Origin: Gammaproteobacteria bacterium
GTDB taxonomy: Bacteria; Pseudomonadota; Gammaproteobacteria; VBWC01
Direction: 5' to 3'
Length of the DNA stretch: 64,000 nucleotides
NCBI GenBank assembly: GCA_006218035.1
Contig: VBWC01000003.1
Span: 117,251 to 181,250 of the forward strand
The notes beneath the pieces are model-generated. The model was given only the letters and a program-made list of their open reading frames with translations. It did not search any database and had not been told where the DNA came from. The stretch's first letter is position 1. Every line of letters begins with the position of its first letter. Below are positions 1-64,000 of this stretch, one piece after another. The translations under genes and the position numbers were made by a program.

Positions 1-48
1 GCATGGACGTTGCTGTGTCTTGGGCAACACAAACCACGAGGTGGGCAC

Positions 49-453
49 ATGGCAGGCGTCATCGACAAAGCGTTCGGAATCCATGCAGAGGCGGTAGGCC
101 TGCGGGCGCGCCGCGCAGAGGTGCTGGCCACTAATCTCGCCAACGCGGACACACCGGGTTTCAAGGCGAAAGACGTCGATTTTCGCGCGGAGATTGAACG
201 CCTGCAGAACAACGATCAGTTCCGCGGCACGCTGATGACCACCGACTCGGCCCATATTGCGTTGAGTGACGGCGCCATGGGCGGAATGGAAACACTGTAC
301 CGGAATCCATTGCAACGCTCGCTCGATGGCAACACCGTGGAAGCCCAGGTCGAACAGGCCGAGTACATGCGTAATGCCCTGCAGATGCAGGCCAGCCTGA
401 GGTTTCTGGATGGCCGTATCAAGGGCCTGATGACGGCGATACGAGGAGAGTAA
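49..453 (+). CDS. flgB: flagellar basal-body rod protein FlgB
   Basis: The N-terminal AHAEAVGLRARRAEVLATNLANADTPGFKAKDVDF rod-protein motif is present. The ORF-track start at 10 was trimmed to the ATG at 49, which follows a GAGGTGGG ribosome-binding site. The gene sits in conserved order ahead of flgC. Confidence 0.9.
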   Translation: MAGVIDKAFGIHAEAVGLRARRAEVLATNLANADTPGFKAKDVDFRAEIERLQNNDQFRGTLMTTDSAHIALSDGAMGGMETLYRNPLQRSLDGNTVEAQVEQAEYMRNALQMQASLRFLDGRIKGLMTAIRGE

Positions 454-456
454 CCG

Positions 457-873
457 ATGTCGTTCTTTAGTATTTTTGATATCGCAGGCAGCGGCATGAA
501 CGCGCAATCGGTGCGCTTGAATATCGTGTCGAGCAATCTTGCCAATGCACAAAGCGTCGCCGGATCGCCTGCGCAGGCGTATCGGGCGAGGCATCCGGTT
601 TTCACGACTATACTAAACGAGCAGTTCGGCAATGACGCTGCGTCTGTCGGCGTCGCCGTCACCGATGTTATCGAAAGCCAGGTCGCTGTCGAAAAGCGCT
701 ATGCGCCGGATAATCCGATCGCGGACAAGGACGGCTATGTCTACACATCGAACGTCAATACCATCGAGGAGATGGCGAACATGATTTCCGCCTCGCGTTC
801 GTTTCAGCAGAACGTTGAGGTGATCGAAACAGCGAAGCAGCTGTTTCTGAGAACTCTGATGCTGGGTCAGTAG
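457..873 (+). CDS. flgC: flagellar basal-body rod protein FlgC
   Basis: The 138-aa product carries the SNLANAQSV and ANMISASRSFQ rod-family motifs. It starts 4 nt after the flgB stop. Confidence 0.92.
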   Translation: MSFFSIFDIAGSGMNAQSVRLNIVSSNLANAQSVAGSPAQAYRARHPVFTTILNEQFGNDAASVGVAVTDVIESQVAVEKRYAPDNPIADKDGYVYTSNVNTIEEMANMISASRSFQQNVEVIETAKQLFLRTLMLGQ

Positions 874-891
874 CGCTAACGGAGCCGATGC

Positions 892-1557
892 ATGAATACG
901 ATTGATTCAAAGGTGCTGGCCGATCTTGGGGTTGCGGCCAACCCCCAGCCAAAGAAAAGCGAGCTTGGCCAGGACGCTTTTTTGAAGTTGATGATTACGC
1001 AGCTGCAGAATCAGGATCCGTTCAAGCCGATGGAGAACGGCGAATTCCTGACCCAGATCGCGCAGTTCAGCAGCGTTACCGGCATCGACAATCTTAACAA
1101 GTCGTTTAGCTCGGTCGCGAGCGCTTTGTACTCCAACCAGGCACTGCAGGCGTCGGCGCTGGTCGGACGCTCGGTGCTGGTGCCCGGCGACCAGATGAAG
1201 ATAGCGGACGGTGGCGAAATGAAAGGCGCTGTGGAACTACCTGCAAGCAGTGACAAGGTCACAGTAACGATTCTGGATCGTTCCGGCCAGCCGATTCGCC
1301 AGCTCGACCTCGGTATACGCGAGAAGGGCATGGTCGAATTTGCGTGGGACGGCCGCGATCAGGCAGGCAGCAGAGTCGCCGAAGGCACGTATAAAATCGT
1401 GGCCAATGCGAGCGTAGGCGGTCAGATGACCGCACTTAACGGATTTATTCAGGCACCGGTCGAGAGCGTTACGCTGCTGTCCGGTGGCCAGGGGATTACC
1501 TTGAATCTTGGTGGCGTCGGGGAACGTTCCTTCAGCGACATCAAGAAAATCATGTAG
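892..1557 (+). CDS. flgD: flagellar hook capping/assembly protein FlgD
   Basis: The product has the FlgD N-terminal motif QDAFLKLMITQLQNQDPFKPMENGEFLTQIAQFSS. It lies between flgC and flgE. Confidence 0.9.
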   Translation: MNTIDSKVLADLGVAANPQPKKSELGQDAFLKLMITQLQNQDPFKPMENGEFLTQIAQFSSVTGIDNLNKSFSSVASALYSNQALQASALVGRSVLVPGDQMKIADGGEMKGAVELPASSDKVTVTILDRSGQPIRQLDLGIREKGMVEFAWDGRDQAGSRVAEGTYKIVANASVGGQMTALNGFIQAPVESVTLLSGGQGITLNLGGVGERSFSDIKKIM

Positions 1558-1587
1558 TGGAAACGGCAATAGTCGAGGAGAACAATC

Positions 1588-2829
1588 ATGCCATTTCGTG
1601 CAGCACTTAGCGGATTAAACGCCGCCCAATCGGATCTGCGGGTGATCGGCAACAACGTTGCCAATGCGGCGACAACCGGTTTCAAGAAATCGCGCACCGA
1701 GTTTGCCGACGTGATCGCGGCGTCCAATTTCGGTGCCAGCGGCAACGCGATCGGCAGCGGTGTGCGCGTGGCGAACATCGCGCAACAGTTTTCCCAGGGC
1801 GTCGTCAGTTTTACGGACAACAACCTCGACCTCGCGATCAGCGGCGGTGGATTTTTTGTACTGGACGATAACGGAACACGCGCCTATACGCGCGCCGGTA
1901 ACTTCGGTATTGACCAGAGCGGCGGCCTTGTCAATGCGCTGGGCCAGTCGCTGGTGGCGTTCCAGGCGGATACCAACGGTAATATCACCGGCCAGACCGG
2001 GCCGTTGCAGCTGGATCTGTCGGATATCTCGCCGAAGGCAACAGCGGCGATCGAGGTTGGTATGAACCTCGATGCCAACACCGGAACGAACGCATTTTCA
2101 CCGGCCATCAATCCGGCCAACCCGGCCTCCTACGATACGTCGACGTCGCTGACGGTATTCGATTCACTCGGTCGTCCGCACCTGGGCACGGTGTATCTGC
2201 AAAAGGCCGCTGGCGCGGGGGTTTGGAACAGCGAACTCTATCTCGATGGTACCGCGGCCGGTAACCGGGTGGTGCCGACGGCCGGGTCGACGATTACCTT
2301 CGGTGCCGACGGCACGCTGAGCCTGCCCGCTGGCGGCACGCTTGCCTACAACGCGTTCGCCGTTGTGCCGGCCAATGCTCTAGCCCTGACGGTTGACTTC
2401 ACCGGCACGACGCCGTCAACGCAGTACGGCAGCGCGTTCAGTGTTAACAGCCTGCAGCAGGATGGCTACGCGACCGGCCGTATCAGCAGTATCGATATCG
2501 CCGAGAGTGGCTCGATTTCGGCACGCTTTACCAATGGTCAGACCCGGACGATGGGGCAGGTGGCGCTCGCCAACTTCACCAACCCGCAGGGTTTGCTGCC
2601 GCTTGGCGATAACGCCTGGGCAGAGGGCTTTACCTCGGGTCAGCCGCTCGTCAGCGCGCCCGGTACATCAAGTCTTGGTGTGATCCAGTCGGGCGCGCTC
2701 GAAGGATCGAACGTGGACATTACCGAAATGTTGGTCGGCATGATCACCGCGCAGCGTAACTTCCAGGCCAATGCGCAGGTCATCAGTACCGCCGATGCGA
2801 TTACCCAAACGATTATTAACATCCGTTAA
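1588..2829 (+). CDS. flgE: flagellar hook protein FlgE
   Basis: The 413-aa product has the rod/hook N-terminal ANNVANAATTGFK motif and the C-terminal GMITAQRNFQANAQVISTAD motif. Confidence 0.93.
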   Translation: MPFRAALSGLNAAQSDLRVIGNNVANAATTGFKKSRTEFADVIAASNFGASGNAIGSGVRVANIAQQFSQGVVSFTDNNLDLAISGGGFFVLDDNGTRAYTRAGNFGIDQSGGLVNALGQSLVAFQADTNGNITGQTGPLQLDLSDISPKATAAIEVGMNLDANTGTNAFSPAINPANPASYDTSTSLTVFDSLGRPHLGTVYLQKAAGAGVWNSELYLDGTAAGNRVVPTAGSTITFGADGTLSLPAGGTLAYNAFAVVPANALALTVDFTGTTPSTQYGSAFSVNSLQQDGYATGRISSIDIAESGSISARFTNGQTRTMGQVALANFTNPQGLLPLGDNAWAEGFTSGQPLVSAPGTSSLGVIQSGALEGSNVDITEMLVGMITAQRNFQANAQVISTADAITQTIINIR

Positions 2830-2866
2830 CCGATAGCGCTGTAACCAAACACGGAGACGCAGATAG

Positions 2867-3607
2867 ATGGATCGCATGCTCTATATCGCCATGTCCGGTG
2901 CCAGGCAAACCATGGCGGCGCAGGCGGTGAATGCGCAGAACCTCGCCAATGTGAGTACAGCGGGTTTCCGCGAAGACTTGCTGGCCTTTGCCAGTCAGGA
3001 AGTGCCCGGTGCGGGTCTGCCATCGCGTGTCTACAACACTGCCTATAGCGTTGGAACCAATCTGGCCCCCGGCTCGATACACACTACCGGTAACGATCTC
3101 GATATCGCCGTCAGTGGCGAGGGCTGGATCGCGGTACAGGCGCCCGATGGCACGGAGGCCTACACCCGCGCCGGTGATTTACGTTTCAACGGCGTCGGGC
3201 TGCTCACCACTGGTGCGGGCCATCCGGTGCTGGGCAACGGCGGGCCGATCGCGATACCGCCGGCCGAGACGATTGAAGTGGGGCGTGATGGCACGATCTC
3301 CATACGGCCCGTCGGGCAGGGACCGAATACGCTTGCGGTGGTCGACCGGATCAAGCTTGTGAACCCGCCTGCGAAGGGGATGGAGAAAGGCGCGGACGGC
3401 CTGATGCGCATCGCCGGGCGCGGCGACGCCAGTGCGGATGCCGGGGTCACGGTTGTATCCGGCGCGCTTGAGATGAGCAACGTCAATGCGGTCGACGCGC
3501 TGGTCAATATGATGGAGCTGTCGCGCCAGTTCGAGATGCACATAAAGATTATGAAGACCGCGCAGGAAAACGACGCGGCGTCGGTGCGGCTTCTGGGTAT
3601 GAGATAG
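2867..3607 (+). CDS. flgF: flagellar basal-body rod protein FlgF
   Basis: The 246-aa rod-family protein has the NLANVSTAGFRED motif and the C-terminal MMELSRQFEMHIKIM motif. It lies upstream of flgG. Confidence 0.9.
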   Translation: MDRMLYIAMSGARQTMAAQAVNAQNLANVSTAGFREDLLAFASQEVPGAGLPSRVYNTAYSVGTNLAPGSIHTTGNDLDIAVSGEGWIAVQAPDGTEAYTRAGDLRFNGVGLLTTGAGHPVLGNGGPIAIPPAETIEVGRDGTISIRPVGQGPNTLAVVDRIKLVNPPAKGMEKGADGLMRIAGRGDASADAGVTVVSGALEMSNVNAVDALVNMMELSRQFEMHIKIMKTAQENDAASVRLLGMR

Positions 3608-3663
3608 CGCCGCGGGGTTCAACGGATAATATTCGTATATCAGTCGTCTGAAGGAGTTTAGTG

Positions 3664-4452
3664 ATGAGTTCAGCATTATGGGTGGCAAAAACCGGTCTGG
3701 ATGCACAGCAGACCCGCATGGCGGTGATATCCAATAACCTCGCCAACACCAATACGACCGGTTTCAAGCGCGGCCGGGTAGTGTTTGAGGATCTGCTGTA
3801 CCAGAACGTGCGCCAGGTCGGGGCACAATCGTCGCAGGACACGCAGTTTCCGTCCGGTATGAACCTCGGTACCGGAGTGCGCGTGGTCGCGACTGAAAAA
3901 ATCTTTACGCAGGGTAACTTTATCGAAACCGGCAATTCGCTGGATGCCGCGATCAACGGCCGCGGATTTTTCCAGATATTGCTGCCGGACGGCACCGTCT
4001 CGTACACACGCGACGGACAGTTCCAGGTTAATGCACAGGGACAGATCGTCAACGCCAGCGGTCACCCGTTACAGCCGGCGATCACGGTGCCCGCCAACAC
4101 CATCAGCATCACGATCGGTACCGACGGCACGATATCGGCCGCGACGCAGGGACAGGCGCAGACCACCCAGATCGGTAATATCCAGGTGGCCGATTTCATC
4201 AATCCGGCCGGCTTGCAGCCGGTCGGGCAAAATCTGTTTCTTGAATCCGCTGCCAGTGGTTCTCCCCAGGCGGGGACGCCCGGCCTGAACGGGCTCGGGC
4301 AGTTGCAGGCGGGTAATGTCGAGAGCTCGAATATCAATGTTGTCGAAGAGCTGGTGAACATGATCGAGGCGCAGCGCTCATACGAAATGAACTCGAAAGC
4401 GATCTCGGCGACCGACAGGATGCTGCAATTCGCGGCACAGCAGCTGGGTTAA
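3664..4452 (+). CDS. flgG: flagellar distal rod protein FlgG
   Basis: It carries the [33 protein letters not shown] motif. An AAGGAG ribosome-binding site sits 7 nt upstream of the ATG at 3664. Confidence 0.93.
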
Positions 4453-4490
4453 CACGGTAAGTAACCGTTGATATGGGGAACGCAGCCACA

Positions 4491-5207
4491 ATGAACCGCT
4501 CCAAGAAGACCTCGATACCGGTAATTGCGCTGGCGATCGCGATGTCCTCCCTGGTCGGCGGGTGTGCCAGCAAGCCGGTGAAGGCGCTTCGGGGAGCGCC
4601 GGTTGCCGAGGTCGATAATTCTGCCTTGATGTCGATGCGCAAGGAAATTGAATACAAGAACGGCTCGATATACAGCGCTGGCCACGACGTCACGTTGTTC
4701 GAAGACGTCAAGGCACGTCATGTCGGGGACATATTGACTATAGTGCTGGCGGAACGTACCGACGCCAGCAAGAGTGCCAGTACCAAGACAAGCAAGAGTA
4801 ACGATTTTACTGCAGCGAACCCGACGCTGTTCGGACGTGGAGTGAGCATGAATGGCGGCCGAAACAATCTTGGCATGGGTCTTTCGTCGAGCGGCGATTT
4901 TTCGGGTGACGGCGATGCAAGTCAGAGCAACAGCCTGACCGGTAATGTCTCGGTGGTTATTACCGAAGTAATGCCGAACGGAAATCTGCGTATTGAGGGA
5001 CAGAAGGTACTGACCATCAACCAGGGCGATGAGCAGGTGCGCCTCGCCGGTCTCGTGCGGCCGGTCGATATCCGGTCGGACAACACGGTGCTGTCCGCGC
5101 ATGTCGCGAGTGCCCATTTTGTATACGCCGGGACCGGCGTGATCGCCGACGCAAACACCATGGGATGGCTGGGACGCTTCTTCAACAGTGGCTGGTGGCC
5201 GTTCTAG
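4491..5207 (+). CDS. flgH: flagellar L-ring lipoprotein FlgH
   Basis: The lipoprotein signal ends in the lipobox LVGGC. The [20 protein letters not shown] and [10 protein letters not shown] FlgH motifs are present. The start was chosen at the ATG giving MNRSKK; the ATG at 4473 is an alternative. Confidence 0.88.
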
Positions 5208-5233
5208 ATGATACGCACGCACACGAGGTCGAT

Positions 5234-6346
5234 ATGAAAATCGGTTACGCAAGACAAGGAATGCTGTTGATCGCTTTGCTGGCCCTGGCCGGGGCCGCCT
5301 CCGCGGAGCGGATCAAGGACCTGGCGTCGATCGCCGGCGTGCGCAGCAACCAGCTCGTCGGTTACGGTATTGTGGTCGGTCTGGATGGTAGCGGTGACCA
5401 GACCAGTCAAACGCCGTTCACCACGCAGAGCATCATCAGCATGCTGGCACAATTCGGTGTCACGATGCCGCCGGGGTCCAGCCCGCAGCTGAAGAACGTT
5501 GCGGCCGTGTCTATTCATGCCGAGTTGCCGGCGTTCGCCAAGCCGGGACAGGAGATTGATGTAACGGTTTCTTCACTTGGTAATGCTAAGAGCTTGCGCG
5601 GCGGCAGCCTGTTGATGGCACCGCTGAAAGGCGCAGACGGCAAGGTGTATGCCGTTGCGCAGGGGAATCTGATCGTCGGCGGCCTGGGAGTGTCAGGCAG
5701 CGACGGCTCCAAGATTACGGTCAATATTCCCAGTGTGGGCCGCATTCCGAACGGCGCGATGATCGAACGACCGGCGCCGACCAAGTTCGGCGAGGAGCAG
5801 TATGTGGTGCTTAACCTGCATCGCCCTGACTTTACCACCGCCCGTCGTGTTTCCGAGGCGATCAATACAACGCTCGGTATGGAAGCGGCAAGCGCGCTTG
5901 ACGGTTCCTCGATCGGCGTAGCGGCGCCGCGCGACCTCGGCCAGCGGGTGTCGTTCGTGTCCATGCTTGAAAACCTGACTCTGGAACCGGGGATCGCACC
6001 GGCGAAAGTGATCATCAATTCGCGTACCGGCACCGTCGTCATCGGTCAGCACGTCCGGGTCACGTCCGCCGCCGTAACACACGGCAGCCTGACCGTCACG
6101 ATCACGGAACGACCGGTGATCAGCCAGCCAGCGCCGCTGGCGGCCGGAACCACGGTCGTCGCGCCAGCGGCTGATATCGAAATCAAGGAAGCAGGTGGCC
6201 ACATGTTTATGTTTGAACCGGGCGTATCGCTCGATGAAATCGTGCGCGCGGTAAATCAAGTGGGCGCCGCACCCGGGGACCTGGTCGCCATACTGCAAGC
6301 ACTGAAGGAGGCCGGCTCCCTGCGTGCCGAGCTGCTGGTGATTTGA
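5234..6346 (+). CDS. flgI: flagellar P-ring protein FlgI
   Basis: A signal peptide is followed by the [32 protein letters not shown] FlgI motif. The start was trimmed from the ORF-track coordinate 5165 to the ATG at 5234. Confidence 0.92.
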
Positions 6347-6347
6347 T

Positions 6348-7313
6348 ATGACCACTGATATTTCGACAACGGACGTGTATACCGATTTCAAGGGTCTCGC
6401 CGAACTTAAGATGGCGGCGCGGCAGAACGCCCCGGAAGCACTGCAACAGGTCGCGAAGCAGTTCGAGTCGCTGTTCATGCAAATGGTACTGAAAAGCATG
6501 CGTGACGCGAACCTCGGCGAGGGAATTCTCGACAGTGACCAGGGGAAGTTCTATCAGGAAATGTATGACCAGCAGCTCGCCACGACGCTGCCCGAACGCA
6601 GCAGCCTTGGCCTCGCGGATGCGATAGTCCGGCAGCTTGGCGCCGGAATCCAGACGGATACCAAGCCGGCGGGGTTCGCCATGCCGGAGGTGGATGCGAA
6701 TCTATTGCAGGTTGCGCGGCTGCGAACCGCAGCGGTACCGGTGGTTAGTGCTGTATCCGTAACGCCAGGAACAGTGGATGTAGGGAGCGCCGGCGCAGGG
6801 ACGCGCTTTAACTCTCCGGCATCTTTTGTACAGACGATGTGGCCGTATGCCGAGAAGGTCGCCAGCTCACTGAAAGTAGCGCCGGAGGCCGTACTGGCAC
6901 AATCTGCGCTCGAAAGCGGCTGGGGCAATAAAGTTATTCTGCGCCCGGACGGCAGCAGTTCGTTCAATCTGTTCGGCATCAAGGCAAATGCTGACTGGCA
7001 GGGAGCCACGGTAACCGTGCCGACAGTGGAATACGTCGACGGCAAGCGCGTGACCATGCTTGACACCTTCCGCGCTTACGGTTCGTTTGCCGAGGGTTTC
7101 GCCGATTACATGGCATTCATCGGCGGCAATCCGCGCTACCACGCGGCGCTTGCTGCCGGCCGTGACCCCGCGGCATTCGGCCACGCGATGCAACAGGCCG
7201 GATACGCGACCGATCCGGAATATGGCAACAAAATCGCCCAGATTCTGCGCGGCGACGCCATGCAGCAGTCGGTGGCCCAGCTCAAGGGCGAAACCTACGA
7301 GCCGCTAATTTGA
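6348..7313 (+). CDS. flgJ: flagellar rod assembly protein / peptidoglycan hydrolase FlgJ
   Basis: The N-terminal rod-binding region (QFESLFMQMVLKSMR) is followed by a glucosaminidase-type domain (AQSALESGWGNK ... YATDPEYGNKI). The ATG overlaps the flgI stop. Confidence 0.88.
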   Translation: MTTDISTTDVYTDFKGLAELKMAARQNAPEALQQVAKQFESLFMQMVLKSMRDANLGEGILDSDQGKFYQEMYDQQLATTLPERSSLGLADAIVRQLGAGIQTDTKPAGFAMPEVDANLLQVARLRTAAVPVVSAVSVTPGTVDVGSAGAGTRFNSPASFVQTMWPYAEKVASSLKVAPEAVLAQSALESGWGNKVILRPDGSSSFNLFGIKANADWQGATVTVPTVEYVDGKRVTMLDTFRAYGSFAEGFADYMAFIGGNPRYHAALAAGRDPAAFGHAMQQAGYATDPEYGNKIAQILRGDAMQQSVAQLKGETYEPLI

Positions 7314-7397
7314 TGTAAAGGTGATCTGTATGCGCGATTCGTTACTCCACTGCCGGCAGCGTGATCGCACCGGCCTTCTGATCAAGAGTAAGCACTG

Positions 7398-9338
7398 ATG
7401 GCCGGTGGTTCCGATCCTTTTTCCATAGGGACCAGCGGTCTGCTGGCGTTTCAGCGCGGGCTGACGACGATCAGCCACAATATCGCCAACGTCGATACCG
7501 AAGGCTATAGCCGCCAGCGCGTGGAATTCTCGGCGCGTCCGCCGACACAGCTCGGCAATCTGATCGTTGGCTCCGGTGTCGAGGCAAGCAGCATACAGCG
7601 AGTCTACGACCAATTCCTCGTTCAGGACATACGCAACGACTCGTCACAGTTCAATCGTCACAAGGCGCTGGCGGACTACGCCACGCGGATCGATGAACTG
7701 CTGGCTGACGGCGGTACCGGTATCTCGTCGGTCATGGACAGCTTTTTCAATGCGGTCCAGGGCCTCGCCGATGACCCAGCGTCGACGCCGCGCCGAGACG
7801 TATTGCTCAGCGAGGCCAACAATCTTGCGACTCGTTTTAACTTTTTGTTCGAACGCACGCACCAAATAGAAACCTCGCTGAACGGGCGTATCGAGCAGAA
7901 TATCGGTGAAGTGAATACGCTGGCGACCGAGATAGCGGCGCTTAACACCAATATTTCCGAGGCGAGAAATCGTACGGGCGGTCAGCAGCCCAACGATCTT
8001 CTCGATCAACGCGACACGCTTTTGCTCCGGCTCAGTGAATTCGCCGCGATATCGACCGTCGAACAGGATGATGGCTCGGTCAACGTATCGTTGGGAAAGG
8101 GGCAGGCACTGGTAGTCGGCGGCGCAACCCAGAAACTGACGGTGATACGCGACCAGTACGATCCGACGCGGATTGACGTAGGTTACGGTGGAACCGGCAG
8201 CGCTAATGTCATATCCAGTCAATTGACCGGTGGCTCGATCGCCGGCCTGGTGGATGCGCGGCGCACCATTATCGACTCCAGCTACAACATGCTCGGTCGT
8301 GTCGCGATGGGTGTTGCGAAGACGTTTAACGAGCAGCATCAGCTTGGCACGGATCTGAATGGCAATCCGGGGGCGAAATTCTTCGCGGATATCGCAGCGA
8401 ATGCGCCACAGGCTCTGCCGAGTTCCCAGAATACCGGTACGGCGGCAATTAACGCGGACATTACCAATGTCGGCGCGGTGACGACCAGTGACTATCGCCT
8501 GACGCGTACGGCAGGCCCGGTGTATACCCTAACCAGACTGTCGGACAATACTTCGACGGATATCGGCGCGCTGGGTTTTCCGGGTGGTAGTGTTACCGTC
8601 GACGGGGTGACCTTGTCGCTGGCCTCCGGTGCGATGAGCGACGGCGACACGTTCCTGATCCGCCCGACACACAATGCGGCAAAGGATATTGCGGTGGCGT
8701 TGCGGGAAACGTCCAGTATCGCGGCGGCAGCGCCGATCCGCACTGCGGCTTCGCTCGGCAACAACGGCAGAGCCGTCGTCAGTCTCGGTGCGGTCAATGC
8801 TCCGCCACCGCCCAATGCCAATTTACAGCAGACGGTGACGATTACCTTCGATAACCCGCCGACCACGTTCGACGTTGTTGGCACGGGCACTGGTAACCCG
8901 ACCAACGTCGCGTATACCTCCTCGGGCAGCATCACCTATAACGGCTGGACCATACAGATATCGGGAGCGCCGGTCGCCGGTGATGTATTCACCGTGAGCG
9001 CCAACACTAGCGGCGTCGGTGATAACCGGAATGCGCTGCTGTTGGCGGATCTGCAGAAGCAGTTAACGCTCGAGAATGGCACTGCGACGTATCAGAACGC
9101 GTACGGCTCCTATGTTGCAAACGTCGGCACCACCACCCGTCAGGCGGAAATCAGCCGGGATGCGCAGCAAATCCTGTTGCAGAAATCGCAGGATACGCGG
9201 GAATCCTATTCCGGCGTGAATCTCGACGAGGAAGCGGCGGACCTGCTGAAGTTCCAGCAGCTATACCAGGCGACAGCAAAGATCATCTCGATCGCCGATA
9301 ACATGTTCCAGTCCTTGCTGGACGCGACGGCGAGGTAA
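7398..9338 (+). CDS. flgK: flagellar hook-associated protein 1 FlgK
   Basis: The 646-aa product has the N-terminal LLAFQRGLTTISHNIANVDTEGYSRQR motif and the C-terminal NLDEEAADLLKFQQLYQATAKII motif. Confidence 0.9.
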   Translation: MAGGSDPFSIGTSGLLAFQRGLTTISHNIANVDTEGYSRQRVEFSARPPTQLGNLIVGSGVEASSIQRVYDQFLVQDIRNDSSQFNRHKALADYATRIDELLADGGTGISSVMDSFFNAVQGLADDPASTPRRDVLLSEANNLATRFNFLFERTHQIETSLNGRIEQNIGEVNTLATEIAALNTNISEARNRTGGQQPNDLLDQRDTLLLRLSEFAAISTVEQDDGSVNVSLGKGQALVVGGATQKLTVIRDQYDPTRIDVGYGGTGSANVISSQLTGGSIAGLVDARRTIIDSSYNMLGRVAMGVAKTFNEQHQLGTDLNGNPGAKFFADIAANAPQALPSSQNTGTAAINADITNVGAVTTSDYRLTRTAGPVYTLTRLSDNTSTDIGALGFPGGSVTVDGVTLSLASGAMSDGDTFLIRPTHNAAKDIAVALRETSSIAAAAPIRTAASLGNNGRAVVSLGAVNAPPPPNANLQQTVTITFDNPPTTFDVVGTGTGNPTNVAYTSSGSITYNGWTIQISGAPVAGDVFTVSANTSGVGDNRNALLLADLQKQLTLENGTATYQNAYGSYVANVGTTTRQAEISRDAQQILLQKSQDTRESYSGVNLDEEAADLLKFQQLYQATAKIISIADNMFQSLLDATAR

Positions 9339-9344
9339 GCAGTC

Positions 9345-10538
9345 ATGCGCGTATCCACCGCATTCATGCACCAGCAGGCCATTAACATCATTCTTGATCA
9401 GCAGGCACGTGTCAACAAGACACAACAGCAGATTTCGACCGGCAAAAACGTTCTCAAGCCCTCGGATAATCCTGCCGCCTCGGCCGACATTATGTCGCTG
9501 GAGGAGGCCTTTGCGCGCAGCGTGCAGTATCAGGATAACGCCGAGCGTGCGCGCGCTCGCCTGGGCGTCGAGGAGACAGCGCTGGCCGATATTGCGAACA
9601 CCTTGCAACGACTGCACGAACTCTCGCTCCAGGCCAACAACGCAACGCAGAACGACACCTCGCGTGCGGCGATCGCCAATGAGGTGCGGCTCGTTCTGGA
9701 TGGTCTGATGGACCTCGCCAATCTTCAGGACCCGAATGGGGAATATATATTCTCGGGGTTCAAGACGCAGACGCCGGCGTACTCCCGCAGCGGGGGTGTA
9801 TATACCTATAACGGTGATCAAGGGCAGCGCTTCATCCAGATCGGATCGACCCGCCAGGTGGCGATGAGCGATCCGGGCACCGACGTCTTCTCCAGGATCA
9901 AGTCTGGTAACGGTACATTCTCGGCCAGTGAAAACCCGGCTAACACCGGGACCGGCATCATCGGGCCCGGACGAGTTGTCGGCGCAACCAGTTTTCCGGA
10001 AACCTATACCGTTAGCTTTTTGACCGCGACGACCTATGAGGTACGTGACAGCGGTGCCGGGCTGGTTGCCAGCGGTAACTACGTCGGTGGCGATTCGATC
10101 ACCTTCGCGGGTGTTGAGGTCAAAATAACCGGAGGCCCGGCCACCGGCGACAGTTTTACGGTAACGAACAGTGTGAATCAGGACATTTTCACGACGGTGG
10201 AGAAACTGGCTGCCGCACTTGAAACCAAGACCACGTCCACTGCCGACAAGTCTCACGTCCAGAATTCGATCACGCGGGAGCTGGCGAATATCGAGCGAGC
10301 GCTTGACAACGTACTTGATATCCGCTCGCGCGTTGGCGCAAGAATAAATGCGGTAGAAGATCAAAATAACGTCTCGGAGGGTATCAAGGCCAGCGTACAA
10401 ACTACGCTGTCAAGTATCCAGACGCTGGACCTTTCCGAGGCGGTGAGTCGCCTGAACCGGCAGCTGATCACGTTACAGGCGGCGCAAACGTCATTTCTGC
10501 GGGTTCAGCAGCTGTCGCTGTTCAATTCGATCGGCTAG
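9345..10538 (+). CDS. flgL: flagellar hook-associated protein 3 FlgL
   Basis: The termini are flagellin-like (MRVSTAFMHQQAINII ... NRQLITLQAAQTSFLRVQQLSLFNSIG). It directly follows flgK. Confidence 0.88.
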   Translation: MRVSTAFMHQQAINIILDQQARVNKTQQQISTGKNVLKPSDNPAASADIMSLEEAFARSVQYQDNAERARARLGVEETALADIANTLQRLHELSLQANNATQNDTSRAAIANEVRLVLDGLMDLANLQDPNGEYIFSGFKTQTPAYSRSGGVYTYNGDQGQRFIQIGSTRQVAMSDPGTDVFSRIKSGNGTFSASENPANTGTGIIGPGRVVGATSFPETYTVSFLTATTYEVRDSGAGLVASGNYVGGDSITFAGVEVKITGGPATGDSFTVTNSVNQDIFTTVEKLAAALETKTTSTADKSHVQNSITRELANIERALDNVLDIRSRVGARINAVEDQNNVSEGIKASVQTTLSSIQTLDLSEAVSRLNRQLITLQAAQTSFLRVQQLSLFNSIG

Positions 10539-10680
10539 CCGCGTCGTTTCGGCCGGCAAGATTGCCGTCCAGGGTATCCCCGCTATTCGCAAACCTTCTT
10601 TTCTGTCGCATCACGTAATATCATGCAGGAATTGCGTCACGCGGGTGGGCGTGTGAATTATTATTGGCGGGGAAGGGACG

Positions 10681-11742
10681 TTGAAAATATTTGTCACCGG
10701 GGGCGCGGGGTTTATCGGCTCTGCTGTCATTCGCGACCTGATTACGGGGTCAGAAGACACCGTAGTAAACATCGACAAGCTGACCTATGCCGGCAATCTG
10801 GAATCACTTTCTGCGGTCGAGGCCAATCCCCGCTATACATTTGAACGCGCCGATATCGGCGCGGCTCCGGTACTGCGAAAGCTGTTCGAAAAGTACCGGC
10901 CGGACGCGGTACTGCATCTGGCTGCAGAGTCTCATGTCGACCGATCTATCGATGGACCTGCCCAGTTTATTTACACCAATATCGTAGGAACCTACGCACT
11001 GCTGGAGGAAACCCTGCGGTACTGGCAGTCATTGGGTAGAGAGAGGCGATCGAGTTTTCGTTTCCACCACGTGTCCACCGACGAGGTGTACGGGTCGCTC
11101 GGCGAAACCGGGTTGTTTGGTGAAGATTACCCGTATCAACCCAGTTCACCGTATTCGGCAAGCAAGGCGGCGTCGGATCATCTGGTGCGAGCGTGGCATC
11201 ATACCTACGGTCTGCCGGTTGTTGTCAGTAATTGCTCGAACAATTACGGGCCGTACCAGTTTCCCGAAAAGCTGATACCCCTTGCAATCCTGAATGCGCT
11301 CGCCGGAAAGCCGATTCCGGTATATGGCAATGGCGAAAACGTCCGTGACTGGTTATATGTCGACGATCACGTGCGGGCGCTGCGGATGATACTTGCACAT
11401 GGCAACATCGGTGAAAGTTATAACGTGGGCGGGCATAACGAAAAAACCAATATCGAGGTTGTCGAAACCGTGTGCGGCTTGCTGGATGACCTGCGGCCGT
11501 CGTCCCCCTGTCGTCCGCATGCCTCATTGATAAAGTTCGTTGAAGACCGCCCCGGGCATGACAAGCGGTATGCGATTGACTCCGGCAAGATCGGTCGCGA
11601 GTTAGGTTGGCAGCCGCAGGAAACTCTCGACAGCGGCTTGCGCAAGACGGTGCAGTGGTATCTGGAGAATCAGTCCTGGAGCGAACACATACGTGACGGC
11701 CGATATCGCGGTGAGCGACTGGGTCTGGAGCGTGTGAAGTGA
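10681..11742 (+). CDS. rfbB: dTDP-glucose 4,6-dehydratase
   Basis: It has the N-terminal Rossmann motif [13 protein letters not shown] and the catalytic YSASKAASD motif. It begins at a TTG codon after a GGGGAAGGGA ribosome-binding site. Confidence 0.88.
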
Positions 11743-12626
11743 AGGGGATCATATTGGCAGGTGGCACCGGCACGCGGTTATACCCGCTGACACGGGTCGT
11801 CAGCAAACAGCTTCTGCCGGTGTATGACAAGCCGATGATTTACTATCCGCTGTCGGTTCTGATGTTATCCGGTATACGCGAAATCCTGGTGATTTCGACC
11901 CCGGAGGATCTGCCGCAGTTTCAGAAACTCCTGGGTGACGGATCGCAGTGGGGGCTGTCGTTCGTTTATGCACAACAGCCGCGTCCGGAAGGCATTGCGC
12001 AGGCATTTCTGATTGGTGAGTCGTTTATCGGCAACGACGCTGTATGCCTGGTGCTCGGCGATAATCTTTTTTATGGCCACGGGCTGGTGCGTGCGTTGCA
12101 GGAAGCAGTGGCGCGTCGCACGGGGGCCACGGTGTTTGGTTATCGTGTTCGTGACCCCGAGCGCTATGGAGTACTTGTATTCGATAAAAAAGGAAAGATC
12201 GTTGATATAGAGGAAAAGCCGAAACGCCCGCGTTCCAATATCGCGGTTACCGGGCTTTATTTTTATGATAATGACGTTATCGGTATTGCCAGGCAGATTA
12301 TGCCGTCGGCGCGCGGTGAGCTTGAAATCACCGACGTGACCCGCGCCTATCTTGACCGTGGTGATCTGCAGGTTGAAGTGTTGGGGCGTGGCGCGGCGTG
12401 GCTCGACACGGGCACACACCACTCGCTGCTGGAAGCCAGCCAGTTCATCGAGGTAATCGAGTCCCGCCAGGGCCTGAAGGTCTCCTGTCCGGAGGAAATC
12501 GCGTGGAGGATGGGTTTTATTGATGACGCGCAGTTAGAGATGTTGGCGCGGCCGCTGGAGAGTAGCGGGTATGGTCGGTATCTTCTCGACATGCTTGACC
12601 GCAAGAAATCAGACGATCGCGATTAA
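11739..12626 (+). CDS. rfbA: glucose-1-phosphate thymidylyltransferase
   Basis: The N-terminus [18 protein letters not shown]...[17 protein letters not shown] is typical of RmlA. The GTG start overlaps the rfbB stop. Confidence 0.9.
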
Positions 12627-12648
12627 TCTATATTGGTTCGATACGACA

Positions 12649-13212
12649 ATGAAAATTATCAAAACCAGCTTGCCCGACGTGGTCGTTGTTGAACCCGATG
12701 TATTTGCCGACGTGCGCGGAAAGTTTATGGAAACCTTCCGGGTCAATCGGTATCAGGAGGCCGGAATTCCTGGCCCGTTCGTGCAGGACAATTTTTCCCG
12801 TTCGCAACGCGGGGTGTTGCGCGGTCTACATTATCAGTTGCAAAAACCGCAAGGCAAGCTGGTCCAGGTGCTGCGCGGTGAGGTGTTTGACGTCGCCGTG
12901 GATATCCGGCGCGGATCACCGACCTTTCGCCAGTGGACTGCCGCGATACTGTCGGAGGAAAACAACCGGCAGATGTATATTCCGCCGGGTTTTGCGCACG
13001 GCTTTCTGGTGTTGAGCGAGACCGTCGACTTCGTTTACAAGTGCACTGACTACTATGATCGGGATGACGAATGCGGTGTGTTGTGGTCGGATCCGGCGAT
13101 CGGGATACGCTGGCCGGGCGGTGAGCAGCTTTTGTCAGCGAAGGATAGTGCCTTGCCGGAACTTGCGGCGATACCTGATGAAAAGCTGCCGGTATATCAG
13201 GCGTCACCATGA
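12649..13212 (+). CDS. rfbC: dTDP-4-dehydrorhamnose 3,5-epimerase
   Basis: The RmlC cupin motifs VRGKFMETFR...RGLHYQ...KLVQVLRGEVFDVAVDIR are present. The start was trimmed from the ORF-track coordinate 12571 to the ATG at 12649. Confidence 0.88.
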   Translation: MKIIKTSLPDVVVVEPDVFADVRGKFMETFRVNRYQEAGIPGPFVQDNFSRSQRGVLRGLHYQLQKPQGKLVQVLRGEVFDVAVDIRRGSPTFRQWTAAILSEENNRQMYIPPGFAHGFLVLSETVDFVYKCTDYYDRDDECGVLWSDPAIGIRWPGGEQLLSAKDSALPELAAIPDEKLPVYQASP

Positions 13213-14084
13213 CAATGCTGGTTACCGGTTGTGGCGGGCAGGTGGGAACCGAGCTGCTGCGCCGGGCGCGTGCCCACGGAATCGACGTGATCGGATTGTC
13301 CCACCAGGAACTCGATATCACCCGTTCAGATCAGGTTGATGCCGCTCTGTCGCGATTGCCCGTTACCGTCGTTGTGAATGCCGCCGCTTATACGGCGGTG
13401 GATCGCGCCGAGCATGACAAAGCGGCGGCGTTTGCCGTCAATCGCGACGGCCCTGCCAATCTGGCGCAATTTTGTACCGGGCAGGGAATCCCGTTGATCC
13501 ATATTTCCACGGATTATGTATTCGACGGAAACAAGCCGGGACCGTACACCGAGAATGATCCCGTTGCGCCATTGGGCGTGTATGGGGCGAGCAAGGCGGC
13601 GGGTGAGCAGGCGGTCCGGGAGCTGGCGCCCAAGCATGTGATCCTGCGTACTGCCTGGGTGTATAGCGCCCACGGCCATAATTTTGTCAAAACGATGTTA
13701 AGGCTGGGCCGCGAGCGCGATGAGATTGGCGTCGTGGCCGACCAGGTCGGCTGTCCAACGGCGGCCGGGGAAATCGCGGTAGCCATTATTACCGTGATAA
13801 AGGCGATGCAGGCGGGCGGTGACCCGTGGGGAACCTACCATTTCTGTGCGGCCGGTCAGGCGAGCTGGTACCAATTCGCCTGCCGGATCTTCGAGATTGC
13901 CTCACGTTACCGGCCGTACCCGGTGACGGTAAAGCCTATTCCCGGCACGGCATATCCGACACCAGTACGTCGTCCGGCAAATTCGGTACTGGATTGCTCC
14001 AGAATCGAGGAAACCTTCGACCTAGACCGACGCCCGTGGCCAGGGCCTCTCGCTGACGTTCTCGGCGAAATTCATAATAATTAA
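13209..14084 (+). CDS. rfbD: dTDP-4-dehydrorhamnose reductase
   Basis: It has MLVTGCGGQVGTEL and the YGASKAAGEQ active-site motif. The ATG overlaps the rfbC stop. Confidence 0.88.
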   Translation: MTMLVTGCGGQVGTELLRRARAHGIDVIGLSHQELDITRSDQVDAALSRLPVTVVVNAAAYTAVDRAEHDKAAAFAVNRDGPANLAQFCTGQGIPLIHISTDYVFDGNKPGPYTENDPVAPLGVYGASKAAGEQAVRELAPKHVILRTAWVYSAHGHNFVKTMLRLGRERDEIGVVADQVGCPTAAGEIAVAIITVIKAMQAGGDPWGTYHFCAAGQASWYQFACRIFEIASRYRPYPVTVKPIPGTAYPTPVRRPANSVLDCSRIEETFDLDRRPWPGPLADVLGEIHNN

Positions 14085-14175
14085 TAAAAACAATAATAAA
14101 TATAGTCTATCTAATCTGTAAGGTCCGCTGTGTATGGGTGGTCCGTCGGTACCGGCCTCTCGCACAATGCCCCCC

Positions 14176-14203
14176 TAAAGTTATGCTCCCGAACGGCCGT
14201 TAA
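14176..14203 (+). promoter_or_regulatory. sigma-28 (FliA) type promoter upstream of fliC
   Basis: TAAAG is followed by a 16-nt spacer and GCCGTTAA (consensus TAAA-N15-GCCGATAA). It lies about 110 nt upstream of the fliC ATG. Confidence 0.6.
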
Positions 14204-14313
14204 CCTCATCGGAAGCGGTAAAAATTTCCGGTTTTTCGGCAAGTTTATCCGCTAGTGAAAAATCTGAGCCCGGCAACGCCGTTCAAAGGTTGTCAGGGCG
14301 CGAGGAGAGAAAA

Positions 14314-15744
14314 ATGCCTCAAGTAATTAATACTAACGTTGCGTCGTTAAACGCCCAACGTAACCTGAATAAGTCCCAGACCGAATTGTCCGTCGCGCTG
14401 CAGCGTCTGTCTTCCGGTCTGCGTATCAACAGTGCCAAGGACGATGCCGCGGGACTGGCGATTTCGGAGCGGTTCACCACGCAGATTCGTGGTTTGAACC
14501 AGGCTGCCCGTAACGCGAGTGATGGTATTTCGCTGTCGCAAACGGCGGAATCGGCACTTGGCGAGTTGACAGCCAACCTGCAGCGTATCCGCGAGCTGGC
14601 TGTCCAGTCGGCGAACGGCTCTAACTCTGCATCCGATCGTGCGGCTCTTGATCTTGAAGTGCAGCAGCGTCTCGCGGAAATTGATCGTATCGCGACGCAA
14701 ACCACGTTCAACGGTCAGCGCGTCCTTGACGGTACGTTCGGTTCGCAGCAGTTCCAGGTCGGCGCGAACGTTGGTGACACGATCACTATAGATCTGAGCA
14801 CCGGTGTTCGTCTGACCCAGATCGGCCGTATCGCCAGCAGCACCGGCAGTGCGGTAGATGCAAACGCGTTGGCGGCCAATGACGTGACGATTAACGGTAC
14901 TGCAGTAGGTGCCGCCGTCGCTGGCACGGGCGCTCAGCAGACCGTCGACAGTGCTTATGCGAAGACCAACGCGATCAATAATTCCGGTATCGCGGATTTG
15001 ACAGCAACCGCCATCACGGGCACCAAGGGCTCGGACAATGCGAGCCAGGGTGTTACATTGACTGACGCTGGCGACTCGTATTCGCTGACCATCAACGGTG
15101 TGGCGGTTTACAGCACGACAGGTGCAACGACAGTCACCCAGGCCTCTTTGGTCTCAACGATTAACTCGTTTTCGACGCAGACCGGTGTGTCTGCCGCTGT
15201 CAGCGGTACAGCGCTTAATCTGACCACGACCGATGGGCGGAATATCGTAGTGGTCGCTGCGCAAACGGAAGCGGGCGGCGGTACGGCCGACACCACGAAA
15301 GTTGCGTTCTCCGCCGGCACGACGACGACACGCGGTACGGTCAAATTGCAATCGTCAGCCGCTATATCGGTAACCGGTACCGTGGCGCGTATTGGCCACA
15401 GCGTGGGCAGCATTGCGCTGGATACCAATACCTCTCTTTCCGGAATAGGCGTGACCACGATTACCAACTCCAACACGGCGATACAACGTGTGGATTCGGC
15501 GCTGACATCGGTCAGTAATCTGCGTAGTACCTTCGGTGCTATCCAGAGTCGTATGTCGTCCACGATCTCGAACCTGGAAGCGATCTCGGAAAACCTCGCT
15601 TCTTCACGCAGCCGAATCCTGGATGCGGATTTCGCCGCCGAAACGGCGTCGTTAACCCGCTCCCAGATTTTGCAGCAGGCAGGTATTGCGATTCTGGCCC
15701 AGGCGAACGCGGCTCCGCAGAATGCTCTGGCCTTGTTGCAGTAG
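14314..15744 (+). CDS. fliC: flagellin
   Basis: The conserved termini are MPQVINTNVASLNAQRNLNKSQ and LSLLQ-type ...APQNALALLQ. The central domain is rich in Ser/Thr/Gly/Ala. The start was trimmed from 14290 to the ATG at 14314 after a GAGGAGAG ribosome-binding site. Confidence 0.93.
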   Translation: MPQVINTNVASLNAQRNLNKSQTELSVALQRLSSGLRINSAKDDAAGLAISERFTTQIRGLNQAARNASDGISLSQTAESALGELTANLQRIRELAVQSANGSNSASDRAALDLEVQQRLAEIDRIATQTTFNGQRVLDGTFGSQQFQVGANVGDTITIDLSTGVRLTQIGRIASSTGSAVDANALAANDVTINGTAVGAAVAGTGAQQTVDSAYAKTNAINNSGIADLTATAITGTKGSDNASQGVTLTDAGDSYSLTINGVAVYSTTGATTVTQASLVSTINSFSTQTGVSAAVSGTALNLTTTDGRNIVVVAAQTEAGGGTADTTKVAFSAGTTTTRGTVKLQSSAAISVTGTVARIGHSVGSIALDTNTSLSGIGVTTITNSNTAIQRVDSALTSVSNLRSTFGAIQSRMSSTISNLEAISENLASSRSRILDADFAAETASLTRSQILQQAGIAILAQANAAPQNALALLQ

Positions 15745-15770
15745 CGGTTCAAGGGATTAGTCGGCAGTAG

Positions 15771-15792
15771 CCCGGAGCCTTATGGCTCCGGG
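15771..15792 (+). terminator. perfect 9-bp stem-loop (CCCGGAGCC-TTAT-GGCTCCGGG) downstream of fliC; no U-tract
   Basis: The inverted repeat is read directly in the sequence. No T-run follows it, so it may act as an attenuator or RNA-stability element rather than a strong intrinsic terminator. Confidence 0.45.
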
Positions 15793-15834
15793 TGAACCCG
15801 GAACGAGAAACGAAACTGGTAATAGGTGAGAAAC

Positions 15835-16260
15835 ATGGTTAACGTGATTTCAAATCAGTTAACGACGCTGACCGCCAGCTCCGGGCCGGAGAAGGCGAAG
15901 CCGCCGGTCAAAGTGGATCTACCGGTGGTTGTCGAAGCGCGGCAGGAAATCGCCGCGGACAGGCCAGTATATCCACCGGCGGAGACGGATTCCTCGCAAG
16001 GGCCCAAGAGCAAGGCATCGGACCATGAGTCGGTCAGTGTCGAGGATGTGGCCCGGGCGGTGGCAGAGATCAACTTGCACTTTCAGAATCTGCAGCGCGA
16101 TCTTAAGTTCAGTGTCGACAGGAATAGCGGGCATCAGGTAATTACGGTCCTGGATTCCAAAACGAAGGAAGTGATTCGTCAAATACCCGCGGAAGAAGTT
16201 CAGGCGCTGGCACGGATGCTCCAAGGCGATATGGGGAGCTTGATCAAGACGGAAGCCTGA
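15835..16260 (+). CDS. flaG: flagellar protein FlaG
   Basis: It sits between fliC and fliD and has the FlaG-type C-terminal motif INLHFQNLQRDLKFSVDRNSGHQVITVLDSKTKEVIRQIP. An AGGTGA ribosome-binding site sits 5 nt before the ATG. Confidence 0.8.
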   Translation: MVNVISNQLTTLTASSGPEKAKPPVKVDLPVVVEARQEIAADRPVYPPAETDSSQGPKSKASDHESVSVEDVARAVAEINLHFQNLQRDLKFSVDRNSGHQVITVLDSKTKEVIRQIPAEEVQALARMLQGDMGSLIKTEA

Positions 16261-16263
16261 TCC

Positions 16264-16279
16264 TGGCCCTCGTTTTGCA
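16264..16279 (+). promoter_or_regulatory. sigma-54 type promoter upstream of fliD
   Basis: TGGCCC-N5-TTGCA has the GG and GC elements 10 nt apart (consensus TGGCAC-N5-TTGCA). It lies about 45 nt upstream of the fliD ATG. Confidence 0.55.
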
Positions 16280-16323
16280 TCGTTTACGGATGCAGGTGCG
16301 ATAGTTAGCTGACGAGGTCAGAT

Positions 16324-18384
16324 ATGGCGACGATTTCCTCCCCCGGCCTGGGTTCGGGCCTGGACATAGCCCGCCTGGTCGGGGATCTGGTTGCCGCAGA
16401 GGCGAAACCGACGACCCTCAGGCTGGACCGTCGTGAAGCGGCGCTGCAGGCGGATTTATCGGCCTACGGCACGCTTCGCGGCGCTCTCTCGTCATTCTCG
16501 GCAACGCTGACAAAGATCAGCAGCCTGACGAGTTTTCAGGCCAGATCGGCTGGCTCCACGGATGACAAGGCGGTAAGGGCGACCGCGACCTCGACCGCAG
16601 TTACCGGAACCTACAATATCTCCGTCACTCAGCTCGCCAGGGCGCATTCGCTGGCGACGCCGGTGGGAGCATTCACGTCGATAACCGATCCGGTCGGCAC
16701 CGGCATCCTGACGTTCAAGTTCGGTGCTACTGTCCATACCGAGCCCGATACCTATACATCGTTTACCCAGAATGCGTCGGAGGCAATACAGACGGTCACG
16801 ATTGATTCCACCAACGACAGCCTGCAAGGTGTTCGAGACGCGATTAACGCGGCAAATATTGGCGTTACCGCGACGATTATCAACAATGGATCCGGCTATC
16901 GGCTGGTGATGACGTCCGGTGACACCGGCGCCAACCACAGCATGCAGATTACGGCCGACGATGACGATCTGAACGACACCAATGGTAGTGGCCTGTCGAT
17001 TTTGGCATTTAACGCATCGGCCACGAACATGATACAAACCCAGGCAGCGCAGGATGCTGCGCTGTCGATCAACAATATCGCCGTGACGAGCGACAAGAAC
17101 ACGCTGACGGAAGCCATCGAAGGCGTGACGTTGACGTTGCTCAAGGATGCTTCCTCAGCAACCGTGAGTGTCGCGACCGATGTGAACCTCGTTACAAAGA
17201 ATATTGAGGCGTTCGTTAACGGTTATAACACCCTTATCGGCAGCGTAAAACAACTGACCAAGTTCGATCCGACCGGAAAAAGCTCTGGCGTATTGCTGGG
17301 CGATACGACGACACGGGCCATCGAATCGCAAATCAACGCCATTTTAGGCGCTGGCGTGGATCAGCTCACCGGTCCCTATTCGATCCTGGCGGATATCGGC
17401 GTCACCCGGAACACGGACGGCACCCTGAAGCTTGACAGCAGCAAGCTGCAAACGGCGCTTGACACTAATTTTGATGCGGTTGCAGGGTTATTCGTTGCGC
17501 AGGGTAAACCGACGGACGCGTTGGTCAAGTTTACGGGGTCGACCGCGAGCACAAAGATAGGCTCTTATAGCGTTGGCGTGACGCAGCTTGCGACTCGAGG
17601 TGTCATCAACGGGAACGGTACGGGCGCGTTGGCTGACAATGGCGCCGGAAACTTCTCGACGCCGTTCAATGTGGATGTTGACAACGATGCCTTCAAGATC
17701 AAGGTTGATGGAATCGAGTCAGATACGATTACGCTCACTGCCGGAAATTACACAACGACCGCGTCACTGGCTGCGGAAATTCAGGCCAGGATCAACGGCG
17801 ATACGAATCTTGAAAATGTCGGAATCACCGTGGCAGTATCGTTTGATGCGATCAATAACCGGCTTGTGTTTACCTCTGATCGCTTTGGTTCGGCATCCAA
17901 GCTTGAATTTACCGAGGTGGATATCAATACTGGCGCGGAGCTCGGTTTTACCACTGCGCTGGTCGCGACGGACGGCGTCGATACTGCCGGCTCTATCGGC
18001 ACGCTGGGAGCATCCGGGTCCGGGCGTTTCCTGACCGGCACAGGCGACGCGACCGGTTTGAAGCTCGAGGTGATAGGCGGGGATACCGGAACGCGTGGTA
18101 ACGTCACTTTCACCCGTGGATACGCCGATCGGCTGAATACCTTGATTGATGAGTTTCTCAAAGGCAACGGTCTTCTCGATACGCGGGTCGTCGGGATTCA
18201 GGGGACAATCGATAATATCGAGGAGGACCGCGTGGCTCTGAACCGCCGCCTCGAGACGCTCGAGGCCAGATTATTCGCCCAGTTCAATGCAATGGATACA
18301 TTGGTTGCTCAATTAAGTGCTACCAGCAATTTTCTGACGCAGCAGCTGGCGGGTCTGCCAGGGGCCTCGCGGCGCAGCGGGTAA
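16324..18384 (+). CDS. fliD: flagellar filament cap protein FliD
   Basis: The 686-aa product has the N-terminal ISSPGLGSGLDIARLVGDLVAAEAKP motif and a C-terminal coiled coil. Confidence 0.9.
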   Translation: MATISSPGLGSGLDIARLVGDLVAAEAKPTTLRLDRREAALQADLSAYGTLRGALSSFSATLTKISSLTSFQARSAGSTDDKAVRATATSTAVTGTYNISVTQLARAHSLATPVGAFTSITDPVGTGILTFKFGATVHTEPDTYTSFTQNASEAIQTVTIDSTNDSLQGVRDAINAANIGVTATIINNGSGYRLVMTSGDTGANHSMQITADDDDLNDTNGSGLSILAFNASATNMIQTQAAQDAALSINNIAVTSDKNTLTEAIEGVTLTLLKDASSATVSVATDVNLVTKNIEAFVNGYNTLIGSVKQLTKFDPTGKSSGVLLGDTTTRAIESQINAILGAGVDQLTGPYSILADIGVTRNTDGTLKLDSSKLQTALDTNFDAVAGLFVAQGKPTDALVKFTGSTASTKIGSYSVGVTQLATRGVINGNGTGALADNGAGNFSTPFNVDVDNDAFKIKVDGIESDTITLTAGNYTTTASLAAEIQARINGDTNLENVGITVAVSFDAINNRLVFTSDRFGSASKLEFTEVDINTGAELGFTTALVATDGVDTAGSIGTLGASGSGRFLTGTGDATGLKLEVIGGDTGTRGNVTFTRGYADRLNTLIDEFLKGNGLLDTRVVGIQGTIDNIEEDRVALNRRLETLEARLFAQFNAMDTLVAQLSATSNFLTQQLAGLPGASRRSG

Positions 18385-18462
18385 TGATGTGATGGGAGCG
18401 GCCCGTCTGCCGGTTTTCGGTGTGAAACTGAATCAGATATCGACGTAACGGCATGGGCCACC

Positions 18463-18489
18463 TAAAGCATATGGCACTTAGGCCGATAA
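18463..18489 (+). promoter_or_regulatory. sigma-28 (FliA) type promoter upstream of fliS
   Basis: TAAAG-N15-GCCGATAA is an exact consensus match. It lies about 75 nt upstream of the fliS ATG. Confidence 0.7.
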
Positions 18490-18562
18490 ATCGTGTACTA
18501 CGGCGCTCGCATTTAGTTGGCAGACCTGTTGAATATAAAATAAAAGAGTAAAAGGCAAGACT

Positions 18563-19018
18563 ATGAATTATGTGAAGACCACGGGCGCGTTGAAAGAGTA
18601 TAGCCAGGTCGGCGTCCATAGCGGGGTTGCCGCGGCGACGCCCCATCGTCTGATCCAGATGCTGATGGAGGGTGCCTTGGGCAAAATCGCCGGCGCGAAG
18701 GGCGCGATGGGCCGGGGCGATGTGCCTGCAAAGGGTGCCCAGATCAGCTGGGCGATATCGATCATCGACGGTTTACGTATGAGCCTCGACATGGAAGCGG
18801 GCGGAGAAATCGCCGACAACCTCAACCGTTTATATGACTACATGACCCGGCGTCTGCTGGAAGCGAATCTCAAGAACGAAGGCGCTTACCTCGATGAGGT
18901 GGCGAATCTGTTAAAGGAAATCAAATCGGCGTGGGACTCCATACCCGCCGAAATCAAAAATGCGCACGCTAACAACTCACCGGAACCCCCGTCCACGGTC
19001 GCATCGGCCAAGGGTTGA
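18563..19018 (+). CDS. fliS: flagellar export chaperone FliS
   Basis: The FliS motifs MNYVKTTGALKEYSQVGVHSG...PHRLIQMLMEGAL are present. Confidence 0.88.
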   Translation: MNYVKTTGALKEYSQVGVHSGVAAATPHRLIQMLMEGALGKIAGAKGAMGRGDVPAKGAQISWAISIIDGLRMSLDMEAGGEIADNLNRLYDYMTRRLLEANLKNEGAYLDEVANLLKEIKSAWDSIPAEIKNAHANNSPEPPSTVASAKG

Positions 19019-19033
19019 TCTGGTCATAATGCC

Positions 19034-19381
19034 GTGAGTTCGATGCAGTCGGAAACGGATACATCCGCGCAGCGTGCGCCATTAACGTTGATCATCGAGC
19101 TTACCCGAAAAATGCTTGCCGCCGCCCGTCAGAGCGACTGGGACACGGTATTGAGTTATGAAAATCGGCGCCGGCTGATCATGCAACAGACGTTTACGAA
19201 CGTTCCTGCATTGTCGGAGCTAAGCAATCTGGCCAGTTGTATCGAGGAGATATTAGGTCTCGATCGCGAGCTTATCGCACTTGCCGAGGGCGCCAGAACG
19301 GGGTTTGCAGATCAATTGAGCGTACTCAGGACCAGCAAAAAGGCCGTAAAGGCCTATACATTACCCGCTACCGCCAGTTAA
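19034..19381 (+). CDS. fliT: FliT-like flagellar chaperone (small helical protein after fliS)
   Basis: It is assigned from its position immediately after fliS, its 115-aa size and its helical character. The similarity to FliT is weak. Confidence 0.45.
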   Translation: MSSMQSETDTSAQRAPLTLIIELTRKMLAAARQSDWDTVLSYENRRRLIMQQTFTNVPALSELSNLASCIEEILGLDRELIALAEGARTGFADQLSVLRTSKKAVKAYTLPATAS

Positions 19382-19439
19382 TCGGGCGATCCCGGGCCGA
19401 TGCGACCGCACCACCTACCGCTCCGACACACCTCGCTTG

Positions 19440-22400
19440 TCACGATTTGCCGGTTTTGGCACTCAGCCCGACGCTGTCAAGAGCAGACCGCAACAGCTCG
19501 ATGTATTGATTCCGTACCGATGTCTTGTGGGCGATCAATCTTGCGGATTCGGCAGCGATGTCCATTGTTCGCAGCCGTTCCACAACGTCAACAGCGGACT
19601 CAACCGACGGATCGATGGTTTTCGATAGAAAACCATTGGCGCTCGTGAAGTATTGCGGCGCCGATATTACAAATGCGGGGATGCCCAGCGAGGCGCACAG
19701 GCCGGCGTCCTGCGCGCGCGTTGTAATCGTCATATCGAACGCATCGTAGATGCGCAGATAGTCAATGGCGTCGCTTGAGTAGTGAAAGTCCATGATATCC
19801 CCGAGCAGCGGCGTCAGCTCGGCGAGCTCACTGATATGGTGGCAGACCAGCGCACACTCGTAGTGCCGGGCGAGTTCCCGGTATAGATTCACGGTGTAGT
19901 GAAAGATCGACGGGTCCAGGCATTCGCTGGTTCTGCGTGATATCCCGGGCGTCGATAACGCGATGCGTTTTGTTTGCGTGCGCCATGTTGCGGTCTTCGC
20001 GCACAGCAACGTTGGGCAAGGCAACTGATGGGGATTCAGCGGGCGAAGCGTATTCCCACACGCTGTGTCGCGAACCGTGACCAGCAGCGAGCGGATAAGT
20101 AACAGTTGATCCAGGACCGCGACTTGCTCGAATTGGAAATCTTCCGTGTCCGACGCTGAGCCCAGGCCCAGATACATGGTCGGTATGGTCGTTTTGATAA
20201 GTCTATCGACCAACGGGCCGGCCATATCGCCTCGCCATGCCGTGATGCCGGTGAAAATTGCCAGATCAGCCGTTTCCAGATTGATGCCTGGATGCCATGA
20301 GTTGTCGCGCGTCGCTGACGGGTCGCGATAGTCGGCAGAGTCACGGCCATACGATCTATCCGGCGCGTCAGACGCTAACTGCGCTATGTCGGGGTGTCGT
20401 CGGTGAACAATCGGGTTGAAGTCCCCGATCAGTTCCGTGAGAAGATTCTGGATGCCATACCGCGCGAACTCCCCGTCCGTGTTGGTTGAGATCAGGATAT
20501 TCGGCCGAACCGTCGGCCGGGAACGATTGAAACGCCGTCCTATCATCAAATTCGGTACGTCGTGCGATCGGTCATAGTAGCGCGCAGGCACCTGGCGGGT
20601 GGCGGCGACGGCACGAAGTTCCGTGGCCAGCGCGGCGAAGGTGCCGGGCCAGTCCTGCGGCTCGGGCTGGCGAAACAGACGCATACTCGGATACCACGGG
20701 CTGTCGCTACGATCGAGCAACCAGCGCCAGTCCGCCACATAGGACAACAGCACCCATACTGGTTTTCCCATCGCTCCGCCAAGATGAGCGACGGATGTAT
20801 CGACGGATATGACCAGGTCCAGGTTTTCAACCAGCGCGGCACTGTCAGCAAACGTTAGTTGTTCGTTGGCCGCGTCGATCAGATGCATCCCCGCTGGCGG
20901 GTTGGCTGTCTGCTCCGCCCCCGTCCCTTTTTGCAGGCTGTGGAAAGTGACGCCAGGTATATCGCAGAGGCGTGCGAAATCTGCGAGCGAGCACGAGCGG
21001 TTCTTGTTATTGGCGTGACGGGGGTTTCCCGCCCACGCGAGTCCAACATTGAGGTGTCCCGGAACCATTTTTTCCTTCCACAAGCCGATACGTGCCGGGT
21101 CGGCGTGCAGATAGGGAACATCATTCGGGATGGTTCTAAACGTCGTACCGAACAGCGCCGGCAGGCTCAGCAGATAGGTGTGATAGTCGAAATCGACATC
21201 GGGTGCGGAACGCGTGTCCTGCACAATGAGCTGGTCGACGCCCTGCAAACCGGTGAAGAGATCGATCAATCCCGGCGGGCACTCGAATATCACATCGGCA
21301 CCCATTGCCTTGAGCATCGGCAGATACCGGACGAAATGCATTGAGTCGCCGATCCCTTGTTCCGCGTGCACCAGAATCCGCTTTCCGGCCAGCGGCTCGC
21401 CTTTCCAGCGCGGCTTTTTCATGGTCCGATGGTCGGGCCGTCGCTCCAGTATCTGGATACGCGATTCGTATGCCTTCCATGCGTCGGCAAAGCGGCCGAG
21501 CGTCAACATCACGATACCCTTGTTCAGATGGGCGTCCGCAAGGTCGGGCTGGATCATTATTGCCTCATCGAACCGGCCGTAGGCCGCGCTATAGTCACCC
21601 ATGTCCTTAAACGCTGTTCCCATGTTCATATGGGCAGCCGCGTAATCGCGCTTGAGCGACAACGCTGAGCGGTAATGCTGTATGGCGCCGGCAAAATCAC
21701 CGTTCGATTTGAGCGCGTTACCGAGGTTGCAATGCGCTTCGGCCATGCCGGGCTGTAGCTTCAGGGCGCTTTCAAAGTAGGCGATGGCGTCAGCGGTCTT
21801 GCCTTGTTGGCAGAGCGCATTGCCATAGCTGTTTAGCGTATGCGCATGTGCGGGATTGATCGCCAGTGCTTTTTCAAATAGCGGTAATGCGTCATCGATG
21901 CGATTTTGTTGCAGCTCCGCGAGCCCCAGGCTGTTCAGGGTGTCGACGTTGTCGGGCTCTATCGTCAGCAGCCGCCGATAACAGGCCGCCGCGGCTGCCG
22001 GCTCGCCCTTGCCATGCTGAAGTTCCGCGAGTATACGCAGCGCGTTGGCGTTGTTTCCGTCGCACTCCAGCGTCCGCCTGAACGCGTGGACTGCGTCGTC
22101 GGCGCGGTTCAGTTTCAACAGCGCGACGCCGAGGTTGAAATGGGCGAGAGAGAATGCCGGAGCGAGCTCCGTCGCTTTCGTAAAATGCTCGATCGCCAGC
22201 TCCGGATTGTTCCGCTTGAGCGCTACGTGCCCGAGGTTGTTGATCGCCTCGGGAAACGCCGGTCGCAGATGCGCTGCGCGGATATAACATTGCTCGGCAT
22301 CGTCGATGCGTTCCAGTTCAAGGTAGATACTGCCAAGATCATTCAGGATGCCCGGTTGTGCGGGGTCGATTGACAATGCCTGCTCACAGTGACGCACCGC

Positions 22401-22808
22401 CTCATCACGCTGCCCCTGGTTCTGCAATAGCCCGGCAAGCGCAATATGCGCCGCCAGATACAACGGGTCTATCGATAGCGCACTGCGGTGACAGGTAATG
22501 GCCTTGGCGGTATCGCCCGCGGCGGCGCAGGCCGAGGCCAGGTTCTGATAGTAGGACGGGGCGCGGGGATTGTGGCTGATTGCCTGTTCGATCAGGCTCG
22601 TCGCCGCCGCCGGATTGCCCTGTTGCAGCTCGGTCACACCCAGCAGATTCAAGGCGTCCGCATGACCGGGACTGGTGGCGAGAATCTTGCGATACAACCG
22701 CGCCGCACGCGCTATGTCGCCGGACTCATGCGCGCGCACGGCATTATCGAGTAATGCTGCGGATCGGGTTCCGACGTCGGCGATTTTCTCGCTGGTGTTA
22801 ATGCTCAT
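19440..22808 (-). CDS. TPR-repeat / GT9 (heptosyltransferase-like) glycosyltransferase with additional C-terminal domain (1122 aa)
   Basis: The N-terminal ~450 aa hold about 12 TPR units (repeated A..Y....L...P..A.A..NLG). The GT9 signatures are KRILVHAEQGIGDSMHFVRYLP and LVISVDTSVAHLGGAMGKPVWVLL. The C-terminal ~380 aa are of unclear family and may be pyruvyl-transferase-like (ITTRAQDAGLCASLGIPAFVIS). Confidence 0.75.
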   Translation of the reverse strand: MSINTSEKIADVGTRSAALLDNAVRAHESGDIARAARLYRKILATSPGHADALNLLGVTELQQGNPAAATSLIEQAISHNPRAPSYYQNLASACAAAGDTAKAITCHRSALSIDPLYLAAHIALAGLLQNQGQRDEAVRHCEQALSIDPAQPGILNDLGSIYLELERIDDAEQCYIRAAHLRPAFPEAINNLGHVALKRNNPELAIEHFTKATELAPAFSLAHFNLGVALLKLNRADDAVHAFRRTLECDGNNANALRILAELQHGKGEPAAAAACYRRLLTIEPDNVDTLNSLGLAELQQNRIDDALPLFEKALAINPAHAHTLNSYGNALCQQGKTADAIAYFESALKLQPGMAEAHCNLGNALKSNGDFAGAIQHYRSALSLKRDYAAAHMNMGTAFKDMGDYSAAYGRFDEAIMIQPDLADAHLNKGIVMLTLGRFADAWKAYESRIQILERRPDHRTMKKPRWKGEPLAGKRILVHAEQGIGDSMHFVRYLPMLKAMGADVIFECPPGLIDLFTGLQGVDQLIVQDTRSAPDVDFDYHTYLLSLPALFGTTFRTIPNDVPYLHADPARIGLWKEKMVPGHLNVGLAWAGNPRHANNKNRSCSLADFARLCDIPGVTFHSLQKGTGAEQTANPPAGMHLIDAANEQLTFADSAALVENLDLVISVDTSVAHLGGAMGKPVWVLLSYVADWRWLLDRSDSPWYPSMRLFRQPEPQDWPGTFAALATELRAVAATRQVPARYYDRSHDVPNLMIGRRFNRSRPTVRPNILISTNTDGEFARYGIQNLLTELIGDFNPIVHRRHPDIAQLASDAPDRSYGRDSADYRDPSATRDNSWHPGINLETADLAIFTGITAWRGDMAGPLVDRLIKTTIPTMYLGLGSASDTEDFQFEQVAVLDQLLLIRSLLVTVRDTACGNTLRPLNPHQLPCPTLLCAKTATWRTQTKRIALSTPGISRRTSECLDPSIFHYTVNLYRELARHYECALVCHHISELAELTPLLGDIMDFHYSSDAIDYLRIYDAFDMTITTRAQDAGLCASLGIPAFVISAPQYFTSANGFLSKTIDPSVESAVDVVERLRTMDIAAESARLIAHKTSVRNQYIELLRSALDSVGLSAKTGKS

Positions 22809-23056
22809 TCGCAGGGCAATCTCTCTTCATTAACTGTCGATCGCGTATCGGTGTAACGATGCTGGCCCTAAAAATGCATAATTTGTACCAGAGCCATCAT
22901 GTTAACGAGTGGACCCGGCATGCCGCTGCGATACCCGCAAAGCGGTCGATTCTTGCCGTATCAAACGATATGCTGGCCGATCACGCAGCAAGTTCCGCGA
23001 TACCCGACAGGCAATGACGACAAATAATTGACCGGAAGAGGCGGGCTGTCGAAGGC

Positions 23057-24880
23057 ATGGCACATACACAAAGGCATGATAGTTCGGTGACGACAGTCCC
23101 AGACAACACTCAGGCGGCAACGATTGATCGATGGATCGACGCGGCCTTGCAACACCACCAGGCCGGCCGTTTGCCCGATGCCGAGGCGCTGTATCGCCAG
23201 GCACTTGTGGAGCAACCCGATCATCCGGATGCACTGCATCTGCTCGGGTTCGTGGCGTATCAGTGCGGCCGGCACCAGCAGGCGCTTGAACTGATTTCGA
23301 CCGCCTTACGCCGCTCCCCGGATGCGCCCGATTTTCACAACCATCTCGGTCTGGTCCTGGCGGCGCTGGGCAGACCGGCAGACGCGATAGCGAGCTATGG
23401 CAACGCCCTGCGACTCGCGCCGGAATTTCCGGAAGCGCATAACAACCTCGGCATCCGGTTGCGCGAAGACGGTCGCCTGACGGAGGCGGAAGCGCACTAC
23501 CGCGCCGCGGTGGCGGCCCGGCCAGTGTTTTCGGATGCGTGGAATAACCTCGGCAACGTGTGTCGTGAACGCGGTGAATTCGATGCGGCCCTGGCGGCGT
23601 ATCGCGAAGCGCTGCGGCAACGGCCCGATTTCGCCGAGGCGCACAGCAATATCTTGTTTACATTGAGCCACTACTTGCTGGCTGATCCGGATCAGCTGCT
23701 GCAGGAACATCAGGGCTGGGACCGCGTGCATGGCGTTGCCGGGCGCGCACACGCCCACGCGCATCCGCGTCGCGGGGATCCGGAAAAACGCCTGCGTATC
23801 GGCTATGTATCGCCGGATTTTCGTTTGCACGCCGCGAACAGTTTCTTTGAGTCGCTGATCGCCGCGCACACCCGCGACGCGGTAGAGATCTTCTGTTACG
23901 CCGAAGTATCCCGGCCGGATGCGGTGACAGAGCGCATCCGCGTGAACGCCGATGTTTGGCGGAGTACCGTGGGGCTGTCGGATGACGCGCTCGGGCGGCA
24001 GATTCGCGACGACGGTATCGATATTCTGGTCGATCTGGCCGGGCATACGACCGGCAACCGGTTGCGCGTGTTTACCGGGAAACCGGCGCCGATACAAGTA
24101 TCTTATCTCGGCTACTGCGCGACGACCGGCCTGACCGCGATGGACTACTGGATTACCGACGGGGTGATTCACCCGCCCGATACGATCGAAAGGACAGTCG
24201 AAGCGATCATCCGGTTGCCGCGCTGCTGGGTGACCTACCGGCCGCCTGTGGACGCGCCGCCGGTTCGTTTACCGGCACGCAGTGGTATTACGTTCGGCTG
24301 TTTTAACGAACGTTCCAAGATCACGCCAGCCACGATCGCGCTGTGGAGCAGTATCCTGCTCGAACTGCCTGATGCCCGCCTGGTGCTCAAGGCGCGCCAG
24401 TACGCCGATGACAGTGTCCGGCAGGCGATCATCGATACCTTTACGCAGCACGGGGTGGCCGCAAACCGGTTGGTGTTTCTGCCAGCTACCGGTTACCTCG
24501 ATTACCTCGCCGCCTATCAAGACGTCGATATCGCGCTGGATCCGGTACCTCGCGCGGGCGGCGTGACCACAGCGGACGCGTTGTGGATGGGCGTGCCGGT
24601 GATCACCTTGTGCGGGCAGCGTTTCATCGAGCGCCACGGCGCGAGCCTGTTACGTGCCGCCGGCATGGACGAGTGGATCGCCGTGACGCCGCGGGATTAC
24701 GTTGACAAGGCGCTGGCGCTCGCGCGTGACCACGTGCACCGGCGTACTATGCGGCTGGCCCAGCGTGACCGTATGGCGGCGTCGCCATTGTGTGACGCAT
24801 TGGCCCATGCGCGCGCCATGGAACAAATCTACCGGGACATGTGGCGCGCATACGTGCGCAACACACCCCTGACTTCATGA
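23057..24880 (+). CDS. TPR-repeat protein with C-terminal GT41 (O-GlcNAc-transferase/SPINDLY-like) glycosyltransferase domain (607 aa)
   Basis: About 5 TPR units span aa 25-200. The C-terminal domain carries RIGYVSPDFRLHA...APIQVSYLGYCATTG...GGVTTADALWMGVPVITLCGQRFIERHGASLL, typical of the bacterial OGT-like family (COG3914). Confidence 0.8.
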   Translation: MAHTQRHDSSVTTVPDNTQAATIDRWIDAALQHHQAGRLPDAEALYRQALVEQPDHPDALHLLGFVAYQCGRHQQALELISTALRRSPDAPDFHNHLGLVLAALGRPADAIASYGNALRLAPEFPEAHNNLGIRLREDGRLTEAEAHYRAAVAARPVFSDAWNNLGNVCRERGEFDAALAAYREALRQRPDFAEAHSNILFTLSHYLLADPDQLLQEHQGWDRVHGVAGRAHAHAHPRRGDPEKRLRIGYVSPDFRLHAANSFFESLIAAHTRDAVEIFCYAEVSRPDAVTERIRVNADVWRSTVGLSDDALGRQIRDDGIDILVDLAGHTTGNRLRVFTGKPAPIQVSYLGYCATTGLTAMDYWITDGVIHPPDTIERTVEAIIRLPRCWVTYRPPVDAPPVRLPARSGITFGCFNERSKITPATIALWSSILLELPDARLVLKARQYADDSVRQAIIDTFTQHGVAANRLVFLPATGYLDYLAAYQDVDIALDPVPRAGGVTTADALWMGVPVITLCGQRFIERHGASLLRAAGMDEWIAVTPRDYVDKALALARDHVHRRTMRLAQRDRMAASPLCDALAHARAMEQIYRDMWRAYVRNTPLTS

Positions 24881-27189
24881 GCGTCAACCAACATATCGCG
24901 GGATCGCGGCTCGACAAACTGCTGGCCGACGCGGTGGCGCTGCATCAGGCCGGGAATCTCGCCGCGGCAGATACCCTGTATCGCGAGGCGCTGGCGATTG
25001 ATCGGCAACTCCCCGGCGCACTTTACGGTGCCGGTGTGGTCGCTCATCAGCTGGGCCACAACGATACGGCGATCGAATTGCTCGATGCGGCGCTACGCCA
25101 TCGTCCCGATGAACCGGCCTGGCTCAACATGCGCGGTCTGGTGTATGCGGCAATCGGCCGGATTGAGATGGCGCTCGAGGACTTTCAGCATGCCATCAGG
25201 CTTGAGCCGGACTTCGCCGAGGCGTACAACAGCATCGGTGTGACGCTGCGCAAGCAGGGTCGGGTCGATGAGGCGATCGAGTATTACCGGCAGGCGATTG
25301 AATGTCGTCCGGACCTCGTTATGGCGCATAACAATCTTGGCAACGCTCTCAAGAGCAAAGGGGCGCTCGACGCAGCGTTAGACCATTATCGCCATGCCTT
25401 GACGCTGCAGCCGGATTTCGTCGAGGCGATCAACAATCTCGGTACGGTCTACACGATGCAGGGGTCACTCGACGAGGCGCATGACGCATTCGAAAGAGCA
25501 CTGCAACTGCGGCCGGAATACCCGGACGCGCTGAATAATCTTGGCGTGGTTTATCAGAAGCGGGGAGACATTTCAGCCGCGCGGCAGTGCTTCGAGCGCG
25601 CGCTCCGGATCAGTCCGGGATTCGCCGCCGCGCACGCGAATCTGGCGTCCGCGCAGAATGCGCAGGAGGAGTTTTACAACGCGATCGAGTCTTGCCGCCA
25701 GGCACTGGCGATTGCGCCGGAGTTTCCCGAGGCCTATTTCAACCTGGGCATTGCGTTCAAGGATCTCGGTTTGCCGCTGAAGGCGCTGAAATACTTCGAA
25801 ACCGCCGTCAGACTGCGGCCGAACTACGCTGGCGCCTACAACGGCATCGCCAACGTCTGCCGCGACCAGGGGCAATTCGAGCTGGCCGGAACGTTCTATC
25901 GTGAAGCGTTGAGCGCTGATCCAACGAACCATGAAGTACATAACAATCTGCTGTTTACCATGAGCCATCACGTGATGACCACTCCGGAGGCGTTACTGGA
26001 GGCGCATCGGGACTGGGCGGCTAGCCATTGCCATGAAGGACGGGTGCATCGGTATACGCACTCTCCCGCGACGGCCCATGACGGGCGACGCTTGCGTATC
26101 GGTTACGTGTCACCGGATTTCCGCCGGCATGCCGCCGCCATCTTTCTGGAGCCGTTGCTCGCGGCTCACGACCGGCGGGTCGTCGAGATTTATTGTTACG
26201 CCGAACTTGTCCGTACCGATCAGGTGACCACGCGCTTCCGTCAGAGCGCGGACGCCTGGCGCGATACCGCCGGGATGAGCGACACGCAGCTGGCCCGACA
26301 GATCGTCGATGACCGGATCGATATCCTTGTCGATCTGGCCGGGCATACCGCCGGCAATCGGTTGACGATGTTTGCCTTCAAGCCGGCACCGGTGCAGGCG
26401 ACCTATCTCGGCTACTGTGCGACCACCGGTCTGGAAGAAATCGATTACTGGATCAGCGACGACGTGATACATCCGGCGGATACCTGCGAACTGGCGGTTG
26501 AGCAGATCCTGCGGTTGCCGCGCTGCTGGGTGAGTTACCAGCCGCCGGTCGATGCGCCGGAGGTGCAGATATCGCAACACGATCACATTACATTCGGATG
26601 TTTCAATGACCGCAGCAAGATCACGCCGGAGGTGGTCGCTGCGTGGAGCGGGATTCTCGATCGCGTACCTGGTTCGCGGTTGGTGCTGAAAGCGCGCCAG
26701 TACGCCGATGCGGACATCAATGCCGAGCTGATCGGTATGTTCCGGCAACATGGTATTGACGCGACGCGGCTCGAGTTCCAGCCGCTGTCGCTGCCCGGCG
26801 AATATCTGGCCAGTTATCACGCGATCGATATCGCGCTCGATCCGTTCCCGCGGCACGGCGGCGTTACTACGGCGGATGCCTTGTGGATGGGTGTGCCCGT
26901 GGTGACGCTGATTGGCGAGCGGTTCATCGAACGGCATGGTGCCAGCCTGCTGGCGGCAATCGGCGCACAGGACTGGATTGCCCAAGACCTCGAATGCTAT
27001 ATCGAGATCGCCGTGGCGTTGGCAGCGGATCCCGGTCGGCGTCACGCGTTGCGCCTGACGCAGCGGCAACGCGTGCGCGAGTCACCGTTGTGCGATCCGC
27101 AGGGATTGGCCAGGGCGATGGAGGGGCTCTATCGGCGGATGTGGCGCCGATATGTCCAATCGGCTTACGGTTCAACTCCCGCTTGCTAG
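24877..27189 (+). CDS. paralogous TPR-repeat / GT41 (OGT-like) glycosyltransferase (770 aa)
   Basis: The TPR array is longer (about 10 units), and the C-terminal domain is near-identical in motifs to the upstream gene (RIGYVSPDFRRHA...APVQATYLGYCATTG...GGVTTADALWMGVPVVTLIGERFIERHGASLL). Its ATG forms an ATGA overlap with the upstream stop. Confidence 0.8.
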   Translation: MSVNQHIAGSRLDKLLADAVALHQAGNLAAADTLYREALAIDRQLPGALYGAGVVAHQLGHNDTAIELLDAALRHRPDEPAWLNMRGLVYAAIGRIEMALEDFQHAIRLEPDFAEAYNSIGVTLRKQGRVDEAIEYYRQAIECRPDLVMAHNNLGNALKSKGALDAALDHYRHALTLQPDFVEAINNLGTVYTMQGSLDEAHDAFERALQLRPEYPDALNNLGVVYQKRGDISAARQCFERALRISPGFAAAHANLASAQNAQEEFYNAIESCRQALAIAPEFPEAYFNLGIAFKDLGLPLKALKYFETAVRLRPNYAGAYNGIANVCRDQGQFELAGTFYREALSADPTNHEVHNNLLFTMSHHVMTTPEALLEAHRDWAASHCHEGRVHRYTHSPATAHDGRRLRIGYVSPDFRRHAAAIFLEPLLAAHDRRVVEIYCYAELVRTDQVTTRFRQSADAWRDTAGMSDTQLARQIVDDRIDILVDLAGHTAGNRLTMFAFKPAPVQATYLGYCATTGLEEIDYWISDDVIHPADTCELAVEQILRLPRCWVSYQPPVDAPEVQISQHDHITFGCFNDRSKITPEVVAAWSGILDRVPGSRLVLKARQYADADINAELIGMFRQHGIDATRLEFQPLSLPGEYLASYHAIDIALDPFPRHGGVTTADALWMGVPVVTLIGERFIERHGASLLAAIGAQDWIAQDLECYIEIAVALAADPGRRHALRLTQRQRVRESPLCDPQGLARAMEGLYRRMWRRYVQSAYGSTPAC

Positions 27190-27829
27190 CTGTCGAGCGC
27201 ATGGATTATTGTGCACGGGTATGACGGAACCACATAACGACAGGTTGGGCAGCGGTCTGGTCTATACCGACTCGATACCATTCTCGTGGCGGCAACTCGA
27301 TACCGTTACCGGCGATGCTGCCGCGGCTCACATCGGTCACCACAGCCTGCAGGTGCTGCGGCTGATTCTGTCGATAGAGGAACAGGGGCCGGAGCCGGTC
27401 GCGGATGCCGATCCGGAGCACGAGAACATCGCCCGGCTGGAATTCAAGCTGAATCTGCTGATCGATCTGGTCGGCTACCTGCTCGCGCAGAATTCCCTGA
27501 TCCCGCCCCGTGTGCTTGTAAGCCTGAGTGCGGACGGACTGGAATGGGGCAGTGACGATGCGCCGCAGCTGGGCAGCTATGTTGAACTGGCGTTATACCT
27601 GAGCCCGAAATATCCGCGGCCAGTGACCTTGCCAGGCTTCATCGAAGCCGTGGATGTAACGCCGGAGGGCGGCTACCGCACACGTGCGATCTTTCCAGAG
27701 CTGAGCGTCCCGCTGCAGGACGCGCTGGAGAAATTCATCTTTCGTCATCACCGCCGGATCATTGCGAGCCGGCGTGGCGAAACCTCGACAGCGGATGAGC
27801 ATACTGGAGTAATGCAACACGATTCCTAA
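27152..27829 (+). CDS. hypothetical protein (225 aa) immediately upstream of fleQ
   Basis: The ORF overlaps the preceding gene by 38 nt, and an alternative in-frame ATG lies at 27221. No confident family assignment was possible from the sequence. It has an acidic middle region and a basic C-terminus. Confidence 0.5.
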   Translation: MSNRLTVQLPLASCRAHGLLCTGMTEPHNDRLGSGLVYTDSIPFSWRQLDTVTGDAAAAHIGHHSLQVLRLILSIEEQGPEPVADADPEHENIARLEFKLNLLIDLVGYLLAQNSLIPPRVLVSLSADGLEWGSDDAPQLGSYVELALYLSPKYPRPVTLPGFIEAVDVTPEGGYRTRAIFPELSVPLQDALEKFIFRHHRRIIASRRGETSTADEHTGVMQHDS

Positions 27830-27887
27830 CTAAGTTTCTGAAATCCCGATTTAATGACCCGGGAGCCATGGGCAAGATGACGAAATT

Positions 27888-27916
27888 TTGACATTTATAG
27901 GGGGCAGTGGTTTACT
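27888..27916 (+). promoter_or_regulatory. sigma-70-like promoter upstream of fleQ
   Basis: TTGACA is followed by a 17-nt spacer and TTTACT. It lies about 140 nt upstream of the fleQ ATG. Confidence 0.5.
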
Positions 27917-28056
27917 CTGTCCCAACGGGCGCTTCCAGGGGTTGATTGCCCGGAGTCTTCATAAATAGAAGGGGCCGGCCCGGGCCCGAAAGAACTGCAC
28001 CCTACAATGACGCGGCGCGGCAACTGCTCAGAAAACGGGAACGGGAGGTAGCTCGC

Positions 28057-29481
28057 ATGGCGGAGTCGACAACCGTAGTACTGATCGATAATGACCTGTC
28101 TCGGCGTCAGCACCTGAAAAATATTATGGACTTTATCGACGATGCGGCCATCGAAGTGGCCGACGTCGACACCTGGCAGGACAAGATCGCCGCGACGGAC
28201 GCCTTGCTGGCGGCTTTCGTAGGCAACTGCGGCTCGGACGAAGCACTGCGGACAACGCTCACGGCACTGCGCGCAAAGCACGCGAACGTGCCGGTGATAC
28301 TACTGTGCTCGCCGGACGCCGACGAGCCGGCGCCGGAAATCGTCCAATTGATCTTCCACAGCCTGAAATTCCCGACCAAGTACCGCGCGATGAACGATCT
28401 GATGCAGCAGATCGAGATTTTCCATGACGGCCAGCGGCGCTCCCGCGGCAACCGGTCGGCGGAACTGTTCCGCAGCCTTGTCGGTAACAGCCGCAAGATT
28501 CGCGACGTCCGTGCGCAGATCGAGCAGGTGGCCAAGTCCGACGCGAATGTCCTGATACTCGGCGAATCGGGTACCGGCAAGGAAGTCGTGGCGCGCAACC
28601 TGCATTACTATTCATCGCGGCGCAACAAGCCGTTTGTGCCGATCAACTGCGGTGCGATCCCGGCGGATCTGCTGGAAAGTGAACTGTTCGGTCACGAGAA
28701 GGGCGCGTTTACCGGCGCGCTGAGCACGCGGCGCGGGCGTTTCGAAATGGCGGAGGGTGGCACGCTGTTTCTGGACGAGATCGGCGATATGACCATGCAC
28801 ATGCAGGTCAAACTGCTGCGCGTGCTGCAGGAGCGGACCTTCGAGCGCGTCGGCAGCAACAAGACCATTACGACGGACGTGCGGATTATCGCCGCCACAC
28901 ACCGAAACCTTGAAAAAGCGATCGAGGACGGCGAATTCCGCGAGGACCTTTATTATCGGTTGAACGTGTTTCCGATCGAGATGCCGCCGTTGCGTGATCG
29001 CGTCGAGGACATTCCACTGCTGGTGAACGAACTGATCAAGCGCCTCGAACACGAGAAACGTAGTTCGGTGCGTCTGACGCAGGCGACCACCGTCGCGCTG
29101 TGCGAATACCACTGGCCGGGTAACGTGCGCGAACTCGCGAACCTGGTCGAGCGCCTGATCATCATGTATCCCTTCAGCGTCGTCGATGTGCATGATCTGC
29201 CGGAAAAATTCCGGGCGAATCTCGGCGAACTGCCACCGAAGGCCATCCAGGAGCCGACCGCGATCCCGGACTACGATGTGTCCGCCGCGACGCGTCTGCC
29301 GCGCGACGGCATCGACCTCAAGAGGCACCTCAGCGAACTTGAGAGCAGCCTGATTCAGCAGGCGCTGGATGATGCAGGCGGAATCGTCGCGCACGCGGCG
29401 AACCGGTTGAAACTGCGCCGTACCACGCTCGTTGAAAAACTGCGGAAATACGGCCTGCACCGCCTCGACGATACGCCGTAA
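28057..29481 (+). CDS. fleQ: sigma-54-dependent flagellar master regulator FleQ/FlrA
   Basis: It has an N-terminal REC-like domain, an AAA+ sigma-54 activator core (GESGTGKEVVARNLH...GAFTGA...ESELFGHEKGAFTGA) and a C-terminal HTH. The start was trimmed to the ATG at 28057 after a GGGAGG ribosome-binding site. Confidence 0.88.
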   Translation: MAESTTVVLIDNDLSRRQHLKNIMDFIDDAAIEVADVDTWQDKIAATDALLAAFVGNCGSDEALRTTLTALRAKHANVPVILLCSPDADEPAPEIVQLIFHSLKFPTKYRAMNDLMQQIEIFHDGQRRSRGNRSAELFRSLVGNSRKIRDVRAQIEQVAKSDANVLILGESGTGKEVVARNLHYYSSRRNKPFVPINCGAIPADLLESELFGHEKGAFTGALSTRRGRFEMAEGGTLFLDEIGDMTMHMQVKLLRVLQERTFERVGSNKTITTDVRIIAATHRNLEKAIEDGEFREDLYYRLNVFPIEMPPLRDRVEDIPLLVNELIKRLEHEKRSSVRLTQATTVALCEYHWPGNVRELANLVERLIIMYPFSVVDVHDLPEKFRANLGELPPKAIQEPTAIPDYDVSAATRLPRDGIDLKRHLSELESSLIQQALDDAGGIVAHAANRLKLRRTTLVEKLRKYGLHRLDDTP

Positions 29482-29541
29482 TCTTGACGACCCTGTCAGT
29501 CAGCCTTTGTAACTGTCTGTTTCTCTGTAATTAGATTTCGC

Positions 29542-29556
29542 GGCATGCTTCTTGCT
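29542..29556 (+). promoter_or_regulatory. sigma-54 type promoter upstream of fleS-fleR
   Basis: CGGCAT-N5-TTGCT has the GG and GC elements 10 nt apart. It lies about 50 nt upstream of the fleS ATG. Confidence 0.55.
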
Positions 29557-29602
29557 CGGTCACTGTGCAGTCAATGTACTACACAGTGGAGCAGGGATCC
29601 GC

Positions 29603-30829
29603 ATGAGTCAGACGGCAGTAGCCAACAAGCGGGAACTGGAAAACGCGTTCCGGACCTTTAATCAGGTCTCGGAGCAGTTGGCCGCCTCCTATCACGCGCT
29701 TGAAGAGCAGGTCCGGCAGCTGACCGCCGAGCTGGCGCACGCGCAGGACCAGCGTATCCAGCAGCTCTCCGAGAAGGAGCGTATTGCCAATCGCCTCGAA
29801 CGTCTGCTCGATGCGTTACCGGCCGGTGTCGTCGTGCTTGACGGTCGCGGCGTCGTGCGCGACGCCAACAGCGCCGCGCGCCGTTTGCTTGGCGAACCGT
29901 TACTCGGCCTTTTTTGGCTGGAAGTCATCAACCGCGCATTCTCCTCGCGACTTGGTGATTTCAATGAAGTCCTTTTGAAAGATGGCCGTGTCACGAGCAT
30001 TTCGACCAACCCGCTCGGTAGCGAACCCGGTCAGATCGTTCTGCTGAACGACATCACCGAAACCTGCTCGTTGCAGGAGAAGCTCGGACGTCACCAGCGT
30101 TTGTCGGCGATGGGCGAAATGGCCGCATCGCTGGCTCACCAGATACGCACTCCGCTGGCATCGGCATTGCTGTATGCCGCGCAAACGGGCAGCGAGAAAC
30201 TCGATGGGGACCGGCGTAAGCGCCTGTCCGAAAGGCTGCTGGCCGGTTTGCGCCAGCTTGAACACATGGTCAACGACATGTTGCTGTTTGCGCGCGGTGG
30301 CGGTGCCGGTACCGACGTCATTGCCATCGACGGACTGCTGGGCGACCTGCAACAAAACCTGGATACCTATTTGCGCGACGGTGTCCGCCGTTTCACCGCC
30401 GTGGACGAAACGCGGGGTGCGGTGCTGACCGGCAACCGCAACGCGCTGATGGGCGCGTTGCAGAACCTGGTTATCAACGCGCTACAGGCGGCTGACGGCA
30501 ACGTCAGCATCCAGGTAATTGCGGTGCGCAACACCGACAAGAGCGGTCAGCCGGTCATCGATATTTCTGTTACCGATAATGGTCCGGGTATCGCGGCCGA
30601 GGTGCGCGACAGAATCTTTGAACCGTTTTTTACCACCCGATCGCAGGGAACCGGGTTGGGACTGGCGGTCGTAGAGGCGGTGGCGCACATGCACAACGGT
30701 GCGGTATGGATGACACCGGCGAACGGTGGCGGGGCGACATTTACCATCCGGGTGCCGTTCGTCGATGCGCACGCCGATGGGGAAGCGCAACTACTGGAAT
30801 TATCTTACGCAGAGAGGAAGGTGGTATGA
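29603..30829 (+). CDS. fleS: flagellar two-component sensor histidine kinase FleS/FlrB
   Basis: It has the H-box SLAHQIRTPLAS and an HATPase region (VTDNGPGI...GTGLGL). It is soluble, with a PAS-like N-terminus. Confidence 0.85.
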   Translation: MSQTAVANKRELENAFRTFNQVSEQLAASYHALEEQVRQLTAELAHAQDQRIQQLSEKERIANRLERLLDALPAGVVVLDGRGVVRDANSAARRLLGEPLLGLFWLEVINRAFSSRLGDFNEVLLKDGRVTSISTNPLGSEPGQIVLLNDITETCSLQEKLGRHQRLSAMGEMAASLAHQIRTPLASALLYAAQTGSEKLDGDRRKRLSERLLAGLRQLEHMVNDMLLFARGGGAGTDVIAIDGLLGDLQQNLDTYLRDGVRRFTAVDETRGAVLTGNRNALMGALQNLVINALQAADGNVSIQVIAVRNTDKSGQPVIDISVTDNGPGIAAEVRDRIFEPFFTTRSQGTGLGLAVVEAVAHMHNGAVWMTPANGGGATFTIRVPFVDAHADGEAQLLELSYAERKVV

Positions 30830-32202
30830 GCCAATGCACCGCTTTGGTAGTGGAAGACGATCGCGCGCTGCGCGAGGCCTTGTGTGACACCCTCGAGCTG
30901 GCCGGTTATCAGGTTGCAGCCGCTGCCGACGGGATCGCCGCGCTCGATATGCTCGCGAAACGCCGCCGCGAAATCGGTGTCGTGGTAAGTGATGTCCAGA
31001 TGCAGCCGATGGATGGCCATGCGCTGCTGAAGAAGATCAAGGCGCAGTATCCGGATCTGCCGGTTCTGCTGATGACGGCGCACGGCACCATCCAGAAGGC
31101 GGTAGAGGCGATGCACGATGGCGCCGCCGATTATCTTGTCAAGCCGTTCGAGGCCGAGGTGCTGGTCAATATGGTCGAGCGGTTTGCGATCCACGACGAC
31201 GGCGATGACGGCACGGCGATTGCCCGTGACCCGGTCAGTGTCGAGTTGTTTGCACTGGCAGGCCGGGTGGCGACCAGCGAGGCCACGGTGCTGATCACCG
31301 GCGAAAGTGGTGCAGGCAAGGAGGTGTTGGCACGTTACATTCACCGGCAGTCGACGCGCAGCGAAGGCGGTTTTATTGCGATCAATTGCGCGGCGATTCC
31401 CGACAACATGCTGGAGGCAACGCTGTTCGGGTACGATAAAGGCGCGTTCACCGGTGCCTATGCAGCGTGCCCCGGCAAGTTCGAACAGGCACAGGGTGGC
31501 ACGCTGCTGCTCGACGAGATATCCGAAATGAGTCTGGGGTTGCAGGCGAAGTTGCTGCGCGTGCTACAGGAGCGCGAGGTCGAGCGTCTGGGCAGCCGTA
31601 AAATGATTGCGCTTGACGTGCGCGTGCTGGCGACATCAAACCGCAACCTCAAAGGCGAGGTCGCCGCCGGGCGTTTCCGCGAGGATTTATTTTATCGCCT
31701 GAGCGTGTTTCCACTGCATATGCCGCCGTTGCGGGACCGTCCGGGAGACATCATCGCGCTCGCGGAGCGGTCTATAGAAAAGGTCTGCCGCCATGCTGGT
31801 CAGCCGGTCCCGGTGTTATCCGGCTTGGCGAAAGCGGCACTGCTTGGGCACCCGTGGCCCGGCAACGTGCGTGAACTGGACAATGTCATGCAGCGCGCGT
31901 TGATTGTCCGTAACGGCCAGTCGATTGAGGCGCAGAACTTGCATTTTGAAAGCACGGCACGGGCGACAACCATGCCGCAGGTGGAATCGCTGGTTGAGGT
32001 TACGCTGGCCGACAAGCTGGACGAGGATCTGAAAACCCACGAACAGCGCCTGATTCTCGAAGCATTGCGCGCGGTTAACGGCAACCGGCAGGTGGCGGCC
32101 CGAAAGCTCGGCATCAGCCCGCGGACGCTGCGCTACAAGCTGTCGCGCATGCGCGACTCCGGCGTAACGGTGCCCAAACGTTACGGACGCGAGTTTGCCT
32201 GA
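30826..32202 (+). CDS. fleR: sigma-54-dependent response regulator FleR/FlrC
   Basis: It has a REC domain (ALVVEDD...VVSDVQMQPMDG), a sigma-54 activator core (GESGAGKEVLARYIH...GAFTGA) and a C-terminal HTH. It forms an ATGA overlap with the fleS stop. Confidence 0.88.
   Translation: MSQCTALVVEDDRALREALCDTLELAGYQVAAAADGIAALDMLAKRRREIGVVVSDVQMQPMDGHALLKKIKAQYPDLPVLLMTAHGTIQKAVEAMHDGAADYLVKPFEAEVLVNMVERFAIHDDGDDGTAIARDPVSVELFALAGRVATSEATVLITGESGAGKEVLARYIHRQSTRSEGGFIAINCAAIPDNMLEATLFGYDKGAFTGAYAACPGKFEQAQGGTLLLDEISEMSLGLQAKLLRVLQEREVERLGSRKMIALDVRVLATSNRNLKGEVAAGRFREDLFYRLSVFPLHMPPLRDRPGDIIALAERSIEKVCRHAGQPVPVLSGLAKAALLGHPWPGNVRELDNVMQRALIVRNGQSIEAQNLHFESTARATTMPQVESLVEVTLADKLDEDLKTHEQRLILEALRAVNGNRQVAARKLGISPRTLRYKLSRMRDSGVTVPKRYGREFA
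32185..32198 (+). promoter_or_regulatory. weak sigma-54-like element upstream of fliE
   Basis: GGACGC-N5-TTGCC has GG/GC spacing of 10 but two mismatches in the -24 box. It lies 60 nt upstream of the fliE ATG. Confidence 0.3.
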
Positions 32203-32254
32203 TCGGCAAACCCCGCGCGCTACGATTCATTCGCGAACACAGGAAAGAACAGTT

Positions 32255-32581
32255 ATGGAAATCAACGACGCCAACATCAATCAATTGCTTGGCCAGATGC
32301 GCGCGATGGAGGCGATGGCAAAGGCACCGCCTGCCGCGGGGCAGGGCGGTGCCTCGCAAACCGACTTTTCGTCGGTGCTGAAGGGCGCTATAGACAAGGT
32401 GAATGAAACGCAACAGGCGGCCGGCGCGCTGGGCGCGGCGTTCGAGGCCGGCGATCCGCAGGTCGACATGACCGAAGTGATGCTGGCGTTGCAGAAGGCG
32501 AGCCTGTCATTTCAGGCGATGACGCAGGTGCGCAACCGGATAATCGGTGCGTATCAGGACGTCATGGGCATGCCGATCTGA
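32255..32581 (+). CDS. fliE: flagellar hook-basal body protein FliE
   Basis: The 108-aa product has the C-terminal FliE motif VMLALQKASLSFQAMTQVRNRIIGAYQDVM. Confidence 0.85.
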   Translation: MEINDANINQLLGQMRAMEAMAKAPPAAGQGGASQTDFSSVLKGAIDKVNETQQAAGALGAAFEAGDPQVDMTEVMLALQKASLSFQAMTQVRNRIIGAYQDVMGMPI

Positions 32582-32646
32582 CGTTTGATCGGATGTGCCG
32601 ATGAGCAGGTATACGGTTGCGAAGCTGACGGAGGTTTAACCGGTTT

Positions 32647-34251
32647 ATGGCGCTGGTAGACACAGAAAAAATGGGTGTGGTCGGGCAGGGATTCAATCAA
32701 CTGCCGGTGCTGCGGCAGCTCGGTCTGTTCATCGGGCTGGCTGCCAGTATCGCCGTCGGGGTGACGGCGGTGATGTGGGCGTGGACGCCGGACTATCGCA
32801 CGCTGTACAGCAACCTCACCGAAAAAGACGTCGGCATGGTGGCCGACGGTTTGGCGAAGGCCGGTGTCGAATACAAGATGGGTGGCGACGGTGGCACCGT
32901 GCTGGTACCCGCCGGCGAAGTGCACAACGCGCGGTTGAAGCTGGCCGCGATGGGCCTGCCGAAAGGCACCGGTACCGGTTTCGAGATACTCGAGGAAGAC
33001 AGCGGCTTCGGCACCAGTCAGTTCCTCGAAAACGCCCGCTACCAGCATGCGCTGGAGGGCGAGCTGTCGCGCACCATCTCCGCCATGACGAATGTGCAGG
33101 GCGCGCGCGTGCACATCGCCGTACCGAAGCAATCGTCATTCGTCCGCGAACCAAAAAAGACCAGCGCATCGGTGCTGGTGAATGTCTATCCGGGGCGGGA
33201 GCTGGATGACGGCCAGGTCGGGGCCATCGTGCATCTGGTTGCGGCCAGTGTGCCGAATCTTGAGGCCGGCGGCGTCACCGTCGTGGATCAGAGCGGCCGT
33301 CTGTTGAATTCGTCGGAAACATCGAATGATGTGCGGATCACGGCCAACCAGTTCACCTATCAGAGAAGTCTGGAAAGCTATTACAGCAAACGCATCGAAT
33401 CGATACTGTCGCCGATCGTCGGCATTGGCGGCGTCAAGGCACAGGTCGTCGCCGATGTCGACTTTACCGTGACCGAGCAGACCCAGGAGTCGTTTAATCC
33501 CGAAACCCCGTCGGTGCGCAGCGAACAGGTCATCGAGGAGAACGGCCACGGTGCGCAGGGCGTCGGTGGCGTTCCGGGTGCGCTGTCGAACCAGCCGCCG
33601 CAAGCGGGAACCCCCGTGCCCGCCGGTGCCGGTACGTCGCTGACCACGCCACCATCGACGACGCGCCGCGCGACCCGCAATTTCGAACTCGACAAGACCA
33701 TCAGCCATACGCGTCAGGCGAGCGGCAAGGTCCAACGGCTGTCGATCGCAGTGGTCGTCGATGACCAGCAAAAGGTCGACGAAAACGGCGAGGTCGCCCG
33801 CACGCCGCACGCACCGGAAGAAATCGAACGCATGACCAACCTCGTCAAGGAGGCGGTCGGTTTCAGCGAAACACGCGGCGATACGATCAACGTGATCAAC
33901 AAGTCGTTCGCCGTCCCGCCGCCCGCTGAACCGTTACCCGAGATACCGTTGCTTGAGCGGGCGTGGGTGCCGTCAGCGATAAAAGTGGGGCTCGCCGGTG
34001 TCCTGATCCTGGTGGTGATGTTCGGTGTGCTGAAACCGATACTGACCGAACTCGCCGCCAAAGGCGTGGCGTTCAAGGGTGCAGCACCGCAAGCGGGCGA
34101 GCTGGCGCTGGTCGGCGGAGAGCCGCGGGTGGCGATCGCGGCGCCGACGCCCCAGCAGAATAATCTGACGACGGCCAAGACCATGGCGACGCAGGAACCG
34201 GCGCGCGTCGCACAGGTGGTCAAAAACTGGGTAGAGAACGATGCCGGTTAA
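32647..34251 (+). CDS. fliF: flagellar MS-ring protein FliF
   Basis: The 534-aa product has an N-terminal transmembrane segment, the YRTLYSNL...AGVEYK FliF motifs and a C-terminal transmembrane segment. Confidence 0.9.
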   Translation: MALVDTEKMGVVGQGFNQLPVLRQLGLFIGLAASIAVGVTAVMWAWTPDYRTLYSNLTEKDVGMVADGLAKAGVEYKMGGDGGTVLVPAGEVHNARLKLAAMGLPKGTGTGFEILEEDSGFGTSQFLENARYQHALEGELSRTISAMTNVQGARVHIAVPKQSSFVREPKKTSASVLVNVYPGRELDDGQVGAIVHLVAASVPNLEAGGVTVVDQSGRLLNSSETSNDVRITANQFTYQRSLESYYSKRIESILSPIVGIGGVKAQVVADVDFTVTEQTQESFNPETPSVRSEQVIEENGHGAQGVGGVPGALSNQPPQAGTPVPAGAGTSLTTPPSTTRRATRNFELDKTISHTRQASGKVQRLSIAVVVDDQQKVDENGEVARTPHAPEEIERMTNLVKEAVGFSETRGDTINVINKSFAVPPPAEPLPEIPLLERAWVPSAIKVGLAGVLILVVMFGVLKPILTELAAKGVAFKGAAPQAGELALVGGEPRVAIAAPTPQQNNLTTAKTMATQEPARVAQVVKNWVENDAG

Positions 34252-35251
34252 GGACAATATCAGCCCGGGCCTGCAAAAGGCCGCGATACTGCTGATGGCC
34301 ATCGGCGAGCAGGAAGCCGCCGAGATCATGAAGCACATGGAGCCGCGAGAGGTGCAAAAACTCGGTTCGGCCATGTCGCGCCTGAGAAACATCGCGAAGG
34401 AAGAGGTCGATTCGGTCATTAACAGCTTTGTCGACACGGTCGAGCGGCAGGCATCGATCGGGCACCAGTCCGATGAATACGTGCGATCGGTCATCGCCAA
34501 GGCGCTGGGCGAAGAGAAGGCGGAGGCGATTACCGACCGCATCCTGAGTCATTCCACGGTATCGGGTCTGGAGCAGCTCAAGTGGCTGGACGCCCGGACC
34601 GTTGCCGGCATCCTCGCCAACGAGCATCGGCAGATTGTTGCGATCGTGCTTTCCTATCTGGAAAGCGATCAGGCCGCCGGGGTGCTGGCGCATTTTCCCG
34701 ATGACGCGCGTCACGAGGTCATTATGCGCATCGCGACGCTGGATGCCGTGCATCCGGCCGCGATCGAGGAACTGAACCGGATCATGGAAACCCAGTTCGC
34801 CACCGACAAGTTCGCGCCGGCATCGTCATACGGCGGCCTCAAGACAGCGGCCGATGTGCTGAATTATCTCGACGTTTCCAGTCTGGAAGCGATCATAGCC
34901 AAGATCAAGGAAATGGAACCGGATCTTGGCGCGCAGCTCGAAGACCTGATGTTTGTGTTCGAGGATCTGATGGAGGTCGACGATCGCGGTATCCAGGCAT
35001 TGATGCGCGAGGTATCGACCGATGCGCTGGTCATCGCGCTGAAGGGCACCAGCGACGGCATCAAACAGAAGATATTCGCCAACATGTCGAAACGCGCTGC
35101 CGAGATGCTGCGTGAGGATCTCGAGGCGAAAGGCCCGGTCAAGGTCAGCGAAGTCGAGCTCGCCCAGAAGGAAATCATTTCCGTGGCACGGCGTCTGGCG
35201 GAGTCCGGCGAGATATCGCTCGGCGGCAAGGGCGGCGAGGAATATGTCTAA
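34241..35251 (+). CDS. fliG: flagellar motor switch protein FliG
   Basis: The FliG motifs KAAILLMAIGEQEAAEIMKHM...MLREDLEAKGPVKVSEVELAQKEI are present. Confidence 0.92.
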   Translation: MPVKDNISPGLQKAAILLMAIGEQEAAEIMKHMEPREVQKLGSAMSRLRNIAKEEVDSVINSFVDTVERQASIGHQSDEYVRSVIAKALGEEKAEAITDRILSHSTVSGLEQLKWLDARTVAGILANEHRQIVAIVLSYLESDQAAGVLAHFPDDARHEVIMRIATLDAVHPAAIEELNRIMETQFATDKFAPASSYGGLKTAADVLNYLDVSSLEAIIAKIKEMEPDLGAQLEDLMFVFEDLMEVDDRGIQALMREVSTDALVIALKGTSDGIKQKIFANMSKRAAEMLREDLEAKGPVKVSEVELAQKEIISVARRLAESGEISLGGKGGEEYV

Positions 35252-35864
35252 GATCATCTCGGCGGAGTCGCTGCAATCTTCCCTGCGCTCCGAAACGCCG
35301 GTGGTGATCGGTGCGGCGCGCGCCGCGCTGCTGGGCGGTTCGGCTTTGCAGAACCGGGTGGAAGAACGCGAGAGGCAGGCGTATCAGGAAGGGCTGAAAC
35401 GCGGTCACAAGGACGGTCTTCACGCCGGCCTGCGCGAAGCGGCGCAGGCCATGGCGCCGCTCGTTGCCGCGCTGCAGCAGCCGCTGGCGAATATCGATGA
35501 GCAACTTGAAGTGCAACTGGTTGAGCTGACGCTGGCGATCGCGCGGCAGCTGATCCGGCGCGAGATCAAGCTGGAACCGGGACAGATTGTCGCGGTTATT
35601 CGGGAATCGCTGGCGGCGTTGCCGGCGGCCTCGCCACGGACGCGTATCGTGCTGCATCCCGACGATCTGGCACTCGCGCGCGAGGCAATACCGGGTCTGG
35701 ATTCCGGTGACGCGATGCAGTGGCAGGAAGACCCGTCGTTGACGCGCGGCGGCTGCCGGGTTATCACCGATATCTCGGCGGTAGACGCTACCGTCGAGGC
35801 GCGTATCGCCGCCGTGGCAGCGCGGCTGCTGGGCGGTGAGCGCGAATCCGATGGCGATAAATAA
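35244..35864 (+). CDS. fliH: flagellar assembly protein FliH
   Basis: It lies in the fliG-fliH-fliI context and has the Glu/Arg-rich helical region [20 protein letters not shown]. The start was trimmed to the ATG at 35244, overlapping the fliG stop. Confidence 0.75.
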
Positions 35865-37227
35865 ACCGGACCGGCTGGCGCGTATCGGCACGTCGCTCGC
35901 TGAACGTCGTGCATTGTTGAAAGACGCACCGCCACCGGTGGTTGCCGGAAAACTCACCCGTATGGTCGGGCTGACACTCGAGGCCGTCGGGTGCCAGGCG
36001 CCGGTCGGCGGGCGTTGCCAGATCATCGGCAACAACGGCATGCCGATCGAGGCGGAAGTGGTCGGTTTCGCCAGCGATAAAATCTTTCTGATGCCGACCG
36101 GCGACATACGCGGCCTGGTGCCCAATGCCCGCGTGGTTCCCACCGGCCGCGTATACGAGGCGCTGGTCGGTGAGGCATTGCTCGGACGGGTCGTCGACGG
36201 GGCATGCCATCCGCTGGACGGCAAGGGTCCGTTACGCCTGACCGATACGGTGCCGATTAACGGGGTGCCGATCAATCCGCTGGCCCGCCGGCGTATCGAT
36301 GAACCGCTGGATGTCGGCGTGCGGGCGATCAACGCGTTGTTGACGATCGGCCGCGGCCAGCGCATGGGATTGTTCTCCGGCAGCGGCGTCGGCAAGAGCG
36401 TGCTGCTCGGCATGATGACGCGCTATACCAACGCCGATGTCATCGTCGTCGGCCTGATCGGCGAACGCGGCCGGGAGGTCAAGGAATTCATTGAAAACAG
36501 CCTCGGCGCCGAGGGTCTGAAGCGTTCTATCGTGGTCGCGACGCCGGCCGATCATCCGCCATTGCTGCGTTTGCACGGCGGCATGCTGGCGACGAGTATC
36601 GCCGAGTATTTCCGTGACCGCGGCAAACATGTGTTGTTGCTGATGGATTCGCTGACGCGTTACGCCCAGGCGCAACGCGAGATCGGTCTGGCCATCGGCG
36701 AGCCGCCCGCGACCAAGGGCTATCCGCCGTCGGCGTTTGCCAGGCTGCCGCAGCTGGTGGAGCGCGCCGGCAACGGCAACACGCGCGGCGGCTCGATCAC
36801 CGGTATCTATACGGTGCTGACCGAAGGCGACGATCAACAGGACCCGGTGGCCGATGCCGCGCGTGCCGTGCTGGACGGCCATATCGTGTTGTCGCGGCGG
36901 CTGGCGGACAACGGGCACTACCCGGCGATCGATATCGAGGCATCGATCAGCCGGTCGATGGTGCATGTCACCAGCCCGGACCATCAACGGCTCGCGCGGC
37001 GTTTCAAGCAGCTTTATTCCGGCTACGAAAGCAACCGCGACCTGATCAGCGTCGGCGCCTATGCAAAAGGCAGCGACGCGCGCATCGACGAGGCCATCGA
37101 ACATCACCCGCGCCTTATGCATTTTCTGCGACAGGATATGGACGAACCGGTTGACTATGAACAGAGCATCGGCGGACTGGCGCAGCTGATGGAGCAGCGC
37201 GGTCCGACCGAGCTGGTCAAGCAGTAG
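35836..37227 (+). CDS. fliI: flagellum-specific ATP synthase FliI
   Basis: Walker A is GSGVGKS and Walker B is [13 protein letters not shown]; the T3SS-ATPase fold is apparent. Confidence 0.93.
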
Positions 37228-37257
37228 TCCGGCGTCGGCGAGTGGATGTAGCCCGGT

Positions 37258-37716
37258 ATGATAAAGAAATCGAAGCGATTGCAGCCGGTGGCAAACCTTG
37301 CCGGGACACGCGAACGCGACGCCGCGCGCGCGCTCGGCGACGCGCAGCGCATCCTCAAGGAACACGAGGAGCGGTTGGGCGAGTTGCTGGATTACCAGGC
37401 GCAGTATCATCAACAGTTTCATGATGCCGGCAGCGCAGGGGCCGCGGCACAGCGGCTCAACGACTATCAGGCGTTTTTGACGCGGCTGAAGGAAGGCATC
37501 CGGCACCAGACGACGCGCATACAATTGGCGCGGCTCACCGTCGAAAGGCGCAAGGGCGAATGGATGGAGGCGCGCAGCCGCGCGCAGGCGATGAACAAGG
37601 TGGTCGAGCGTCACGTCAGTCACGAGAAATACCACGAAGACCGCCAGGATCAGCTCGAAACCGACGAACAGGCGCGGGTCGTCACCAACGGTCGTCACGA
37701 TCCGTCGCCGGACTAG
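37258..37716 (+). CDS. fliJ: flagellar export protein FliJ
   Basis: A 152-aa coiled-coil protein follows fliI, with the FliJ-type LQPVANLAGTRERDAARALGDAQ motif. Confidence 0.75.
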   Translation: MIKKSKRLQPVANLAGTRERDAARALGDAQRILKEHEERLGELLDYQAQYHQQFHDAGSAGAAAQRLNDYQAFLTRLKEGIRHQTTRIQLARLTVERRKGEWMEARSRAQAMNKVVERHVSHEKYHEDRQDQLETDEQARVVTNGRHDPSPD

Positions 37717-37821
37717 CCGGCGGCGAACGGGCGACGCGCAGTCCGCCTGGCTGGCACACGGATTGCTCTGTTACTGGCAAAGCCCGGGAACCAATCGCCC
37801 GGAATTACCAGGAAAGAGAGC

Positions 37822-39000
37822 GTGAGTCAGGACATACCCAGCGTTTTACCGGCGAACGTTACTGCCGCGGCGAATCCCGCGGCACTGACGGCAACGCCGC
37901 AAAATCAGCCAGTTGGCGCGCAGAACATCTTCGCCAACCTGCTGGTTGCGCAGTTCAAGGAACGCGGGTTGATGCCGGGCGGAACGCAGACGCTGAATCT
38001 CGATCAGCTCGTCCAGCCCGGGCAAGCATTGCCACAAGGCGGCAAGGCATTGCCGGATTCCTTGCCGGTTGGCGACGATCTGATGCAGATGCTGGAGGCC
38101 GCCAACTCCGCCGATTCGTTGCCGTCGAAGAGGGTCGGCACCGATGACGCGAAGATCGCCGGGAACATGCTGGACGTGGCGTTACGCACCGCGATCGGTG
38201 TGACGCTGGCGGACAAACCGGCCGCACCCGCCGCACCGGTCGCGACGCTCGCCGATACCGATATCGATATACGCTTGCCCGCGGTGCCCATGGTCCGGGA
38301 CAACGCGCTTGTCAGTAACAACCTGCTGGCGCAATTGAACGACACGGCACTGCTCAATCAGATGACCAGCGCGAACAAGCCGGGTGCGCCGCTTGCCGCG
38401 GTCGTCCCGTTCGATCAGTTGCCGGAGTTGCTGGCGCAAAGACTCGCGACCAAATTGAACGGTGCGCCGGCGATCACATCGGCGATCGGCGGCCAGCACA
38501 CCGGTAATATGTTCACCCAGCTTACCGGGGCCTCGCAGGCCATGTCGTCACCGATTCCTGCACAGTCCGTCTTTGTACCGGTCGATCATGCCGACTGGGG
38601 CCATGAGCTCGGTGACCGGGTCCGCTGGCTGGTCACGCAAAACGTCCAGACCGCCGACATCCGCCTGAACCCGCCGGAACTTGGTCCGGTGCGGGTCCAT
38701 ATATCGATAGACCAGGGCCAGGTCAGCGTGACGTTTACCTCTCACCATGCGCAGGTACGCGACGCACTGCAATCGGCGATGGCGAATCTCGGCGACCTGC
38801 TGGCGGAAAGCGGCCTGAATCTGGCCGAGGGCAACGTCGCTGACCAGTCGCCGGGACAGCAAAACGGTGCCGAAAACGAACCTATCGAGGAATTCGGTGC
38901 GGCGGCAGGTGACGACGGTTCTACGCTGGCCGGAGTCTGGCGCGGGGAAGGGATGGTGCGGGCAATGGCGGGCCGGGGGCTGATTGATCACTATGTGTAG
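37822..39000 (+). CDS. fliK: flagellar hook-length control protein FliK
   Basis: It starts at a GTG codon. The N-terminal region is Ala/Pro/Gln-rich, and the conserved FliK C-terminal domain is present (PPELGPVRVHISIDQGQVSVTFTSHHAQVRDALQ). Confidence 0.8.
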   Translation: MSQDIPSVLPANVTAAANPAALTATPQNQPVGAQNIFANLLVAQFKERGLMPGGTQTLNLDQLVQPGQALPQGGKALPDSLPVGDDLMQMLEAANSADSLPSKRVGTDDAKIAGNMLDVALRTAIGVTLADKPAAPAAPVATLADTDIDIRLPAVPMVRDNALVSNNLLAQLNDTALLNQMTSANKPGAPLAAVVPFDQLPELLAQRLATKLNGAPAITSAIGGQHTGNMFTQLTGASQAMSSPIPAQSVFVPVDHADWGHELGDRVRWLVTQNVQTADIRLNPPELGPVRVHISIDQGQVSVTFTSHHAQVRDALQSAMANLGDLLAESGLNLAEGNVADQSPGQQNGAENEPIEEFGAAAGDDGSTLAGVWRGEGMVRAMAGRGLIDHYV

Positions 39001-39004
39001 CTAG

Positions 39005-39026
39005 CAGGCTGTTGAAAAACAGCCTG
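39005..39026 (+). terminator. 9-bp perfect stem-loop (CAGGCTGTT-GAAA-AACAGCCTG) directly after fliK
   Basis: The inverted repeat is read directly. A second short palindrome (GTGCATGGATGCAC) with a TTTTT run follows at about 39031-39055. Confidence 0.5.
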
Positions 39027-39064
39027 CGTGCGGTGCATGGATGCACTGCCATTTTTCAACGGAA

Positions 39065-39091
39065 TAAACAATAAAATATCCGTGCCGATAA
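39065..39091 (+). promoter_or_regulatory. sigma-28 (FliA) type promoter upstream of the MCP gene
   Basis: TAAA-N15-GCCGATAA is an exact match in the -10 box. The -10 box ends 10 nt before the ATG at 39101. Confidence 0.65.
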
Positions 39092-39100
39092 GGGCATGAC

Positions 39101-40840
39101 ATGAAGTTAGTCCTGCTCAACCCTTTTACACGAATGCACATCCGCAGCCGGTTGCTGCTGGGTTTTGGCACGCTGATCCTGATTATCTGCGGCGGCTACG
39201 CGATCAGTTCGACCAATCTTATATACCTGCAACGCGAACAGGCGAAGATTCCCGAGGCGATGCACCAGGTTGAGGTCGCAGTGGGCGATGTCCTCACGTT
39301 GCGGCACGCACAGCAACTGGTCCTTAAGTGGGGCTACCCGGTGCTCCAGGAGCGAACCACACTGGAAAAATATTTTGTTACCGACGGCGTCGCTGCGCAA
39401 CAGGGTATATATGAGGAGTTTCAGCGACTGGGTGATGAAATCGATAACATTGCCACCCAATTGAGCAGCGTCATATCGGACAAGCAAGCCGCGACAAAAA
39501 TTGCCGAGATACAGAGTCAGCAACAGAAAATTCATCTGGCTGCGATCGAGGTTATTGCCGCGTTCGATGGCGAGGGCGAATTTGGCGACGAGGCGCAGTC
39601 GCAGTTGGCAGCGTTTGTTCAGCAGATTGATGTGCTTCTGTCATTGATACTGGGCTTCGAACAATTAGTGAACGAAAAGGGCGAGCTTGCCACCGATATT
39701 CAGAGCGACCGATTTCAGGCGGTCGCCAGGAACATCGAAGGATCAAAACAGGTTATTGCAGCGTCGCAATACATCAGCCTGTTCCTTGTCCTGGTTGGGT
39801 TGGCGTTCGCCATGTCGGTCAGTGTGATGATCTACCGATCGATCGTTCTTCCTTTACGGTATTGCACGATGCTCTCGCGGCGCATCGCCGCGTTCGATCT
39901 GAGACTGGACAACAGCCGTGACGCGCCGACCGGGCCCGATGCATTGTCGCGGCTCGCGGCCGATTTGAACTCGATGCGCTCGTCATTGCGTGACCTGATT
40001 GAAAAGATCGTTGCGGCGGCCAATCACCTCAGTGTTTCGGGTGATGAGTTCCAGCGTTCCTCGGTGCGGGTTCGGGAAGTGGCTGGCAGCCAGGCGGCGA
40101 GGTCCGGCGACGCGTCGGCCGCAACAGGGCAGATGTTGGCGACGGTCCAGGAGATTGCCCGGGCAGCAGGCGAAACAGCCGAATTTTCGCATCAGGTTGA
40201 TGAGAAGGTTCGGTACAGCGCCGATGTCGAGGCCAAGGTGACACTTGAAGAGATGGAGCACGCGATTCAGGCGGTTGATGCGAACAACGAAGAGATCCGG
40301 TTTGTTTCCGGTTCGGCAAAAGAGGTTGGTGAGATCGTCGGTTTCATCAGCGGTGTTGCCGAGCAGACCAACCTCCTCGCGTTGAACGCCGCCATTGAGG
40401 CAGCCCGGGCCGGTGAGCATGGCCGCGGATTTGCGGTAGTTGCTGACGAGGTGCGTAATCTGGCGAAGCGAACGAAGGAGGCCACGGCCGAGATAAAGGA
40501 AAAGGTCGAGCGCATGCAGGCCGAGGTCCGTAAGGCCTCGACCAGAATGGACAGCAGCCGTGAGTCTGTGCGGCGCGGTTCGGTTGCGGTCAACCGGATT
40601 GTCGATCTGTTGCGGGAAATCGAGACCATGAACACCAAGTTGCGCGTGCTCAACGAGAATATTGCGGCGTCCACGGAAGAGCAAACGAATACATCGGAAG
40701 AGATCGCCAGGAGTGTCGCGGGCGTGAATACCAGCTGCGGCGACCTTACGAAACATGCGGAAGATATCCATGCTCAGGCCAAAGGTGTCTATGACATGAC
40801 GGAAACCATCAGCAAAGAAATAATGAAATTCAAGATTTAG
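39101..40840 (+). CDS. methyl-accepting chemotaxis protein
   Basis: It has two transmembrane segments flanking a ~180-aa periplasmic region, then HAMP. The highly conserved MCP signalling domain [38 protein letters not shown] is present. Confidence 0.9.
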
Positions 40841-40938
40841 CGGGAGTATAGTTGTATCTGTAAACGGCTGGTTCACGGTGATCCCGGCCGGCGCAGAAAA
40901 AAAGAACGTGACAGTCATGGACGGGAGGGGACAGTGCC

Positions 40939-42063
40939 ATGAAGTTGAGAAATTATCTGGCGGCGGGTGTGGCAACGGGCTTCGGTGTCTTGTTCGTCAA
41001 CGGAGCGGCGTGTGCGGATGACGCGTTGGAACAACGCGTTCGTAAACTCGAAACCGAACTGCAACTTTCCAGAGAGGAGATTCAGCAGTCAAGGCAGCAA
41101 CAAGACGTTGATGTATCCGGTTACGTTGATTTTGAATATTCGGGATATTCGGAGACGCCGGGTAAAGAAAGCGCGTTTCGCCTGCATCACCTGTCACTGT
41201 TCTTTACCAAGCAACTTGCCGAAAAGTGGCGCTTCTTCTCCGAGATAGAATATGAAGATGGGTCGAACTTCGAAGGTCCGGAGACAGCGGGCGTTCTTAA
41301 ATCCGATGATGGCAAGATATTCGTCGAGGCGGTCAATACGGATTTCCTGTACGATTCGCGCGCCAATCTTCGCGTTGGCCGGTTTTTTACACCGGCTGGT
41401 ATCTGGTCGATAGATCACTATCCGCCGTTTGTGCCAACCCAGGTGCGGCCGCAGCATATCCGCAAGATATTTCCTCAGTTGGTGGATGGTTTGATGGTGT
41501 ACGGGACGTTACCGGCAGGTGATTCATTTGTTAACTACGACGCCTATATTGGTAACGGCGAAGGGAATAGCGGCGCGGGAGACAGCAACAGTGAGAAAGC
41601 ACTGGGTGCCAAGATTTCAGTGGTTTTCCCTGCGCTTGATCTTGAGGTCGGTGGTACGATTTACCGCGACGAGAAGGACACCGGGAATGCTAACGCCGAC
41701 AAGACGGCAGCCGGTGTTCACGCGAAGCTCTCCGCTGGAGGGTTTACCGGGCAGTTTGAATATGCCGCAGCGGATCTGACTCCGGCTGGCGGCGGCAGCG
41801 ACGATGAGGTCGAGGGATGGTATCTGCAGATCCTGTATGACCTCTCCAACTGGACGTTCGGGCTGCGCCATGATGTTTATGACAGCGACAAGGACAATCC
41901 CGTGACGCTCACCGAAGATACCGTGAACAGTGTGTTCGTCAATTATCATGTTTCGCCGACGATGGTCATCAAGCTCGAACATCATGTAACCGACGACGCA
42001 AGCGATCCGGTAAACGATCCCACCCAGACCATGGCGAGTATGGCGATATTCCTGGGTGATTGA
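40939..42063 (+). CDS. outer-membrane porin-like protein, phosphate-selective porin O/P-like
   Basis: A signal peptide (AACA) is followed by a short coiled coil and then alternating beta-strand-like segments rich in Y/G/D/N. The family assignment is by resemblance only. Confidence 0.45.
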   Translation: MKLRNYLAAGVATGFGVLFVNGAACADDALEQRVRKLETELQLSREEIQQSRQQQDVDVSGYVDFEYSGYSETPGKESAFRLHHLSLFFTKQLAEKWRFFSEIEYEDGSNFEGPETAGVLKSDDGKIFVEAVNTDFLYDSRANLRVGRFFTPAGIWSIDHYPPFVPTQVRPQHIRKIFPQLVDGLMVYGTLPAGDSFVNYDAYIGNGEGNSGAGDSNSEKALGAKISVVFPALDLEVGGTIYRDEKDTGNANADKTAAGVHAKLSAGGFTGQFEYAAADLTPAGGGSDDEVEGWYLQILYDLSNWTFGLRHDVYDSDKDNPVTLTEDTVNSVFVNYHVSPTMVIKLEHHVTDDASDPVNDPTQTMASMAIFLGD

Positions 42064-42087
42064 TCCGCTCGATAGGGGGGAATAAGC

Positions 42088-42516
42088 ATGTGGGCGACAA
42101 GAATCATGTTAATGGTGGTGGTGTCTGGGGTTGTAGCGCCAGCGCAGGCCGAGCCGGTTGCGGTGATTGTCAATTCGGAAAACACGCAAGCGCTGAGTTC
42201 CGCCGATGTACGCAATATGTACGAGGATAACGTCATCGTCTGGAGCAACGGCGACCCGGTCAGGCCGTATCATCTGTCGACAAAATCAGACGCAAGGGAG
42301 GTATTCTCCAAAAACGTGCTTGATAAATCAGCGATGGCGGCGGCGCGATTCTGGGCTAACAAGAAAATAACCAATACGGCGAAGAATCCCCCGGAAACCA
42401 GTAATGAACTGCTGGTCATCAACGAGGTGTTACGAAACCGGCAGGCGATAGGTTATGTGCCGCTTGCCATGGTTAAAAAGCAGGACGGTGTCAGGATCGT
42501 TCTGACAGTGGAGTAA
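42088..42516 (+). CDS. small periplasmic PstS/PBP-like phosphate-binding domain protein
   Basis: A signal peptide (APAQA) precedes a ~120-aa region resembling the short PBP-like phosphate-binding fragment family (VAVIVNSEN...AIGYVPLAMV). Confidence 0.4.
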   Translation: MWATRIMLMVVVSGVVAPAQAEPVAVIVNSENTQALSSADVRNMYEDNVIVWSNGDPVRPYHLSTKSDAREVFSKNVLDKSAMAAARFWANKKITNTAKNPPETSNELLVINEVLRNRQAIGYVPLAMVKKQDGVRIVLTVE

Positions 42517-42717
42517 CCGCGGGCCGACGACCGGCGATACCGGTCGGCGCGGGAGCGCCGCGCCGCTGTTTTTGCTGCGCGAACCCGCTGTAGTAACGTT
42601 GCCAGCCTCGACGTGAATTTGTCTGTGTCGTATCAACCCTCTGTCAAACTTTCGCCGTCCTGTGTTCTTGCCTCTCCAAGCCACTGATTAGGCATCCTTA
42701 TAATTGTTGCGGATCCA

Positions 42718-42733
42718 TGGCACGGCTCTTGCT
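42718..42733 (+). promoter_or_regulatory. sigma-54 type promoter upstream of fliLMNOPQR
   Basis: TGGCAC-GGCTC-TTGCT is a near-perfect consensus with GG/GC spacing of 10. It lies about 37 nt upstream of the chosen fliL GTG start. Confidence 0.7.
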
Positions 42734-42769
42734 CGATGCATGGCATCTGCAACAAAGGAAGGATTAGCC

Positions 42770-43351
42770 GTGGCGAAAGAAGAGGAAGGCAAGGACAAGG
42801 ACAGCGAAGGTGAGGGCGAAGAAGCGAAGGCCCCGCCGAAGTCGCGTAAGAAGCTGATCATCATCATCGCTGCTATCGTTCTGGTGAGCGCCATCGGTGT
42901 CGGCGTTACGTTGATGCTGCTGCCCGGTCATCCGCCAGCTGACGAGCATGCGGCTGCCGCCGGAGAAGCTGGGGCGGCCGAGGACGGCAAGCCGAAGAAG
43001 CCGCGCAAGGGCGGCGGCAAGCCGGAGAGCGCCGACGCAAACTACTACGCGTTCGACCCGCCGTTCATTGTCAATTTCCGGGATCAGGCACAAGCGCGCT
43101 TTCTGCAGGTGGAAGTGCAGGTGATGGCGCTCGATCCGGCGGTCATTGAGACCATCAAGAAACACATGCCGCGCATACGTAACGATCTGATCCTGCTGTT
43201 CAGCAGCCAGAAATACGAGACGCTGAGCACGCGCGAAGGGAAAGAGAAGATGCGCGACGAGGCCTTGTTCGAGATACGCAAGATCCTCAAGGAAGAAACC
43301 GGCAACCCCGGTGTCGAAGGGCTCTATTTCACCACGTTGATCATGCAGTAA
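42770..43351 (+). CDS. fliL: flagellar basal body-associated protein FliL
   Basis: It has a single transmembrane segment (LIIIIAAIVLVSAIGVGVTLMLL) and the FliL C-terminal domain (FIVNFRD...RFLQVEVQVM...LSTREGKEKMRDE). The GTG start after an AAGGAAGGA ribosome-binding site was chosen because the longer ORF-track start would overlap the sigma-54 promoter. Confidence 0.8.
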   Translation: MAKEEEGKDKDSEGEGEEAKAPPKSRKKLIIIIAAIVLVSAIGVGVTLMLLPGHPPADEHAAAAGEAGAAEDGKPKKPRKGGGKPESADANYYAFDPPFIVNFRDQAQARFLQVEVQVMALDPAVIETIKKHMPRIRNDLILLFSSQKYETLSTREGKEKMRDEALFEIRKILKEETGNPGVEGLYFTTLIMQ

Positions 43352-43356
43352 TCGCC

Positions 43357-44382
43357 ATGCCAGTGAACGATCTGTTATCGCAGGATGAAATCGACGCGCT
43401 GTTGAGTGGCGTTTCGTCCGGAGATGTCGAGACCGAAACCGATCAGCCGGTCGATGACGGCTCGACGAACGTCTATGACTTCACCAGTCAGGATCGTATC
43501 GTCCGCGGCCATTTGCCGACACTGGAAATGATCAACGAACGTTTCACGCGTAATTTCCAGACCAGTCTCTACAAGGTGCTGCACCGCACTGCGGAGGTCA
43601 CGGCAGCGGGCGTGCAGATGGTCAAGTACGCCGAATATATCCATGGCCTGTATGTGCCGACCAATCTGAATCTTGTCCGGATCGTGCCGTTACGCGGCAC
43701 GGCGCTGTTCATGCTGGATCCCAAGCTGGTGTTCATACTGGTTGAAACATTCTTTGGCGGATACGGCCGGTATCACACGCGGGTCGAGGGTCGCGAGTTT
43801 ACCGCGACCGAGCTGCGTATCGTGCAGATTGTGCTCGAGCGCATCTTTGCGGACTTCAGGAAGGCCTGGGAACCGGTCGCCGATATTAAATTTGAGTTCC
43901 TCAGCTCCGAGATCAACCCGAACTTCGTCAACATCGTATCGTCGACGGAAATCGTCGTCGTCAGTTCTTTCCGGATTGAATTCGAGGGTGGCGGCGGAGA
44001 CTTTCATGTGACGATGCCGTATTCCATGCTCGAACCGATCCGCGAACAGCTCGGTTCCGGCTTTCAGGGGAATCCCGGCAACGATCAGGGTTCGGATGCC
44101 CGCTGGGCGAACTCGATGCGGGACGAGATGGGCGCGGCGGAGCTGGAGCTGACCACAACGCTGGTGGAAGAAACACTGACACTGCGCGATCTCGTCAATA
44201 TGAAGCCCGGTGACGTCATACCGGTCGATCTGCCCGACTACGTCGTATCACGTATAGAAGGCGTGCCGGTATTTCGCGCGACGTACGGCGTTTCGGATGG
44301 CAACTATGCGTTAAAGGTGGTGGACAGGATCCGTCCGGCAACCGGGTCCAATCTGGCGCGAACTGAGGAGGCAATGAAATGA
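43357..44382 (+). CDS. fliM: flagellar motor switch protein FliM
   Basis: The N-terminal CheY-P binding motif LSQDEIDALL is present, followed by the FliM middle domain. Confidence 0.92.
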   Translation: MPVNDLLSQDEIDALLSGVSSGDVETETDQPVDDGSTNVYDFTSQDRIVRGHLPTLEMINERFTRNFQTSLYKVLHRTAEVTAAGVQMVKYAEYIHGLYVPTNLNLVRIVPLRGTALFMLDPKLVFILVETFFGGYGRYHTRVEGREFTATELRIVQIVLERIFADFRKAWEPVADIKFEFLSSEINPNFVNIVSSTEIVVVSSFRIEFEGGGGDFHVTMPYSMLEPIREQLGSGFQGNPGNDQGSDARWANSMRDEMGAAELELTTTLVEETLTLRDLVNMKPGDVIPVDLPDYVVSRIEGVPVFRATYGVSDGNYALKVVDRIRPATGSNLARTEEAMK

Positions 44383-44813
44383 GCGATAACGCCGACGAAG
44401 AAACCAGGAACGAAGCGGCCGATGCGGCGACGGAAGTGACTGAAGCCGAGGCGGAAGAGACCGTCGATGAGACCAGCGAACCGCCAAAGAAGACCTATCA
44501 GAAGGCCGAGTTCCAGAATCTTTCCGCAGCGAGCGGTGCGCCGCTCGGTGACAAGAACAACCTCGACCTGATTCTGGACGTCCCGGTGGTGATATCGATG
44601 GAGCTGGGTCGCACCTCGATTCCGATACGCAACCTGATGCAGTTGACGCAGGGATCGGTGGTCGAATTGAACCGGCTGGCCGGTGAACCGATGGACGTGC
44701 TCGTCAATGGCACGCTGATCGCGCACGGCGAGGTCGTCGTCGTCAACGAGAAGTTCGGTATCCGGCTCACCGATGTCGTCAGTCCGGTAGAGCGCGTCAA
44801 GAAACTCGGTTAG
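44379..44813 (+). CDS. fliN: flagellar motor switch protein FliN
   Basis: The C-terminal SpoA domain LDLILDVPVVISMELGRTSIPIRNLMQLTQGSVVELNRLAGEPMDVLVNGTLIAHGEVVVVNEKFGIRL is present. Confidence 0.92.
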   Translation: MSDNADEETRNEAADAATEVTEAEAEETVDETSEPPKKTYQKAEFQNLSAASGAPLGDKNNLDLILDVPVVISMELGRTSIPIRNLMQLTQGSVVELNRLAGEPMDVLVNGTLIAHGEVVVVNEKFGIRLTDVVSPVERVKKLG

Positions 44814-44842
44814 CCCATGGCGACCAAAGGTAAAACGATTTT

Positions 44843-45337
44843 ATGAGATCCAGGCTATCGAGCGGCGCTGTGCAAGGACCGTGGAGCGGGCTTCGTCGCC
44901 TGACGCCTGTTGCGCGGCGGGTCTTCGTATCTATCGCTGCGTTGGTGCCCCCGGCTTGGGCCGCCGGCGCCGAGACAGCGTCCACCGCCGCCAACGTCGC
45001 GCCGTTTGACACAGGTAACGTGCTGCGTATCGTCATCGGTCTGATGGTTGTCGTGATCGCGATCGTCGCCACCGCCTGGGGACTGCGGCGTTGGGGTAAT
45101 TTTCGCGCGTCCGCCCAAGGGGAACTCCAGATCATCGGCGGTTTGTCGATGGGGCCCCGCGAGCGCCTGGTGCTGGTTCGGGTGGGCGACGAGCAGCTGC
45201 TGCTCGGCGTTGCCCCGGGCCGGATACAGACACTGCACAAGCTTGAACGGCCGGTACCGGTCAACAGCGAGACAGCGCGGGGAGAAAGTTTCGCCGAGCG
45301 TATGCGCACCGCGGTAAAACAGAGGGCCGGTTTATGA
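44843..45337 (+). CDS. fliO: flagellar biosynthesis protein FliO
   Basis: It has a single transmembrane segment ([21 protein letters not shown]) and lies between fliN and fliP. The family sequence is poorly conserved. Confidence 0.65.
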
Positions 45338-46074
45338 AGCGCCTGATCGTGGGTCTGGTGCTGGTATTTCTGCTTGTCCCGGACACGTTTGCGCAGCCTG
45401 GCATGACGGCGCTGTCGGTGACGACCGGTCCCGACGGTCAGCAAACCTACTCGTTGAGTATCCAGGTGCTGATCTTCATGACCCTGCTGACGCTGCTGCC
45501 CGCCGGGCTGATGATGATGACGTCGTTTACACGCATCATTATCGTGCTGGCGATATTGCGGCAGGCGTTGGGCACGCAGCAGACGCCGACCAGTCAGACA
45601 TTGATCGGCCTCGCGCTGTTCCTGAGCTTTTTCATCATGGCGCCGGTATTCGACCGCGTGTATCAGGACGCGGCCCGGCCGTATCTGAACGAGGAAATAA
45701 CCATTCAGGACGCGCTGCAGCGGGCGAGCGATCCGTTCAGGAAGTTTATGCTGGCCCAGACCCGCTCCAGTGATCTCGAACTGTTCGCCGGCATCGCCGG
45801 GCAAACGGATATCGAGTCGCCCGACGGCGTGCCGTTTTCAATGTTGGTGCCGTCGTTCGTCACCAGCGAGCTCAAGACGGCGTTTCAGATCGGCTTTCTG
45901 ATCTTCATTCCGTTCCTGGTGATCGATCTGGTCGTCGCGAGCGCGCTGATGTCGATGGGTATGATGATGTTATCGCCGCTGATCATATCGCTGCCGTTCA
46001 AGATCATGTTGTTCGTGCTCGTCGATGGCTGGGCGCTGATTATCGGCACGCTGGCGTCGAGTTTTTATGTGTAG
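45334..46074 (+). CDS. fliP: flagellar export apparatus protein FliP
   Basis: The signal peptide is followed by the FliP motifs ([43 protein letters not shown]). Confidence 0.93.
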
Positions 46075-46122
46075 GACGGGCCGCTCGGCGGGTCGCGGAT
46101 GCCAACCGGGAGTGACCGGCTG

Positions 46123-46392
46123 ATGACGCCGGAAACCGTGCTGACCGTTGGCCAGGAGGCGCTGTATCTCACGCTGGTGCTGTGTTCAATCATTCTGTTG
46201 CCCGCGCTGGCGGTCGGTCTGATCGTCAGCATGTTTCAGGCGGCGACGCAGATCAACGAGATGACGTTGAGTTTCATCCCGAAACTGATGGTCATATTCC
46301 TGGTGCTGATCGTTGCCGGCCCGATGATTCTGGGCATGATCGTTAACTACACGCGGCGGCTGATCGAAAGCATTCCCGGGATGATCGGCTGA
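46123..46392 (+). CDS. fliQ: flagellar export apparatus protein FliQ
   Basis: It is an 89-aa two-transmembrane protein (MTPETVLTVGQEALYLTLVL...). The start was trimmed to the ATG at 46123. Confidence 0.88.
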   Translation: MTPETVLTVGQEALYLTLVLCSIILLPALAVGLIVSMFQAATQINEMTLSFIPKLMVIFLVLIVAGPMILGMIVNYTRRLIESIPGMIG

Positions 46393-46406
46393 CCGGGTAT
46401 TCCGCC

Positions 46407-47180
46407 ATGGTGCTGACTCTCGAACAAATCACGGGCTGGATCGGGGCCTTCCTGTGGCCGTTCTTCCGCATCGCCGCGCTGTTCAGCGTCGCGCCGGTCT
46501 TCAGCGCGCTTACCGTGCCGGTGAAAACCCGCCTTGGCCTGGCGATTGTGGTGACGCTCGCGGTAGCGCCGATGTTACCGCCGGCCCCGGCCGTCGGTCC
46601 GTTAAGCAGCGACGGCATACTGATCGTTGTACACCAGATTTTGATCGGGCTGGCGATGGGATTCGCGCTGCGCCTGGTGTTTGATGCGCTGGCCAACGGC
46701 GGCCAGATCATCGGCATGTCGATGGGCCTCGGCTTCGCCTCGATGAACGATCCGCAGCACGGGGTGTCGGTGCCGGTACTGAGTCACTTTTTCACGCTGT
46801 TCGCAACGCTGCTGTTTCTTTCGCTGGACGGACACCTGGTGCTGCTCGGCGTGCTGGTCAACAGCTTCGATACGTTGCCGGTGTCCGCTACCGGGATCAC
46901 ACTGGCGAGTCTCTGGGACCTGGTGCTCTGGGGCGGGTGGCTGTTTTCGGGGGCAGTGCTGATCGCATTGCCGGCGACCGCGGCGATGCTGGTGGTTCAT
47001 ATCGCGTTTGGCGTGATGTCACGCGCGTCGCCACAGCTGAATATTTTCGTGATCGGGTTTCCCATCACCCTGCTGGTGGGATTCGTTGTGATAGCAATCT
47101 CGCTACCGAGCTTGCTGCCGCAGTTGACCGCCTTGCTGGACAATGCGTTTGGTCTGGCGCGTCATATCGGTGGAGGCTAG
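46407..47180 (+). CDS. fliR: flagellar export apparatus protein FliR
   Basis: It is a 257-aa polytopic membrane protein with the FliR family pattern. Confidence 0.9.
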   Translation: MVLTLEQITGWIGAFLWPFFRIAALFSVAPVFSALTVPVKTRLGLAIVVTLAVAPMLPPAPAVGPLSSDGILIVVHQILIGLAMGFALRLVFDALANGGQIIGMSMGLGFASMNDPQHGVSVPVLSHFFTLFATLLFLSLDGHLVLLGVLVNSFDTLPVSATGITLASLWDLVLWGGWLFSGAVLIALPATAAMLVVHIAFGVMSRASPQLNIFVIGFPITLLVGFVVIAISLPSLLPQLTALLDNAFGLARHIGGG

Positions 47181-47186
47181 CGAGCC

Positions 47187-48314
47187 GTGGCCGAGAATCC
47201 CGCCCAGGAAAAGACCGAAGAACCCACGGCTAAACGCGTCAAGGAATCGCGTGACAAGGGCCAGATTGCGCGATCGCGCGATCTGAACACGATGACGGTT
47301 CTAGTGGTGGCGGCAGGAGGCTTCTTTTTGCTGGGCGCCGGCATGATCGACGGCTTGCTGGCGATCATGCGCGATCACTTCGTGCTTGCCCGCAGCGAGG
47401 TTTTCGATGAAAGCGCGATGCTCAGCGGCACCTATCGGGCGATAGCGGACGGTATTCTGGCACTGGTGCCATTTCTGTTATTGATGCTGTTCGCGGCGCT
47501 GGTTGCGCCGCTCGCGCTCGGCGGCTGGTCGTTCAGTGTGCAATCGCTGGCCTTCAAATCGGAAAAGCTCAATCCCATCGAGGGCATGAAGAAGATATTC
47601 TCGGTCCGCGGACTCGTCGAGATGCTCAAGGCACTGGCCAAGTTCGCGTTGCTGTCCGGGGCGCTGGTGCTGATGTTGTGGCATGAGGCCGGCGACTTTC
47701 TGAAGCTTGGCAGTATGTCCGTGGAAGCGGGAATCAGCAGCATCGGTAATCTGCTCGCCTGGTCGTTGCTGTTGTTGAGCGCGACGCTGATCTTCGTTGT
47801 GGCGATCGACGTGCCTTTTCAGCTATGGGATCACGCCAAGCAGATGCGCATGACGCGCCAGGAAATCAAGGACGAACACAAGGAAACGGAAGGCAGTCCC
47901 GAGGTGCGGGGCCGGGTGCGAACGTTGCAACGGGAAATCGCACGCCGGCGCATGATGGCCGAGGTACCGAGGGCCGATGTGGTGGTGACCAACCCGAGTC
48001 ACTATGCCGTGGCCTTGCGTTACGACCAGAAGACGATGCGCGCGCCGGTCGTGGTCGCCTCGGGCGGCGATTTGATTGCCGCGCAGATCCGCCATGTCGC
48101 GATTCAGTACAACATACCCATCCTGTCGGCGCCGCCGTTGGCGCGCGCGCTGTTCTTCAGCACCGAGATCAATCACCCGATTCCGACCGGACTCTACCTG
48201 GCCGTGGCGCAGGTGCTGGCCTACGTATTCCAGCTGCGCGCCAGGCCGCGCCGAAACCGGCGGCCGGTGGTGATGGATGACCTGCCGATACCCGACGATT
48301 TGCGGCACGATTGA
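47187..48314 (+). CDS. flhB: flagellar export switch protein FlhB
   Basis: It starts at a GTG codon, has four transmembrane segments, and carries the C-terminal autocleavage motif NPSHY (an NPTH variant) in VVVTNPSHYAVAL. Confidence 0.92.
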   Translation: MAENPAQEKTEEPTAKRVKESRDKGQIARSRDLNTMTVLVVAAGGFFLLGAGMIDGLLAIMRDHFVLARSEVFDESAMLSGTYRAIADGILALVPFLLLMLFAALVAPLALGGWSFSVQSLAFKSEKLNPIEGMKKIFSVRGLVEMLKALAKFALLSGALVLMLWHEAGDFLKLGSMSVEAGISSIGNLLAWSLLLLSATLIFVVAIDVPFQLWDHAKQMRMTRQEIKDEHKETEGSPEVRGRVRTLQREIARRRMMAEVPRADVVVTNPSHYAVALRYDQKTMRAPVVVASGGDLIAAQIRHVAIQYNIPILSAPPLARALFFSTEINHPIPTGLYLAVAQVLAYVFQLRARPRRNRRPVVMDDLPIPDDLRHD

Positions 48315-48358
48315 CGCGTTACAACGCACCGATACGGAACCATGCAAGAGGAACGATC

Positions 48359-50461
48359 ATGGCACAGGTAGTATTCCCGTCAAACGCAGGTGACGTCGCC
48401 CGCATCGGTCTGGGCGCACCTTTGCTGCTGTTCGCGCTGCTCGCGATGCTGGTTGTGCCATTGAGTCCGTTTGTACTGGACGTGCTGTTCACCTTCAACA
48501 TTTCTCTGGCGCTGGTGGTGATACTCGCCGGTGTTTACAGCCGGCGGCCGCTGGACTTCGCGGCGTTTCCCACCGTGCTGCTGCTGGCGACGCTGTTACG
48601 GCTCGCGCTGAATATCGCCGCGACCCGGGTGGTGCTGCTGAATGGTCACAGCGGTACCGGCGCGGCTGGCCACGTTATCGAGGCGTTCGGCGAGTTCGTT
48701 ATCGGTGGCAACTATGCGGTTGGCCTGGTGGTATTCGCGATCCTGGTGATCATCAACTTCGTGGTCGTCACCAAGGGCGCCGGGCGCATATCGGAAGTGA
48801 CGGCGCGGTTCACCCTGGATGCGATGCCCGGCAAGCAAATGGCCATAGACGCCGATTTGAACGCCGGCCTTATCGACCAGGAAACCGCCAAGACCCGGCG
48901 CTCCGAAATCGCGCGTGAAGCGGACTTCTACGGCGCGATGGACGGTGCCAGCAAGTTTGTACGCGGCGACGCCGTTGCCGGCATCCTGATTTTGTTTATC
49001 AATCTGATCGGCGGTGTGTCGATCGGTATCGCGCAGCATGGCATGGGATTCGCGGACGCGATGCACACCTACTCGCTATTAACGATAGGTGATGGTCTGG
49101 TCGCCCAGATTCCCGCGTTGGTGCTATCGACATCGGCGGCCATCATGGTGACGCGTATGTCGACTGCGCACGACATGGGCAAGGACATCCTGATGCAGCT
49201 ATTCGCCAATCCGAAGGCGCTGGCCGTTACCGGCGCGATCATCGGTGGCATGGGGCTGGTGCCGGGCATGCCGAATCTGGTGTTCCTGACGCTCGGCGGG
49301 CTGTGCGGCGGCGGTGCCTATCTGATCGCGCAGAAACAACAGGGGGCTGCCGAACAATCCGTCAAGGAGGCCGTCGTTGCACCGGTGCCGGTGGCACGCG
49401 ACCTGAGCTGGGACGACGTGACTCCGATCGACCCGGTCGGGCTTGAGGTGGGCTACCGGTTGATACCGATGGTGGACAAGAACCAGGGTGGCCAGCTGCT
49501 GGGGCGGATCAAGGGCGTGCGCAAGAAACTCACGCAGGATCTCGGCTTCCTGATTCCGGCGGTTCATATCCGCGACAATCTCGATCTCGCGCCGAACGGG
49601 TATCGCGTCACGCTGCTCGGCGTCGTGGTGGGTGAAGCGGAGATCTATCCGGATCGGGATCTGGCGATCAATCCCGGCCAGGTGTTCGGCACGGTGGCGG
49701 GTATCGATGCGCGTGATCCGACCTTCGGCCTGGAAGCGAAGTGGATCGAACCGTCATTGCGCGAGCAGGCGCAAACGACGGGCTACACGGTGGTCGACGC
49801 CAGCACGGTCATCGCGACGCATCTCAGCCACCTGATACAGACGCATGCGCACGAACTGCTCGGCCGGGAAGAGCTGCAGCAGCTGCTCGACACGCTGGCC
49901 AAAGCGGCGCCGAAAATGGTGGAAGACCTGGTGCCCGACACGGTGCCGCGCGGCGTGGTGCTGCGGGTACTGAAGAATCTGCTGGAGGAAGGCGTATCGA
50001 TACGCGATATGCGCACGATCGCCGGGACGTTGGCGGAACACGGCGTGAAGAGTCAAGACCCCGCCGTGTTGACGGCCGCAGTGCGCGTCGCGCTGGGCCG
50101 TTCCATTGTTCAAAATATCAATAACATAGGGCGTGAACTGCCAGTGATTACACTGGACCCGGAGCTGGAACAGTTATTGCAAAACTCCATTCAGGGTACG
50201 GGTGACGCGGCGGCGGCACTGGAACCCGGGCTGGCAGACAGGATTCACAGGACCCTGGCGGATGTCGTACAGCGCCAGGAGGCGGCCGGAGAGCCGGCGG
50301 TACTGCTGGTATCGGCGCCGATCAGGACCCTGCTGGCGCGGTTCGTACGGTTCAGCATACCGAGTTTACAAGTGCTGTCGTACAACGAAATACCGGATAA
50401 CAAACGCATCCGCGTGATCGCGAGCGTCGGCAACAACAAGACACTGAACGGTGTCGCGTAA
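48359..50461 (+). CDS. flhA: flagellar export gate protein FlhA
   Basis: The 700-aa product has an N-terminal membrane domain, the FHIPxxxR-type motifs (GNYAVGLVVFAILVIINFVVVTKGAGRISEV) and a cytoplasmic C-terminal domain. The start is the ATG at 48359 after an AGAGGA ribosome-binding site. Confidence 0.92.
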   Translation: MAQVVFPSNAGDVARIGLGAPLLLFALLAMLVVPLSPFVLDVLFTFNISLALVVILAGVYSRRPLDFAAFPTVLLLATLLRLALNIAATRVVLLNGHSGTGAAGHVIEAFGEFVIGGNYAVGLVVFAILVIINFVVVTKGAGRISEVTARFTLDAMPGKQMAIDADLNAGLIDQETAKTRRSEIAREADFYGAMDGASKFVRGDAVAGILILFINLIGGVSIGIAQHGMGFADAMHTYSLLTIGDGLVAQIPALVLSTSAAIMVTRMSTAHDMGKDILMQLFANPKALAVTGAIIGGMGLVPGMPNLVFLTLGGLCGGGAYLIAQKQQGAAEQSVKEAVVAPVPVARDLSWDDVTPIDPVGLEVGYRLIPMVDKNQGGQLLGRIKGVRKKLTQDLGFLIPAVHIRDNLDLAPNGYRVTLLGVVVGEAEIYPDRDLAINPGQVFGTVAGIDARDPTFGLEAKWIEPSLREQAQTTGYTVVDASTVIATHLSHLIQTHAHELLGREELQQLLDTLAKAAPKMVEDLVPDTVPRGVVLRVLKNLLEEGVSIRDMRTIAGTLAEHGVKSQDPAVLTAAVRVALGRSIVQNINNIGRELPVITLDPELEQLLQNSIQGTGDAAAALEPGLADRIHRTLADVVQRQEAAGEPAVLLVSAPIRTLLARFVRFSIPSLQVLSYNEIPDNKRIRVIASVGNNKTLNGVA

Positions 50462-50522
50462 GGCACGGCAACGGCAGCAGACGGACAGGGTGTTAACGCA
50501 GGCAGCTTTCGAGACCAATTGA

Positions 50523-51818
50523 ATGAAAGTAAAACGCTTCTTCGGTGCAGATATTCGCGCAGCGCTGCGTCAGGTGCGCCACGAGCTGGGCCCGGACGCG
50601 GTGATTCTCTCCAACCGCGCGGTCGACAACGGCATCGAGATCGTCGCCGCGACCGACTACAGTGAAAGTGCGTTGGGACAGATCGCGGGGACTCTGCAAC
50701 CGGCGGCCGATGATCAGCCCGCGAAGTTCAAGCCGGATCAGGTAACGCTCTCCGGCAAAAGGCCGGTGGCGCCGCAGCTGGTGAATCCACCGAGGCCGTC
50801 CGCGGTACCGCAGCGCGGCGACAGTGTCACCGCCGGAACGCCCCAGGCACCGGTAAGCCCCGGCATCGTCTGGACCCAGGATCCGGTACTGACGGAGATG
50901 CGACGCGAGATCAAGACGCTGCGTGGCCTGATGGAAAATCATTTTTCGGCGCTGGCCTGGGAGGAGTACGGCAGGCTGCATCCCTTGAAGGTCGACCTGC
51001 TGCGGCGCCTGATGCGCCTCGGGCTGGGGATGGCGCTGTCAGAGAAGGTCGCTGACGCCGTCAAGACGACCGACGATATTGACCATTGCTGGCGCGCCGC
51101 GCTGGGAATGCTCGCCGACATGGTGCCGGAGTCCGACATCGATCTGATGAATAACGGCGGGTTGGTCGCACTGGTCGGCCCTACCGGGGTTGGCAAGACC
51201 ACGACACTGGCCAAACTCGCCGCCCGTTTCGCGTTGCGTCACGGGGCGCGGCAGGTGGCCCTGATCAGTACCGACGAGTTTCGCATCGGCGCCCATGAAC
51301 AGGTCCGTATCTACGGCAGAATTCTTAACATACCGGTACGGTCGGTCAGTACAGCGGACGAACTGGAAACCGCGCTTGCCGAATTTTCCGACCGCCGGCT
51401 GGTGTTGATTGACACGGCGGGCATCGGCCAGCGTAACAGCGGTATTACCGGGCAGTTGCGGGTACTCGAAGGCGGCTTACGCAAACTGAAGACCTGTCTG
51501 GTGATGTCAGCGACCACGCACCGTACCGGCTTGCTCGAAATCGTGGATGCATTCCGCTTCATCAATCCGAGCGCCTGCATCCTGACAAAACTCGACGAAA
51601 CCACGCAGTTGGGCGGTGTGCTCAGCACACTGATTGCATCCGCCCTGCCGGCCGCCTACCTGTGTGACGGGCAGCGGGTGCCGGAGGATATACACACGGC
51701 GCGCAAACATAATCTCGTCAGCCAGTGCGTCGCCATCGCCCAGAATATCGATGACAAATATCAGGAGGAAGCGACGGTGCTGTCTTTTTCAGGGATGACA
51801 TCCAATGCCCGCGTCTAG
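50523..51818 (+). CDS. flhF: flagellar placement SRP-type GTPase FlhF
   Basis: The G-domain motifs are GPTGVGKTTTLAKLA, DTAGIG and TKLDE. Confidence 0.9.
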   Translation: MKVKRFFGADIRAALRQVRHELGPDAVILSNRAVDNGIEIVAATDYSESALGQIAGTLQPAADDQPAKFKPDQVTLSGKRPVAPQLVNPPRPSAVPQRGDSVTAGTPQAPVSPGIVWTQDPVLTEMRREIKTLRGLMENHFSALAWEEYGRLHPLKVDLLRRLMRLGLGMALSEKVADAVKTTDDIDHCWRAALGMLADMVPESDIDLMNNGGLVALVGPTGVGKTTTLAKLAARFALRHGARQVALISTDEFRIGAHEQVRIYGRILNIPVRSVSTADELETALAEFSDRRLVLIDTAGIGQRNSGITGQLRVLEGGLRKLKTCLVMSATTHRTGLLEIVDAFRFINPSACILTKLDETTQLGGVLSTLIASALPAAYLCDGQRVPEDIHTARKHNLVSQCVAIAQNIDDKYQEEATVLSFSGMTSNARV

Positions 51819-52692
51819 TCTCAAGCAGGATCAGGCGACCGGGCTGCGTACCATGACGCGACCGAAACCGGTCCGGGTAATCGCCGTTACCAGCGGCAAG
51901 GGTGGTGTCGGCAAGACCAATGTTTCGGTAAATCTGGCGGTGTCGATGGCCGATGCCGGCAAGCGCGTGCTGCTGTTCGACGCCGACCTCGGGTTGGCCA
52001 ACGTCGACGTGATGCTGGGGCTGCGTGCGCAGTACACGCTGCAGCACGTCATCAACGGCGATCGTACACTCGAAGAAATCCTGATCGAAGGGCCGTCCGG
52101 ATTGAAGATCGTCCCGGCGGCGTCAGGCGTCGCCGGCATGGCCGACCTGTCGCCTGCACAGCATGCCGGCCTGATACATGCGTTCGGCGAGCTGACCTTT
52201 CCGGTTGACACGCTGTTGATCGACACGGCAGCAGGAATTTCCGATGGCGTGATCAGCCTGATCAAGGCCGCACAGGACGTGCTGGTCGTGGTCTGCGATG
52301 AGCCGGCATCAATCACCGACGCCTATGCGATGATCAAACTGTTGAATCGCGAGCACGGCATCCACCGTTTCCGCGTGGTCGCGAACATGGCGTTAAGTGC
52401 CAGGGAAGGGCAGGACCTGTTTAAAAAACTGGTCAGAGTGACGGACCGCTTTCTGGACGTCACGCTCGACTTCATGGGCACTGTTCCCTACGACGAGTAT
52501 CTGCGCAAGGCAATACAACGGCAGCGCGCCGTCGTCGATGCCTACCCGCGCAGTAAATCGGCGGTAGCCTTCAAGAACCTGGCACAGAAAACGGACAGCT
52601 GGCCTGCGCCGACTGTCGCCGGGGGGCGTCTCGAATTCTTTGTTGAGAGACTGATACAGGCAAGTCAATTAGCCGAGGCATCTGGACTATGA
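51805..52692 (+). CDS. fleN: MinD-like ATPase FleN/FlhG (flagellar number regulator)
   Basis: The deviant Walker A box is VTSGKGGVGKTNVSVNLA. It lies between flhF and fliA. Confidence 0.9.
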   Translation: MPASSLKQDQATGLRTMTRPKPVRVIAVTSGKGGVGKTNVSVNLAVSMADAGKRVLLFDADLGLANVDVMLGLRAQYTLQHVINGDRTLEEILIEGPSGLKIVPAASGVAGMADLSPAQHAGLIHAFGELTFPVDTLLIDTAAGISDGVISLIKAAQDVLVVVCDEPASITDAYAMIKLLNREHGIHRFRVVANMALSAREGQDLFKKLVRVTDRFLDVTLDFMGTVPYDEYLRKAIQRQRAVVDAYPRSKSAVAFKNLAQKTDSWPAPTVAGGRLEFFVERLIQASQLAEASGL

Positions 52693-53426
52693 ACGGAGCA
52701 GCGATGTACGTGTCTATGAAAACCGATGACAACATGGATGATGATCTCGTAACCAGACACGCGCCGCTGGTGAAGCGGATTGCGTACCATCTGATCAGCC
52801 GCTTGCCACCCAATGTTCAGGCGGACGATCTGATTCAGGCCGGTATGATCGGCCTGCTCGAAGCGTCGCGAAATTATGACGCGACACAGGGCGCGAGCTT
52901 CGAGACCTATGCCGGTATCCGCATACGCGGCGCGATGCTCGACGAGATTCGCAAGGGCGACTGGGTGCCGCGCTCGGTACACCGCCGCGCACGCGAGATG
53001 GCCGAGGCGGTGCGTAAGGTCGAAAACCTTACCGGGCGTGACGCACGTGATCACGAGATCGCCGAGGAGATGGGACTGGAACTGGCCAGCTATCACAAGA
53101 TACTCCAGGACGTCAGCGGCCACCGCGTGCTGAGTTTCGAGGACCTGGGGATCGATGATGGCGGCATCGGCGACGCTTTCCCCGACGGGGCGACGAATCC
53201 CTATGAGGGTCTGGAAAGGGCCGACTTCAAGAAGGCACTGGCGGATGCAATCTCCGGCCTGCCGGAACGGGAGCGCCTCGTGCTGACCTTGTATTACGAC
53301 GAAGAAATGAATTTGCGGGAGATCGGCGCCGTTATAGGTGTCAGCGAATCGCGCATCAGCCAGATTCACAGCCAGGCGCTGATTCGCCTGCAGGCGCGCC
53401 TGAAGAACTGGGCGTTACGAGACTAA
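52689..53426 (+). CDS. fliA: RNA polymerase sigma-28 factor FliA
   Basis: Sigma-70 regions 2, 3 and 4 are present (LVKRIAYHLISR...DLIQAGMIGLLEA ... LREIGAVIGVSESRISQIHSQAL). Confidence 0.92.
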   Translation: MNGAAMYVSMKTDDNMDDDLVTRHAPLVKRIAYHLISRLPPNVQADDLIQAGMIGLLEASRNYDATQGASFETYAGIRIRGAMLDEIRKGDWVPRSVHRRAREMAEAVRKVENLTGRDARDHEIAEEMGLELASYHKILQDVSGHRVLSFEDLGIDDGGIGDAFPDGATNPYEGLERADFKKALADAISGLPERERLVLTLYYDEEMNLREIGAVIGVSESRISQIHSQALIRLQARLKNWALRD

Positions 53427-53450
53427 AAAAGCGGCGACTGGTGACTAACA

Positions 53451-53843
53451 ATGGCTCTCGATAAGGATATCAAGATCTTGATCGTCGATGACTTTGCGAC
53501 GATGCGCCGAATAATAAAAAATCTGTTGAGGGACCTCGGTTTCGAGAACACCGACGAGGCGGAGGACGGCGCCAAGGCGCTGCCGAAGCTACAGAACGGC
53601 GACTACAAGTTCGTGATCACCGACTGGAACATGCCGGCGATGCCCGGCATCGAGCTGCTGAAGGCGATTCGTGCCGACCGGCGGTTGCAGGCGCTGCCGG
53701 TGCTGATGGTGACGGCGGAACAGCGCCGCGAACAGATCGTCGAGGCCGCGGAGGCCGGCGTCAACGGCTACATCGTCAAGCCATTCACGGCAGCCATGCT
53801 CAAGGAAAAAATTGAACGGATATTCGAACGGCTGGAACACTGA
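53451..53843 (+). CDS. cheY: chemotaxis response regulator CheY
   Basis: The 130-aa product has the CheY hallmarks DDFATMRR...DWNMPAMPG...MVTA...GYIVKPFTA. Confidence 0.93.
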
Positions 53844-53982
53844 GCGCCGCCGGTATCCGGAGGGTTGTGGAAATAGTGATGGTGACCGGTAATGAGTGCG
53901 AAGCGGATGAGATTCGAATAACGGCAGCCCGCGCGGTGCGGTTGCCGGTGTTGCCGGAACGCTGGAGAAGAAGGTTGACTTT

Positions 53983-55974
53983 ATGGCATCGAACTTCGAT
54001 GGGGAAATAGTTCGCGACTTTATCGTTGAGGGCGGCGAAATTCTGGAAAAACTCGGGGAGGAGCTCGTCACGCTGGACGGGAGCCCGCGCGATATTGAGC
54101 TGCTGAACAGCATATTTCGCGGTTTTCATACCATCAAGGGCGGCGCCAGTTTTCTGAGTATCGAGCCGGTCGTCGCACTCTGTCACGGAGCCGAAGATCT
54201 GTTCAGCCTGTACCGTTCCGGCGAACGGAGCGTGGATTCCCGCGATATTGACATCGTGCTGCGCACTGTCGACGAACTTGGCGCGGCCTTTGCTGAATTG
54301 CGAAACAATGCCGCGCCGAAACCGGCCGATCCCGCCCTGCTGTTGGACCTCCGTCAAAGTGTCTCCCGGCTTGGTGGCAACGCCTCGTCGGGAACGGCCG
54401 CCGCCGCAACATCCGGTGCGGTCGAACGGACGGACCCGCCGGCCGGTGGGCAGGATCAATTCACGGCTGCGGTCGCGGCGGGCGATGCCACTGGTACACC
54501 GTCTGGCGGGCAAGGGCTTCATGCGCCGCCAGGTCACCAGGCAGGCGCGGATACGCTGGCGGGCGCCGGGTTACTCGCGCCGCCGCAATTTTCCGACGCG
54601 GAATTTGAAGCACTGCTGGATCGCCTGCATGGTAAAGGCAGCGCGAGTACAGCACCTGTCGTGGCAACGCCCGCGGGGCCAGGCAAAGCGACCGACAGAA
54701 ACCGCAACGAACCTTCGGCCAGGGCGGCCGAGACGCCAATCCATGCAGTGCCGGTACCGGAGCCGACGGATACCGGCGAGAAGCCGCTACGCCAGCCGGA
54801 AGCGACGTTGCGTATTGAAACACGGCGCCTCGATGCGATCATGAATCTCGTCGGCGAACTGGTGCTGGCGCGCAATCGTTTGCTTTCGCTTGAATCGCTG
54901 GCGCGTGACGAGCGTACCAGCAAGGCGCTCAACGATCTCGACCTGGTGATCTCGGATCTTCAGGTGGCGGTGATGAAGTCGCGCATGCAGCCCATTCAGA
55001 AGATATTCGCGCGTTTTCCGCGGGTGGTGCGCGATCTCGCGCGCAGCCTTGCCAAGGAAGTCACGCTGGAGATCAGCGGTGAGGAAACCGATCTGGAAAA
55101 GAACATGGTCGAGTCGCTCGCCGATCCGCTGGTGCATCTGGTGCGTAACGCGATAGACCACGGCATCGAAACCCCCGGCGAGCGCGAAGCCGCCGGCAAG
55201 AGCCGCCACGGGACGGTGAACCTTTCGGCCCATCAGGAAGGCGATCGCGTCGTTGTTACCATTGCTGACGATGGCGCCGGTATCGACGCCGCGCGCCTGC
55301 GTGACGCGGCGGTACGCAAGAAGATGCTCGATCAGATGGCCGCCGACCGTCTTTCGGACGAAGCGTGCTTCGAGTTGATGTTCCTGCCGGGCCTGACCAC
55401 GCGTCAGCAGGCGTCGGACATTTCAGGTCGGGGCGTCGGGATGGACGTGGTGCGGACGAAGATCGAACAGCTCGGCGGCACGATTGCAGTGAGCTCGGTC
55501 CCGGGTTCCGGTACGACCATTGAGATCCGGCTGCCGCTGACGCTGGCGATACTGCCGACATTGATGATCGGACTGGAGCACCAGGTCTTCGCGTTGCCGT
55601 TGTCGTGCGTGGTTGAAATCGTCCATATCAATCTGGCGGAGTCGCGACTCGTGGACGGGCAGCCGGTCATCATCATTCGCGGCAGGCCGCTGCCGCTGTT
55701 TCATCTCGGGGAGTGGCTGCTGCGCAATCCCGCCGGGCGTTCGGCGTCCGTCGGTCAGGTCGTTGTCGTTCGCATCGGACCGCGCCACGTTGCTTTTGCA
55801 GTCGATGACCTGATCGGTCAGGAGGAAGTCGTCATCAAGCCGTTGGGCGCGCTCGTTCATGGCACCAAGGGTCTGGCCGGCGCGACCATCACGGGGGACG
55901 GGCGGGTGGCGCTGGTTCTCGATATACCGGAGCTGCTGTCAAAACACATGATGAAAATGGCGGCGGGGGCATGA
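53983..55974 (+). CDS. cheA: chemotaxis histidine kinase CheA
   Basis: It has an HPt domain (FRGFHTIKGGASFL), an Ala/Pro-rich linker, a dimerisation domain, an HATPase domain (DDGAGID...GRGVGMDVV) and a C-terminal CheW-like domain. Confidence 0.92.
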   Translation: MASNFDGEIVRDFIVEGGEILEKLGEELVTLDGSPRDIELLNSIFRGFHTIKGGASFLSIEPVVALCHGAEDLFSLYRSGERSVDSRDIDIVLRTVDELGAAFAELRNNAAPKPADPALLLDLRQSVSRLGGNASSGTAAAATSGAVERTDPPAGGQDQFTAAVAAGDATGTPSGGQGLHAPPGHQAGADTLAGAGLLAPPQFSDAEFEALLDRLHGKGSASTAPVVATPAGPGKATDRNRNEPSARAAETPIHAVPVPEPTDTGEKPLRQPEATLRIETRRLDAIMNLVGELVLARNRLLSLESLARDERTSKALNDLDLVISDLQVAVMKSRMQPIQKIFARFPRVVRDLARSLAKEVTLEISGEETDLEKNMVESLADPLVHLVRNAIDHGIETPGEREAAGKSRHGTVNLSAHQEGDRVVVTIADDGAGIDAARLRDAAVRKKMLDQMAADRLSDEACFELMFLPGLTTRQQASDISGRGVGMDVVRTKIEQLGGTIAVSSVPGSGTTIEIRLPLTLAILPTLMIGLEHQVFALPLSCVVEIVHINLAESRLVDGQPVIIIRGRPLPLFHLGEWLLRNPAGRSASVGQVVVVRIGPRHVAFAVDDLIGQEEVVIKPLGALVHGTKGLAGATITGDGRVALVLDIPELLSKHMMKMAAGA

Positions 55975-55978
55975 GCAG

Positions 55979-57061
55979 ATGAAGCTACGCGTGCTGGTTG
56001 TCGAGGATTCCCGGTTCTTTCAGCGGCGCATGGTCGAGATGATCAATACCGATCCGGAGCTTGAGGTCGTCGGCGTCGCCGCGAACGGTATTGAGGCGAT
56101 CGAACAGAACAAGGCGCTCAGTCCCGACGTCATCACCATGGATATCGAGATGCCGGAAATGGACGGAATCAGCGCGGTGCGGCGCATTATGCGCGAAAAG
56201 CCGACGCCTATCCTGATGTTTTCGGTGTTGACGACCGATCGGGCGCAGGAAACGCTGGCGGCCCTCGATGCCGGCGCGATCGATTATCTGCCCAAACGAT
56301 TTGAGGATTTGTCGAAGAATACCGAGACCGCCCGGCGTCTGCTGTGTGAGCGTATTCGGAGTGTCGCGAACCGCCAGCGGGTGTCGTTGCCGGCCCACAT
56401 GGCGGCGATCGGTTCGGTAGCCAGGACCGCGCACGCTCCGTTGCCGACGCGGATATCCGCCGGTCAGCCCGCAATCAAAGCAAAGCACCGGTCACCTGTA
56501 GAACTGGTGGTCATCGGCGCATCGACCGGCGGGCCGGTAGCGTTACAACTGGTATTGTCCGCATTATCCGCCGATTTCCCGGTGCCGATATTGATCTCGC
56601 AGCACATGCCGGGCACGTTTACGCCGGCGTTCGCGCAGCGGCTGTCGCGGGTCTGTGCGATGACCGTCAGCGAGGTGGTTGACGGCGAACGCCTGGTTGC
56701 CGGTCGCGCCTACATCGCACCTGGCGGACGGCAGACGCTGGTGAAACGTTGCAATGGTGCGTTGTGCGCCGAGGTACGGGAGGCGGCGGACGACGACATC
56801 TATCGGCCGAGTGTCGATATTACCTTCCGATCCGTCGCGCAGCACTGTGGCGAAAAGGCCCTGGCGATAGTCCTGACCGGCATGGGCGCCGACGGCAGGG
56901 AAGGCGCGCGACACCTTAAGGAAAGCGGTGCGTCCGTATGGGCGCAGGATGAAAGCTCGTCGGTCGTATTCGGCATGCCGGGTGCGGTGATCGACGCGGG
57001 GCTGGCGGATGAGGTGTTGCCGCTGGTGGATATCGGGGCGCAGTTAATCAAGAAGATATAG
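55979..57061 (+). CDS. cheB: chemotaxis methylesterase CheB
   Basis: It has a REC domain (VLVVEDS...ITMDIEMPEMDG) and a methylesterase domain (VVIGASTGGP...GMGADG). Confidence 0.92.
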   Translation: MKLRVLVVEDSRFFQRRMVEMINTDPELEVVGVAANGIEAIEQNKALSPDVITMDIEMPEMDGISAVRRIMREKPTPILMFSVLTTDRAQETLAALDAGAIDYLPKRFEDLSKNTETARRLLCERIRSVANRQRVSLPAHMAAIGSVARTAHAPLPTRISAGQPAIKAKHRSPVELVVIGASTGGPVALQLVLSALSADFPVPILISQHMPGTFTPAFAQRLSRVCAMTVSEVVDGERLVAGRAYIAPGGRQTLVKRCNGALCAEVREAADDDIYRPSVDITFRSVAQHCGEKALAIVLTGMGADGREGARHLKESGASVWAQDESSSVVFGMPGAVIDAGLADEVLPLVDIGAQLIKKI

Positions 57062-57063
57062 CG

Positions 57064-57801
57064 ATGGATATACTTTCTATAGCAGGCGTGATTCTCGCGC
57101 TCACCGCGATTCTCGGCGGAAACCTGCTCGAAGGCGGACACACGGCATCGTTGCTGCAGCTGACGGCGTTCATCATTGTGGCCGGCGCCACGGCGGGCGC
57201 CATCATGCTGCAGTTCGCCATGCCGATATTCATGCGCGGCCTCAAAATGGGCCTGTGGGTGTTTTTTCCGCCGAAAATTCCGGTTAAGGAGGCGATCGAC
57301 AAGATCGTGTCGTGGAGTAATACCGCGCGCAAGGAGGGCCTGCTGGGGCTGGAGGAGGTCGTCGAGGGAGAAACCGATCCATTCGCGCGCAAGGGTTTGC
57401 AGCTACTGGTCGACGGTGGCGAGCCCGAGGCGATACGCGGCATTCTGGAGCTCGAGTTGACGATCCGTGAGGAGCGCGATGCGCTGTCCGCGAAGATCTG
57501 GGAGGCGGCCGGCGGTTATACACCGACGGTCGGGATTATCGGCGCGGTCATGGGTTTGATTCACGTTATGAATAATCTGGCCGACCCGAGCAAGCTCGGT
57601 AGCGGTATTGCGGTCGCGTTCGTCGCGACAATCTACGGTGTCGGCCTCGCCAACCTGCTTTTTCTGCCGATGGCGAGCAAGCTGAAGGCGCTGGTCGGTA
57701 AACAAACGAAGTACGCCGAGATGATCATCGAAGGCATTATCGCGATCGCCGAGGGTGAAAACCCGAGGAACATCGAATCCAAGCTGCAAGGCTATTTGTA
57801 A
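57064..57801 (+). CDS. motA: flagellar stator protein MotA/PomA family
   Basis: The 245-aa product has four transmembrane segments. Its position after cheB corresponds to motC/pomA of polar-flagellum systems. Confidence 0.85.
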   Translation: MDILSIAGVILALTAILGGNLLEGGHTASLLQLTAFIIVAGATAGAIMLQFAMPIFMRGLKMGLWVFFPPKIPVKEAIDKIVSWSNTARKEGLLGLEEVVEGETDPFARKGLQLLVDGGEPEAIRGILELELTIREERDALSAKIWEAAGGYTPTVGIIGAVMGLIHVMNNLADPSKLGSGIAVAFVATIYGVGLANLLFLPMASKLKALVGKQTKYAEMIIEGIIAIAEGENPRNIESKLQGYL

Positions 57802-57820
57802 AGGCACGTTGTGAACGCCG

Positions 57821-59542
57821 ATGGCGCGCAAGAAAAAACACGAAGAACACGAGAACCTCGAACGTTGGCTGGTTTCTTACGCCGACTTCATTACCCTGTT
57901 GTTCGCGTTCTTCGTCGTCATGTACTCGGTCTCGTCGGTCAATCAGGGTAAGTACCGCGTGTTGTCAGACGCACTGGTGGCGTCGTTTCGTTCGCCTCTT
58001 AAAAGCCTCGACCCAATCCAAATCGGCGATACCGCGAAATCGATTTATAACCCTCAATACGCGTTTATGAAGGAGCCGTCTGTCTTTAATATTCCCAAGC
58101 TGCCGCAGCGGCATGTGCCGGGCGCGGAAACGAAGGGCCCGCGGTCGCAAGGCGACGGTGGGACCCGCGAGCGGGCGGAGGGCAGGGGTATCGAGGGCCG
58201 TGCAGTGGAACAAGGCACGACCGAAGGCCAGCATCGTGGCGTTGTGTCCGCCGAGGGGGACGTCGAAAATGCCTTTCAACAACGCCTGCCGCCGATACCG
58301 GAAACCGGTCTGCCGCCGGAGGCGTTGCAGCCCGGCACGATCGTCAGCAAGGGTACCAGGATAGGCGGATTCGGCGGTATCGAGGCCGAGTTACCCGCGC
58401 CGTTGCCGGATACCGACAAAACCGCAAAAGAGTTGAAGGTGGGAACCCTCGTCAGTGGCGGCACCGAGATCGGCGGCTTCGGCGGGGTGGATGTCGAACT
58501 GCCCGCGCCGCTGCGGGAAGTGAAGGCGCATCGCGATGTCCGCGCGATCTCGCAGGAGTTTACCGAAAAACTGGAGGGACTCATCGCCGGCGACCTTGTC
58601 GCCATACGCAGTGACGAAAAGGCGCTGACAGTAGAGGTGGAAATCAAGGACAACGTATTGTTCAAAAGCGGTAGCGCCAATGTCGAAGCGACCGCGTTGC
58701 CGGTGCTCAACGATCTTGCGGGGGTATTGAAACAGTTTCCGTATCCGGTTCGTGTCGAAGGATTTACCGATAACAATCCGATCAGCACCAGCGCTTTTCC
58801 GTCCAACTGGGAATTGTCCGCGGTGCGGGCGGCAAGCGTGGTCAAGGCGTTGAGCACCGCCGGTATCGAACCGCCGCGGCTGTCTGCAGTTGGCTACGGT
58901 GAGTACCGTCCGGTCGCCGCCAACAACACCGTCGAGGGCCGCCAGCAGAATCGCCGCGTCATCCTGGTGATCGAGGCGAACCCGTCTGCGCAGCCGATAT
59001 TGCAGGCGTCGCTGCCGACCCGGCCACGCAGCGTGACGTTCGACAAGGAGGCAGTGGCATTGCCGCCGCCCGCGGTACCCGTTACCCGTGCCATACCTGC
59101 ACCGGTAACGCCGGTGCCGGACAAGCCGGTGGCACCGGCCAGTCCGGTTGAGGCGAAACCGGTGGTCCCGGTGCCGCTGCCGGCCACGCCGGTTGAACAG
59201 CCGGTGACTGTCGACGAAAAAAATGTCGTAGTACCCGCCGCGATCAAACCTGAACCAGCGGTACCGGCAAAACAAATCGCGCAGCCAGCAATCGTGACGC
59301 CGGAAATAACTCCGGAGCCGGTGGTTGCGCCGGAACCGCTGCCGCCACCGAAGACGGCTGAATCTGCGGGCGCCATTTTGCAACCGTTTCGGGCGATCGA
59401 CATGCCGAACCCGATCACGATGCCGATTGCACCGCCGATCAAGTTGCCGGTCGCGCCCGAGCGGAAGCAGTCGTCCGAACTTACGCCGAATGCGCTCGGG
59501 GTCAAGTCGATCTGGCCCGGTGGATCCAAAGAGAAGCCATAG
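57821..59542 (+). CDS. motB: flagellar stator protein MotB/PomB family, unusually long (573 aa) with repeat insert and Pro-rich C-terminal extension
   Basis: The N-terminal plug/transmembrane region (WLVSYADFITLLFAFFVVMYSVSS) matches MotB. The OmpA-like peptidoglycan-binding domain (VRVEGFTDNNP...AVGYGEYRP...QNRRV) is present. An internal tandem repeat and a ~190-aa Pro/Val/Ala-rich tail are additional. Confidence 0.82.
   Translation: MARKKKHEEHENLERWLVSYADFITLLFAFFVVMYSVSSVNQGKYRVLSDALVASFRSPLKSLDPIQIGDTAKSIYNPQYAFMKEPSVFNIPKLPQRHVPGAETKGPRSQGDGGTRERAEGRGIEGRAVEQGTTEGQHRGVVSAEGDVENAFQQRLPPIPETGLPPEALQPGTIVSKGTRIGGFGGIEAELPAPLPDTDKTAKELKVGTLVSGGTEIGGFGGVDVELPAPLREVKAHRDVRAISQEFTEKLEGLIAGDLVAIRSDEKALTVEVEIKDNVLFKSGSANVEATALPVLNDLAGVLKQFPYPVRVEGFTDNNPISTSAFPSNWELSAVRAASVVKALSTAGIEPPRLSAVGYGEYRPVAANNTVEGRQQNRRVILVIEANPSAQPILQASLPTRPRSVTFDKEAVALPPPAVPVTRAIPAPVTPVPDKPVAPASPVEAKPVVPVPLPATPVEQPVTVDEKNVVVPAAIKPEPAVPAKQIAQPAIVTPEITPEPVVAPEPLPPPKTAESAGAILQPFRAIDMPNPITMPIAPPIKLPVAPERKQSSELTPNALGVKSIWPGGSKEKP
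58340..58518 (+). repeat. imperfect tandem duplication of a ~71-nt unit (period ~108 nt) inside motB
   Basis: The units are 58340-58410 and 58448-58518. They encode TIVSKGTRIGGFGGIEAELPAPLPD and TLVSGGTEIGGFGGVDVELPAPLRE. Confidence 0.7.
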
Positions 59543-59590
59543 CCCCGCTGGTAAGTCAGTGTTCGGTGTATCGTCCCTATCAAGAGAGAG

Positions 59591-59606
59591 TGGCATGGAT
59601 GCTGCA
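59591..59606 (+). promoter_or_regulatory. possible sigma-54-like element upstream of cheW
   Basis: TGGCAT-N5-CTGCA has GG/GC spacing of 10 but two mismatches. It lies about 115 nt upstream of the cheW ATG. Confidence 0.3.
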
Positions 59607-59719
59607 ACGTATCGGGTATCTCGCCGTGCGACAAAAAGCCGGCGTATATGTGCACGATGTTTGGCGGGTTGCCGGATTGCCGGCGTTGCCGAAACAGGAA
59701 TGACGACACGAGCATAACG

Positions 59720-60178
59720 ATGGAATCAGTCAGACAGGAAACGAAGCGGGCGGATACGGTCACGCAATGGGTGACCTTCAGGCTGGCCGGCGAAACCTAC
59801 GGCATCGAAGTCATGTCGGTTCAGGAGGTTTTGCGGGTTCCGGAGATTACGCCGGTACCGGGCGTACCGGATCACGTACTGGGTATTATCAATCTGCGCG
59901 GCAAGGTTGTTACGGTGCTCGATATGCGCCAGCGTTTCGGTTTGCCGTCGACCGGGCTCGACGACGCGTCGCGCATCATTGTCATCGAAATCGCCGATGA
60001 CGTGGTCGGTGTCCTGGTGGATCGTGTGGCCGAGGTGGTCTACCTGAACGAGGCCGAGGTGGAAAGCGCCCCGGATGTCGGTAATCGGAAGAGTTCGCGA
60101 TTTATTCGCGGGGTGCATGTCAGCGACGACCAAATGCTGATTCTGGTCGATTTCACCGGTCTCATCGACGAAGCGTAG
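59720..60178 (+). CDS. cheW: chemotaxis coupling protein CheW
   Basis: The CheW domain is present (QWVTFRLAGETYGIEVMSVQEVLRVPEITPVPGVPDHVLGIINLRGKVVTVLDMRQRFGL). The start was trimmed to the ATG at 59720. Confidence 0.9.
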   Translation: MESVRQETKRADTVTQWVTFRLAGETYGIEVMSVQEVLRVPEITPVPGVPDHVLGIINLRGKVVTVLDMRQRFGLPSTGLDDASRIIVIEIADDVVGVLVDRVAEVVYLNEAEVESAPDVGNRKSSRFIRGVHVSDDQMLILVDFTGLIDEA

Positions 60179-60232
60179 CGCGCGTCGCACACTTCGTGAT
60201 GAATCGTCGCCGCATGTCTCAGGAAACCGTCC

Positions 60233-60409
60233 ATGGTAAAACTTCCCGAGATTCCTCCCGTCGCACCGGCCTGGCCTAGACCAAAGTCCGACCGGACCGG
60301 TCGATCCGGGCGAACCGAGAAAAAGCAACGCGACGACGAACGTGAACGCCGGCGCAAGGATGATCCGGACGAAGAGGGCGGGAAGGATCATGTCGACGAA
60401 TACGCTTAG
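60233..60409 (+). CDS. possible small (58 aa) highly charged protein between cheW and the DUF2802 gene
   Basis: The ORF is below the 60-aa cutoff of the supplied track. Its product, MVKLPEIPPVAPAWPRPKSDRTGRSGRTEKKQRDDERERRRKDDPDEEGGKDHVDEYA, fills an otherwise unexplained gap. No ribosome-binding site could be confirmed. Confidence 0.25.
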   Translation: MVKLPEIPPVAPAWPRPKSDRTGRSGRTEKKQRDDERERRRKDDPDEEGGKDHVDEYA

Positions 60410-60424
60410 AACATGGAGTGATAT

Positions 60425-60793
60425 ATGCATCTTCTGAACATACTCTTTTTTCTTGTGGTGACCGGGCTGATTTACGAAAGCCACCGGCGCTTCAGCCGGG
60501 CGCTATCACAGCGCGACGAGGCCATCATGCGTTTGCAGCGCGATATCGCGGCGTTAACCACCGCCGGTGCCGGGATCAGCGGGCATCTGATGCGTATCGA
60601 ACGCCATCTCGCCGAATTCGGCGAGCGCCAGTATCAGCTTGAAACATCGACGCGGGTCGAACAGTCCTACAGCCAGGCGATTCGCCTGGCCAGCGAGGGT
60701 GCCGGTACCGATCAGCTAATCGAGGACTGCGGTCTGGTGCGGGATGAGGCGGAGTTGCTGCGCACCTTCTATCAGCAACGCAAGGCGTCCTGA
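60425..60793 (+). CDS. DUF2802-family protein (flagellar-cluster associated)
   Basis: It has an N-terminal transmembrane segment plus a coiled coil. Proteins of this organisation commonly follow cheW in polar-flagellum clusters. The family call is from memory of the pattern, not from a search. Confidence 0.55.
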   Translation: MHLLNILFFLVVTGLIYESHRRFSRALSQRDEAIMRLQRDIAALTTAGAGISGHLMRIERHLAEFGERQYQLETSTRVEQSYSQAIRLASEGAGTDQLIEDCGLVRDEAELLRTFYQQRKAS

Positions 60794-60803
60794 CGATACC
60801 TGC

Positions 60804-62684
60804 TTACGCCCCGTCGTGCGCATCACCGCGCACGTCTATCGTGCGGCGCGGCTCGCCAACAAAATACCCCTGTGCATAGTCAATACCCAGGTCGGTCAGC
60901 ATGTCGAGCACCGCCTGATTTTCCACGAACTCGGCAACGGTTTTTTTGCCGAGGGAGTGGGCGACGTCAATAATGGATTTGACCAGCGACTGATCCATGG
61001 CGCTGTTGGGAAGATTGGTGATGAAGCTGCCGTCGATCTTGAGAAAATCCACCGGAAAGTTTTTGATGTAGGCGAACGAGTTGAAGCCGGAACCGAAGTC
61101 GTCGAGTGCGAACTGGCAACCGAGTTCGCGCAGGCGGATAATCATTTGGCGCGTCTGTTCCGCGTTCGCGATCGCTGCGGTTTCGGTGATTTCAAATATC
61201 AGGCGGGTCGCATCAATACCGCGCTCGGTAATCTGATCCCGAATCAGCGCAAACAGGGTCGGATCCTGGAAGGAATGACCGGACAGGTTGATATTCAGTG
61301 AAACGTGCGCCAGCTCGGGCGGGAGCGTCGCCAGCATCCTGATCGCACTGAGCACTACCCAGCGATCTATGTCATGGATCAGGCCCATGCTTTCCGCTAC
61401 CGGGATAAAATTCACCGGGCTGACCAGCTGGTTGTCGGCGTCGATCAACCGTATCAGTACCTCGTAATGCTGAAAGCGGCCGTTCGCAACATTGAGTACC
61501 GGCTGGTACACCAGGCAAAAACGCTGTTCCGCGAGCGCCGCTCGAATGATTGGCACCCAGTGCGCAGCGCTGCGCAGGATGTCCATTTCCGCGTCTTCCT
61601 TGCTGTAGAGATGAACGAGATTCCGCCCGCGGGACTTGGCGGCGAAACAGGCCCGGTTAGCGCGTGCGAGTATGGTGCTGGCGGACAGCCCGTCGTCGGG
61701 ATGAATGAGCACGACGCCGATGCTCGCGCCGATATGATACGTGCGCTTATTGACGTCGACGCGATAGTTGTCCATCAAGCGATGCAACGATTCGGCGGTG
61801 CCCAGCACGGCCTTGTCATCCGCGCCTTCGATCACGACGGCGAACTCGTCTGCGCTGACGCGACAAACGAGATGGGCGGCGCCGAAGTGACGGCGGAGTA
61901 ATCGGGAGATTGCTATTAATACCTCATCACCCACGGTATAGCCTTCCAGATCGTTGATGACCTTGAACTGGTCGAGATCAAGGTACAGCAAGCCGCTGGC
62001 GACGCCGCTATGTTCCGCTAGATGTACGAGGCGATCCATGGCCTTCTCGAGCTGGCGGCGGTTACAGAGTCCGGTGAGATCGTCGTGCGTGACGAGATGG
62101 TTCAGGCGCTCCTCAACGATGCGTCGTTCCGCAAGTTCAATGACGAGCTCGTCTTCCCGGCTCTTGCGCAGGTCTCGTTCCCGCTTGAGCGAAAGCGCGG
62201 ATATCACTCGCGGGATCAGTTCCACGCGACGTATCGGTTTAAACATGATGTCGGTTGCGCCGGCGGTAAAGCTGGTGTTGGCGATTTCGTCCTGCCACGT
62301 CGCGTTTGCAGTGATCATGATGACCGGGATATCCGCCCAGTCGATTTGGGAGCGTATCCGGCCGCAAACCTCGTATCCGTCCATATTCGGCATCATGATG
62401 TCGAGCAACACGAGATTGATGCGACACTGATTGTTCGCGGTGTTTTGCGCCAGCAGATTCAGGGCCAGGGCACCGCTGCTCGCGGCGACCGTATTCATGA
62501 ATCCGCTCTTGGCGAGCATGGCGCGTGTCAGGTCGATGTTGTCGCTGTTGTCATCAACGACCAGGATGCGCATGCGGCGCAATTCGTCGAGAAAGTTGGT
62601 ATGCGGGTCGCGGCCGTTCGCGTCGCCGCCGCGGTCCGTCGGGGACGCAGGCCCGTTGTTCTGTTTACGACCCGTGTTTTCCAT
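60804..62684 (-). CDS. response-regulator receiver / degenerate GGDEF (SADEF) / EAL phosphodiesterase-domain protein
   Basis: The REC domain carries ILVVDD...LVLLDIMMPNMDG. The GGDEF-like domain has SADEF in place of GGDEF. The EAL domain carries EVLIRL, the NINLS, EITE, DDFGSGFNS, KIDGSF and QGYF motifs, consistent with a catalytically competent c-di-GMP phosphodiesterase. Confidence 0.85.
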   Translation of the reverse strand: MENTGRKQNNGPASPTDRGGDANGRDPHTNFLDELRRMRILVVDDNSDNIDLTRAMLAKSGFMNTVAASSGALALNLLAQNTANNQCRINLVLLDIMMPNMDGYEVCGRIRSQIDWADIPVIMITANATWQDEIANTSFTAGATDIMFKPIRRVELIPRVISALSLKRERDLRKSREDELVIELAERRIVEERLNHLVTHDDLTGLCNRRQLEKAMDRLVHLAEHSGVASGLLYLDLDQFKVINDLEGYTVGDEVLIAISRLLRRHFGAAHLVCRVSADEFAVVIEGADDKAVLGTAESLHRLMDNYRVDVNKRTYHIGASIGVVLIHPDDGLSASTILARANRACFAAKSRGRNLVHLYSKEDAEMDILRSAAHWVPIIRAALAEQRFCLVYQPVLNVANGRFQHYEVLIRLIDADNQLVSPVNFIPVAESMGLIHDIDRWVVLSAIRMLATLPPELAHVSLNINLSGHSFQDPTLFALIRDQITERGIDATRLIFEITETAAIANAEQTRQMIIRLRELGCQFALDDFGSGFNSFAYIKNFPVDFLKIDGSFITNLPNSAMDQSLVKSIIDVAHSLGKKTVAEFVENQAVLDMLTDLGIDYAQGYFVGEPRRTIDVRGDAHDGA

Positions 62685-62811
62685 CTATGCTTTCAGTATC
62701 GGCTGGCGTGGCGCCACGAGTGGCCATGAATAGCGATTCACCTGGATCAGCAATGATCCGAACCCCAATTCGAAAAACGGAAGACAATCAGTGCCTGGTC
62801 AATCAGCCCAT

Positions 62812-62840
62812 TTATCGGCGCTGCCCCACCATTCTTTATA
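62812..62840 (-). promoter_or_regulatory. sigma-28 (FliA) type promoter driving the REC-GGDEF-EAL gene
   Basis: On the minus strand it reads TAAAG-N15-GCCGATAA, an exact consensus match. The -10 box ends about 128 nt upstream of the start codon at 62684. Confidence 0.65.
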
Positions 62841-63162
62841 GCGTGAATTCAACTCGTAAGTGCAACTCTACGCCTTTGGCAGGAGGCCAGGCCTAATGAC
62901 GTCGCGCCGGTCGGCCGCTCTCGCTCAGGTGGCGGTTTTCAGGCGCGCGACTTTCGGCGCGGGCCCGGTGCGCGCGCTTCGGGACGACGTTTCCGGGATA
63001 GGCCGGATTCTTTTCTGGCAGCTTGTTGAAAAACTACTGCGCTTGCCATGACGGCGTTGCAAAAAGGCTCAAACGACATACAGTACCTCCTGTACATAAC
63101 CCCGCTTTTTCGCCTTTTTGCGCCTTGTCCCGGTGGCACTCGCTACGTTTTTCAACATGCTG

Positions 63163-63462
63163 CTAGGTGGCTTTACGCGTGGCGGCGTGTTCGGCCGCCT
63201 TGCCCGATACGATATAGGCGAATGCGATAACTTCGGCGATGACAAAATAGAGCTGTTCCGGGATTTCATCGCCCAGCTCGAGTTGCGACAGCAGGAACGC
63301 GAGGCCGGGGTCTTCGTGTAACGGAATGTTATGCGCCCGGGCGATCTCGATGATCTGATCGGCCAGTTCGTCGAGCCCTGTTGCCGTCACCCGGGGCGCG
63401 TTGCTGCCGTCGTATTTCAATGCGACGGCTTTGCGCGGCCCCTGGTTCTCATCGCTGTTCAT
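63163..63462 (-). CDS. FlhB C-terminal-domain paralog (FlhX/YlqH-like small protein)
   Basis: The 99-aa product aligns with the post-NPTH part of the FlhB encoded in this same window: AVALKYDGSNAPRVTATGLDELADQIIEIARAHNIPLHEDPGLAFLL compared with AVALRYDQKTMRAPVVVASGGDLIAAQIRHVAIQYNIPILSAPPLARAL. Confidence 0.8.
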   Translation of the reverse strand: MNSDENQGPRKAVALKYDGSNAPRVTATGLDELADQIIEIARAHNIPLHEDPGLAFLLSQLELGDEIPEQLYFVIAEVIAFAYIVSGKAAEHAATRKAT

Positions 63463-64000
63463 GCCTCGAGATTCCTCAATAACTCCGGCGTGCGGTGGCC
63501 GGGCACGGGCGGGGGCTTGCCGGTCTGGCAGCGCATTGCTCCGACGGTCAGGCCGGCGCTGGCGAGTTTGCCTTGCAATTCGGCCAGGTGTCGCTCGAAC
63601 AGATCCGCGGTGCGGGGTTGTTCTGCCCAGAACATCGTCGAGATATGACGGTTTTGCAGTGTCAGGCGGGCATGAACGGGCCCGAGATGTTCCAGATCAA
63701 ATGCGATGTGAATGGTCCATTGCCGCGCGGCCTCATCCTGTGAGCCGGTCGCATCCCGTGTGATACGCAGCTGTATGACGTCCACCTGATTCCCGTGGCG
63801 TAGCGGCAGTTCAAACGTGAGATACGGCTGGGCCTGGTCCTGGGCGGGTAGCGCGGCAAGCTGGCTGATCTGTAAACGTGCGAGCACGCCATCCGCCTGC
63901 TGCAGCAGCACACCGAGCAATTCATCGACGGTTGAGAACATTGCCGGGGCAGCCCGTGCCTGGGCCTGCATCACGGACCCACGCAGCGGTGGCGCCGCGT
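63459..64000 (-). CDS. FliK C-terminal-domain-like protein (partial; 5' end beyond window)
   Basis: Its C-terminal region resembles the FliK C-terminal domain in this window: LEHLGPVHARLTLQNRHISTMFWAEQPRTADLFERHLAELQGKLASAGLTV compared with PELGPVRVHISIDQGQVSVTFTSHHAQVRDALQSAMANLGDLLAESGLNL. It overlaps the downstream FlhB-like gene by 4 nt. The reading frame is open to the window edge. Confidence 0.65.
   Translation of the reverse strand, partial: AAPPLRGSVMQAQARAAPAMFSTVDELLGVLLQQADGVLARLQISQLAALPAQDQAQPYLTFELPLRHGNQVDVIQLRITRDATGSQDEAARQWTIHIAFDLEHLGPVHARLTLQNRHISTMFWAEQPRTADLFERHLAELQGKLASAGLTVGAMRCQTGKPPPVPGHRTPELLRNLEA

Follow-up and report, generated by a model that had tools for sequence, protein, structure and literature searches.

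Flagellin glycosylation islands lying upstream of fliC, and a pool of dTDP-L-rhamnose that serves both the flagellin glycan and LPS, have been described for Pseudomonas (PMC3958885), as the initial annotation of the present locus had presumed. The flagellin glycans of Pseudomonas are linked through rhamnose (PMC3958885), and the flagellin rhamnosyltransferase FgtA is a GT2 enzyme (PMC11833859). By comparative genomics, rml genes and GT41 enzymes were found in the flagellin glycosylation islands of Enterobacteriaceae and Geobacillus (De Maayer & Cowan 2016; PMC4875605, PMC5109656). In Caulobacter, FlmG is a flagellin O-glycosyltransferase composed of TPRs and a GT-B domain, and its TPR domain binds flagellin (PMC7591256). 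The GT41 activities named in the literature consulted are the transfer of O-GlcNAc, O-fucose and N-glucose. To our knowledge, no rhamnose-transferring member of GT41 or GT9 is known so far.

The locus described here belongs to an uncultured groundwater-type gammaproteobacterium, which is not a Pseudomonas but a member of an unrelated MAG lineage. It was analysed within a 64-kb stretch of DNA, referred to as the window. Like the Pseudomonas islands (the a- and b-type of P. aeruginosa; fgt1/fgt2 and the viosamine island of P. syringae), it lies directly upstream of fliC in a polar regulon of the fleQ/fleSR/fliA type. In Pseudomonas, however, the transferases are in the island and rml is elsewhere, whereas here the reverse is seen; moreover, the candidate transferases are GT41 and GT9-like proteins with TPR arrays, unrelated to the GT2 enzyme FgtA. 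Like the enterobacterial and Geobacillus islands, many of which carry GT41/SPINDLY-domain transferases, the locus has rml genes within the flagellin locus; for both, the reading is drawn from genomics. Most enterobacterial islands lack rmlB, all four genes being present only in Erwinia billingiae, whereas the set is complete here. Unlike those islands, the present one is in two blocks, parted by fliC-flaG-fliD-fliS-fliT. In enterobacteria, most GT41s carry a fused methyltransferase domain, whereas the methyltransferase here is a separate TPR protein in some relatives only. In architecture, the aspect compared, the candidates resemble FlmG, which has N-terminal TPRs and a C-terminal GT-B domain and acts in the cytoplasm before export; FlmG is a single enzyme that transfers pseudaminic acid, whereas there are three such proteins here.

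The rml genes between flgL and fliC

The first block and its surroundings comprise the following features.

7398-9338: flgK, upstream of the rml block and before flgL
9345..10538, + strand: flgL, hook-filament junction protein, which bounds the insert on its upstream side (TIGR02550, 296 bits vs cut-off 127)
10612..10624, + strand: conserved 13-nt block CACGTAATATCAT, about 57 nt before the rmlB start codon
10681..11742, + strand: rmlB, dTDP-glucose 4,6-dehydratase, TTG start (TIGR01181, 487 bits vs 365)
11739..12626, + strand: rmlA, glucose-1-phosphate thymidylyltransferase, GTG start (TIGR01207, 489 bits vs 361)
12649..13212, + strand: rmlC, dTDP-4-dehydrorhamnose 3,5-epimerase (TIGR01221, 249 bits vs 156)
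13209..14084, + strand: rmlD, dTDP-4-dehydrorhamnose reductase (TIGR01214, 315 bits vs 224)
14176..14203, + strand: sigma28 (FliA)-type fliC promoter downstream of the rml block, an exact match to TAAAG-N15-GCCGWTAA
14314..15744, + strand: fliC flagellin, the presumed acceptor (flagellin family matches)

Four co-directional ORFs, rmlB, rmlA, rmlC and rmlD, span 10681-14084 of the + strand. The initial annotation had described a complete rmlBACD set there, and this holds, as all four ORFs exceed the equivalog cut-offs of NCBIfam and their catalytic and cofactor motifs are preserved: GGAGFIG, T133-D-E and Y158SASK in RmlB, GGTGTRL in RmlA, RGLH, K70 and HGF in RmlC, and GCGGQVG and Y125GASK in RmlD. 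With 4/4 enzymes above these curated cut-offs and with motifs intact, the dTDP-L-rhamnose pathway is predicted to be complete. Since RmlC and RmlD are present and an aminotransferase is absent, the end product should be L-rhamnose and not a viosamine-type sugar. The position of the block is also as annotated: by family matches flgL lies upstream and fliC downstream, and the interval holds rmlBACD only, with no glycosyltransferase and no further ORF that has a family match. The operon had been called compact and overlapping. Compact it is, but overlap occurs at only 2/3 junctions, namely 4 nt at rmlB/rmlA and 4 nt at rmlC/rmlD, while a 22-nt gap separates rmlA from rmlC. For rmlC, the mechanical ORF is 12571-13212, and the HMM match begins only at ORF residue 28; the true start is likely the ATG at 12649, giving 187 aa, equal to the gene call in the related locus L013.

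Downstream of the rml block the order is fliC, flaG, fliD, fliS and fliT. The central domain of FliC (residues 171-385) is 30% Ser+Thr. It may be noted that FliD is unusually long here (686 aa). The same locus was found, identical, in independent assemblies (ENA ERZ27284380 and Logan SRR8438314), and it is therefore no assembly chimera. We also considered whether the rml block is foreign by composition; this was rejected, its GC content (0.55-0.60) being indistinct from that of the adjacent fliC-fliS region. Within the 64-kb flagellar regulon, no sugar-nucleotide pathway other than rmlBACD is encoded, and there is no second rml copy in the window.

The region between flgL and rmlB (10539-10680) was searched for regulatory signals. 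No sigma54 site was found there with TGGCAC-N5-TTGCW and up to 2 mismatches, nor a sigma28 site with the TAAAG-N15-GCCGWTAA consensus. A GG/GC pair in this region was discarded as a flagellar promoter, its spacing being wrong and the pair not being kept in L013. The terminator scan between the two genes remained at background level, and folding of the same stretch as a structured leader was no better than that of shuffled sequence (z = -1.2); these results speak neither for nor against read-through from flgKL. Rfam gave no match across the whole window. The sole conserved element upstream of rmlB is CACGTAATATCAT, which occurs once in the window and is invariant in the window, in L003 and in the diverged L013, while the surrounding spacer varies (alignment A1). 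It is possibly a −10-type promoter element or a regulator site. For the fliC promoter, TAAAG and GCCGTTAA were present in 5/5 clade members, the −10 element being column-invariant (alignment A2).

The TPR proteins between fliT and fleQ

The initial annotation had placed the transferases in the fliT-fleQ insert, and candidates of this kind were found there: two predicted TPR-GT41 proteins (PF13844) and one TPR protein with a GT9-like domain. No other transferase-like gene occurs in the 64-kb flagellar regulon.

19440..22808, − strand: 1122-aa protein with TPR, GT9-like and pyruvyltransferase-like parts (Pfam TPR matches, fold search)
22863..22890, in the spacer of the divergently oriented transferase genes: a pair of sigma54-like sites that overlap and point in opposite directions, TGGCCCTAAAAATGCA on the + strand and TGGTACAAATTATGCA on the − strand
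23057..24880, + strand: GT41a, TPR + GT41 (SPINDLY-family) glycosyltransferase (PF13844, 176 bits vs 25)
24841..27189, + strand: GT41b, TPR + GT41 (SPINDLY-family) glycosyltransferase (PF13844, 179 bits)

The 1122-aa protein begins with a TPR array, which is followed by a GT9-like GT-B domain at about 440-745 and a polysaccharide-pyruvyltransferase-like domain at about 780-1060. PF01075 scored 20.5 bits vs a gathering cut-off of 22, with E=3e-4 when the middle part was taken by itself, and thousands of homologs share the TPR+PF01075 combination. The non-TPR part gave no sequence match to solved structures. In an AF2 model (pLDDT 79.5), the top Foldseek matches were the GT9 structures 3tov, WaaF and WaaC, at a TM of about 0.52 normalised to target length; judged by the fold of this model, the middle domain would be GT9-like. 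PF04230 exceeded its gathering threshold in the homologs P0122, P0124 and P0135. Among the Pfam matches listed (best 25 families for the full-length TPR proteins), no GT2 domain appeared in either insert.

Both GT41a and GT41b have PF13844 after TPR repeats and align with SPINDLY over nearly its full length. Arabidopsis SPINDLY was the best PDB match of GT41a (E=9e-125) and likewise of GT41b (E=5e-139). SPINDLY, a GT41 protein O-fucosyltransferase, transfers a 6-deoxy-L-hexose. Its TPRs and catalytic domain align with those of both proteins, and the equivalents of D491, H495, N661 and K665 are kept. The equivalents of S496, Y744 and T748, in contrast, are Ala, Arg and Val in GT41a as well as in GT41b; human OGT has Cys at the Y744 position. 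Because these pocket residues differ, GT41a and GT41b are GT41 members but not orthologs of SPINDLY or OGT. The Y744-equivalent is Arg in 121/122 members of the subfamily, including members from non-flagellar loci; hence this Arg is uninformative on rhamnose, and the attempt to deduce the donor from this position of the SPINDLY pocket was dropped. In none of the three transferases did we find a sequence feature that points to dTDP-rhamnose. Homologs of GT41a at up to 57% identity sit in unrelated contexts, and none of the contexts of GT41a homologs outside the clade showed GT41, rml and flagellar genes as a module.

The bidirectional sigma54-like element between the divergent genes does not vary among the window, L016 and L017, where the spacer that holds it averages 62% identity (alignment A4). 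It adjoins the genes for the sigma54 activators fleQ and fleR.

Distribution of the two inserts

The flgL-rmlBACD-fliC layout is kept in at least 5 diverged clade members, with RmlD 69-100% identical. It is present in L003, L013, L014 and L015, whose RmlD is 84, 80, 72 and 69% identical, respectively, to that of the window. Between L013 and the window, the rml genes are 80-89% identical and flgK/flgL about 90%. This slightly greater divergence of rml fits vertical co-inheritance better than it would a recent insertion, with which it is not consistent. In L003, L013, L014, L016 and L017, fliT is followed by the TPR-GT9 gene, and the GT41 pair is present in L016 and L017. A TPR-methyltransferase gene was seen in L013 and L017, but was absent from the window and L016; it suggests a methylated variant of the glycan in some relatives.

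About 30 flagellar loci of outgroups (L004, L005, L008 and about 25 that were FliD-anchored) have neither insert, absence being scored where flgL-fliC or fliS-fleQ was visible. A FliD-anchored metagenome scan yielded only distant loci (up to 42%), none with either insert. Across the clade, the rml block and the fliT-fleQ insert co-occur. Phylogenetically this counts as one event or as two on the same branch, and hence the co-occurrence has little statistical weight. Beyond the clade, the closest relatives of RmlD come from diverse taxa and are about 60% identical, which amounts to a generic background.

Flagellin glycosylation islands are recognised by glycan genes beside the flagellin gene within the flagellar cluster, by at least one glycosyltransferase, and by variable presence or content among relatives. 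Glycan genes adjoin fliC within the flagellar cluster here; a glycosyltransferase is found in the fliT-fleQ block and not in the flgL-fliC block; and the outgroups lack the inserts while the methyltransferase gene is patchy.

A split flagellin glycosylation island as the favoured reading

What is observed is that the genes are intact and syntenic, that the two parts occur together, and that a sigma54-type element is conserved beside the transferase genes. With moderate confidence, we read this as a flagellin glycosylation island split in two, which supplies dTDP-L-rhamnose for O-glycosylation of flagellin. RmlA, RmlB, RmlC and RmlD would turn glucose-1-phosphate and dTTP into cytoplasmic dTDP-beta-L-rhamnose. 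The genes between fliT and fleQ would provide three soluble enzymes, all of them fusions of N-terminal TPRs with a transferase domain of the GT-B type. On the model of Caulobacter FlmG, these TPR arrays may dock on unexported flagellin, and the catalytic domains may O-glycosylate Ser/Thr of its central domain before export, with dTDP-L-rhamnose as the donor for at least one of them. GT41 and GT9 are inverting families, so that the product would be an alpha-L-rhamnoside. We infer flagellin as the acceptor, the pairing of donor with enzyme and the glycan itself; the initial annotation had held a rhamnose flagellin glycan to be implied, which is too strong a word, although such a glycan is what the evidence best supports. 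In favour of a split island, the rml genes and the TPR proteins are the sole pathway and transferases in the regulon, the layout is stable, the outgroups miss both inserts, and the invariant sigma54-like element stands at the transferase genes, beside fleQ/fleR. Against it, rmlB has no sigma28 or sigma54 site, the GT41 pocket is unlike that of SPINDLY, and GT41a homologs occur in unrelated contexts.

The lack of a flagellar-type promoter upstream of rmlB would also suit a general-purpose operon for exopolysaccharide, for the O-antigen or core of LPS, or for other rhamnosylated targets, its site being a historical accident and the TPR transferases using other donors. Operons of rml genes are mostly LPS- or CPS-associated (10.1101/854612), the RmlD relatives outside the clade are a generic background, and the transferase sequences do not fix the donor. 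We nevertheless consider this unlikely: the position is stable down to 69% RmlD identity with LPS and polysaccharide genes absent nearby, the block co-occurs with a transferase insert that the outgroups lack as well, and the flgL-fliC slot is a documented site of flagellin glycosylation islands (PMC3958885). A possible, if doubtful, account that overlaps the favoured one is dual use, in which the sole rml copy of the cell feeds both flagellin glycosylation and LPS, as the initial annotation had put conditionally. In P. aeruginosa, the flagellin glycan draws on the same dTDP-L-Rha as LPS (PMC3958885). Housekeeping supply would be in keeping with an rml promoter of non-flagellar appearance, and no second rml copy occurs in the 64 kb of genome inspected.

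It is very improbable that the rhamnose goes to a target other than flagellin, such as the arginine of EF-P (EarP-type) or the hook, cap or sheath. The length of FliD may be counted for it, and dTDP-L-rhamnose does have other proteobacterial protein targets, as in the EarP/EF-P system. The window showed no earP-like gene, however; the TPR-GT architecture matches that of the flagellin-directed FlmG; and the islands of this kind in the literature consulted have flagellin as their acceptor.

Within the split-island reading, a more specific and quite tentative proposal is that at least one TPR GT41 (Arg-pocket) or GT9-like enzyme is a flagellin O-rhamnosyltransferase that uses dTDP-L-rhamnose. The glycan may then be pyruvylated (PF04230-like), and methylated in some relatives, each modifying enzyme being TPR-tethered to flagellin.

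The locus is most likely such a split island, a type of system known already but found here in a new lineage and layout. As flagellin glycosylation islands with rml and GT41 genes have been described before, the general picture is unchanged. If the split-island reading is true, rhamnose-type flagellin glycosylation would extend to an uncultured environmental gammaproteobacterial lineage, and the locus would be a compact, self-contained kit of sugar supply and three acceptor-tethered cytoplasmic transferases. Moved to E. coli, such a kit could reveal what is transferred by the TPR-GT41 and TPR-GT9 proteins that abound in bacteria. Were the rhamnosyltransferase proposal also true, it would give the first donor assignment for the very large bacterial subfamily of Arg-pocket GT41 proteins.

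The rmlBACD operon in a polar-flagellum regulon

The whole window belongs to a single large polar-flagellum regulon. Its genes run flgD-L, rmlBACD, fliC-flaG-fliD-fliS-fliT, an insert of three genes, tPilZ, fleQ-fleS-fleR and fliE-K, followed by genes for an MCP and a porin-like protein, fliL-R, flhB-A-F, fleN, fliA, cheA/B, motAB and cheW. When species-representative genomes were scanned with FlgL as anchor, one close relative was obtained (MAG 'Gammaproteobacteria bacterium nzgw581', FlgL 97% identity); the remaining matches were distant (39–48%) and came from gammaproteobacterial or Woeseiaceae-like MAGs. Hence, the host is not a Pseudomonas, yet the regulon is arranged in the Pseudomonas manner.

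Four co-directional ORFs were listed in 10681–14084 (+), with flgK and flgL as 5′ neighbours and fliC, flaG, fliD, fliS and fliT as 3′ neighbours. All four products, RmlB, RmlA, RmlC and RmlD, clearly exceeded the equivalog cut-offs curated by NCBIfam, and the usual cofactor and catalytic motifs were complete in all of them; the genes are therefore not decaying copies, and the operon reported between flgL and fliC in the initial annotation is real. Identical DNA was recovered on independent assemblies. The mechanical rmlC ORF begins at 12571, with a family match only from residue 28; a start at ATG 12649 gives 187 aa, equal to the length of the gene called in the related locus L013. No family match other than rmlBACD was obtained in the flgL–fliC interval, confirming that the rml genes are its sole occupants. 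The description of the operon as overlapping holds for rmlB/rmlA and rmlC/rmlD (4 nt each) but not for rmlA/rmlC, which are separated by a 22-nt gap. The operon is the only sugar-nucleotide pathway in the 64-kb window.

Some other features of the regulon may be noted. The MCP and porin-like (PF13609) genes (39101–42063) are inserted between fliK and fliL and have a GC content of 0.53–0.57, lower than the ~0.62–0.65 of the flanks. The atypical PilZ gene (tPilZ, PF16823; 27152–27829) lies directly upstream of fleQ, as in the related loci L016 and L017, and may feed a c-di-GMP signal into the flagellar master regulator. At 60804–62684 (-) there is a response-regulator GGDEF-EAL gene. FliD (16324–18384) is unusually long (686 aa), and family models cover mainly residues 1–397 and the C-terminus, which implies an additional, centrally placed domain in this filament-cap protein.

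Transferase-like genes of the fliT–fleQ insert

Within the 64-kb window, transferase-like genes were found only in the fliT–fleQ insert.

Transferase-like genes of the insert
19440–22808 (-): 1122-aa protein with TPR, GT9-like and pyruvyltransferase-like domains (TPR-GT9 gene)
23057–24880: TPR-GT41 protein, PF13844 176 bits
24841–27189: TPR-GT41 protein, PF13844 179 bits

The N-terminal ~440 residues of the 1122-aa protein are TPRs. The next ~300 are weakly GT9-like in Pfam (E=3e-4, just under threshold) and group with the TPR + PF01075 proteins, a very large family; the AlphaFold model of this domain has a pLDDT above 90, and its top structural matches are the heptosyltransferases WaaC, WaaF and 3tov. 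Over its last ~380 residues, the protein shares 55% identity with the matching part of the L016 protein, which, together with two other full-length homologs, gives a full-length, above-threshold match to PF04230 (polysaccharide pyruvyltransferase). The PF04230-scoring relatives of this third domain (window 19440–20500) are P0122, P0124 and P0135; Pfam did not detect the domain in the window's own copy. Judging from this homology, the presumed flagellin glycan may be pyruvylated. In many TPR-GT9 homologs (alignment A3, homologs of window 19440–21497) the unit is duplicated, giving a TPR-GT9-TPR-GT9 protein of ~1100 aa, whereas in the protein of the clade a pyruvyltransferase-like domain takes the second position. 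L013 (16281–18332) and L017 (4231–6363) have an additional gene, for a TPR-methyltransferase, between fliT and TPR-GT9; it is absent from the window and L016, and such a polymorphism suggests possible glycan methylation variants.

Plant SPINDLY, a 6-deoxy-L-hexose (fucose) transferase, was the best solved-structure match of both GT41 proteins, with alignment almost end to end. The equivalents of D491, H495, N661 and K665 are conserved in both, whereas Y744, S496 and T748 are replaced by Arg, Ala and Val, respectively. Y744 is the pocket-gating residue of SPINDLY (PMC9715652); human OGT, unlike the TPR-GT41 subfamily with its Arg, has Cys917. Arg was found at this position in 121 of the 122 sampled subfamily members (window 23057–27189 with homologs P0241–P0360), clearly non-flagellar loci included. 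It is thus a family trait, and the pocket Arg was ruled out as a rhamnose signature. The bacterial TPR-GT41 subfamily is very large, with thousands of members at >50% identity.

Conservation and regulation of the two inserts

The closest RmlD relatives found by tblastn (84, 80, 72 and 69% identical) are all in the same position. The order flgL-rmlBACD-fliC was seen in L003 (the sister MAG) and L013; L014 shows rmlCD-fliC, and in L015 the 5′ end of fliC comes after rmlBACD. In L003, L013, L014, L016 and L017, the gene after fliT is the TPR-GT9 gene; in the last two, the GT41 pair, tPilZ and fleQ come next. In contrast, in the outgroups with visible intervals (L004, L005, L008 and ~25 FliD-anchored metagenome loci), flgL is directly adjacent to fliC, and fliS to fleQ, and neither an rml set nor a GT41 or GT9-like gene was found. 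Wherever the intervals are visible, the two inserts thus occur together without exception; this reflects one event or two on the same branch, and not many independent ones. Compared with L013, the rml genes are 80–89% identical and flgK/flgL ~90%; being slightly more diverged, the rml genes appear consistent with vertical co-inheritance, which argues against a recent insertion.

Nucleotide identity to L003 is ~93–96% along flgKL and rmlBA, and falls to ~80% over the rmlC 3′ end/rmlD 5′ end (12800–13700) and to ~75% over flaG (15794–16093), a mosaic that suggests local recombination or diversifying selection. A distant relative, L035 (35% identity in FliD), carries an RmlC-like gene (40% identity) at ~position 500, ~7.5 kb upstream of fliC; this gene could belong to a separate flagellin glycosylation island.

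fliC has its own exact sigma28 consensus (14176–14203), both elements being present in 5/5 clade members. Its 5′ leader (~14204–14275, roughly 75–85 nt) is almost invariant among five members whose coding differences reach 15%, and contains GGA motifs, one at the ribosome-binding site; no Rfam match was obtained, and folding was not significantly better than for shuffles (z = -1.2). The leader may be a post-transcriptional control site. Between the TPR-GT9 and GT41 genes (22863–22890), two overlapping, divergent sigma54-like sites (TGGCCCTAAAAATGCATAATTTGTACCA) show the expected GG-N10-GC spacing. The 28-nt element does not vary among the window and the diverged L016 and L017, whereas the remainder of the spacer is ~62% identical, and so the transferase genes are plausibly under the FleQ/FleR-sigma54 tier. 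Upstream of rmlB, neither a sigma28 nor a sigma54 site was found, the sole conserved feature being a unique 13-nt block, CACGTAATATCAT. As no terminator was found between flgL and rmlB, read-through may occur; a regulatory link between rml and the flagellar cascade is therefore hypothetical.

Proposed mechanism and known systems

By standard pathway chemistry, RmlA, B, C and D would yield dTDP-beta-L-rhamnose. On the acceptor side, which we infer, TPR arrays would bind flagellin and present it to the fused GT-B domain in the cytoplasm, as the TPR N-domain of cytoplasmic Caulobacter FlmG can do (PMC7591256). Every modifier of the island, including the optional methyltransferase, has a TPR array, and the central domain of flagellin is 30% Ser/Thr. 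Since GT41 and GT9 are inverting families, transfer would give an alpha-L-rhamnosyl-O-Ser/Thr linkage, as in the P. syringae flagellin glycan. The initial reading, that the operon implies a rhamnose flagellin glycan, is reasonable but over-stated; its placing of remote transferases in the fliT–fleQ insert agrees with the three genes there.

For Pseudomonas, it is textbook knowledge that such islands lie upstream of fliC, that flagellin glycans are rhamnose-linked and that LPS draws on the same dTDP-Rha pool (PMC3958885). There, however, the transferases are in the island and rml elsewhere, whereas here rml occupies the flgL–fliC interval and the transferases the fliT–fleQ insert; FgtA is a GT2 enzyme (PMC11833859), while the present candidates are GT41 and GT9-like. 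Comparative genomics has placed rml cassettes in flagellin glycosylation islands of Enterobacteriaceae (mostly without rmlB, unlike the complete four-gene set here) and Geobacillus, and has catalogued SPINDLY-domain GT41 enzymes in those of Enterobacteriaceae (PMC4875605, PMC5109656). In a genomic survey, surface-appendage genes were likewise noted on the flanks of rml genes (10.1101/854612). Particular to this locus are the complete rml set, the two-block split around fliC-fliT, the TPR-tethered GT41/GT9-like/pyruvyltransferase-like enzyme set and the host lineage. The locus would be a convenient system for testing what Arg-pocket GT41 and TPR-GT9 enzymes transfer.

What the first reader, a model, noticed from the sequence alone, without database searches (positions are those of the whole stretch)
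19440..27189. Three large TPR-glycosyltransferase genes inserted between fliT and fleQ form a candidate flagellin O-glycosylation module
In Pseudomonas-type clusters fliS/fliT is followed directly by fleQ. Here a 7.7-kb insert carries three TPR-repeat glycosyltransferases instead. One is a TPR-GT9-like tri-domain protein on the opposite strand; two are tandem TPR-GT41 (O-GlcNAc-transferase/SPINDLY-like) paralogs. TPR-OGT-like enzymes are the established flagellin glycosyltransferases in Burkholderia. The flagellin and FliD in this window are rich in Ser/Thr. Together with the rml operon next to fliC, this looks like a dedicated flagellin (and possibly cap) glycosylation system of unusual enzyme composition.
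Basis: partly seen in the sequence, partly recalled or inferred. Interest (0 to 1): 0.7.

Follow-up and report, generated by a model that had tools for sequence, protein, structure and literature searches.

The report
Candidate flagellin glycosylation island
Three large repeat-plus-glycosyltransferase genes sit inside the flagellar gene cluster of an uncultured gammaproteobacterium and most likely attach sugars to the flagellar filament protein; this kind of system is already known, here with an unusual set of enzymes.

Summary
Between fliT and fleQ lie three intact genes for soluble TPR-glycosyltransferases. ORF-A (19440-22808, minus) combines TPR, a GT9-like domain and a third GT-B domain. 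ORF-B (23057-24880) and ORF-C (true start 24877, to 27189) are 54% identical TPR-GT41 paralogues. A tPilZ gene follows. The window is otherwise one continuous Pseudomonas-type flagellar/chemotaxis cluster, with rmlBACD between flgL and fliC.

New support for a flagellar role:
- The module, and in one relative also rmlBACD-fliC, is syntenic in three other metagenomic lineages.
- A conserved sigma-54-type promoter footprint precedes ORF-B.
- TPR-GT9 and TPR-GT41 genes recur next to fliC/fliS in at least six other phyla.

- ORF-A's third domain is pyruvyltransferase-like, but its two near-invariant motifs are broken here.
- The GT41s keep the catalytic Lys/His but have Arg where SPINDLY has Tyr744, so the donor sugar is unknown.
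- Ser/Thr-rich flagellin is not diagnostic.
- Distant family members are mostly not flagellum-linked.
- GT41 and GT9 enzymes in flagellin glycosylation islands are already documented.

Verdict: a plausible flagellin glycosylation island, a new variant of a known kind, unproven without mass spectrometry. Interest is moderate.

The parts
19440..22808 (-). ORF-A, 1122 aa, soluble three-domain protein. Domains: TPR array with an Asn ladder (aa 1-455; nt 21444-22808), GT9-like GT-B domain (aa ~456-745; nt 20574-21443), and a PS_pyruv_trans-like GT-B domain with broken motifs (aa ~746-1122; nt 19443-20573). The public record calls it 'Flp pilus assembly protein TadD' (KAF0193035.1).
23057..24880 (+). 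ORF-B, 607 aa (597 aa if GTG 23087 is the start, as in KAF0193036.1). About 5-6 TPRs plus a GT41 catalytic domain of the 'R-type' donor-site subfamily.
24877..27189 (+). ORF-C, 770 aa. About 10 TPRs plus an R-type GT41 catalytic domain. Its start overlaps the ORF-B stop (ATGA), which suggests translational coupling.
22862..22891 (+). Conserved sigma-54-type -24/-12 promoter footprint, cTGGCCCTAAAAATGCATAATTTGTACCAGAG, oriented towards ORF-B/ORF-C. It is the only conserved block of the ORF-A/ORF-B intergenic region.
27152..27829 (+). tPilZ (PF16823) gene, conserved immediately downstream of ORF-C in all relatives (193-201 aa there, so the true start is probably later than 27152). Its membership in the module is uncertain.
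10681..14084 (+). rmlB-rmlA-rmlC-rmlD (dTDP-L-rhamnose synthesis) between flgL and fliC. The same arrangement occurs in relative L003.
14314..15744 (+). fliC (476 aa from Met; central domain 33-38% Ser/Thr), the presumed acceptor. Its own sigma-28 promoter lies at 14176-14203.
16324..18384 (+). fliD (filament cap), a possible second acceptor. A sigma-54-type promoter lies at 16264-16279.

Best explanation
This is a two-part flagellin glycosylation island of a Pseudomonas-type polar flagellar cluster.

Proposed mechanism:
- RmlBACD, encoded between flgL and fliC, makes dTDP-L-rhamnose.
- ORF-B and ORF-C, and ORF-A transcribed divergently, are cytoplasmic enzymes. Their TPR superhelices carry the Asn ladder seen in OGT/SPINDLY and bind extended stretches of newly made flagellin (possibly also FliD).
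- Their GT-B catalytic domains then transfer sugars to Ser/Thr, or onto the growing glycan, before FliS-dependent export.
- The ORF-B/C operon is driven by a sigma-54 (FleQ/FleR-class) promoter. The enzymes are therefore present before sigma-28-dependent flagellin synthesis.
- The two GT41 paralogues differ mainly in TPR number, which suggests different site or acceptor specificity.
- ORF-A supplies a second, GT9-like transferase activity. In some relatives it probably also supplies glycan pyruvylation, but that domain looks inactive in this genome.

Shown here: gene content, domain families, conserved catalytic residues, absence of export signals, synteny, the promoter footprints, and recurrence next to flagellin genes elsewhere.

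Inferred: the acceptor (flagellin), the donor sugars (rhamnose), the order of action, and the regulation.
For: 1. Context. The window is one uninterrupted flagellar/chemotaxis cluster running flgE...flgKL, fliC-flaG-fliD-fliS-fliT, fleQSR, fliE-R, flhBAF, fleN, fliA, cheAB, motAB. The only non-flagellar genes are rmlBACD, the three TPR-GT genes, tPilZ, and an MCP plus a porin.

2. Synteny. The order fliT-(TPR-methyltransferase)-ORF-A-ORF-B-ORF-C-tPilZ-fleQ is kept in L001/L003, L002 and L005. Protein identities there are 51-76% for the GTs and 69-91% for the core flagellar and regulatory proteins compared (FliD, FliS, FleQ, FleS, FleR, FliF). rmlBACD-fliC is kept in L003.

3. Independent arrangement. 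A 44%-identical three-domain ORF-A homologue (P0127) lies directly upstream of fliC-fliD-fliS and is preceded by a sigma-54-like element.

4. Recurrence.
- 7 of 80 GTDB loci with TPR-GT9 genes carry fliC, fliD, fliS or flgKL within 10 kb. My rough estimate of the chance expectation is below 1.
- L018 (Planctomycetota) has four GT41 genes, fliS, fliC and a divergent (TPR-GT9)x2 gene.
- L055 (Verrucomicrobiota) has (TPR-GT9)x2, fliC and a GT41 gene.
- L024 (Geobacteraceae) has flgKL, (TPR-GT9)x3 and two GT41 genes.

5. Regulation.
- The pattern TGGC-N7-WTGCW occurs 6 times in the window, all on the + strand, against 2.4 expected. Four matches lie just upstream of fliD, ORF-B, fliK and fliL.
- The ORF-B copy is the only conserved block of its intergenic region in four lineages.
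- Sigma-28 promoters are found only at fliC, fliS and a GGDEF-EAL gene.

6. Enzymes look active and cytoplasmic.
- The equivalents of SPY D491, H495, N661 and the essential K665 are conserved in ORF-B, ORF-C and all orthologues (residue roles from PMC9715652).
- Asn ladders show 34-residue spacing, and there is no signal peptide or transmembrane segment.

7. Precedent.
- The FlmG TPR domain binds flagellins and is needed for glycosylation (PMC7591256).
- A glycosyltransferase domain combined with TPRs inside a flagellar locus is used as the flagellin-glycosyltransferase signature (PMC13317340).
- GT41 and GT9 enzymes occur in enterobacterial flagellin glycosylation islands (PMC4875605, PMC6993521).
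Against: - There are no direct data on the flagellin of this organism, which is a MAG.
- The tight flagellar linkage of the R-type GT41s is seen only in a narrow clade. R-type relatives at 44-50% full-length identity (P0048, P0037, P0085) sit in non-flagellar contexts.
- 73 of 80 TPR-GT9 loci, including ones from Microcoleus and Singulisphaera, have no flagellar neighbours.
- rmlBACD has no recognisable flagellar promoter, is separated from fliC by fliC's own sigma-28 promoter, and could serve LPS.
- Donor-site residues differ from both SPY and OGT, so the sugar cannot be named.
- GT9 enzymes classically use ADP-heptose, and no heptose genes are in the window.
- No promoter was identified for ORF-A.
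- The sigma-54 assignment rests on sequence pattern and conservation only.
Confidence: 0.6

Rival explanations
1. The three enzymes are OGT/SPINDLY-like intracellular protein glycosyltransferases. Their main targets would be non-filament proteins, for example flagellar regulators such as FleQ/FleN, c-di-GMP effectors such as the adjacent tPilZ, or many cytoplasmic proteins. Their position in the cluster would then reflect co-regulation with motility rather than filament decoration.
For: - The closest solved relatives are the regulatory enzymes SPINDLY and OGT.
- The genes lie next to fleQ and a conserved tPilZ gene.
- A PilZ gene also lies near an R-type GT41 in L086.
- Distant R-type GT41 and TPR-GT9 genes are mostly outside flagellar loci, which suggests broader acceptor ranges.
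- A cyanobacterial GT41 acts on a pilin rather than a flagellin (PMC9306852).
Against: - The module is linked to sugar-nucleotide genes beside fliC.
- An ORF-A homologue lies immediately upstream of fliC in another arrangement.
- The same two families flank fliC/fliS in several phyla.
- The GT genes evolve faster than the core flagellar genes. From general knowledge, this is typical of surface-glycan islands.
Confidence: 0.2
2. The genes are cell-envelope glycan genes, for LPS core or O-antigen (GT9 heptosyltransferase-like, rml) or for pyruvylated EPS, that happen to be embedded in the flagellar cluster.
For: - GT9, the rml genes and PS_pyruv_trans are classic LPS/EPS families.
Against: - All three proteins carry long TPR arrays with Asn ladders, which are protein- and peptide-binding modules. 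None has a membrane segment.
- GT41 is a protein glycosyltransferase family (PMC9715652).
- The position inside the flagellar cluster is conserved, with a flagellar-type sigma-54 promoter.
- No flippase, polymerase or lipid-carrier glycosyltransferase gene is in the window.
Confidence: 0.05
3. One or more of the proteins act mainly without catalysis, as TPR scaffolds, chaperones or anti-repressors of flagellar genes. Listeria GmaR is a precedent: a flagellin glycosyltransferase that is also an anti-repressor.
For: - GmaR is a precedent for a bifunctional role (PMC3150276, PMC9638930).
- ORF-A's third domain has lost near-invariant catalytic motifs here and in two relatives, showing that parts of these proteins tolerate loss of activity.
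- The genes are close to fleQ.
Against: - Catalytic Lys/His/Asn/Asp of both GT41s, and the GD and DTxxAHL motifs of the GT9-like domain, are invariant across orthologues.
- Sugar-nucleotide genes are linked to the module.
Confidence: 0.1

Closest known systems
Caulobacter crescentus FlmG (flagellin O-glycosyltransferase, TPR + GT-B)
   Same: It is a soluble cytoplasmic enzyme with an N-terminal TPR domain and a C-terminal GT-B glycosyltransferase. The TPR domain binds flagellins and is required for modification, and the enzyme is expressed before flagellin secretion (PMC7591256). The mechanism proposed here is the same.
   Different: FlmG is a single 596-aa enzyme that transfers pseudaminic acid. 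Here there are three enzymes from two other GT-B families (GT41, GT9-like), and rml genes rather than nonulosonate genes are linked. Sequence homology to FlmG was not tested.
Arabidopsis SPINDLY and bacterial GT41 enzymes (XcOGT, TtOGT, HMW1C)
   Same: ORF-B and ORF-C align over TPRs plus the whole catalytic domain (E 1e-125 and 1e-139). They keep D491, H495, N661 and the essential K665, as well as the Asn ladder.
   Different: The donor-site residues that make SPY a GDP-fucose enzyme are replaced: S496A, H728Y, Y744R, T747G, T748V (PMC9715652). SPY-type bacterial homologues (P0012, P0013, P0095) keep all five. ORF-B and ORF-C are therefore not SPY orthologues in specificity.
Burkholderia cenocepacia FlmQ (BCAL0111), flagellin glycosyltransferase
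   Same: It is a flagellin glycosyltransferase encoded beside fliC, and its deletion gives non-glycosylated flagellin and reduced motility (PMC4462625). From memory, unverified here, it is a TPR/OGT-like protein and the glycan is a dTDP-derived 6-deoxy sugar.
   Different: The domain family and homology could not be checked, because the primary paper and the sequence are not held. It is a single enzyme, not three.
Enterobacterial flagellin glycosylation islands with GT41 (COG3914) or GT9 enzymes
   Same: Comparative genomics already places SPINDLY-family GT41 enzymes in 14 of 42 island types (PMC4875605) and GT9 enzymes in flag-2 variable region 1 (PMC6993521).
   Different: Those islands sit next to the flagellin gene of peritrichous or lateral systems. 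A TPR-GT9-pyruvyltransferase fusion, tandem R-type GT41s, and a site between fliT and fleQ with a sigma-54 promoter are not described there. None of those islands has been characterised biochemically either.
Pseudomonas aeruginosa a-type and P. syringae flagellin glycosylation islands
   Same: From general knowledge, the island lies between flgL and fliC, exactly where rmlBACD lies here. The glycans are linked to Ser/Thr through L-rhamnose. The cluster organisation fliC-flaG-fliD-fliS-fliT-fleQSR is the same.
   Different: From memory, the Pseudomonas transferases (FgtA/OrfN, Fgt1/Fgt2) are not TPR-GT41 or TPR-GT9 proteins and are encoded between flgL and fliC, not between fliT and fleQ.
Ketal-pyruvyltransferases CsaB / Pvg1p (PF04230)
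   Different: The window copy has NTDG and R-A-Q-D instead, and its 90% relative has R-M-D-G. His is present in 141 of 146 family members, so the domain is probably inactive here. Fusion to TPR-GT9 and linkage to flagellin are not described; no paper was found.
Autotransporter heptosyltransferases (TibC/Aah, BAHT family)
   Same: They are a precedent that heptosyltransferase-related GT-B enzymes can O-glycosylate Ser residues of proteins in the cytoplasm (PMC4358343).
   Different: BAHTs have no TPR array and act on autotransporter passenger domains. No homology beyond the GT-B fold was shown here.

Membership tests
GT41 (OGT/SPINDLY family, PF13844) | Pfam PF13844 match above the gathering score, preceded by a TPR array | tested here: met
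   ORF-B scores 176.1 bits and ORF-C 179.0 bits against a cut-off of 25. TPR families score E 1e-28 to 1e-75.
GT41 (OGT/SPINDLY family, PF13844) | Catalytic-site residues: the essential Lys (SPY K665), His (H495), Asn (N661) and Asp (D491) | tested here: met
   All four are conserved in ORF-B, ORF-C and 13 relatives. Residue roles come from PMC9715652.
GT41 (OGT/SPINDLY family, PF13844) | Asparagine ladder in the TPRs next to the catalytic domain | tested here: met
   Asn at 34-residue spacing: ORF-B N130/N164/N198; ORF-C N153/187/221/255/289.
SPINDLY-type protein O-fucosyltransferase (sub-type of GT41) | Donor-site residues S496, H728, Y744, T747, T748 | tested here: not met
   They are replaced by A, Y, R, G, V in ORF-B, ORF-C and all orthologues. 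Bacterial Y-type homologues keep all five.
GT9 (heptosyltransferase family, PF01075) | Pfam PF01075 match above the gathering score | tested here: inconclusive
   The window domain scores 20.6 bits against a cut-off of 22. Orthologues P0127 (25.8) and P0123 (22.6) pass.
GT9 (heptosyltransferase family, PF01075) | GT-B fold closest to solved GT9 enzymes | tested here: met
   The model has mean pLDDT 83, above 90 over the domain. The top Foldseek PDB hits are 1psw (WaaF), 3tov (GT9) and 2h1h (WaaC) at E 6e-8 to 6e-7, but other GT-B folds score almost as well.
GT9 (heptosyltransferase family, PF01075) | Use of ADP-heptose, and a lipid A-core acceptor | not testable with these tools
   No heptose biosynthesis genes are in the window. 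The TPR fusion argues for a protein acceptor.
PS_pyruv_trans (ketal-pyruvyltransferases, PF04230) | Pfam PF04230 match | tested here: inconclusive
   The window copy gives no hit. Orthologues P0122 and P0127 match the full model (53 and 56 bits against a cut-off of 25.3). A profile of the family finds no PDB sequence.
PS_pyruv_trans (ketal-pyruvyltransferases, PF04230) | PEP-binding R-x-H motif (CsaB R306/H308) and the N-x-G-D motif | tested here: not met
   The window has R-A-Q-D and N-T-D-G. Among 152 aligned family members (146 with a residue at the R-x-H columns, 126 at the N-x-G-D columns), R is present in 144/146, H in 141/146, and G-D in 124/126. The 90% relative has R-M-D-G. H308A/R inactivates CsaB (PMC10435577).
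Flagellin glycosylation island / flagellin glycosyltransferase | Glycosyltransferase genes inside the flagellar cluster next to fliC/fliD/fliS/fliT, with conserved linkage | tested here: met
Flagellin glycosylation island / flagellin glycosylation glycosyltransferase | Linked nucleotide-sugar biosynthesis genes | tested here: met
   rmlBACD lies between flgL and fliC in the window and in L003.
Flagellin glycosylation island / flagellin glycosyltransferase | Cytoplasmic enzyme with a protein-binding (TPR) module | tested here: met
   No signal peptide is present and the maximum 19-residue hydropathy is below 1.6.
Flagellin glycosylation island / flagellin glycosyltransferase | Expression within the flagellar regulon | tested here: inconclusive
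   A conserved sigma-54-type footprint lies upstream of ORF-B. It is a prediction only, and no promoter was found for ORF-A.
Flagellin glycosylation island / flagellin glycosyltransferase | Flagellin carries an O-linked glycan that depends on these genes | not testable with these tools
   This needs mass spectrometry and mutants or heterologous reconstitution.
Flagellin glycosylation island / flagellin glycosyltransferase | Sequence homology to an experimentally proven flagellin glycosyltransferase (FlmG, FlmQ, Maf, Fgt) | not tested
   Sequences of those proteins were not available through the tools. The FlmQ paper is not held.

The most novel reading that the evidence does not exclude
TPR-GT9 (often in two or three tandem modules) and TPR-GT41 enzymes together form a widespread, biochemically uncharacterised flagellin glycosylation machinery. 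It is found beside fliC in at least seven phyla: Pseudomonadota, Planctomycetota, Verrucomicrobiota, Desulfobacterota, Bacteroidota, Armatimonadota and Ignavibacteriota. Within it, the Arg-for-Tyr744 'R-type' GT41s would use a donor new to the family, for example dTDP-L-rhamnose, which would make them GT41 protein O-rhamnosyltransferases. In relatives with an intact third domain, the flagellin glycan would be ketal-pyruvylated, a modification not reported for flagellins.
Probability: 0.2. Interest if true: 0.7.

Novelty: new variant of a known kind. Interest (0 to 1): 0.4.

Why it matters
Flagellin glycosylation affects filament assembly, motility, phage and immune recognition. Only a handful of flagellin glycosyltransferases have been characterised: Maf, FlmG, GmaR, Fgt and FlmQ.

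If this reading is right, the locus adds three things:
- GT41 enzymes with a distinct donor pocket.
- A GT9-like protein glycosyltransferase.
- In relatives, a fused pyruvyltransferase.

It also suggests that the very abundant, unannotated bacterial 'TPR repeat protein' genes of these two families are protein glycosyltransferases. ORF-A is publicly named TadD and ORF-B is named hypothetical.

The Arg/Tyr position would be a simple handle for testing donor specificity in GT41.

The practical limit is that the organism is an uncultured MAG, so testing needs heterologous reconstitution.

Tried and rejected
- A word-indexed homology search with the third domain of ORF-A alone returned a single fragment. 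The exhaustive representative search was needed instead (325 representatives, mostly stand-alone proteins of about 360 aa).
- A profile of that domain against PDB sequences found nothing.
- The metagenome scan with that domain gave 9 loci, none with flagellar genes. Most were short contigs or stand-alone genes.
- The hypothesis that the R-type GT41 subfamily is flagellum-specific was rejected. P0048, P0037 and P0085 lie in unrelated contexts, with no rml genes nearby.
- The hypothesis that the region is a recent foreign insertion was not supported. GC content is like the flanks and the module is shared across relatives.
- A sigma-28 promoter for the GT genes was searched for and not found.
- The simple sigma-70 and terminator scans were not above shuffled expectation.
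- NCBIfam gave only sub-threshold TPR-driven hits, plus weak NGT (HMW1C-like) similarity for the GT41 domains.
- The primary Burkholderia papers (JBC 2014; J Bacteriol 2011) are not held.
- The taxonomy of the MAG below 'Gammaproteobacteria' was not resolved. The one genome-contig scan returned no close relative.

Full report
**1. Observation**

The ORF scan shows three long ORFs exactly where the finding places them:
- 19440-22808 on the minus strand, 1122 aa (ORF-A)
- 23057-24880 on the plus strand, 607 aa (ORF-B)
- 24841-27189 on the plus strand (ORF-C)

Pfam places all three in the TPR families at E 1e-28 to 1e-75. ORF-B and ORF-C also match PF13844 (Glyco_transf_41) at 176 and 179 bits against a cut-off of 25. 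Their best solved relative is Arabidopsis SPINDLY (E 9e-125 and 5e-139), ahead of human OGT, Thermobaculum OGT and Xanthomonas OGT. The two are 54% identical over 567 residues, so they are true paralogues.

The sequence at the ORF-B/ORF-C junction reads ttcATGAgc. ORF-C therefore most likely starts at ATG 24877, overlapping the ORF-B stop. This gives 770 aa, the length of all orthologues and of the public record.

The flanks are as stated. fliS, fliT and fleQ are confirmed, and flgK, flgL, rmlB, rmlA, rmlC, rmlD, fliC, flaG and fliD lie upstream. A fourth gene, tPilZ (PF16823), sits between ORF-C and fleQ.

The rest of the window is a contiguous Pseudomonas-type flagellar and chemotaxis cluster: flgE, flgI, fliI, fliK, fliL, fliM, fliP, fliR, flhB, flhA, flhF, fleN, fliA, cheA, cheB and motAB. 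The window comes from a MAG labelled 'Gammaproteobacteria bacterium' (FD165). There ORF-A is named 'Flp pilus assembly protein TadD', ORF-B 'hypothetical protein' and ORF-C 'O-GlcNAc transferase SPINDLY family'.

**2. Anatomy of ORF-A**

*TPR region.* Residues 1-455 are TPRs.

*GT9-like domain.* Residues ~456-745 give only a sub-threshold PF01075 (GT9) hit, 20.6 bits against 22, but orthologues pass. An AlphaFold model of residues 455-1122 has mean pLDDT 83. Its best Foldseek PDB hits are the GT9 heptosyltransferases WaaF, 3tov and WaaC, although other GT-B enzymes score almost as well. The GD and VDTSVAHL motifs are invariant among orthologues. This domain belongs to a very large family of 'TPR repeat proteins' at 45-50% identity. 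Many of them carry two or three TPR-GT9 modules in tandem.

Within 152 aligned members, two motifs are nearly invariant:
- N-x-G-D: 124 of 126
- R-[VLI]-H-G: R in 144 of 146, H in 141 of 146

The window copy reads N-T-D-G and R-A-Q-D. Its 90% relative reads R-M-D-G, and P0123 reads C-L-P-A. In CsaB the corresponding R306 and H308 bind PEP, and H308A or H308R abolishes activity (PMC10435577). This domain is therefore probably inactive in this genome but intact in some relatives (L002, L005, L004).

**3. GT41 active sites**

I aligned ORF-B, ORF-C and their relatives to SPINDLY residues 408-847. The equivalents of D491, H495, N661 and the essential K665 are conserved throughout. The residues that shape the SPY donor site are replaced in ORF-B, ORF-C and all their orthologues: S496 to A, H728 to Y, Y744 to R, T747 to G and T748 to V. 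Other bacterial homologues keep all five SPY residues (residue roles in PMC9715652).

The Arg variant defines a subfamily, 33 of about 108 top hits. According to the SPY structure paper, the residue at position 744 sets the size of the sugar pocket across GT41. The enzymes here look catalytically competent, but their donor cannot be read from sequence. It is unlikely to be GDP-fucose or UDP-GlcNAc handled in the known way.

All three proteins have Asn ladders at 34-residue spacing. None has a signal peptide or membrane segment. They are therefore cytoplasmic enzymes built to grip extended polypeptide.

**4. Evidence that the module belongs to the flagellum**

(a) *Synteny.* The order fliT-ORF-A(reverse)-ORF-B-ORF-C-tPilZ-fleQ-fleS-fleR-fliE-fliF is kept on three other metagenomic contigs. 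The GT proteins are 51-76% identical and the core flagellar and regulatory proteins compared (FliD, FliS, FleQ, FleS, FleR, FliF) 69-91%. Two of these contigs carry an extra TPR-methyltransferase gene between fliT and ORF-A. The one contig that extends far enough also has rmlBACD directly upstream of fliC.

(b) *A second arrangement.* A 44%-identical three-domain homologue lies directly upstream of fliC-fliD-fliS on another contig.

(c) *Regulation.* The sigma-54 pattern TGGC-N7-WTGCW occurs six times in the window, all on the plus strand, against 2.4 expected. Four of the six lie just upstream of fliD, ORF-B, fliK and fliL. The copy at 22863-22878 sits in the only conserved block, about 30 nt, of an otherwise diverged intergenic region in four lineages. 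Sigma-28 promoters (3 matches against 0.01 expected) occur only at fliC, fliS and a GGDEF-EAL gene. The GT operon would therefore be switched on with the earlier flagellar classes, ahead of flagellin. This is the logic reported for Caulobacter (PMC7591256).

(d) *Recurrence.* A scan of GTDB species representatives returned 80 loci with TPR-GT9 genes. Seven have fliC, fliD, fliS or flgKL within 10 kb, and five of those within about 2 kb. My rough estimate of the chance expectation is below one locus. Three of the seven also carry GT41 genes:
- A Planctomycete: four GT41 genes, fliS, fliC and a divergent (TPR-GT9)x2 gene.
- A Verrucomicrobium: (TPR-GT9)x2, fliC and a GT41 gene.
- A Geobacteraceae MAG: flgKL, (TPR-GT9)x3 and two GT41 genes.

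**5. Evidence that limits the claim**

- The families are not flagellum-specific. 73 of the 80 TPR-GT9 loci have no flagellar neighbour, including ones from Microcoleus and Singulisphaera.
- Three R-type GT41 relatives at 44-50% full-length identity (52-61% over the catalytic domain) lie in unrelated contexts, without rml genes.
- Stand-alone homologues of the third domain are not near flagellar genes.
- The high Ser/Thr content of FliC and FliD (24% and 22% against 12% background) is ordinary for these proteins.
- rmlBACD has no recognisable flagellar promoter and is not co-transcribed with fliC, so it could also feed LPS.
- No promoter was found for ORF-A.
- Nothing here shows that the flagellin is actually modified.

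**6. Mechanism proposed**

RmlBACD supplies dTDP-L-rhamnose. FleQ/FleR with sigma-54 turn on ORF-B and ORF-C. Their TPR superhelices, and that of ORF-A, bind unfolded stretches of newly made flagellin. Their GT-B domains then glycosylate Ser/Thr of the central domain, and extend the glycan, before FliS-guided export.

The paralogues differ in TPR number (about 5-6 against about 10), so they may differ in site or acceptor (FliC against FliD). ORF-A adds a different sugar. Pyruvylation and methylation are accessory steps present in some relatives and lost here.

Gene content, domains, residues, synteny and promoter footprints are shown. Acceptor, donors and order of action are inferred. I put 0.6 on flagellar-filament glycosylation as the primary function. 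The rivals are:
- 0.2: another protein acceptor or a regulatory role in the manner of OGT.
- 0.1: a mainly non-catalytic role in the manner of GmaR.
- 0.05: envelope polysaccharide synthesis.

**7. Comparison with what is known**

It works like FlmG of Caulobacter, where the TPR binds flagellin and a GT-B domain transfers the sugar (PMC7591256). It is placed like the Pseudomonas islands, whose flgL-fliC site is occupied here by rml (from general knowledge).

Use of GT41 and GT9 enzymes in flagellin glycosylation islands has already been inferred by comparative genomics in Enterobacterales (PMC4875605, PMC6993521). A glycosyltransferase domain combined with TPRs is an accepted signature of flagellin glycosyltransferases (PMC13317340). 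Burkholderia FlmQ is an experimentally supported flagellin glycosyltransferase (PMC4462625). I could not verify its domain family or test homology.

I could not find the following described anywhere:
- The TPR-GT9-pyruvyltransferase fusion next to flagellin (no paper links pyruvyltransferases to flagellin).
- The R-type donor pocket.
- The fliT-fleQ location with a sigma-54 promoter.
- The cross-phylum pairing of multi-module TPR-GT9 with GT41 genes around fliC.

**8. Verdict**

I rate it a new variant of a known kind, a flagellin glycosylation island with TPR-guided cytoplasmic transferases. Interest is 0.4: useful to specialists in bacterial protein glycosylation and GT41 specificity, but not surprising in principle, and hard to test directly because the organism is uncultured.

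Noticed in passing
window 19443-20573 (-), C-terminal domain of ORF-A; also P0390 and P0123: The pyruvyltransferase-like domain has lost two near-invariant family motifs: N-x-G-D reads NTDG, and R-x-H-G reads RAQD. The 90%-identical relative has RMDG and P0123 has CLPA, while L002, L005 and L004 homologues keep both motifs. This looks like lineage-specific decay of one domain inside an otherwise conserved fusion protein.
   Followed up: yes
L001 4450-6501; L002 4231-6363 (absent from window 19382-19439): Two relatives carry an extra 683-710 aa TPR + class I SAM-methyltransferase gene between fliT and ORF-A. The window and L005 lack it; in the window only 58 nt separate fliT from ORF-A. It may methylate the glycan or flagellin.
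   Followed up: partly
window 27152-27829 (+): A tPilZ (atypical PilZ, PF16823) gene lies between ORF-C and fleQ and is conserved in all relatives. Orthologues are 193-201 aa, so the true start is probably downstream of 27152. A canonical PilZ gene also lies about 1 kb upstream of an R-type GT41 in L086.
   Followed up: partly
window 39101-42063 (+): A methyl-accepting chemotaxis protein gene and a porin gene are inserted between fliK and fliL. The region has lower GC (0.53-0.57 against about 0.60-0.65 on either side).
   Followed up: no
window 16264-16279, 37752-37767, 42718-42733 (+): Sigma-54-type -24/-12 elements lie just upstream of fliD, fliK and fliL. The fliD element is conserved in L001, L002 and L005.
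   Followed up: partly
window 14176-14203 (+), 18463-18489 (+), 62812-62838 (-): Three exact sigma-28 (FliA)-type promoters (0.01 expected) lie upstream of fliC, fliS and the REC-GGDEF-EAL gene at 60804-62684 (-). This suggests that the c-di-GMP enzyme belongs to the late flagellar class.
   Followed up: no
L018 67-14300; L024 11030-18785; L014 9028-19922: Other phyla have striking arrays. L018 (a Planctomycete) has four tandem GT41 genes next to fliS-fliC. Several loci encode multi-module (TPR-GT9)x2 or x3 proteins. L014 alternates GT9-like and GT41 modules over about 11 kb.
   Followed up: partly
L092 5549-11098: A stand-alone homologue of the pyruvyltransferase-like domain (PF04230, E 3e-19) lies beside two SecB paralogues, a TPR-GT9 gene, a Ser/Thr kinase and a DnaJ-domain protein, with no flagellar genes nearby. 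The meaning of this context is unexplained.
   Followed up: no
L086 11989-21956: An R-type GT41 of an anammox-like MAG sits next to a sugar-modification cluster (GT1, GT2, methyltransferases, DegT aminotransferase, formyltransferase, radical SAM). No flagellin gene lies within 10 kb. It may be a protein or surface-glycan glycosylation locus of another kind.
   Followed up: no
window 19440-22808 and 23057-24880: Public annotations are misleading. ORF-A is named 'Flp pilus assembly protein TadD' on the strength of its TPRs, and ORF-B is named 'hypothetical protein'.
   Followed up: yes

What the first reader, a model, noticed from the sequence alone, without database searches (positions are those of the whole stretch)
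19440..22808. 1122-aa antisense tri-domain protein: TPR array + GT9-like heptosyltransferase fold + unassigned C-terminal domain
It is the only long minus-strand gene inside roughly 60 kb of co-directional flagellar genes. It fuses about 12 TPRs to a clear GT9 signature (GIGDSMHFVRYLP and DTSVAHLGGAMGKP). A further ~380-aa C-terminal domain could not be assigned. A weak resemblance to the polysaccharide pyruvyl-transferase (CsaB/WcaK) TxRxH motif region is noted as ITTRAQDAGLCASLGIPAFVIS. A TPR-GT9-X fusion in a flagellar locus is not a described flagellin-modification enzyme, as far as established families go.
Basis: partly seen in the sequence, partly recalled or inferred. Interest (0 to 1): 0.6.

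Follow-up and report, generated by a model that had tools for sequence, protein, structure and literature searches.

The report
Three-domain flagellin-glycosylation enzyme, decaying C-terminus
This gene in a flagellar sugar-decoration island fuses a protein-binding repeat array, a conserved sugar-transferase domain and a pyruvyl-transferase-like domain that has lost its signature residues here, pointing to an undescribed flagellin-glycan modification route.

Summary
The 1122-aa minus-strand ORF at 19440-22808 is real and is found identically in eight independent assemblies. It has three parts. The first is about 11 TPRs. The second is a well-conserved GT-B domain whose nearest solved folds are GT9 heptosyltransferases (WaaF, WaaC, TibC). 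It is below Pfam's GT9 threshold. The third, C-terminal domain is homologous (E 1e-79) to stand-alone ~365-aa proteins that all carry PF04230 (polysaccharide pyruvyl transferase).

The gene lies between fliT and two TPR-GT41 genes, near rmlBADC and fliC. A conserved sigma-54-like divergent promoter block lies upstream. Elsewhere the TPR-GT9-like and PF04230-like parts are adjacent genes near flagellins, or are fused in either order. This is a Rosetta-stone link.

In this species group the C-terminal domain has lost 23 of 81 near-invariant family positions, including the PEP-binding His (TTRVHG became TTRAQD). It no longer matches PF04230. Its dN is about three times that of the other two domains (dN/dS 0.37 versus 0.17-0.20).

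Best reading: a TPR-tethered flagellin glycosyltransferase whose fused pyruvyl-transferase module is degenerating or repurposed. It is a new variant of a known kind. The donor sugar, the acceptor and the relationship to FlmG are untested.

The parts
19440..22808 (-). Whole gene: 1122-aa TPR / GT9-like / PF04230-like fusion protein. No signal peptide is evident.
   Evidence: ORF. Identical protein on 8 contigs. NCBI KAF0193035.1, misnamed 'Flp pilus assembly protein TadD'.
21444..22781 (-). TPR array (aa ~10-455, 11 Pfam TPR_1 stretches). Proposed flagellin-binding module.
   Evidence: PF00515 E 8.8e-66 with 11 stretches. 63% identical to ortholog P0153. dN/dS 0.20 versus the close relative. 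The flagellin-binding role is inferred from FlmG (PMC7591256).
20574..21443 (-). GT9-like GT-B glycosyltransferase domain (aa 456-745). Proposed active sugar-transfer module.
   Evidence: AlphaFold model pLDDT 90. Best PDB folds are GT9: 3tov E 3e-9, 1psw, 2h1h, 4rb4. PF01075 20.5 bits, below the cut-off of 22. More than 7300 homologues, mostly TPR + weak PF01075, 450-560 aa. dN/dS 0.17.
21318..21356 (-). GIGDSMHFVRYLP motif: first strand-loop-helix of the GT-B N-lobe, with an invariant G-x-G-D.
   Evidence: E44 Q45 G46 G48 D49 are invariant in 41 family members. Topology from the model. Equivalence to the WaaC Asp13 catalytic base is inferred, not shown.
20760..20801 (-). DTSVAHLGGAMGKP motif: C-lobe nucleotide-sugar-binding signature. 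This is the only stretch that matches PF01075 and TIGR02193.
   Evidence: PF01075 match to mid-domain residues 212-245. TIGR02193 match to 210-248. D231, T232, H236, L237, G239 and A240 are invariant or nearly so.
20499..20573 (-). Interdomain linker (aa 746-770), low model confidence.
   Evidence: pLDDT below 50 for C-terminal model residues 1-13 and mid-domain model residues 303-321.
19443..20498 (-). PF04230-related (polysaccharide pyruvyl-transferase-like) GT-B domain (aa 771-1122), degenerate in this lineage.
19707..19724 (-). TTRAQD: degenerate form of the family's T-T-R-V-H-G (R-x-H) motif. His became Gln and Gly became Asp.
   Evidence: Alignment A1 and conservation counts. The close relative has TARMDG. 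Ortholog P0153 keeps TTRIHG. Pvg1p H339 and CsaB H308 are reported as PEP-binding His residues (PMC10435577); their equivalence to this motif's His is inferred, not shown by alignment.
22862..22891 (.). Conserved 30-bp block CTGGCCCTAAAAATGCATAATTTGTACCAG in the divergent intergenic region. It reads as two overlapping, divergent sigma-54-type -24/-12 elements. The minus-strand one is TGGTAC-N5-ATGC at 22890->22876, about 68 nt upstream of the ATG.
   Evidence: Pattern matches. Identical 15-mer at the same distance in syntenic L081. 28 of 30 bases are conserved in an otherwise poorly conserved IGR. Promoter function is inferred.
23087..27189 (+). Context: two tandem TPR-GT41 (SPY/OGT-like) genes, 597 and 770 aa, divergently transcribed from the target.
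   Evidence: PF13844 E 1e-51 and 1.5e-52. Gene calls in L083. Conserved in L081 and L089.
10681..15744 (+). Context: rmlB-rmlA-rmlC-rmlD (dTDP-L-rhamnose synthesis) followed by flagellin fliC.
   Evidence: Pfam hits. The same order is found in L083, L084 and L089. The flagellin central region is 30% Ser+Thr.

Best explanation
The gene encodes a cytoplasmic, flagellar-regulon enzyme of a flagellin glycosylation island. The N-terminal TPR array docks the enzyme on flagellin (inferred). The conserved GT9-like GT-B domain transfers a sugar from a nucleotide sugar onto flagellin Ser/Thr or onto a growing flagellin glycan (inferred). The donor is undetermined. dTDP-L-rhamnose from the adjacent rml operon and ADP-heptose, by fold kinship, are the candidates. 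The C-terminal domain descends from a PF04230 pyruvyl-transferase-like enzyme. In other bacteria that enzyme is a separate neighbour of TPR-GT9-like genes and flagellins, and it presumably adds a PEP-derived pyruvate ketal to the sugar just installed. Fusion lets it share the TPR tether. In this species group the module has lost its PEP-binding His and about a quarter of the family's near-invariant residues, and it evolves faster than the rest of the protein. It is therefore most likely catalytically dead or much weakened, and is kept as a folded, non-catalytic or structural appendage. Shown here: the architecture, the homologies, the folds, the synteny, the gene-neighbour and fusion link, the residue losses and the rate asymmetry. 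Inferred: flagellin as acceptor, the donor identity, the pyruvylation chemistry and the loss of activity.
For: Architecture and folds.

Flagellar glyco-island context: flgL-rmlBADC-fliC-flaG-fliD-fliS-fliT-[target]-GT41-GT41-pilZ-fleQSR. The same order and orientation occur in the 55-66%-identical ortholog locus L081 and in close relative L089.

Conserved sigma-54-like block 68-69 nt upstream of the ATG in both the window and L081. FleQ and FleR are encoded nearby.

Rosetta-stone link. In L004 a TPR-GT9-like gene overlaps the start of a stand-alone PF04230-like gene by 4 nt. In L002/L003 and L010 a stand-alone PF04230-like gene lies next to flagellins, and in L002 a TPR-GT9-like gene is also present. 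Eight of about 21 close-homologue loci have a GT9-like gene within 6 kb. P0153, P0154 and P0421 have the same fusion, and P0162 has the reverse order. P0154's contig carries a flagellin-like ORF about 6 kb downstream.

GT9-like domain intact: it shares all 34 columns that are invariant across alignment A2, which includes it, and dN/dS is 0.17.

C-terminal decay. There is no PF04230 hit, whereas 32 of 32 homologues hit. It keeps 58 of 81 conserved positions, versus 74-80 in the other fusions. H289Q and G290D fall in the R-x-H motif, whose His is inferred (not shown by alignment) to match a PEP binder in Pvg1p and CsaB. Relative P0421 adds P188L, T286A and G315S. There are 45/352 amino-acid differences versus 35/745 (p 5e-6), and the Nd:Sd odds ratio is 1.9 (p 0.03).

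The TPR-as-flagellin-tether precedent is FlmG (PMC7591256).
Against: No experiment links any member of this TPR-GT9-like family or this PF04230 subfamily to flagellin. The TPR-GT9-like family has more than 7300 members in very diverse bacteria, most with unknown context.

The C-terminal domain is still a full-length open reading frame in both lineages, with dN/dS 0.37, well below 1. Some function is therefore selected. CsaB H308S and H308K retain partial activity, so loss of His alone does not prove inactivity.

The rate asymmetry rests on one pairwise comparison, and its Nd:Sd test is only p 0.03.

Ketal-pyruvylated flagellin glycans are not reported in the searched literature.
Confidence: 0.55

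Rival explanations
1. The C-terminal domain is not decaying but has been retooled. It remains a catalytic GT-B-type transferase with a different donor or acceptor, for example one adapted to a rhamnose-based glycan or to a non-PEP donor. The lost 'invariant' residues would then reflect a specificity switch.
For: The ORF is intact and full-length in both the window lineage and relative P0421. dN/dS is 0.37, well below 1. R287, R169, D170, the P-C-P motif (in the window) and the H350-K351 pair are retained. The model is confident (pLDDT 85). Partial activity of CsaB H308S and H308K shows that the His is not absolutely required.
Against: The substitutions hit several separate signature motifs at once: a 2-residue loss (T and R) within a 4-residue deletion in the TTRxW motif, GDD to DGE, PEW to TAW, RVHG to RAQD, and HSxRSxT to APxYFxS. 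The same motifs keep drifting between two very close relatives: AQD versus MDG, P188L and G315S. That pattern is expected for relaxation, not for a newly fixed specificity.
Confidence: 0.25
2. The middle domain is a true protein or glycan heptosyltransferase that uses ADP-heptose, as TibC does on autotransporters. The adjacent rml operon would instead feed the two GT41 enzymes.
For: The best solved folds are all GT9 heptosyltransferases, including the protein O-heptosyltransferase TibC. The only Pfam and NCBIfam matches are heptosyltransferase models. In L004 the TPR-GT9-like/PF04230-like pair sits just upstream of hldE-gmhB-gmhA, separated only by a sulfotransferase gene. Heptose-synthesis genes are found near PF04230-like homologues in 17 of 82 loci.
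Against: No heptose-synthesis genes were detected in the window by tblastn with the L004 HldE, GmhA and GmhB proteins, whereas rmlBADC lies beside fliC. Identity to solved GT9s is only 12-13% and profile searches do not reach them. Donor specificity cannot be read from the fold.
Confidence: 0.3
3. The acceptor is not flagellin. It could be another protein or glycoconjugate, such as the FliD cap, pilin, LPS or EPS. The flagellar location would then reflect co-regulation only.
For: The TPR-GT9-like family is very large and found in many lineages, with generic annotations such as TadD, PilF or 'TPR protein'. P0154's immediate neighbours are a TPR protein, a radical-SAM enzyme and a methyltransferase rather than flagellar structural genes.
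Against: The gene's position between fliT and the other TPR-GTs is conserved in three loci. Flagellin genes lie next to stand-alone relatives in alphaproteobacterial loci. P0154's contig does hold a flagellin-like ORF. TPR plus GT is the recognised hallmark of flagellin glycosyltransferases.
Confidence: 0.12
4. The whole gene is a non-functional remnant, or a TPR scaffold (as in its 'TadD' annotation) with no enzymatic role.
For: The NCBI annotation is 'Flp pilus assembly protein TadD'. The C-terminal domain is degenerate.
Against: The TPR and GT9-like domains are under purifying selection (dN/dS 0.20 and 0.17). All family-invariant GT9-like residues are kept. A conserved promoter-like block lies upstream. 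The 3.4-kb ORF is intact in independent assemblies and in relatives. The TadD label reflects TPR similarity only.
Confidence: 0.04

Closest known systems
FlmG of Caulobacter crescentus (TPR + GT-B flagellin O-glycosyltransferase; PMC7591256)
   Same: Both have an N-terminal TPR array followed by a ~290-aa GT-B domain. Both are cytoplasmic and lie in a flagellar or glycosylation context. In FlmG the TPR part binds flagellin and the GT part sets donor specificity.
   Different: FlmG is 596 aa with two domains. It uses CMP-pseudaminic or CMP-legionaminic acid, and no nonulosonate pathway was seen in the annotated part of the window. It has no PF04230-like third domain. Sequence homology to FlmG could not be tested because no FlmG sequence was available.
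GT9 heptosyltransferases WaaC/WaaF and the protein O-heptosyltransferase TibC (BAHT family)
   Same: These are the best structural matches of the middle domain (Foldseek E 3e-9 to 1e-4, TM 0.5-0.6). The G-D loop after strand 1 and the D-T-x-x-x-H-L C-lobe motif are shared in kind. TibC shows that GT9-like enzymes can O-glycosylate proteins in the cytoplasm (PMC4358343).
   Different: Identity is only 12-13%. PF01075 is below threshold. No profile-level sequence link to any solved GT9 was found. The TPR fusion is absent from WaaC, WaaF and TibC. The donor is unknown.
Ketal pyruvyl-transferases of PF04230 (Pvg1p, CsaB, WcaK, WbbZ)
   Different: The window domain itself does not match PF04230. 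It has Gln in place of the His and lacks 23 of 81 subfamily-conserved residues. Known members act on polysaccharide, SCWP or N-glycan acceptors, not on flagellin glycans. Known members are not fused to a glycosyltransferase or to TPRs.
Unfused gene pairs and alternative fusions of the same two modules (L004, L002, P0153, P0154, P0162)
   Same: The same TPR-GT9-like and PF04230-like modules are present. P0153 is a full-length ortholog in a syntenic flagellar locus.
   Different: Those copies keep the canonical PF04230-type motifs, with 74-80 of 81 positions retained. P0162 has the opposite domain order.

Membership tests
TPR-tethered flagellin glycosyltransferase (FlmG class) | N-terminal TPR array followed by a GT-B glycosyltransferase domain in one polypeptide | tested here: met
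   11 TPR_1 stretches. GT-B model pLDDT 90 with GT9 fold matches.
TPR-tethered flagellin glycosyltransferase (FlmG class) | Encoded in, and co-regulated with, a flagellar or flagellin-glycosylation locus | tested here: met
   Lies between fliT and the TPR-GT41 genes, near rmlBADC-fliC. Synteny is conserved in L081 and L089. Conserved sigma-54-like block upstream. Co-regulation itself is inferred.
TPR-tethered flagellin glycosyltransferase (FlmG class) | Sequence homology of the GT domain to FlmG (CCNA_01524) | not tested
   No FlmG sequence could be obtained with the available tools. The papers give only a domain description.
TPR-tethered flagellin glycosyltransferase (FlmG class) | TPR domain binds flagellin and the enzyme glycosylates flagellin | not testable with these tools
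   Needs two-hybrid or pull-down assays and flagellin mass spectrometry.
CAZy GT9 / Pfam PF01075 (heptosyltransferase) | PF01075 match at or above the gathering threshold | tested here: not met
   20.5 bits versus a cut-off of 22, E 3.3e-4. Only profile positions 172-205 of 247 are matched. NCBIfam heptosyltransferase models score 11-21 bits versus cut-offs of 170-467.
CAZy GT9 / Pfam PF01075 (heptosyltransferase) | GT-B fold closest to solved GT9 enzymes | tested here: met
   Top Foldseek PDB hits are 3tov, 1psw, 2h1h/2gt1 and 4rb4.
CAZy GT9 / Pfam PF01075 (heptosyltransferase) | Catalytic Asp in the strand-1 loop and the C-lobe D-T-x-x-x-H-L sugar-nucleotide motif | tested here: inconclusive
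   GIGD and DTSVAHL are present and invariant in the family, and they lie in the expected secondary-structure positions. Residue-level equivalence to WaaC or TibC could not be shown, because the profile finds no PDB sequence hit.
CAZy GT9 / Pfam PF01075 (heptosyltransferase) | Uses ADP-heptose as donor | not testable with these tools
   Only context hints are available. Heptose genes lie close to the gene pair in L004, whereas rml genes lie in the window.
Pfam PF04230 polysaccharide (ketal) pyruvyl-transferase | Match to the PF04230 profile | tested here: not met
   No hit at E up to 10 for the domain alone or with flanks. All 32 homologues do match.
Pfam PF04230 polysaccharide (ketal) pyruvyl-transferase | Homology (common descent) with PF04230 proteins | tested here: met
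   phmmer E 8e-79 to 3.5e-21 against 32 PF04230 proteins. 325 hits in the 1.84-billion-protein library.
Pfam PF04230 polysaccharide (ketal) pyruvyl-transferase | PEP-binding residues (Arg and His of the R-x-H motif; Pvg1p R337/H339, CsaB H308) | tested here: not met
   The Arg is kept and the His is replaced by Gln (TTRAQD). Relative P0421 has TARMDG. The subfamily consensus is TTRVHG. The residue roles come from PMC10435577. The mapping of this motif onto Pvg1p and CsaB is inferred, not aligned.
Pfam PF04230 polysaccharide (ketal) pyruvyl-transferase | PEP-dependent pyruvyl transfer to a sugar | not testable with these tools
   Needs a phosphate-release assay with the cognate glycan.

The most novel reading that the evidence does not exclude
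A PF04230 subfamily, genetically coupled to TPR-GT9-like glycosyltransferases and flagellins in Alpha- and Gammaproteobacteria, carries out an undescribed modification of flagellin O-glycans. The coupling takes the form of adjacent genes, fusions in both orders and flagellin neighbours. The modification would be a pyruvate ketal, which adds negative charge as nonulosonic acids do. The TPR-GT9-like partner would install the acceptor sugar, possibly heptose or rhamnose. This window shows the pathway being dismantled: the pyruvyl-transferase module of the fused enzyme is decaying while the glycosyltransferase module is kept.
Probability: 0.3. Interest if true: 0.7.

Novelty: new variant of a known kind. 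Interest (0 to 1): 0.5.

Why it matters
Flagellin glycosylation shapes motility, filament stability, phage susceptibility and immune recognition. Only a few flagellin glycosyltransferase classes have been characterised (Maf, FlmG, GT2/GT4 types).

This locus has three points of interest:
- It places a very large, uncharacterised TPR + GT9-like family (more than 7300 members, routinely mislabelled TadD, PilF or 'TPR protein') inside a flagellin glycosylation island.
- It gives gene-fusion and gene-neighbour evidence that a pyruvyl-transferase-like enzyme works with that family. This predicts a charge-adding flagellin glycan decoration that has not been reported.
- It offers a natural pair for testing what the third domain does. 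One is an ortholog with a canonical module (P0153). The other is this lineage with a degenerate one.

It also shows how a fused catalytic domain can decay in place while the rest of the protein stays under selection.

Tried and rejected
- Direct Pfam and NCBIfam scans of the C-terminal 378-428 aa gave nothing beyond a chance thiolase match at E 0.08.
- Single-sequence and profile searches of PDB sequences with the C-terminal domain found no real hit. The same was true for the middle domain. The untrimmed A2 profile was swamped by TPR hits.
- The genome-contig scan used consensus motifs that the window domain lacks. It therefore returned only canonical stand-alone relatives.
- Two metagenome scans found no relative: one with the window domain, one with a window+P0153 alignment.
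The relative's ortholog was reached through the 90% cluster instead.
- FlmG homology could not be tested, because no sequence was available and the papers give only 'GT-B superfamily'.
- The NCBI name 'TadD' was rejected because it rests on TPR similarity only.
- The pseudogene reading for the whole gene was rejected on dN/dS and the intact ORFs.
- A sigma-70 and terminator scan gave counts no better than shuffles.
- Sigma-54 consensus matches across the window are not enriched overall (83 versus 76 expected). Only the conservation of the block in L081 gives the site weight.

Full report
**Observation.** The ORF is as described: ATG at 22808, stop at 19440-19442, minus strand, 1122 aa. The three quoted peptides are present at the stated places. 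The surrounding ~60 kb is a co-directional plus-strand flagellar cluster. It runs FlgL, rmlB-A-C-D, FliC, FlaG, FliD, FliS, FliT, then after the target two TPR-GT41 genes, a PilZ protein, FleQ, FleS, FleR, FliE/F and on to FliI, FlhA and MotB. Other long minus-strand ORFs inside this block have no family match and overlap real genes. The only other real minus-strand gene is a REC-GGDEF-EAL protein at 60804-62684, just beyond the block. The exact protein is encoded on eight contigs from several independent samples. It is deposited from a 'Gammaproteobacteria bacterium' MAG as KAF0193035.1/TND06716.1 and named 'Flp pilus assembly protein TadD'. That label reflects only its TPRs.

**Anatomy.** Residues ~10-455 carry 11 Pfam TPR_1 stretches (E 9e-66).

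Residues 456-745 form a GT-B domain. The AlphaFold model built on 41 homologues has pLDDT 90. Its best solved matches are all GT9: a Veillonella GT9 (3tov, E 3e-9, TM 0.62), WaaF, WaaC and the protein O-heptosyltransferase TibC. By sequence the link is thin. PF01075 reaches 20.5 bits against a cut-off of 22, over 34 residues only. Heptosyltransferase NCBIfam models score 11-21 bits. A TPR-free family profile finds no solved structure.

The domain belongs to a very large family of its own. It has more than 7300 proteins at E below 1e-3, typically 450-560 aa, made of TPR plus a weak PF01075 hit, from many phyla. The window copy keeps every invariant residue of a 41-member alignment. These include the E-Q-G-x-G-D loop after the first strand and the V-D-T-x-V-A-H-L-x-G-A motif.

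The window copy escapes the Pfam model because it has lost the family's signature residues. Of 81 columns that are at least 90% conserved in 30 stand-alone homologues, it keeps 58. The losses cluster in motifs:
- the T and R of S-T-T-R-x-W, lost within a 4-residue deletion;
- N-x-G-D-D became N-T-D-G-E;
- Y-N-R-N-P became H-R-R-H-P;
- G-T-P-E-W became G-I-T-A-W;
- L-S-x-Q-G became L-S-T-P-G;
- T-T-R-V-H-G became T-T-R-A-Q-D;
- H-S-A-R-S-x-T became A-P-Q-Y-F-T-S.

A His in an R-x-H context is a PEP binder in the two characterised ketal pyruvyl-transferases, Pvg1p H339 and CsaB H308. H308A and H308R are inactive, and H308K and H308S are partly active (PMC10435577). I infer that the R-x-H of this subfamily corresponds to that site. 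I could not show this by alignment.

**Relatives.** An exhaustive HMMER search of 1.84 billion representatives found 325 homologues. The best is P0153, 1123 aa, a full-length ortholog. Its identity to the window protein is 63% (TPR), 66% (GT9-like) and 55% (third domain). Its locus is syntenic: flagellin-FlaG-FliD-FliS-FliT-[gene on the opposite strand]-GT41-GT41-PilZ.

P0154 (972 aa) has the same domain order, and its contig carries a flagellin-like ORF about 6 kb downstream. P0162 (827 aa) has the reverse order, PF04230-like then TPR then GT9-like. In unfused form the two modules are neighbours:
- In L004 a 555-aa TPR-GT9-like gene overlaps the start of the PF04230-like gene by 4 nt. A TPR-GT41 gene and hldE-gmhB-gmhA are nearby.
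- In L002/L003 and L010 the PF04230-like gene sits beside alphaproteobacterial flagellins and a TPR-methyltransferase. In L002 a TPR-GT9-like gene is also present.
- Eight of the roughly 21 closest-homologue loci have a GT9-like gene within 6 kb, although several of those contigs are very short.

Adjacency, fusion and fusion in both orders together make a classic Rosetta-stone argument that the two modules act in one pathway. All these other fusions keep 74-80 of the 81 conserved positions. The decay is therefore specific to the window's lineage.

**Selection.** The 90% cluster of the target holds a second member, P0421. It comes from a close relative (FlhA 97% identical) with an identical locus layout. 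Nei-Gojobori estimates between the two genes are:

| Region | dN/dS | dN |
|---|---|---|
| TPR | 0.20 | 0.023 |
| GT9-like | 0.17 | 0.025 |
| Third domain | 0.37 | 0.069 |

Neighbouring genes for comparison give GT41a 0.24, GT41b 0.18, FliD 0.09 and FliC 0.02. Amino-acid differences are 45/352 in the third domain against 35/745 in the first two (Fisher p 5e-6). The Nd:Sd contrast is weaker (odds ratio 1.9, p 0.03).

The relative shares the ancestral losses and adds hits at otherwise invariant sites: P188L in P-C-P, T286A and G315S. Its R-x-H region reads T-A-R-M-D-G, against T-T-R-A-Q-D in the window. The former active-site motifs are still drifting. However, there is no stop codon or frameshift in either lineage, and dN/dS is well below 1. 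The domain is therefore still selected as a folded unit.

**Regulation (noticed in passing).** The 248-bp divergent intergenic region holds a 30-bp block, CTGGCCCTAAAAATGCATAATTTGTACCAG (22862-22891). It is 28/30 identical in the L081 intergenic region, while the rest aligns poorly. The block reads as two overlapping, divergent -24/-12 sigma-54-type elements. The minus-strand element, TGGTAC-AAATT-ATGC, is identical in both loci. It lies 68 and 69 nt upstream of the respective start codons. FleQ and FleR, both sigma-54 activators, are encoded a few kb away. Consensus matches alone are at chance level in the window. The weight comes from the conservation.

**Mechanism.** I propose a cytoplasmic enzyme of the flagellin glycosylation island.
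- The TPR array tethers it to flagellin, as shown for FlmG (PMC7591256) and as widely used to recognise flagellin glycosyltransferases.
- The GT9-like domain transfers a sugar.
- The PF04230-like module ancestrally decorates that sugar with a PEP-derived pyruvate ketal, and fusion lends it the TPR tether.

The donor is open. rmlBADC next to fliC points to rhamnose. Fold kinship and the heptose genes close to the gene pair in L004 point to ADP-heptose. The two GT41 enzymes are alternative users of either donor. In the window's lineage the third module is most likely inactive or much weakened. The flagellin central region is 30% Ser+Thr, which is compatible with O-glycosylation but proves nothing. 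None of the acceptor, donor or chemistry claims is shown; they are inferences from context and family.

**Comparison and novelty.** By architecture the closest characterised protein is FlmG, but homology to it is untested. By fold the middle domain is GT9-like but fails GT9's sequence criterion. The third domain descends from PF04230 but fails that family's profile and lacks its PEP-binding His.

I found no report of ketal-pyruvylated flagellin glycans. A 2019 review of pyruvate substitutions does not list flagellin. The only link found is a genomic note of a PF04230 gene in the Citrobacter flag-2 variable region (PMC6993521). I also found no characterised TPR-GT9-like protein.

I rate this a new variant of a known kind: a TPR-tethered flagellin-modifying enzyme with an unusual third module, a well-supported gene-fusion link, and a documented in-place decay. 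Interest is moderate (0.5). The architecture is rare but not unique, and all functional claims await experiment.

Noticed in passing
window 22862-22891 (and L081 5705-5745): A 30-bp block in the divergent intergenic region is conserved 28/30 with the syntenic L081 locus. It reads as two overlapping, back-to-back sigma-54-type -24/-12 elements that share a central ATGCAT. One faces the target gene (68 nt from the ATG) and one faces the GT41 genes.
   Followed up: partly
window 10681-14084: A complete rmlB-rmlA-rmlC-rmlD operon (dTDP-L-rhamnose synthesis) is inserted between flgL and fliC. This suggests a rhamnose-containing flagellin glycan. The same layout occurs in L083, L084 and L089.
   Followed up: partly
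window 23087-24880 and 24877-27189: There are two tandem TPR-GT41 (OGT/SPINDLY-like) genes of 597 and 770 aa with a 4-nt overlap. They are conserved in L081 and L089. Together with the target, the island holds three TPR-tagged glycosyltransferases.
   Followed up: partly
L028, L036, L043 (Rubrivivax) and 14 other loci: More distant members of the PF04230-like family sit directly next to gmhB-hldE-gmhA (ADP-heptose synthesis). Heptose genes are seen in 17 of 82 fetched loci. Others sit next to rmlBADC. This suggests that the family often acts on heptose- or rhamnose-containing glycans.
   Followed up: partly
L004 2292-3491; L002 12689-13567; L008, L009, L010: TPR-fused SAM-methyltransferases recur next to the PF04230-like and TPR-GT9-like genes and flagellins. 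L004 additionally carries sulfotransferase genes. TPR tagging looks like a general way of directing modifying enzymes to flagellin.
   Followed up: no
window 60804-62684 (minus strand): A REC-GGDEF-EAL protein (626 aa) lies just past the flagellar and chemotaxis block. It is the only other real minus-strand gene in the window.
   Followed up: yes
window 39101-40840: A methyl-accepting chemotaxis protein gene sits inside the flagellar export cluster between fliK and fliL. The annotation comes from the syntenic L088 gene calls.
   Followed up: no
L089 13428-13697 versus window 19034-19381: FliT is called as 89 aa in the close relative but as 112 aa in the window lineage's own assemblies (115 aa by the window ORF list). 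FliT is also the least conserved neighbour versus L081 (47% identity).
   Followed up: no
window 19440-22808: The public annotation of this protein is 'Flp pilus assembly protein TadD'. Many family members are likewise labelled TadD, PilF or 'TPR protein'. This is a systematic misannotation driven by the TPRs.
   Followed up: yes
P0160 (598 aa): This is another fusion of the PF04230-like module, here to an N-terminal region that was not identified by any search. The 'sulfotransferase-like' label is my visual guess only.
   Followed up: no
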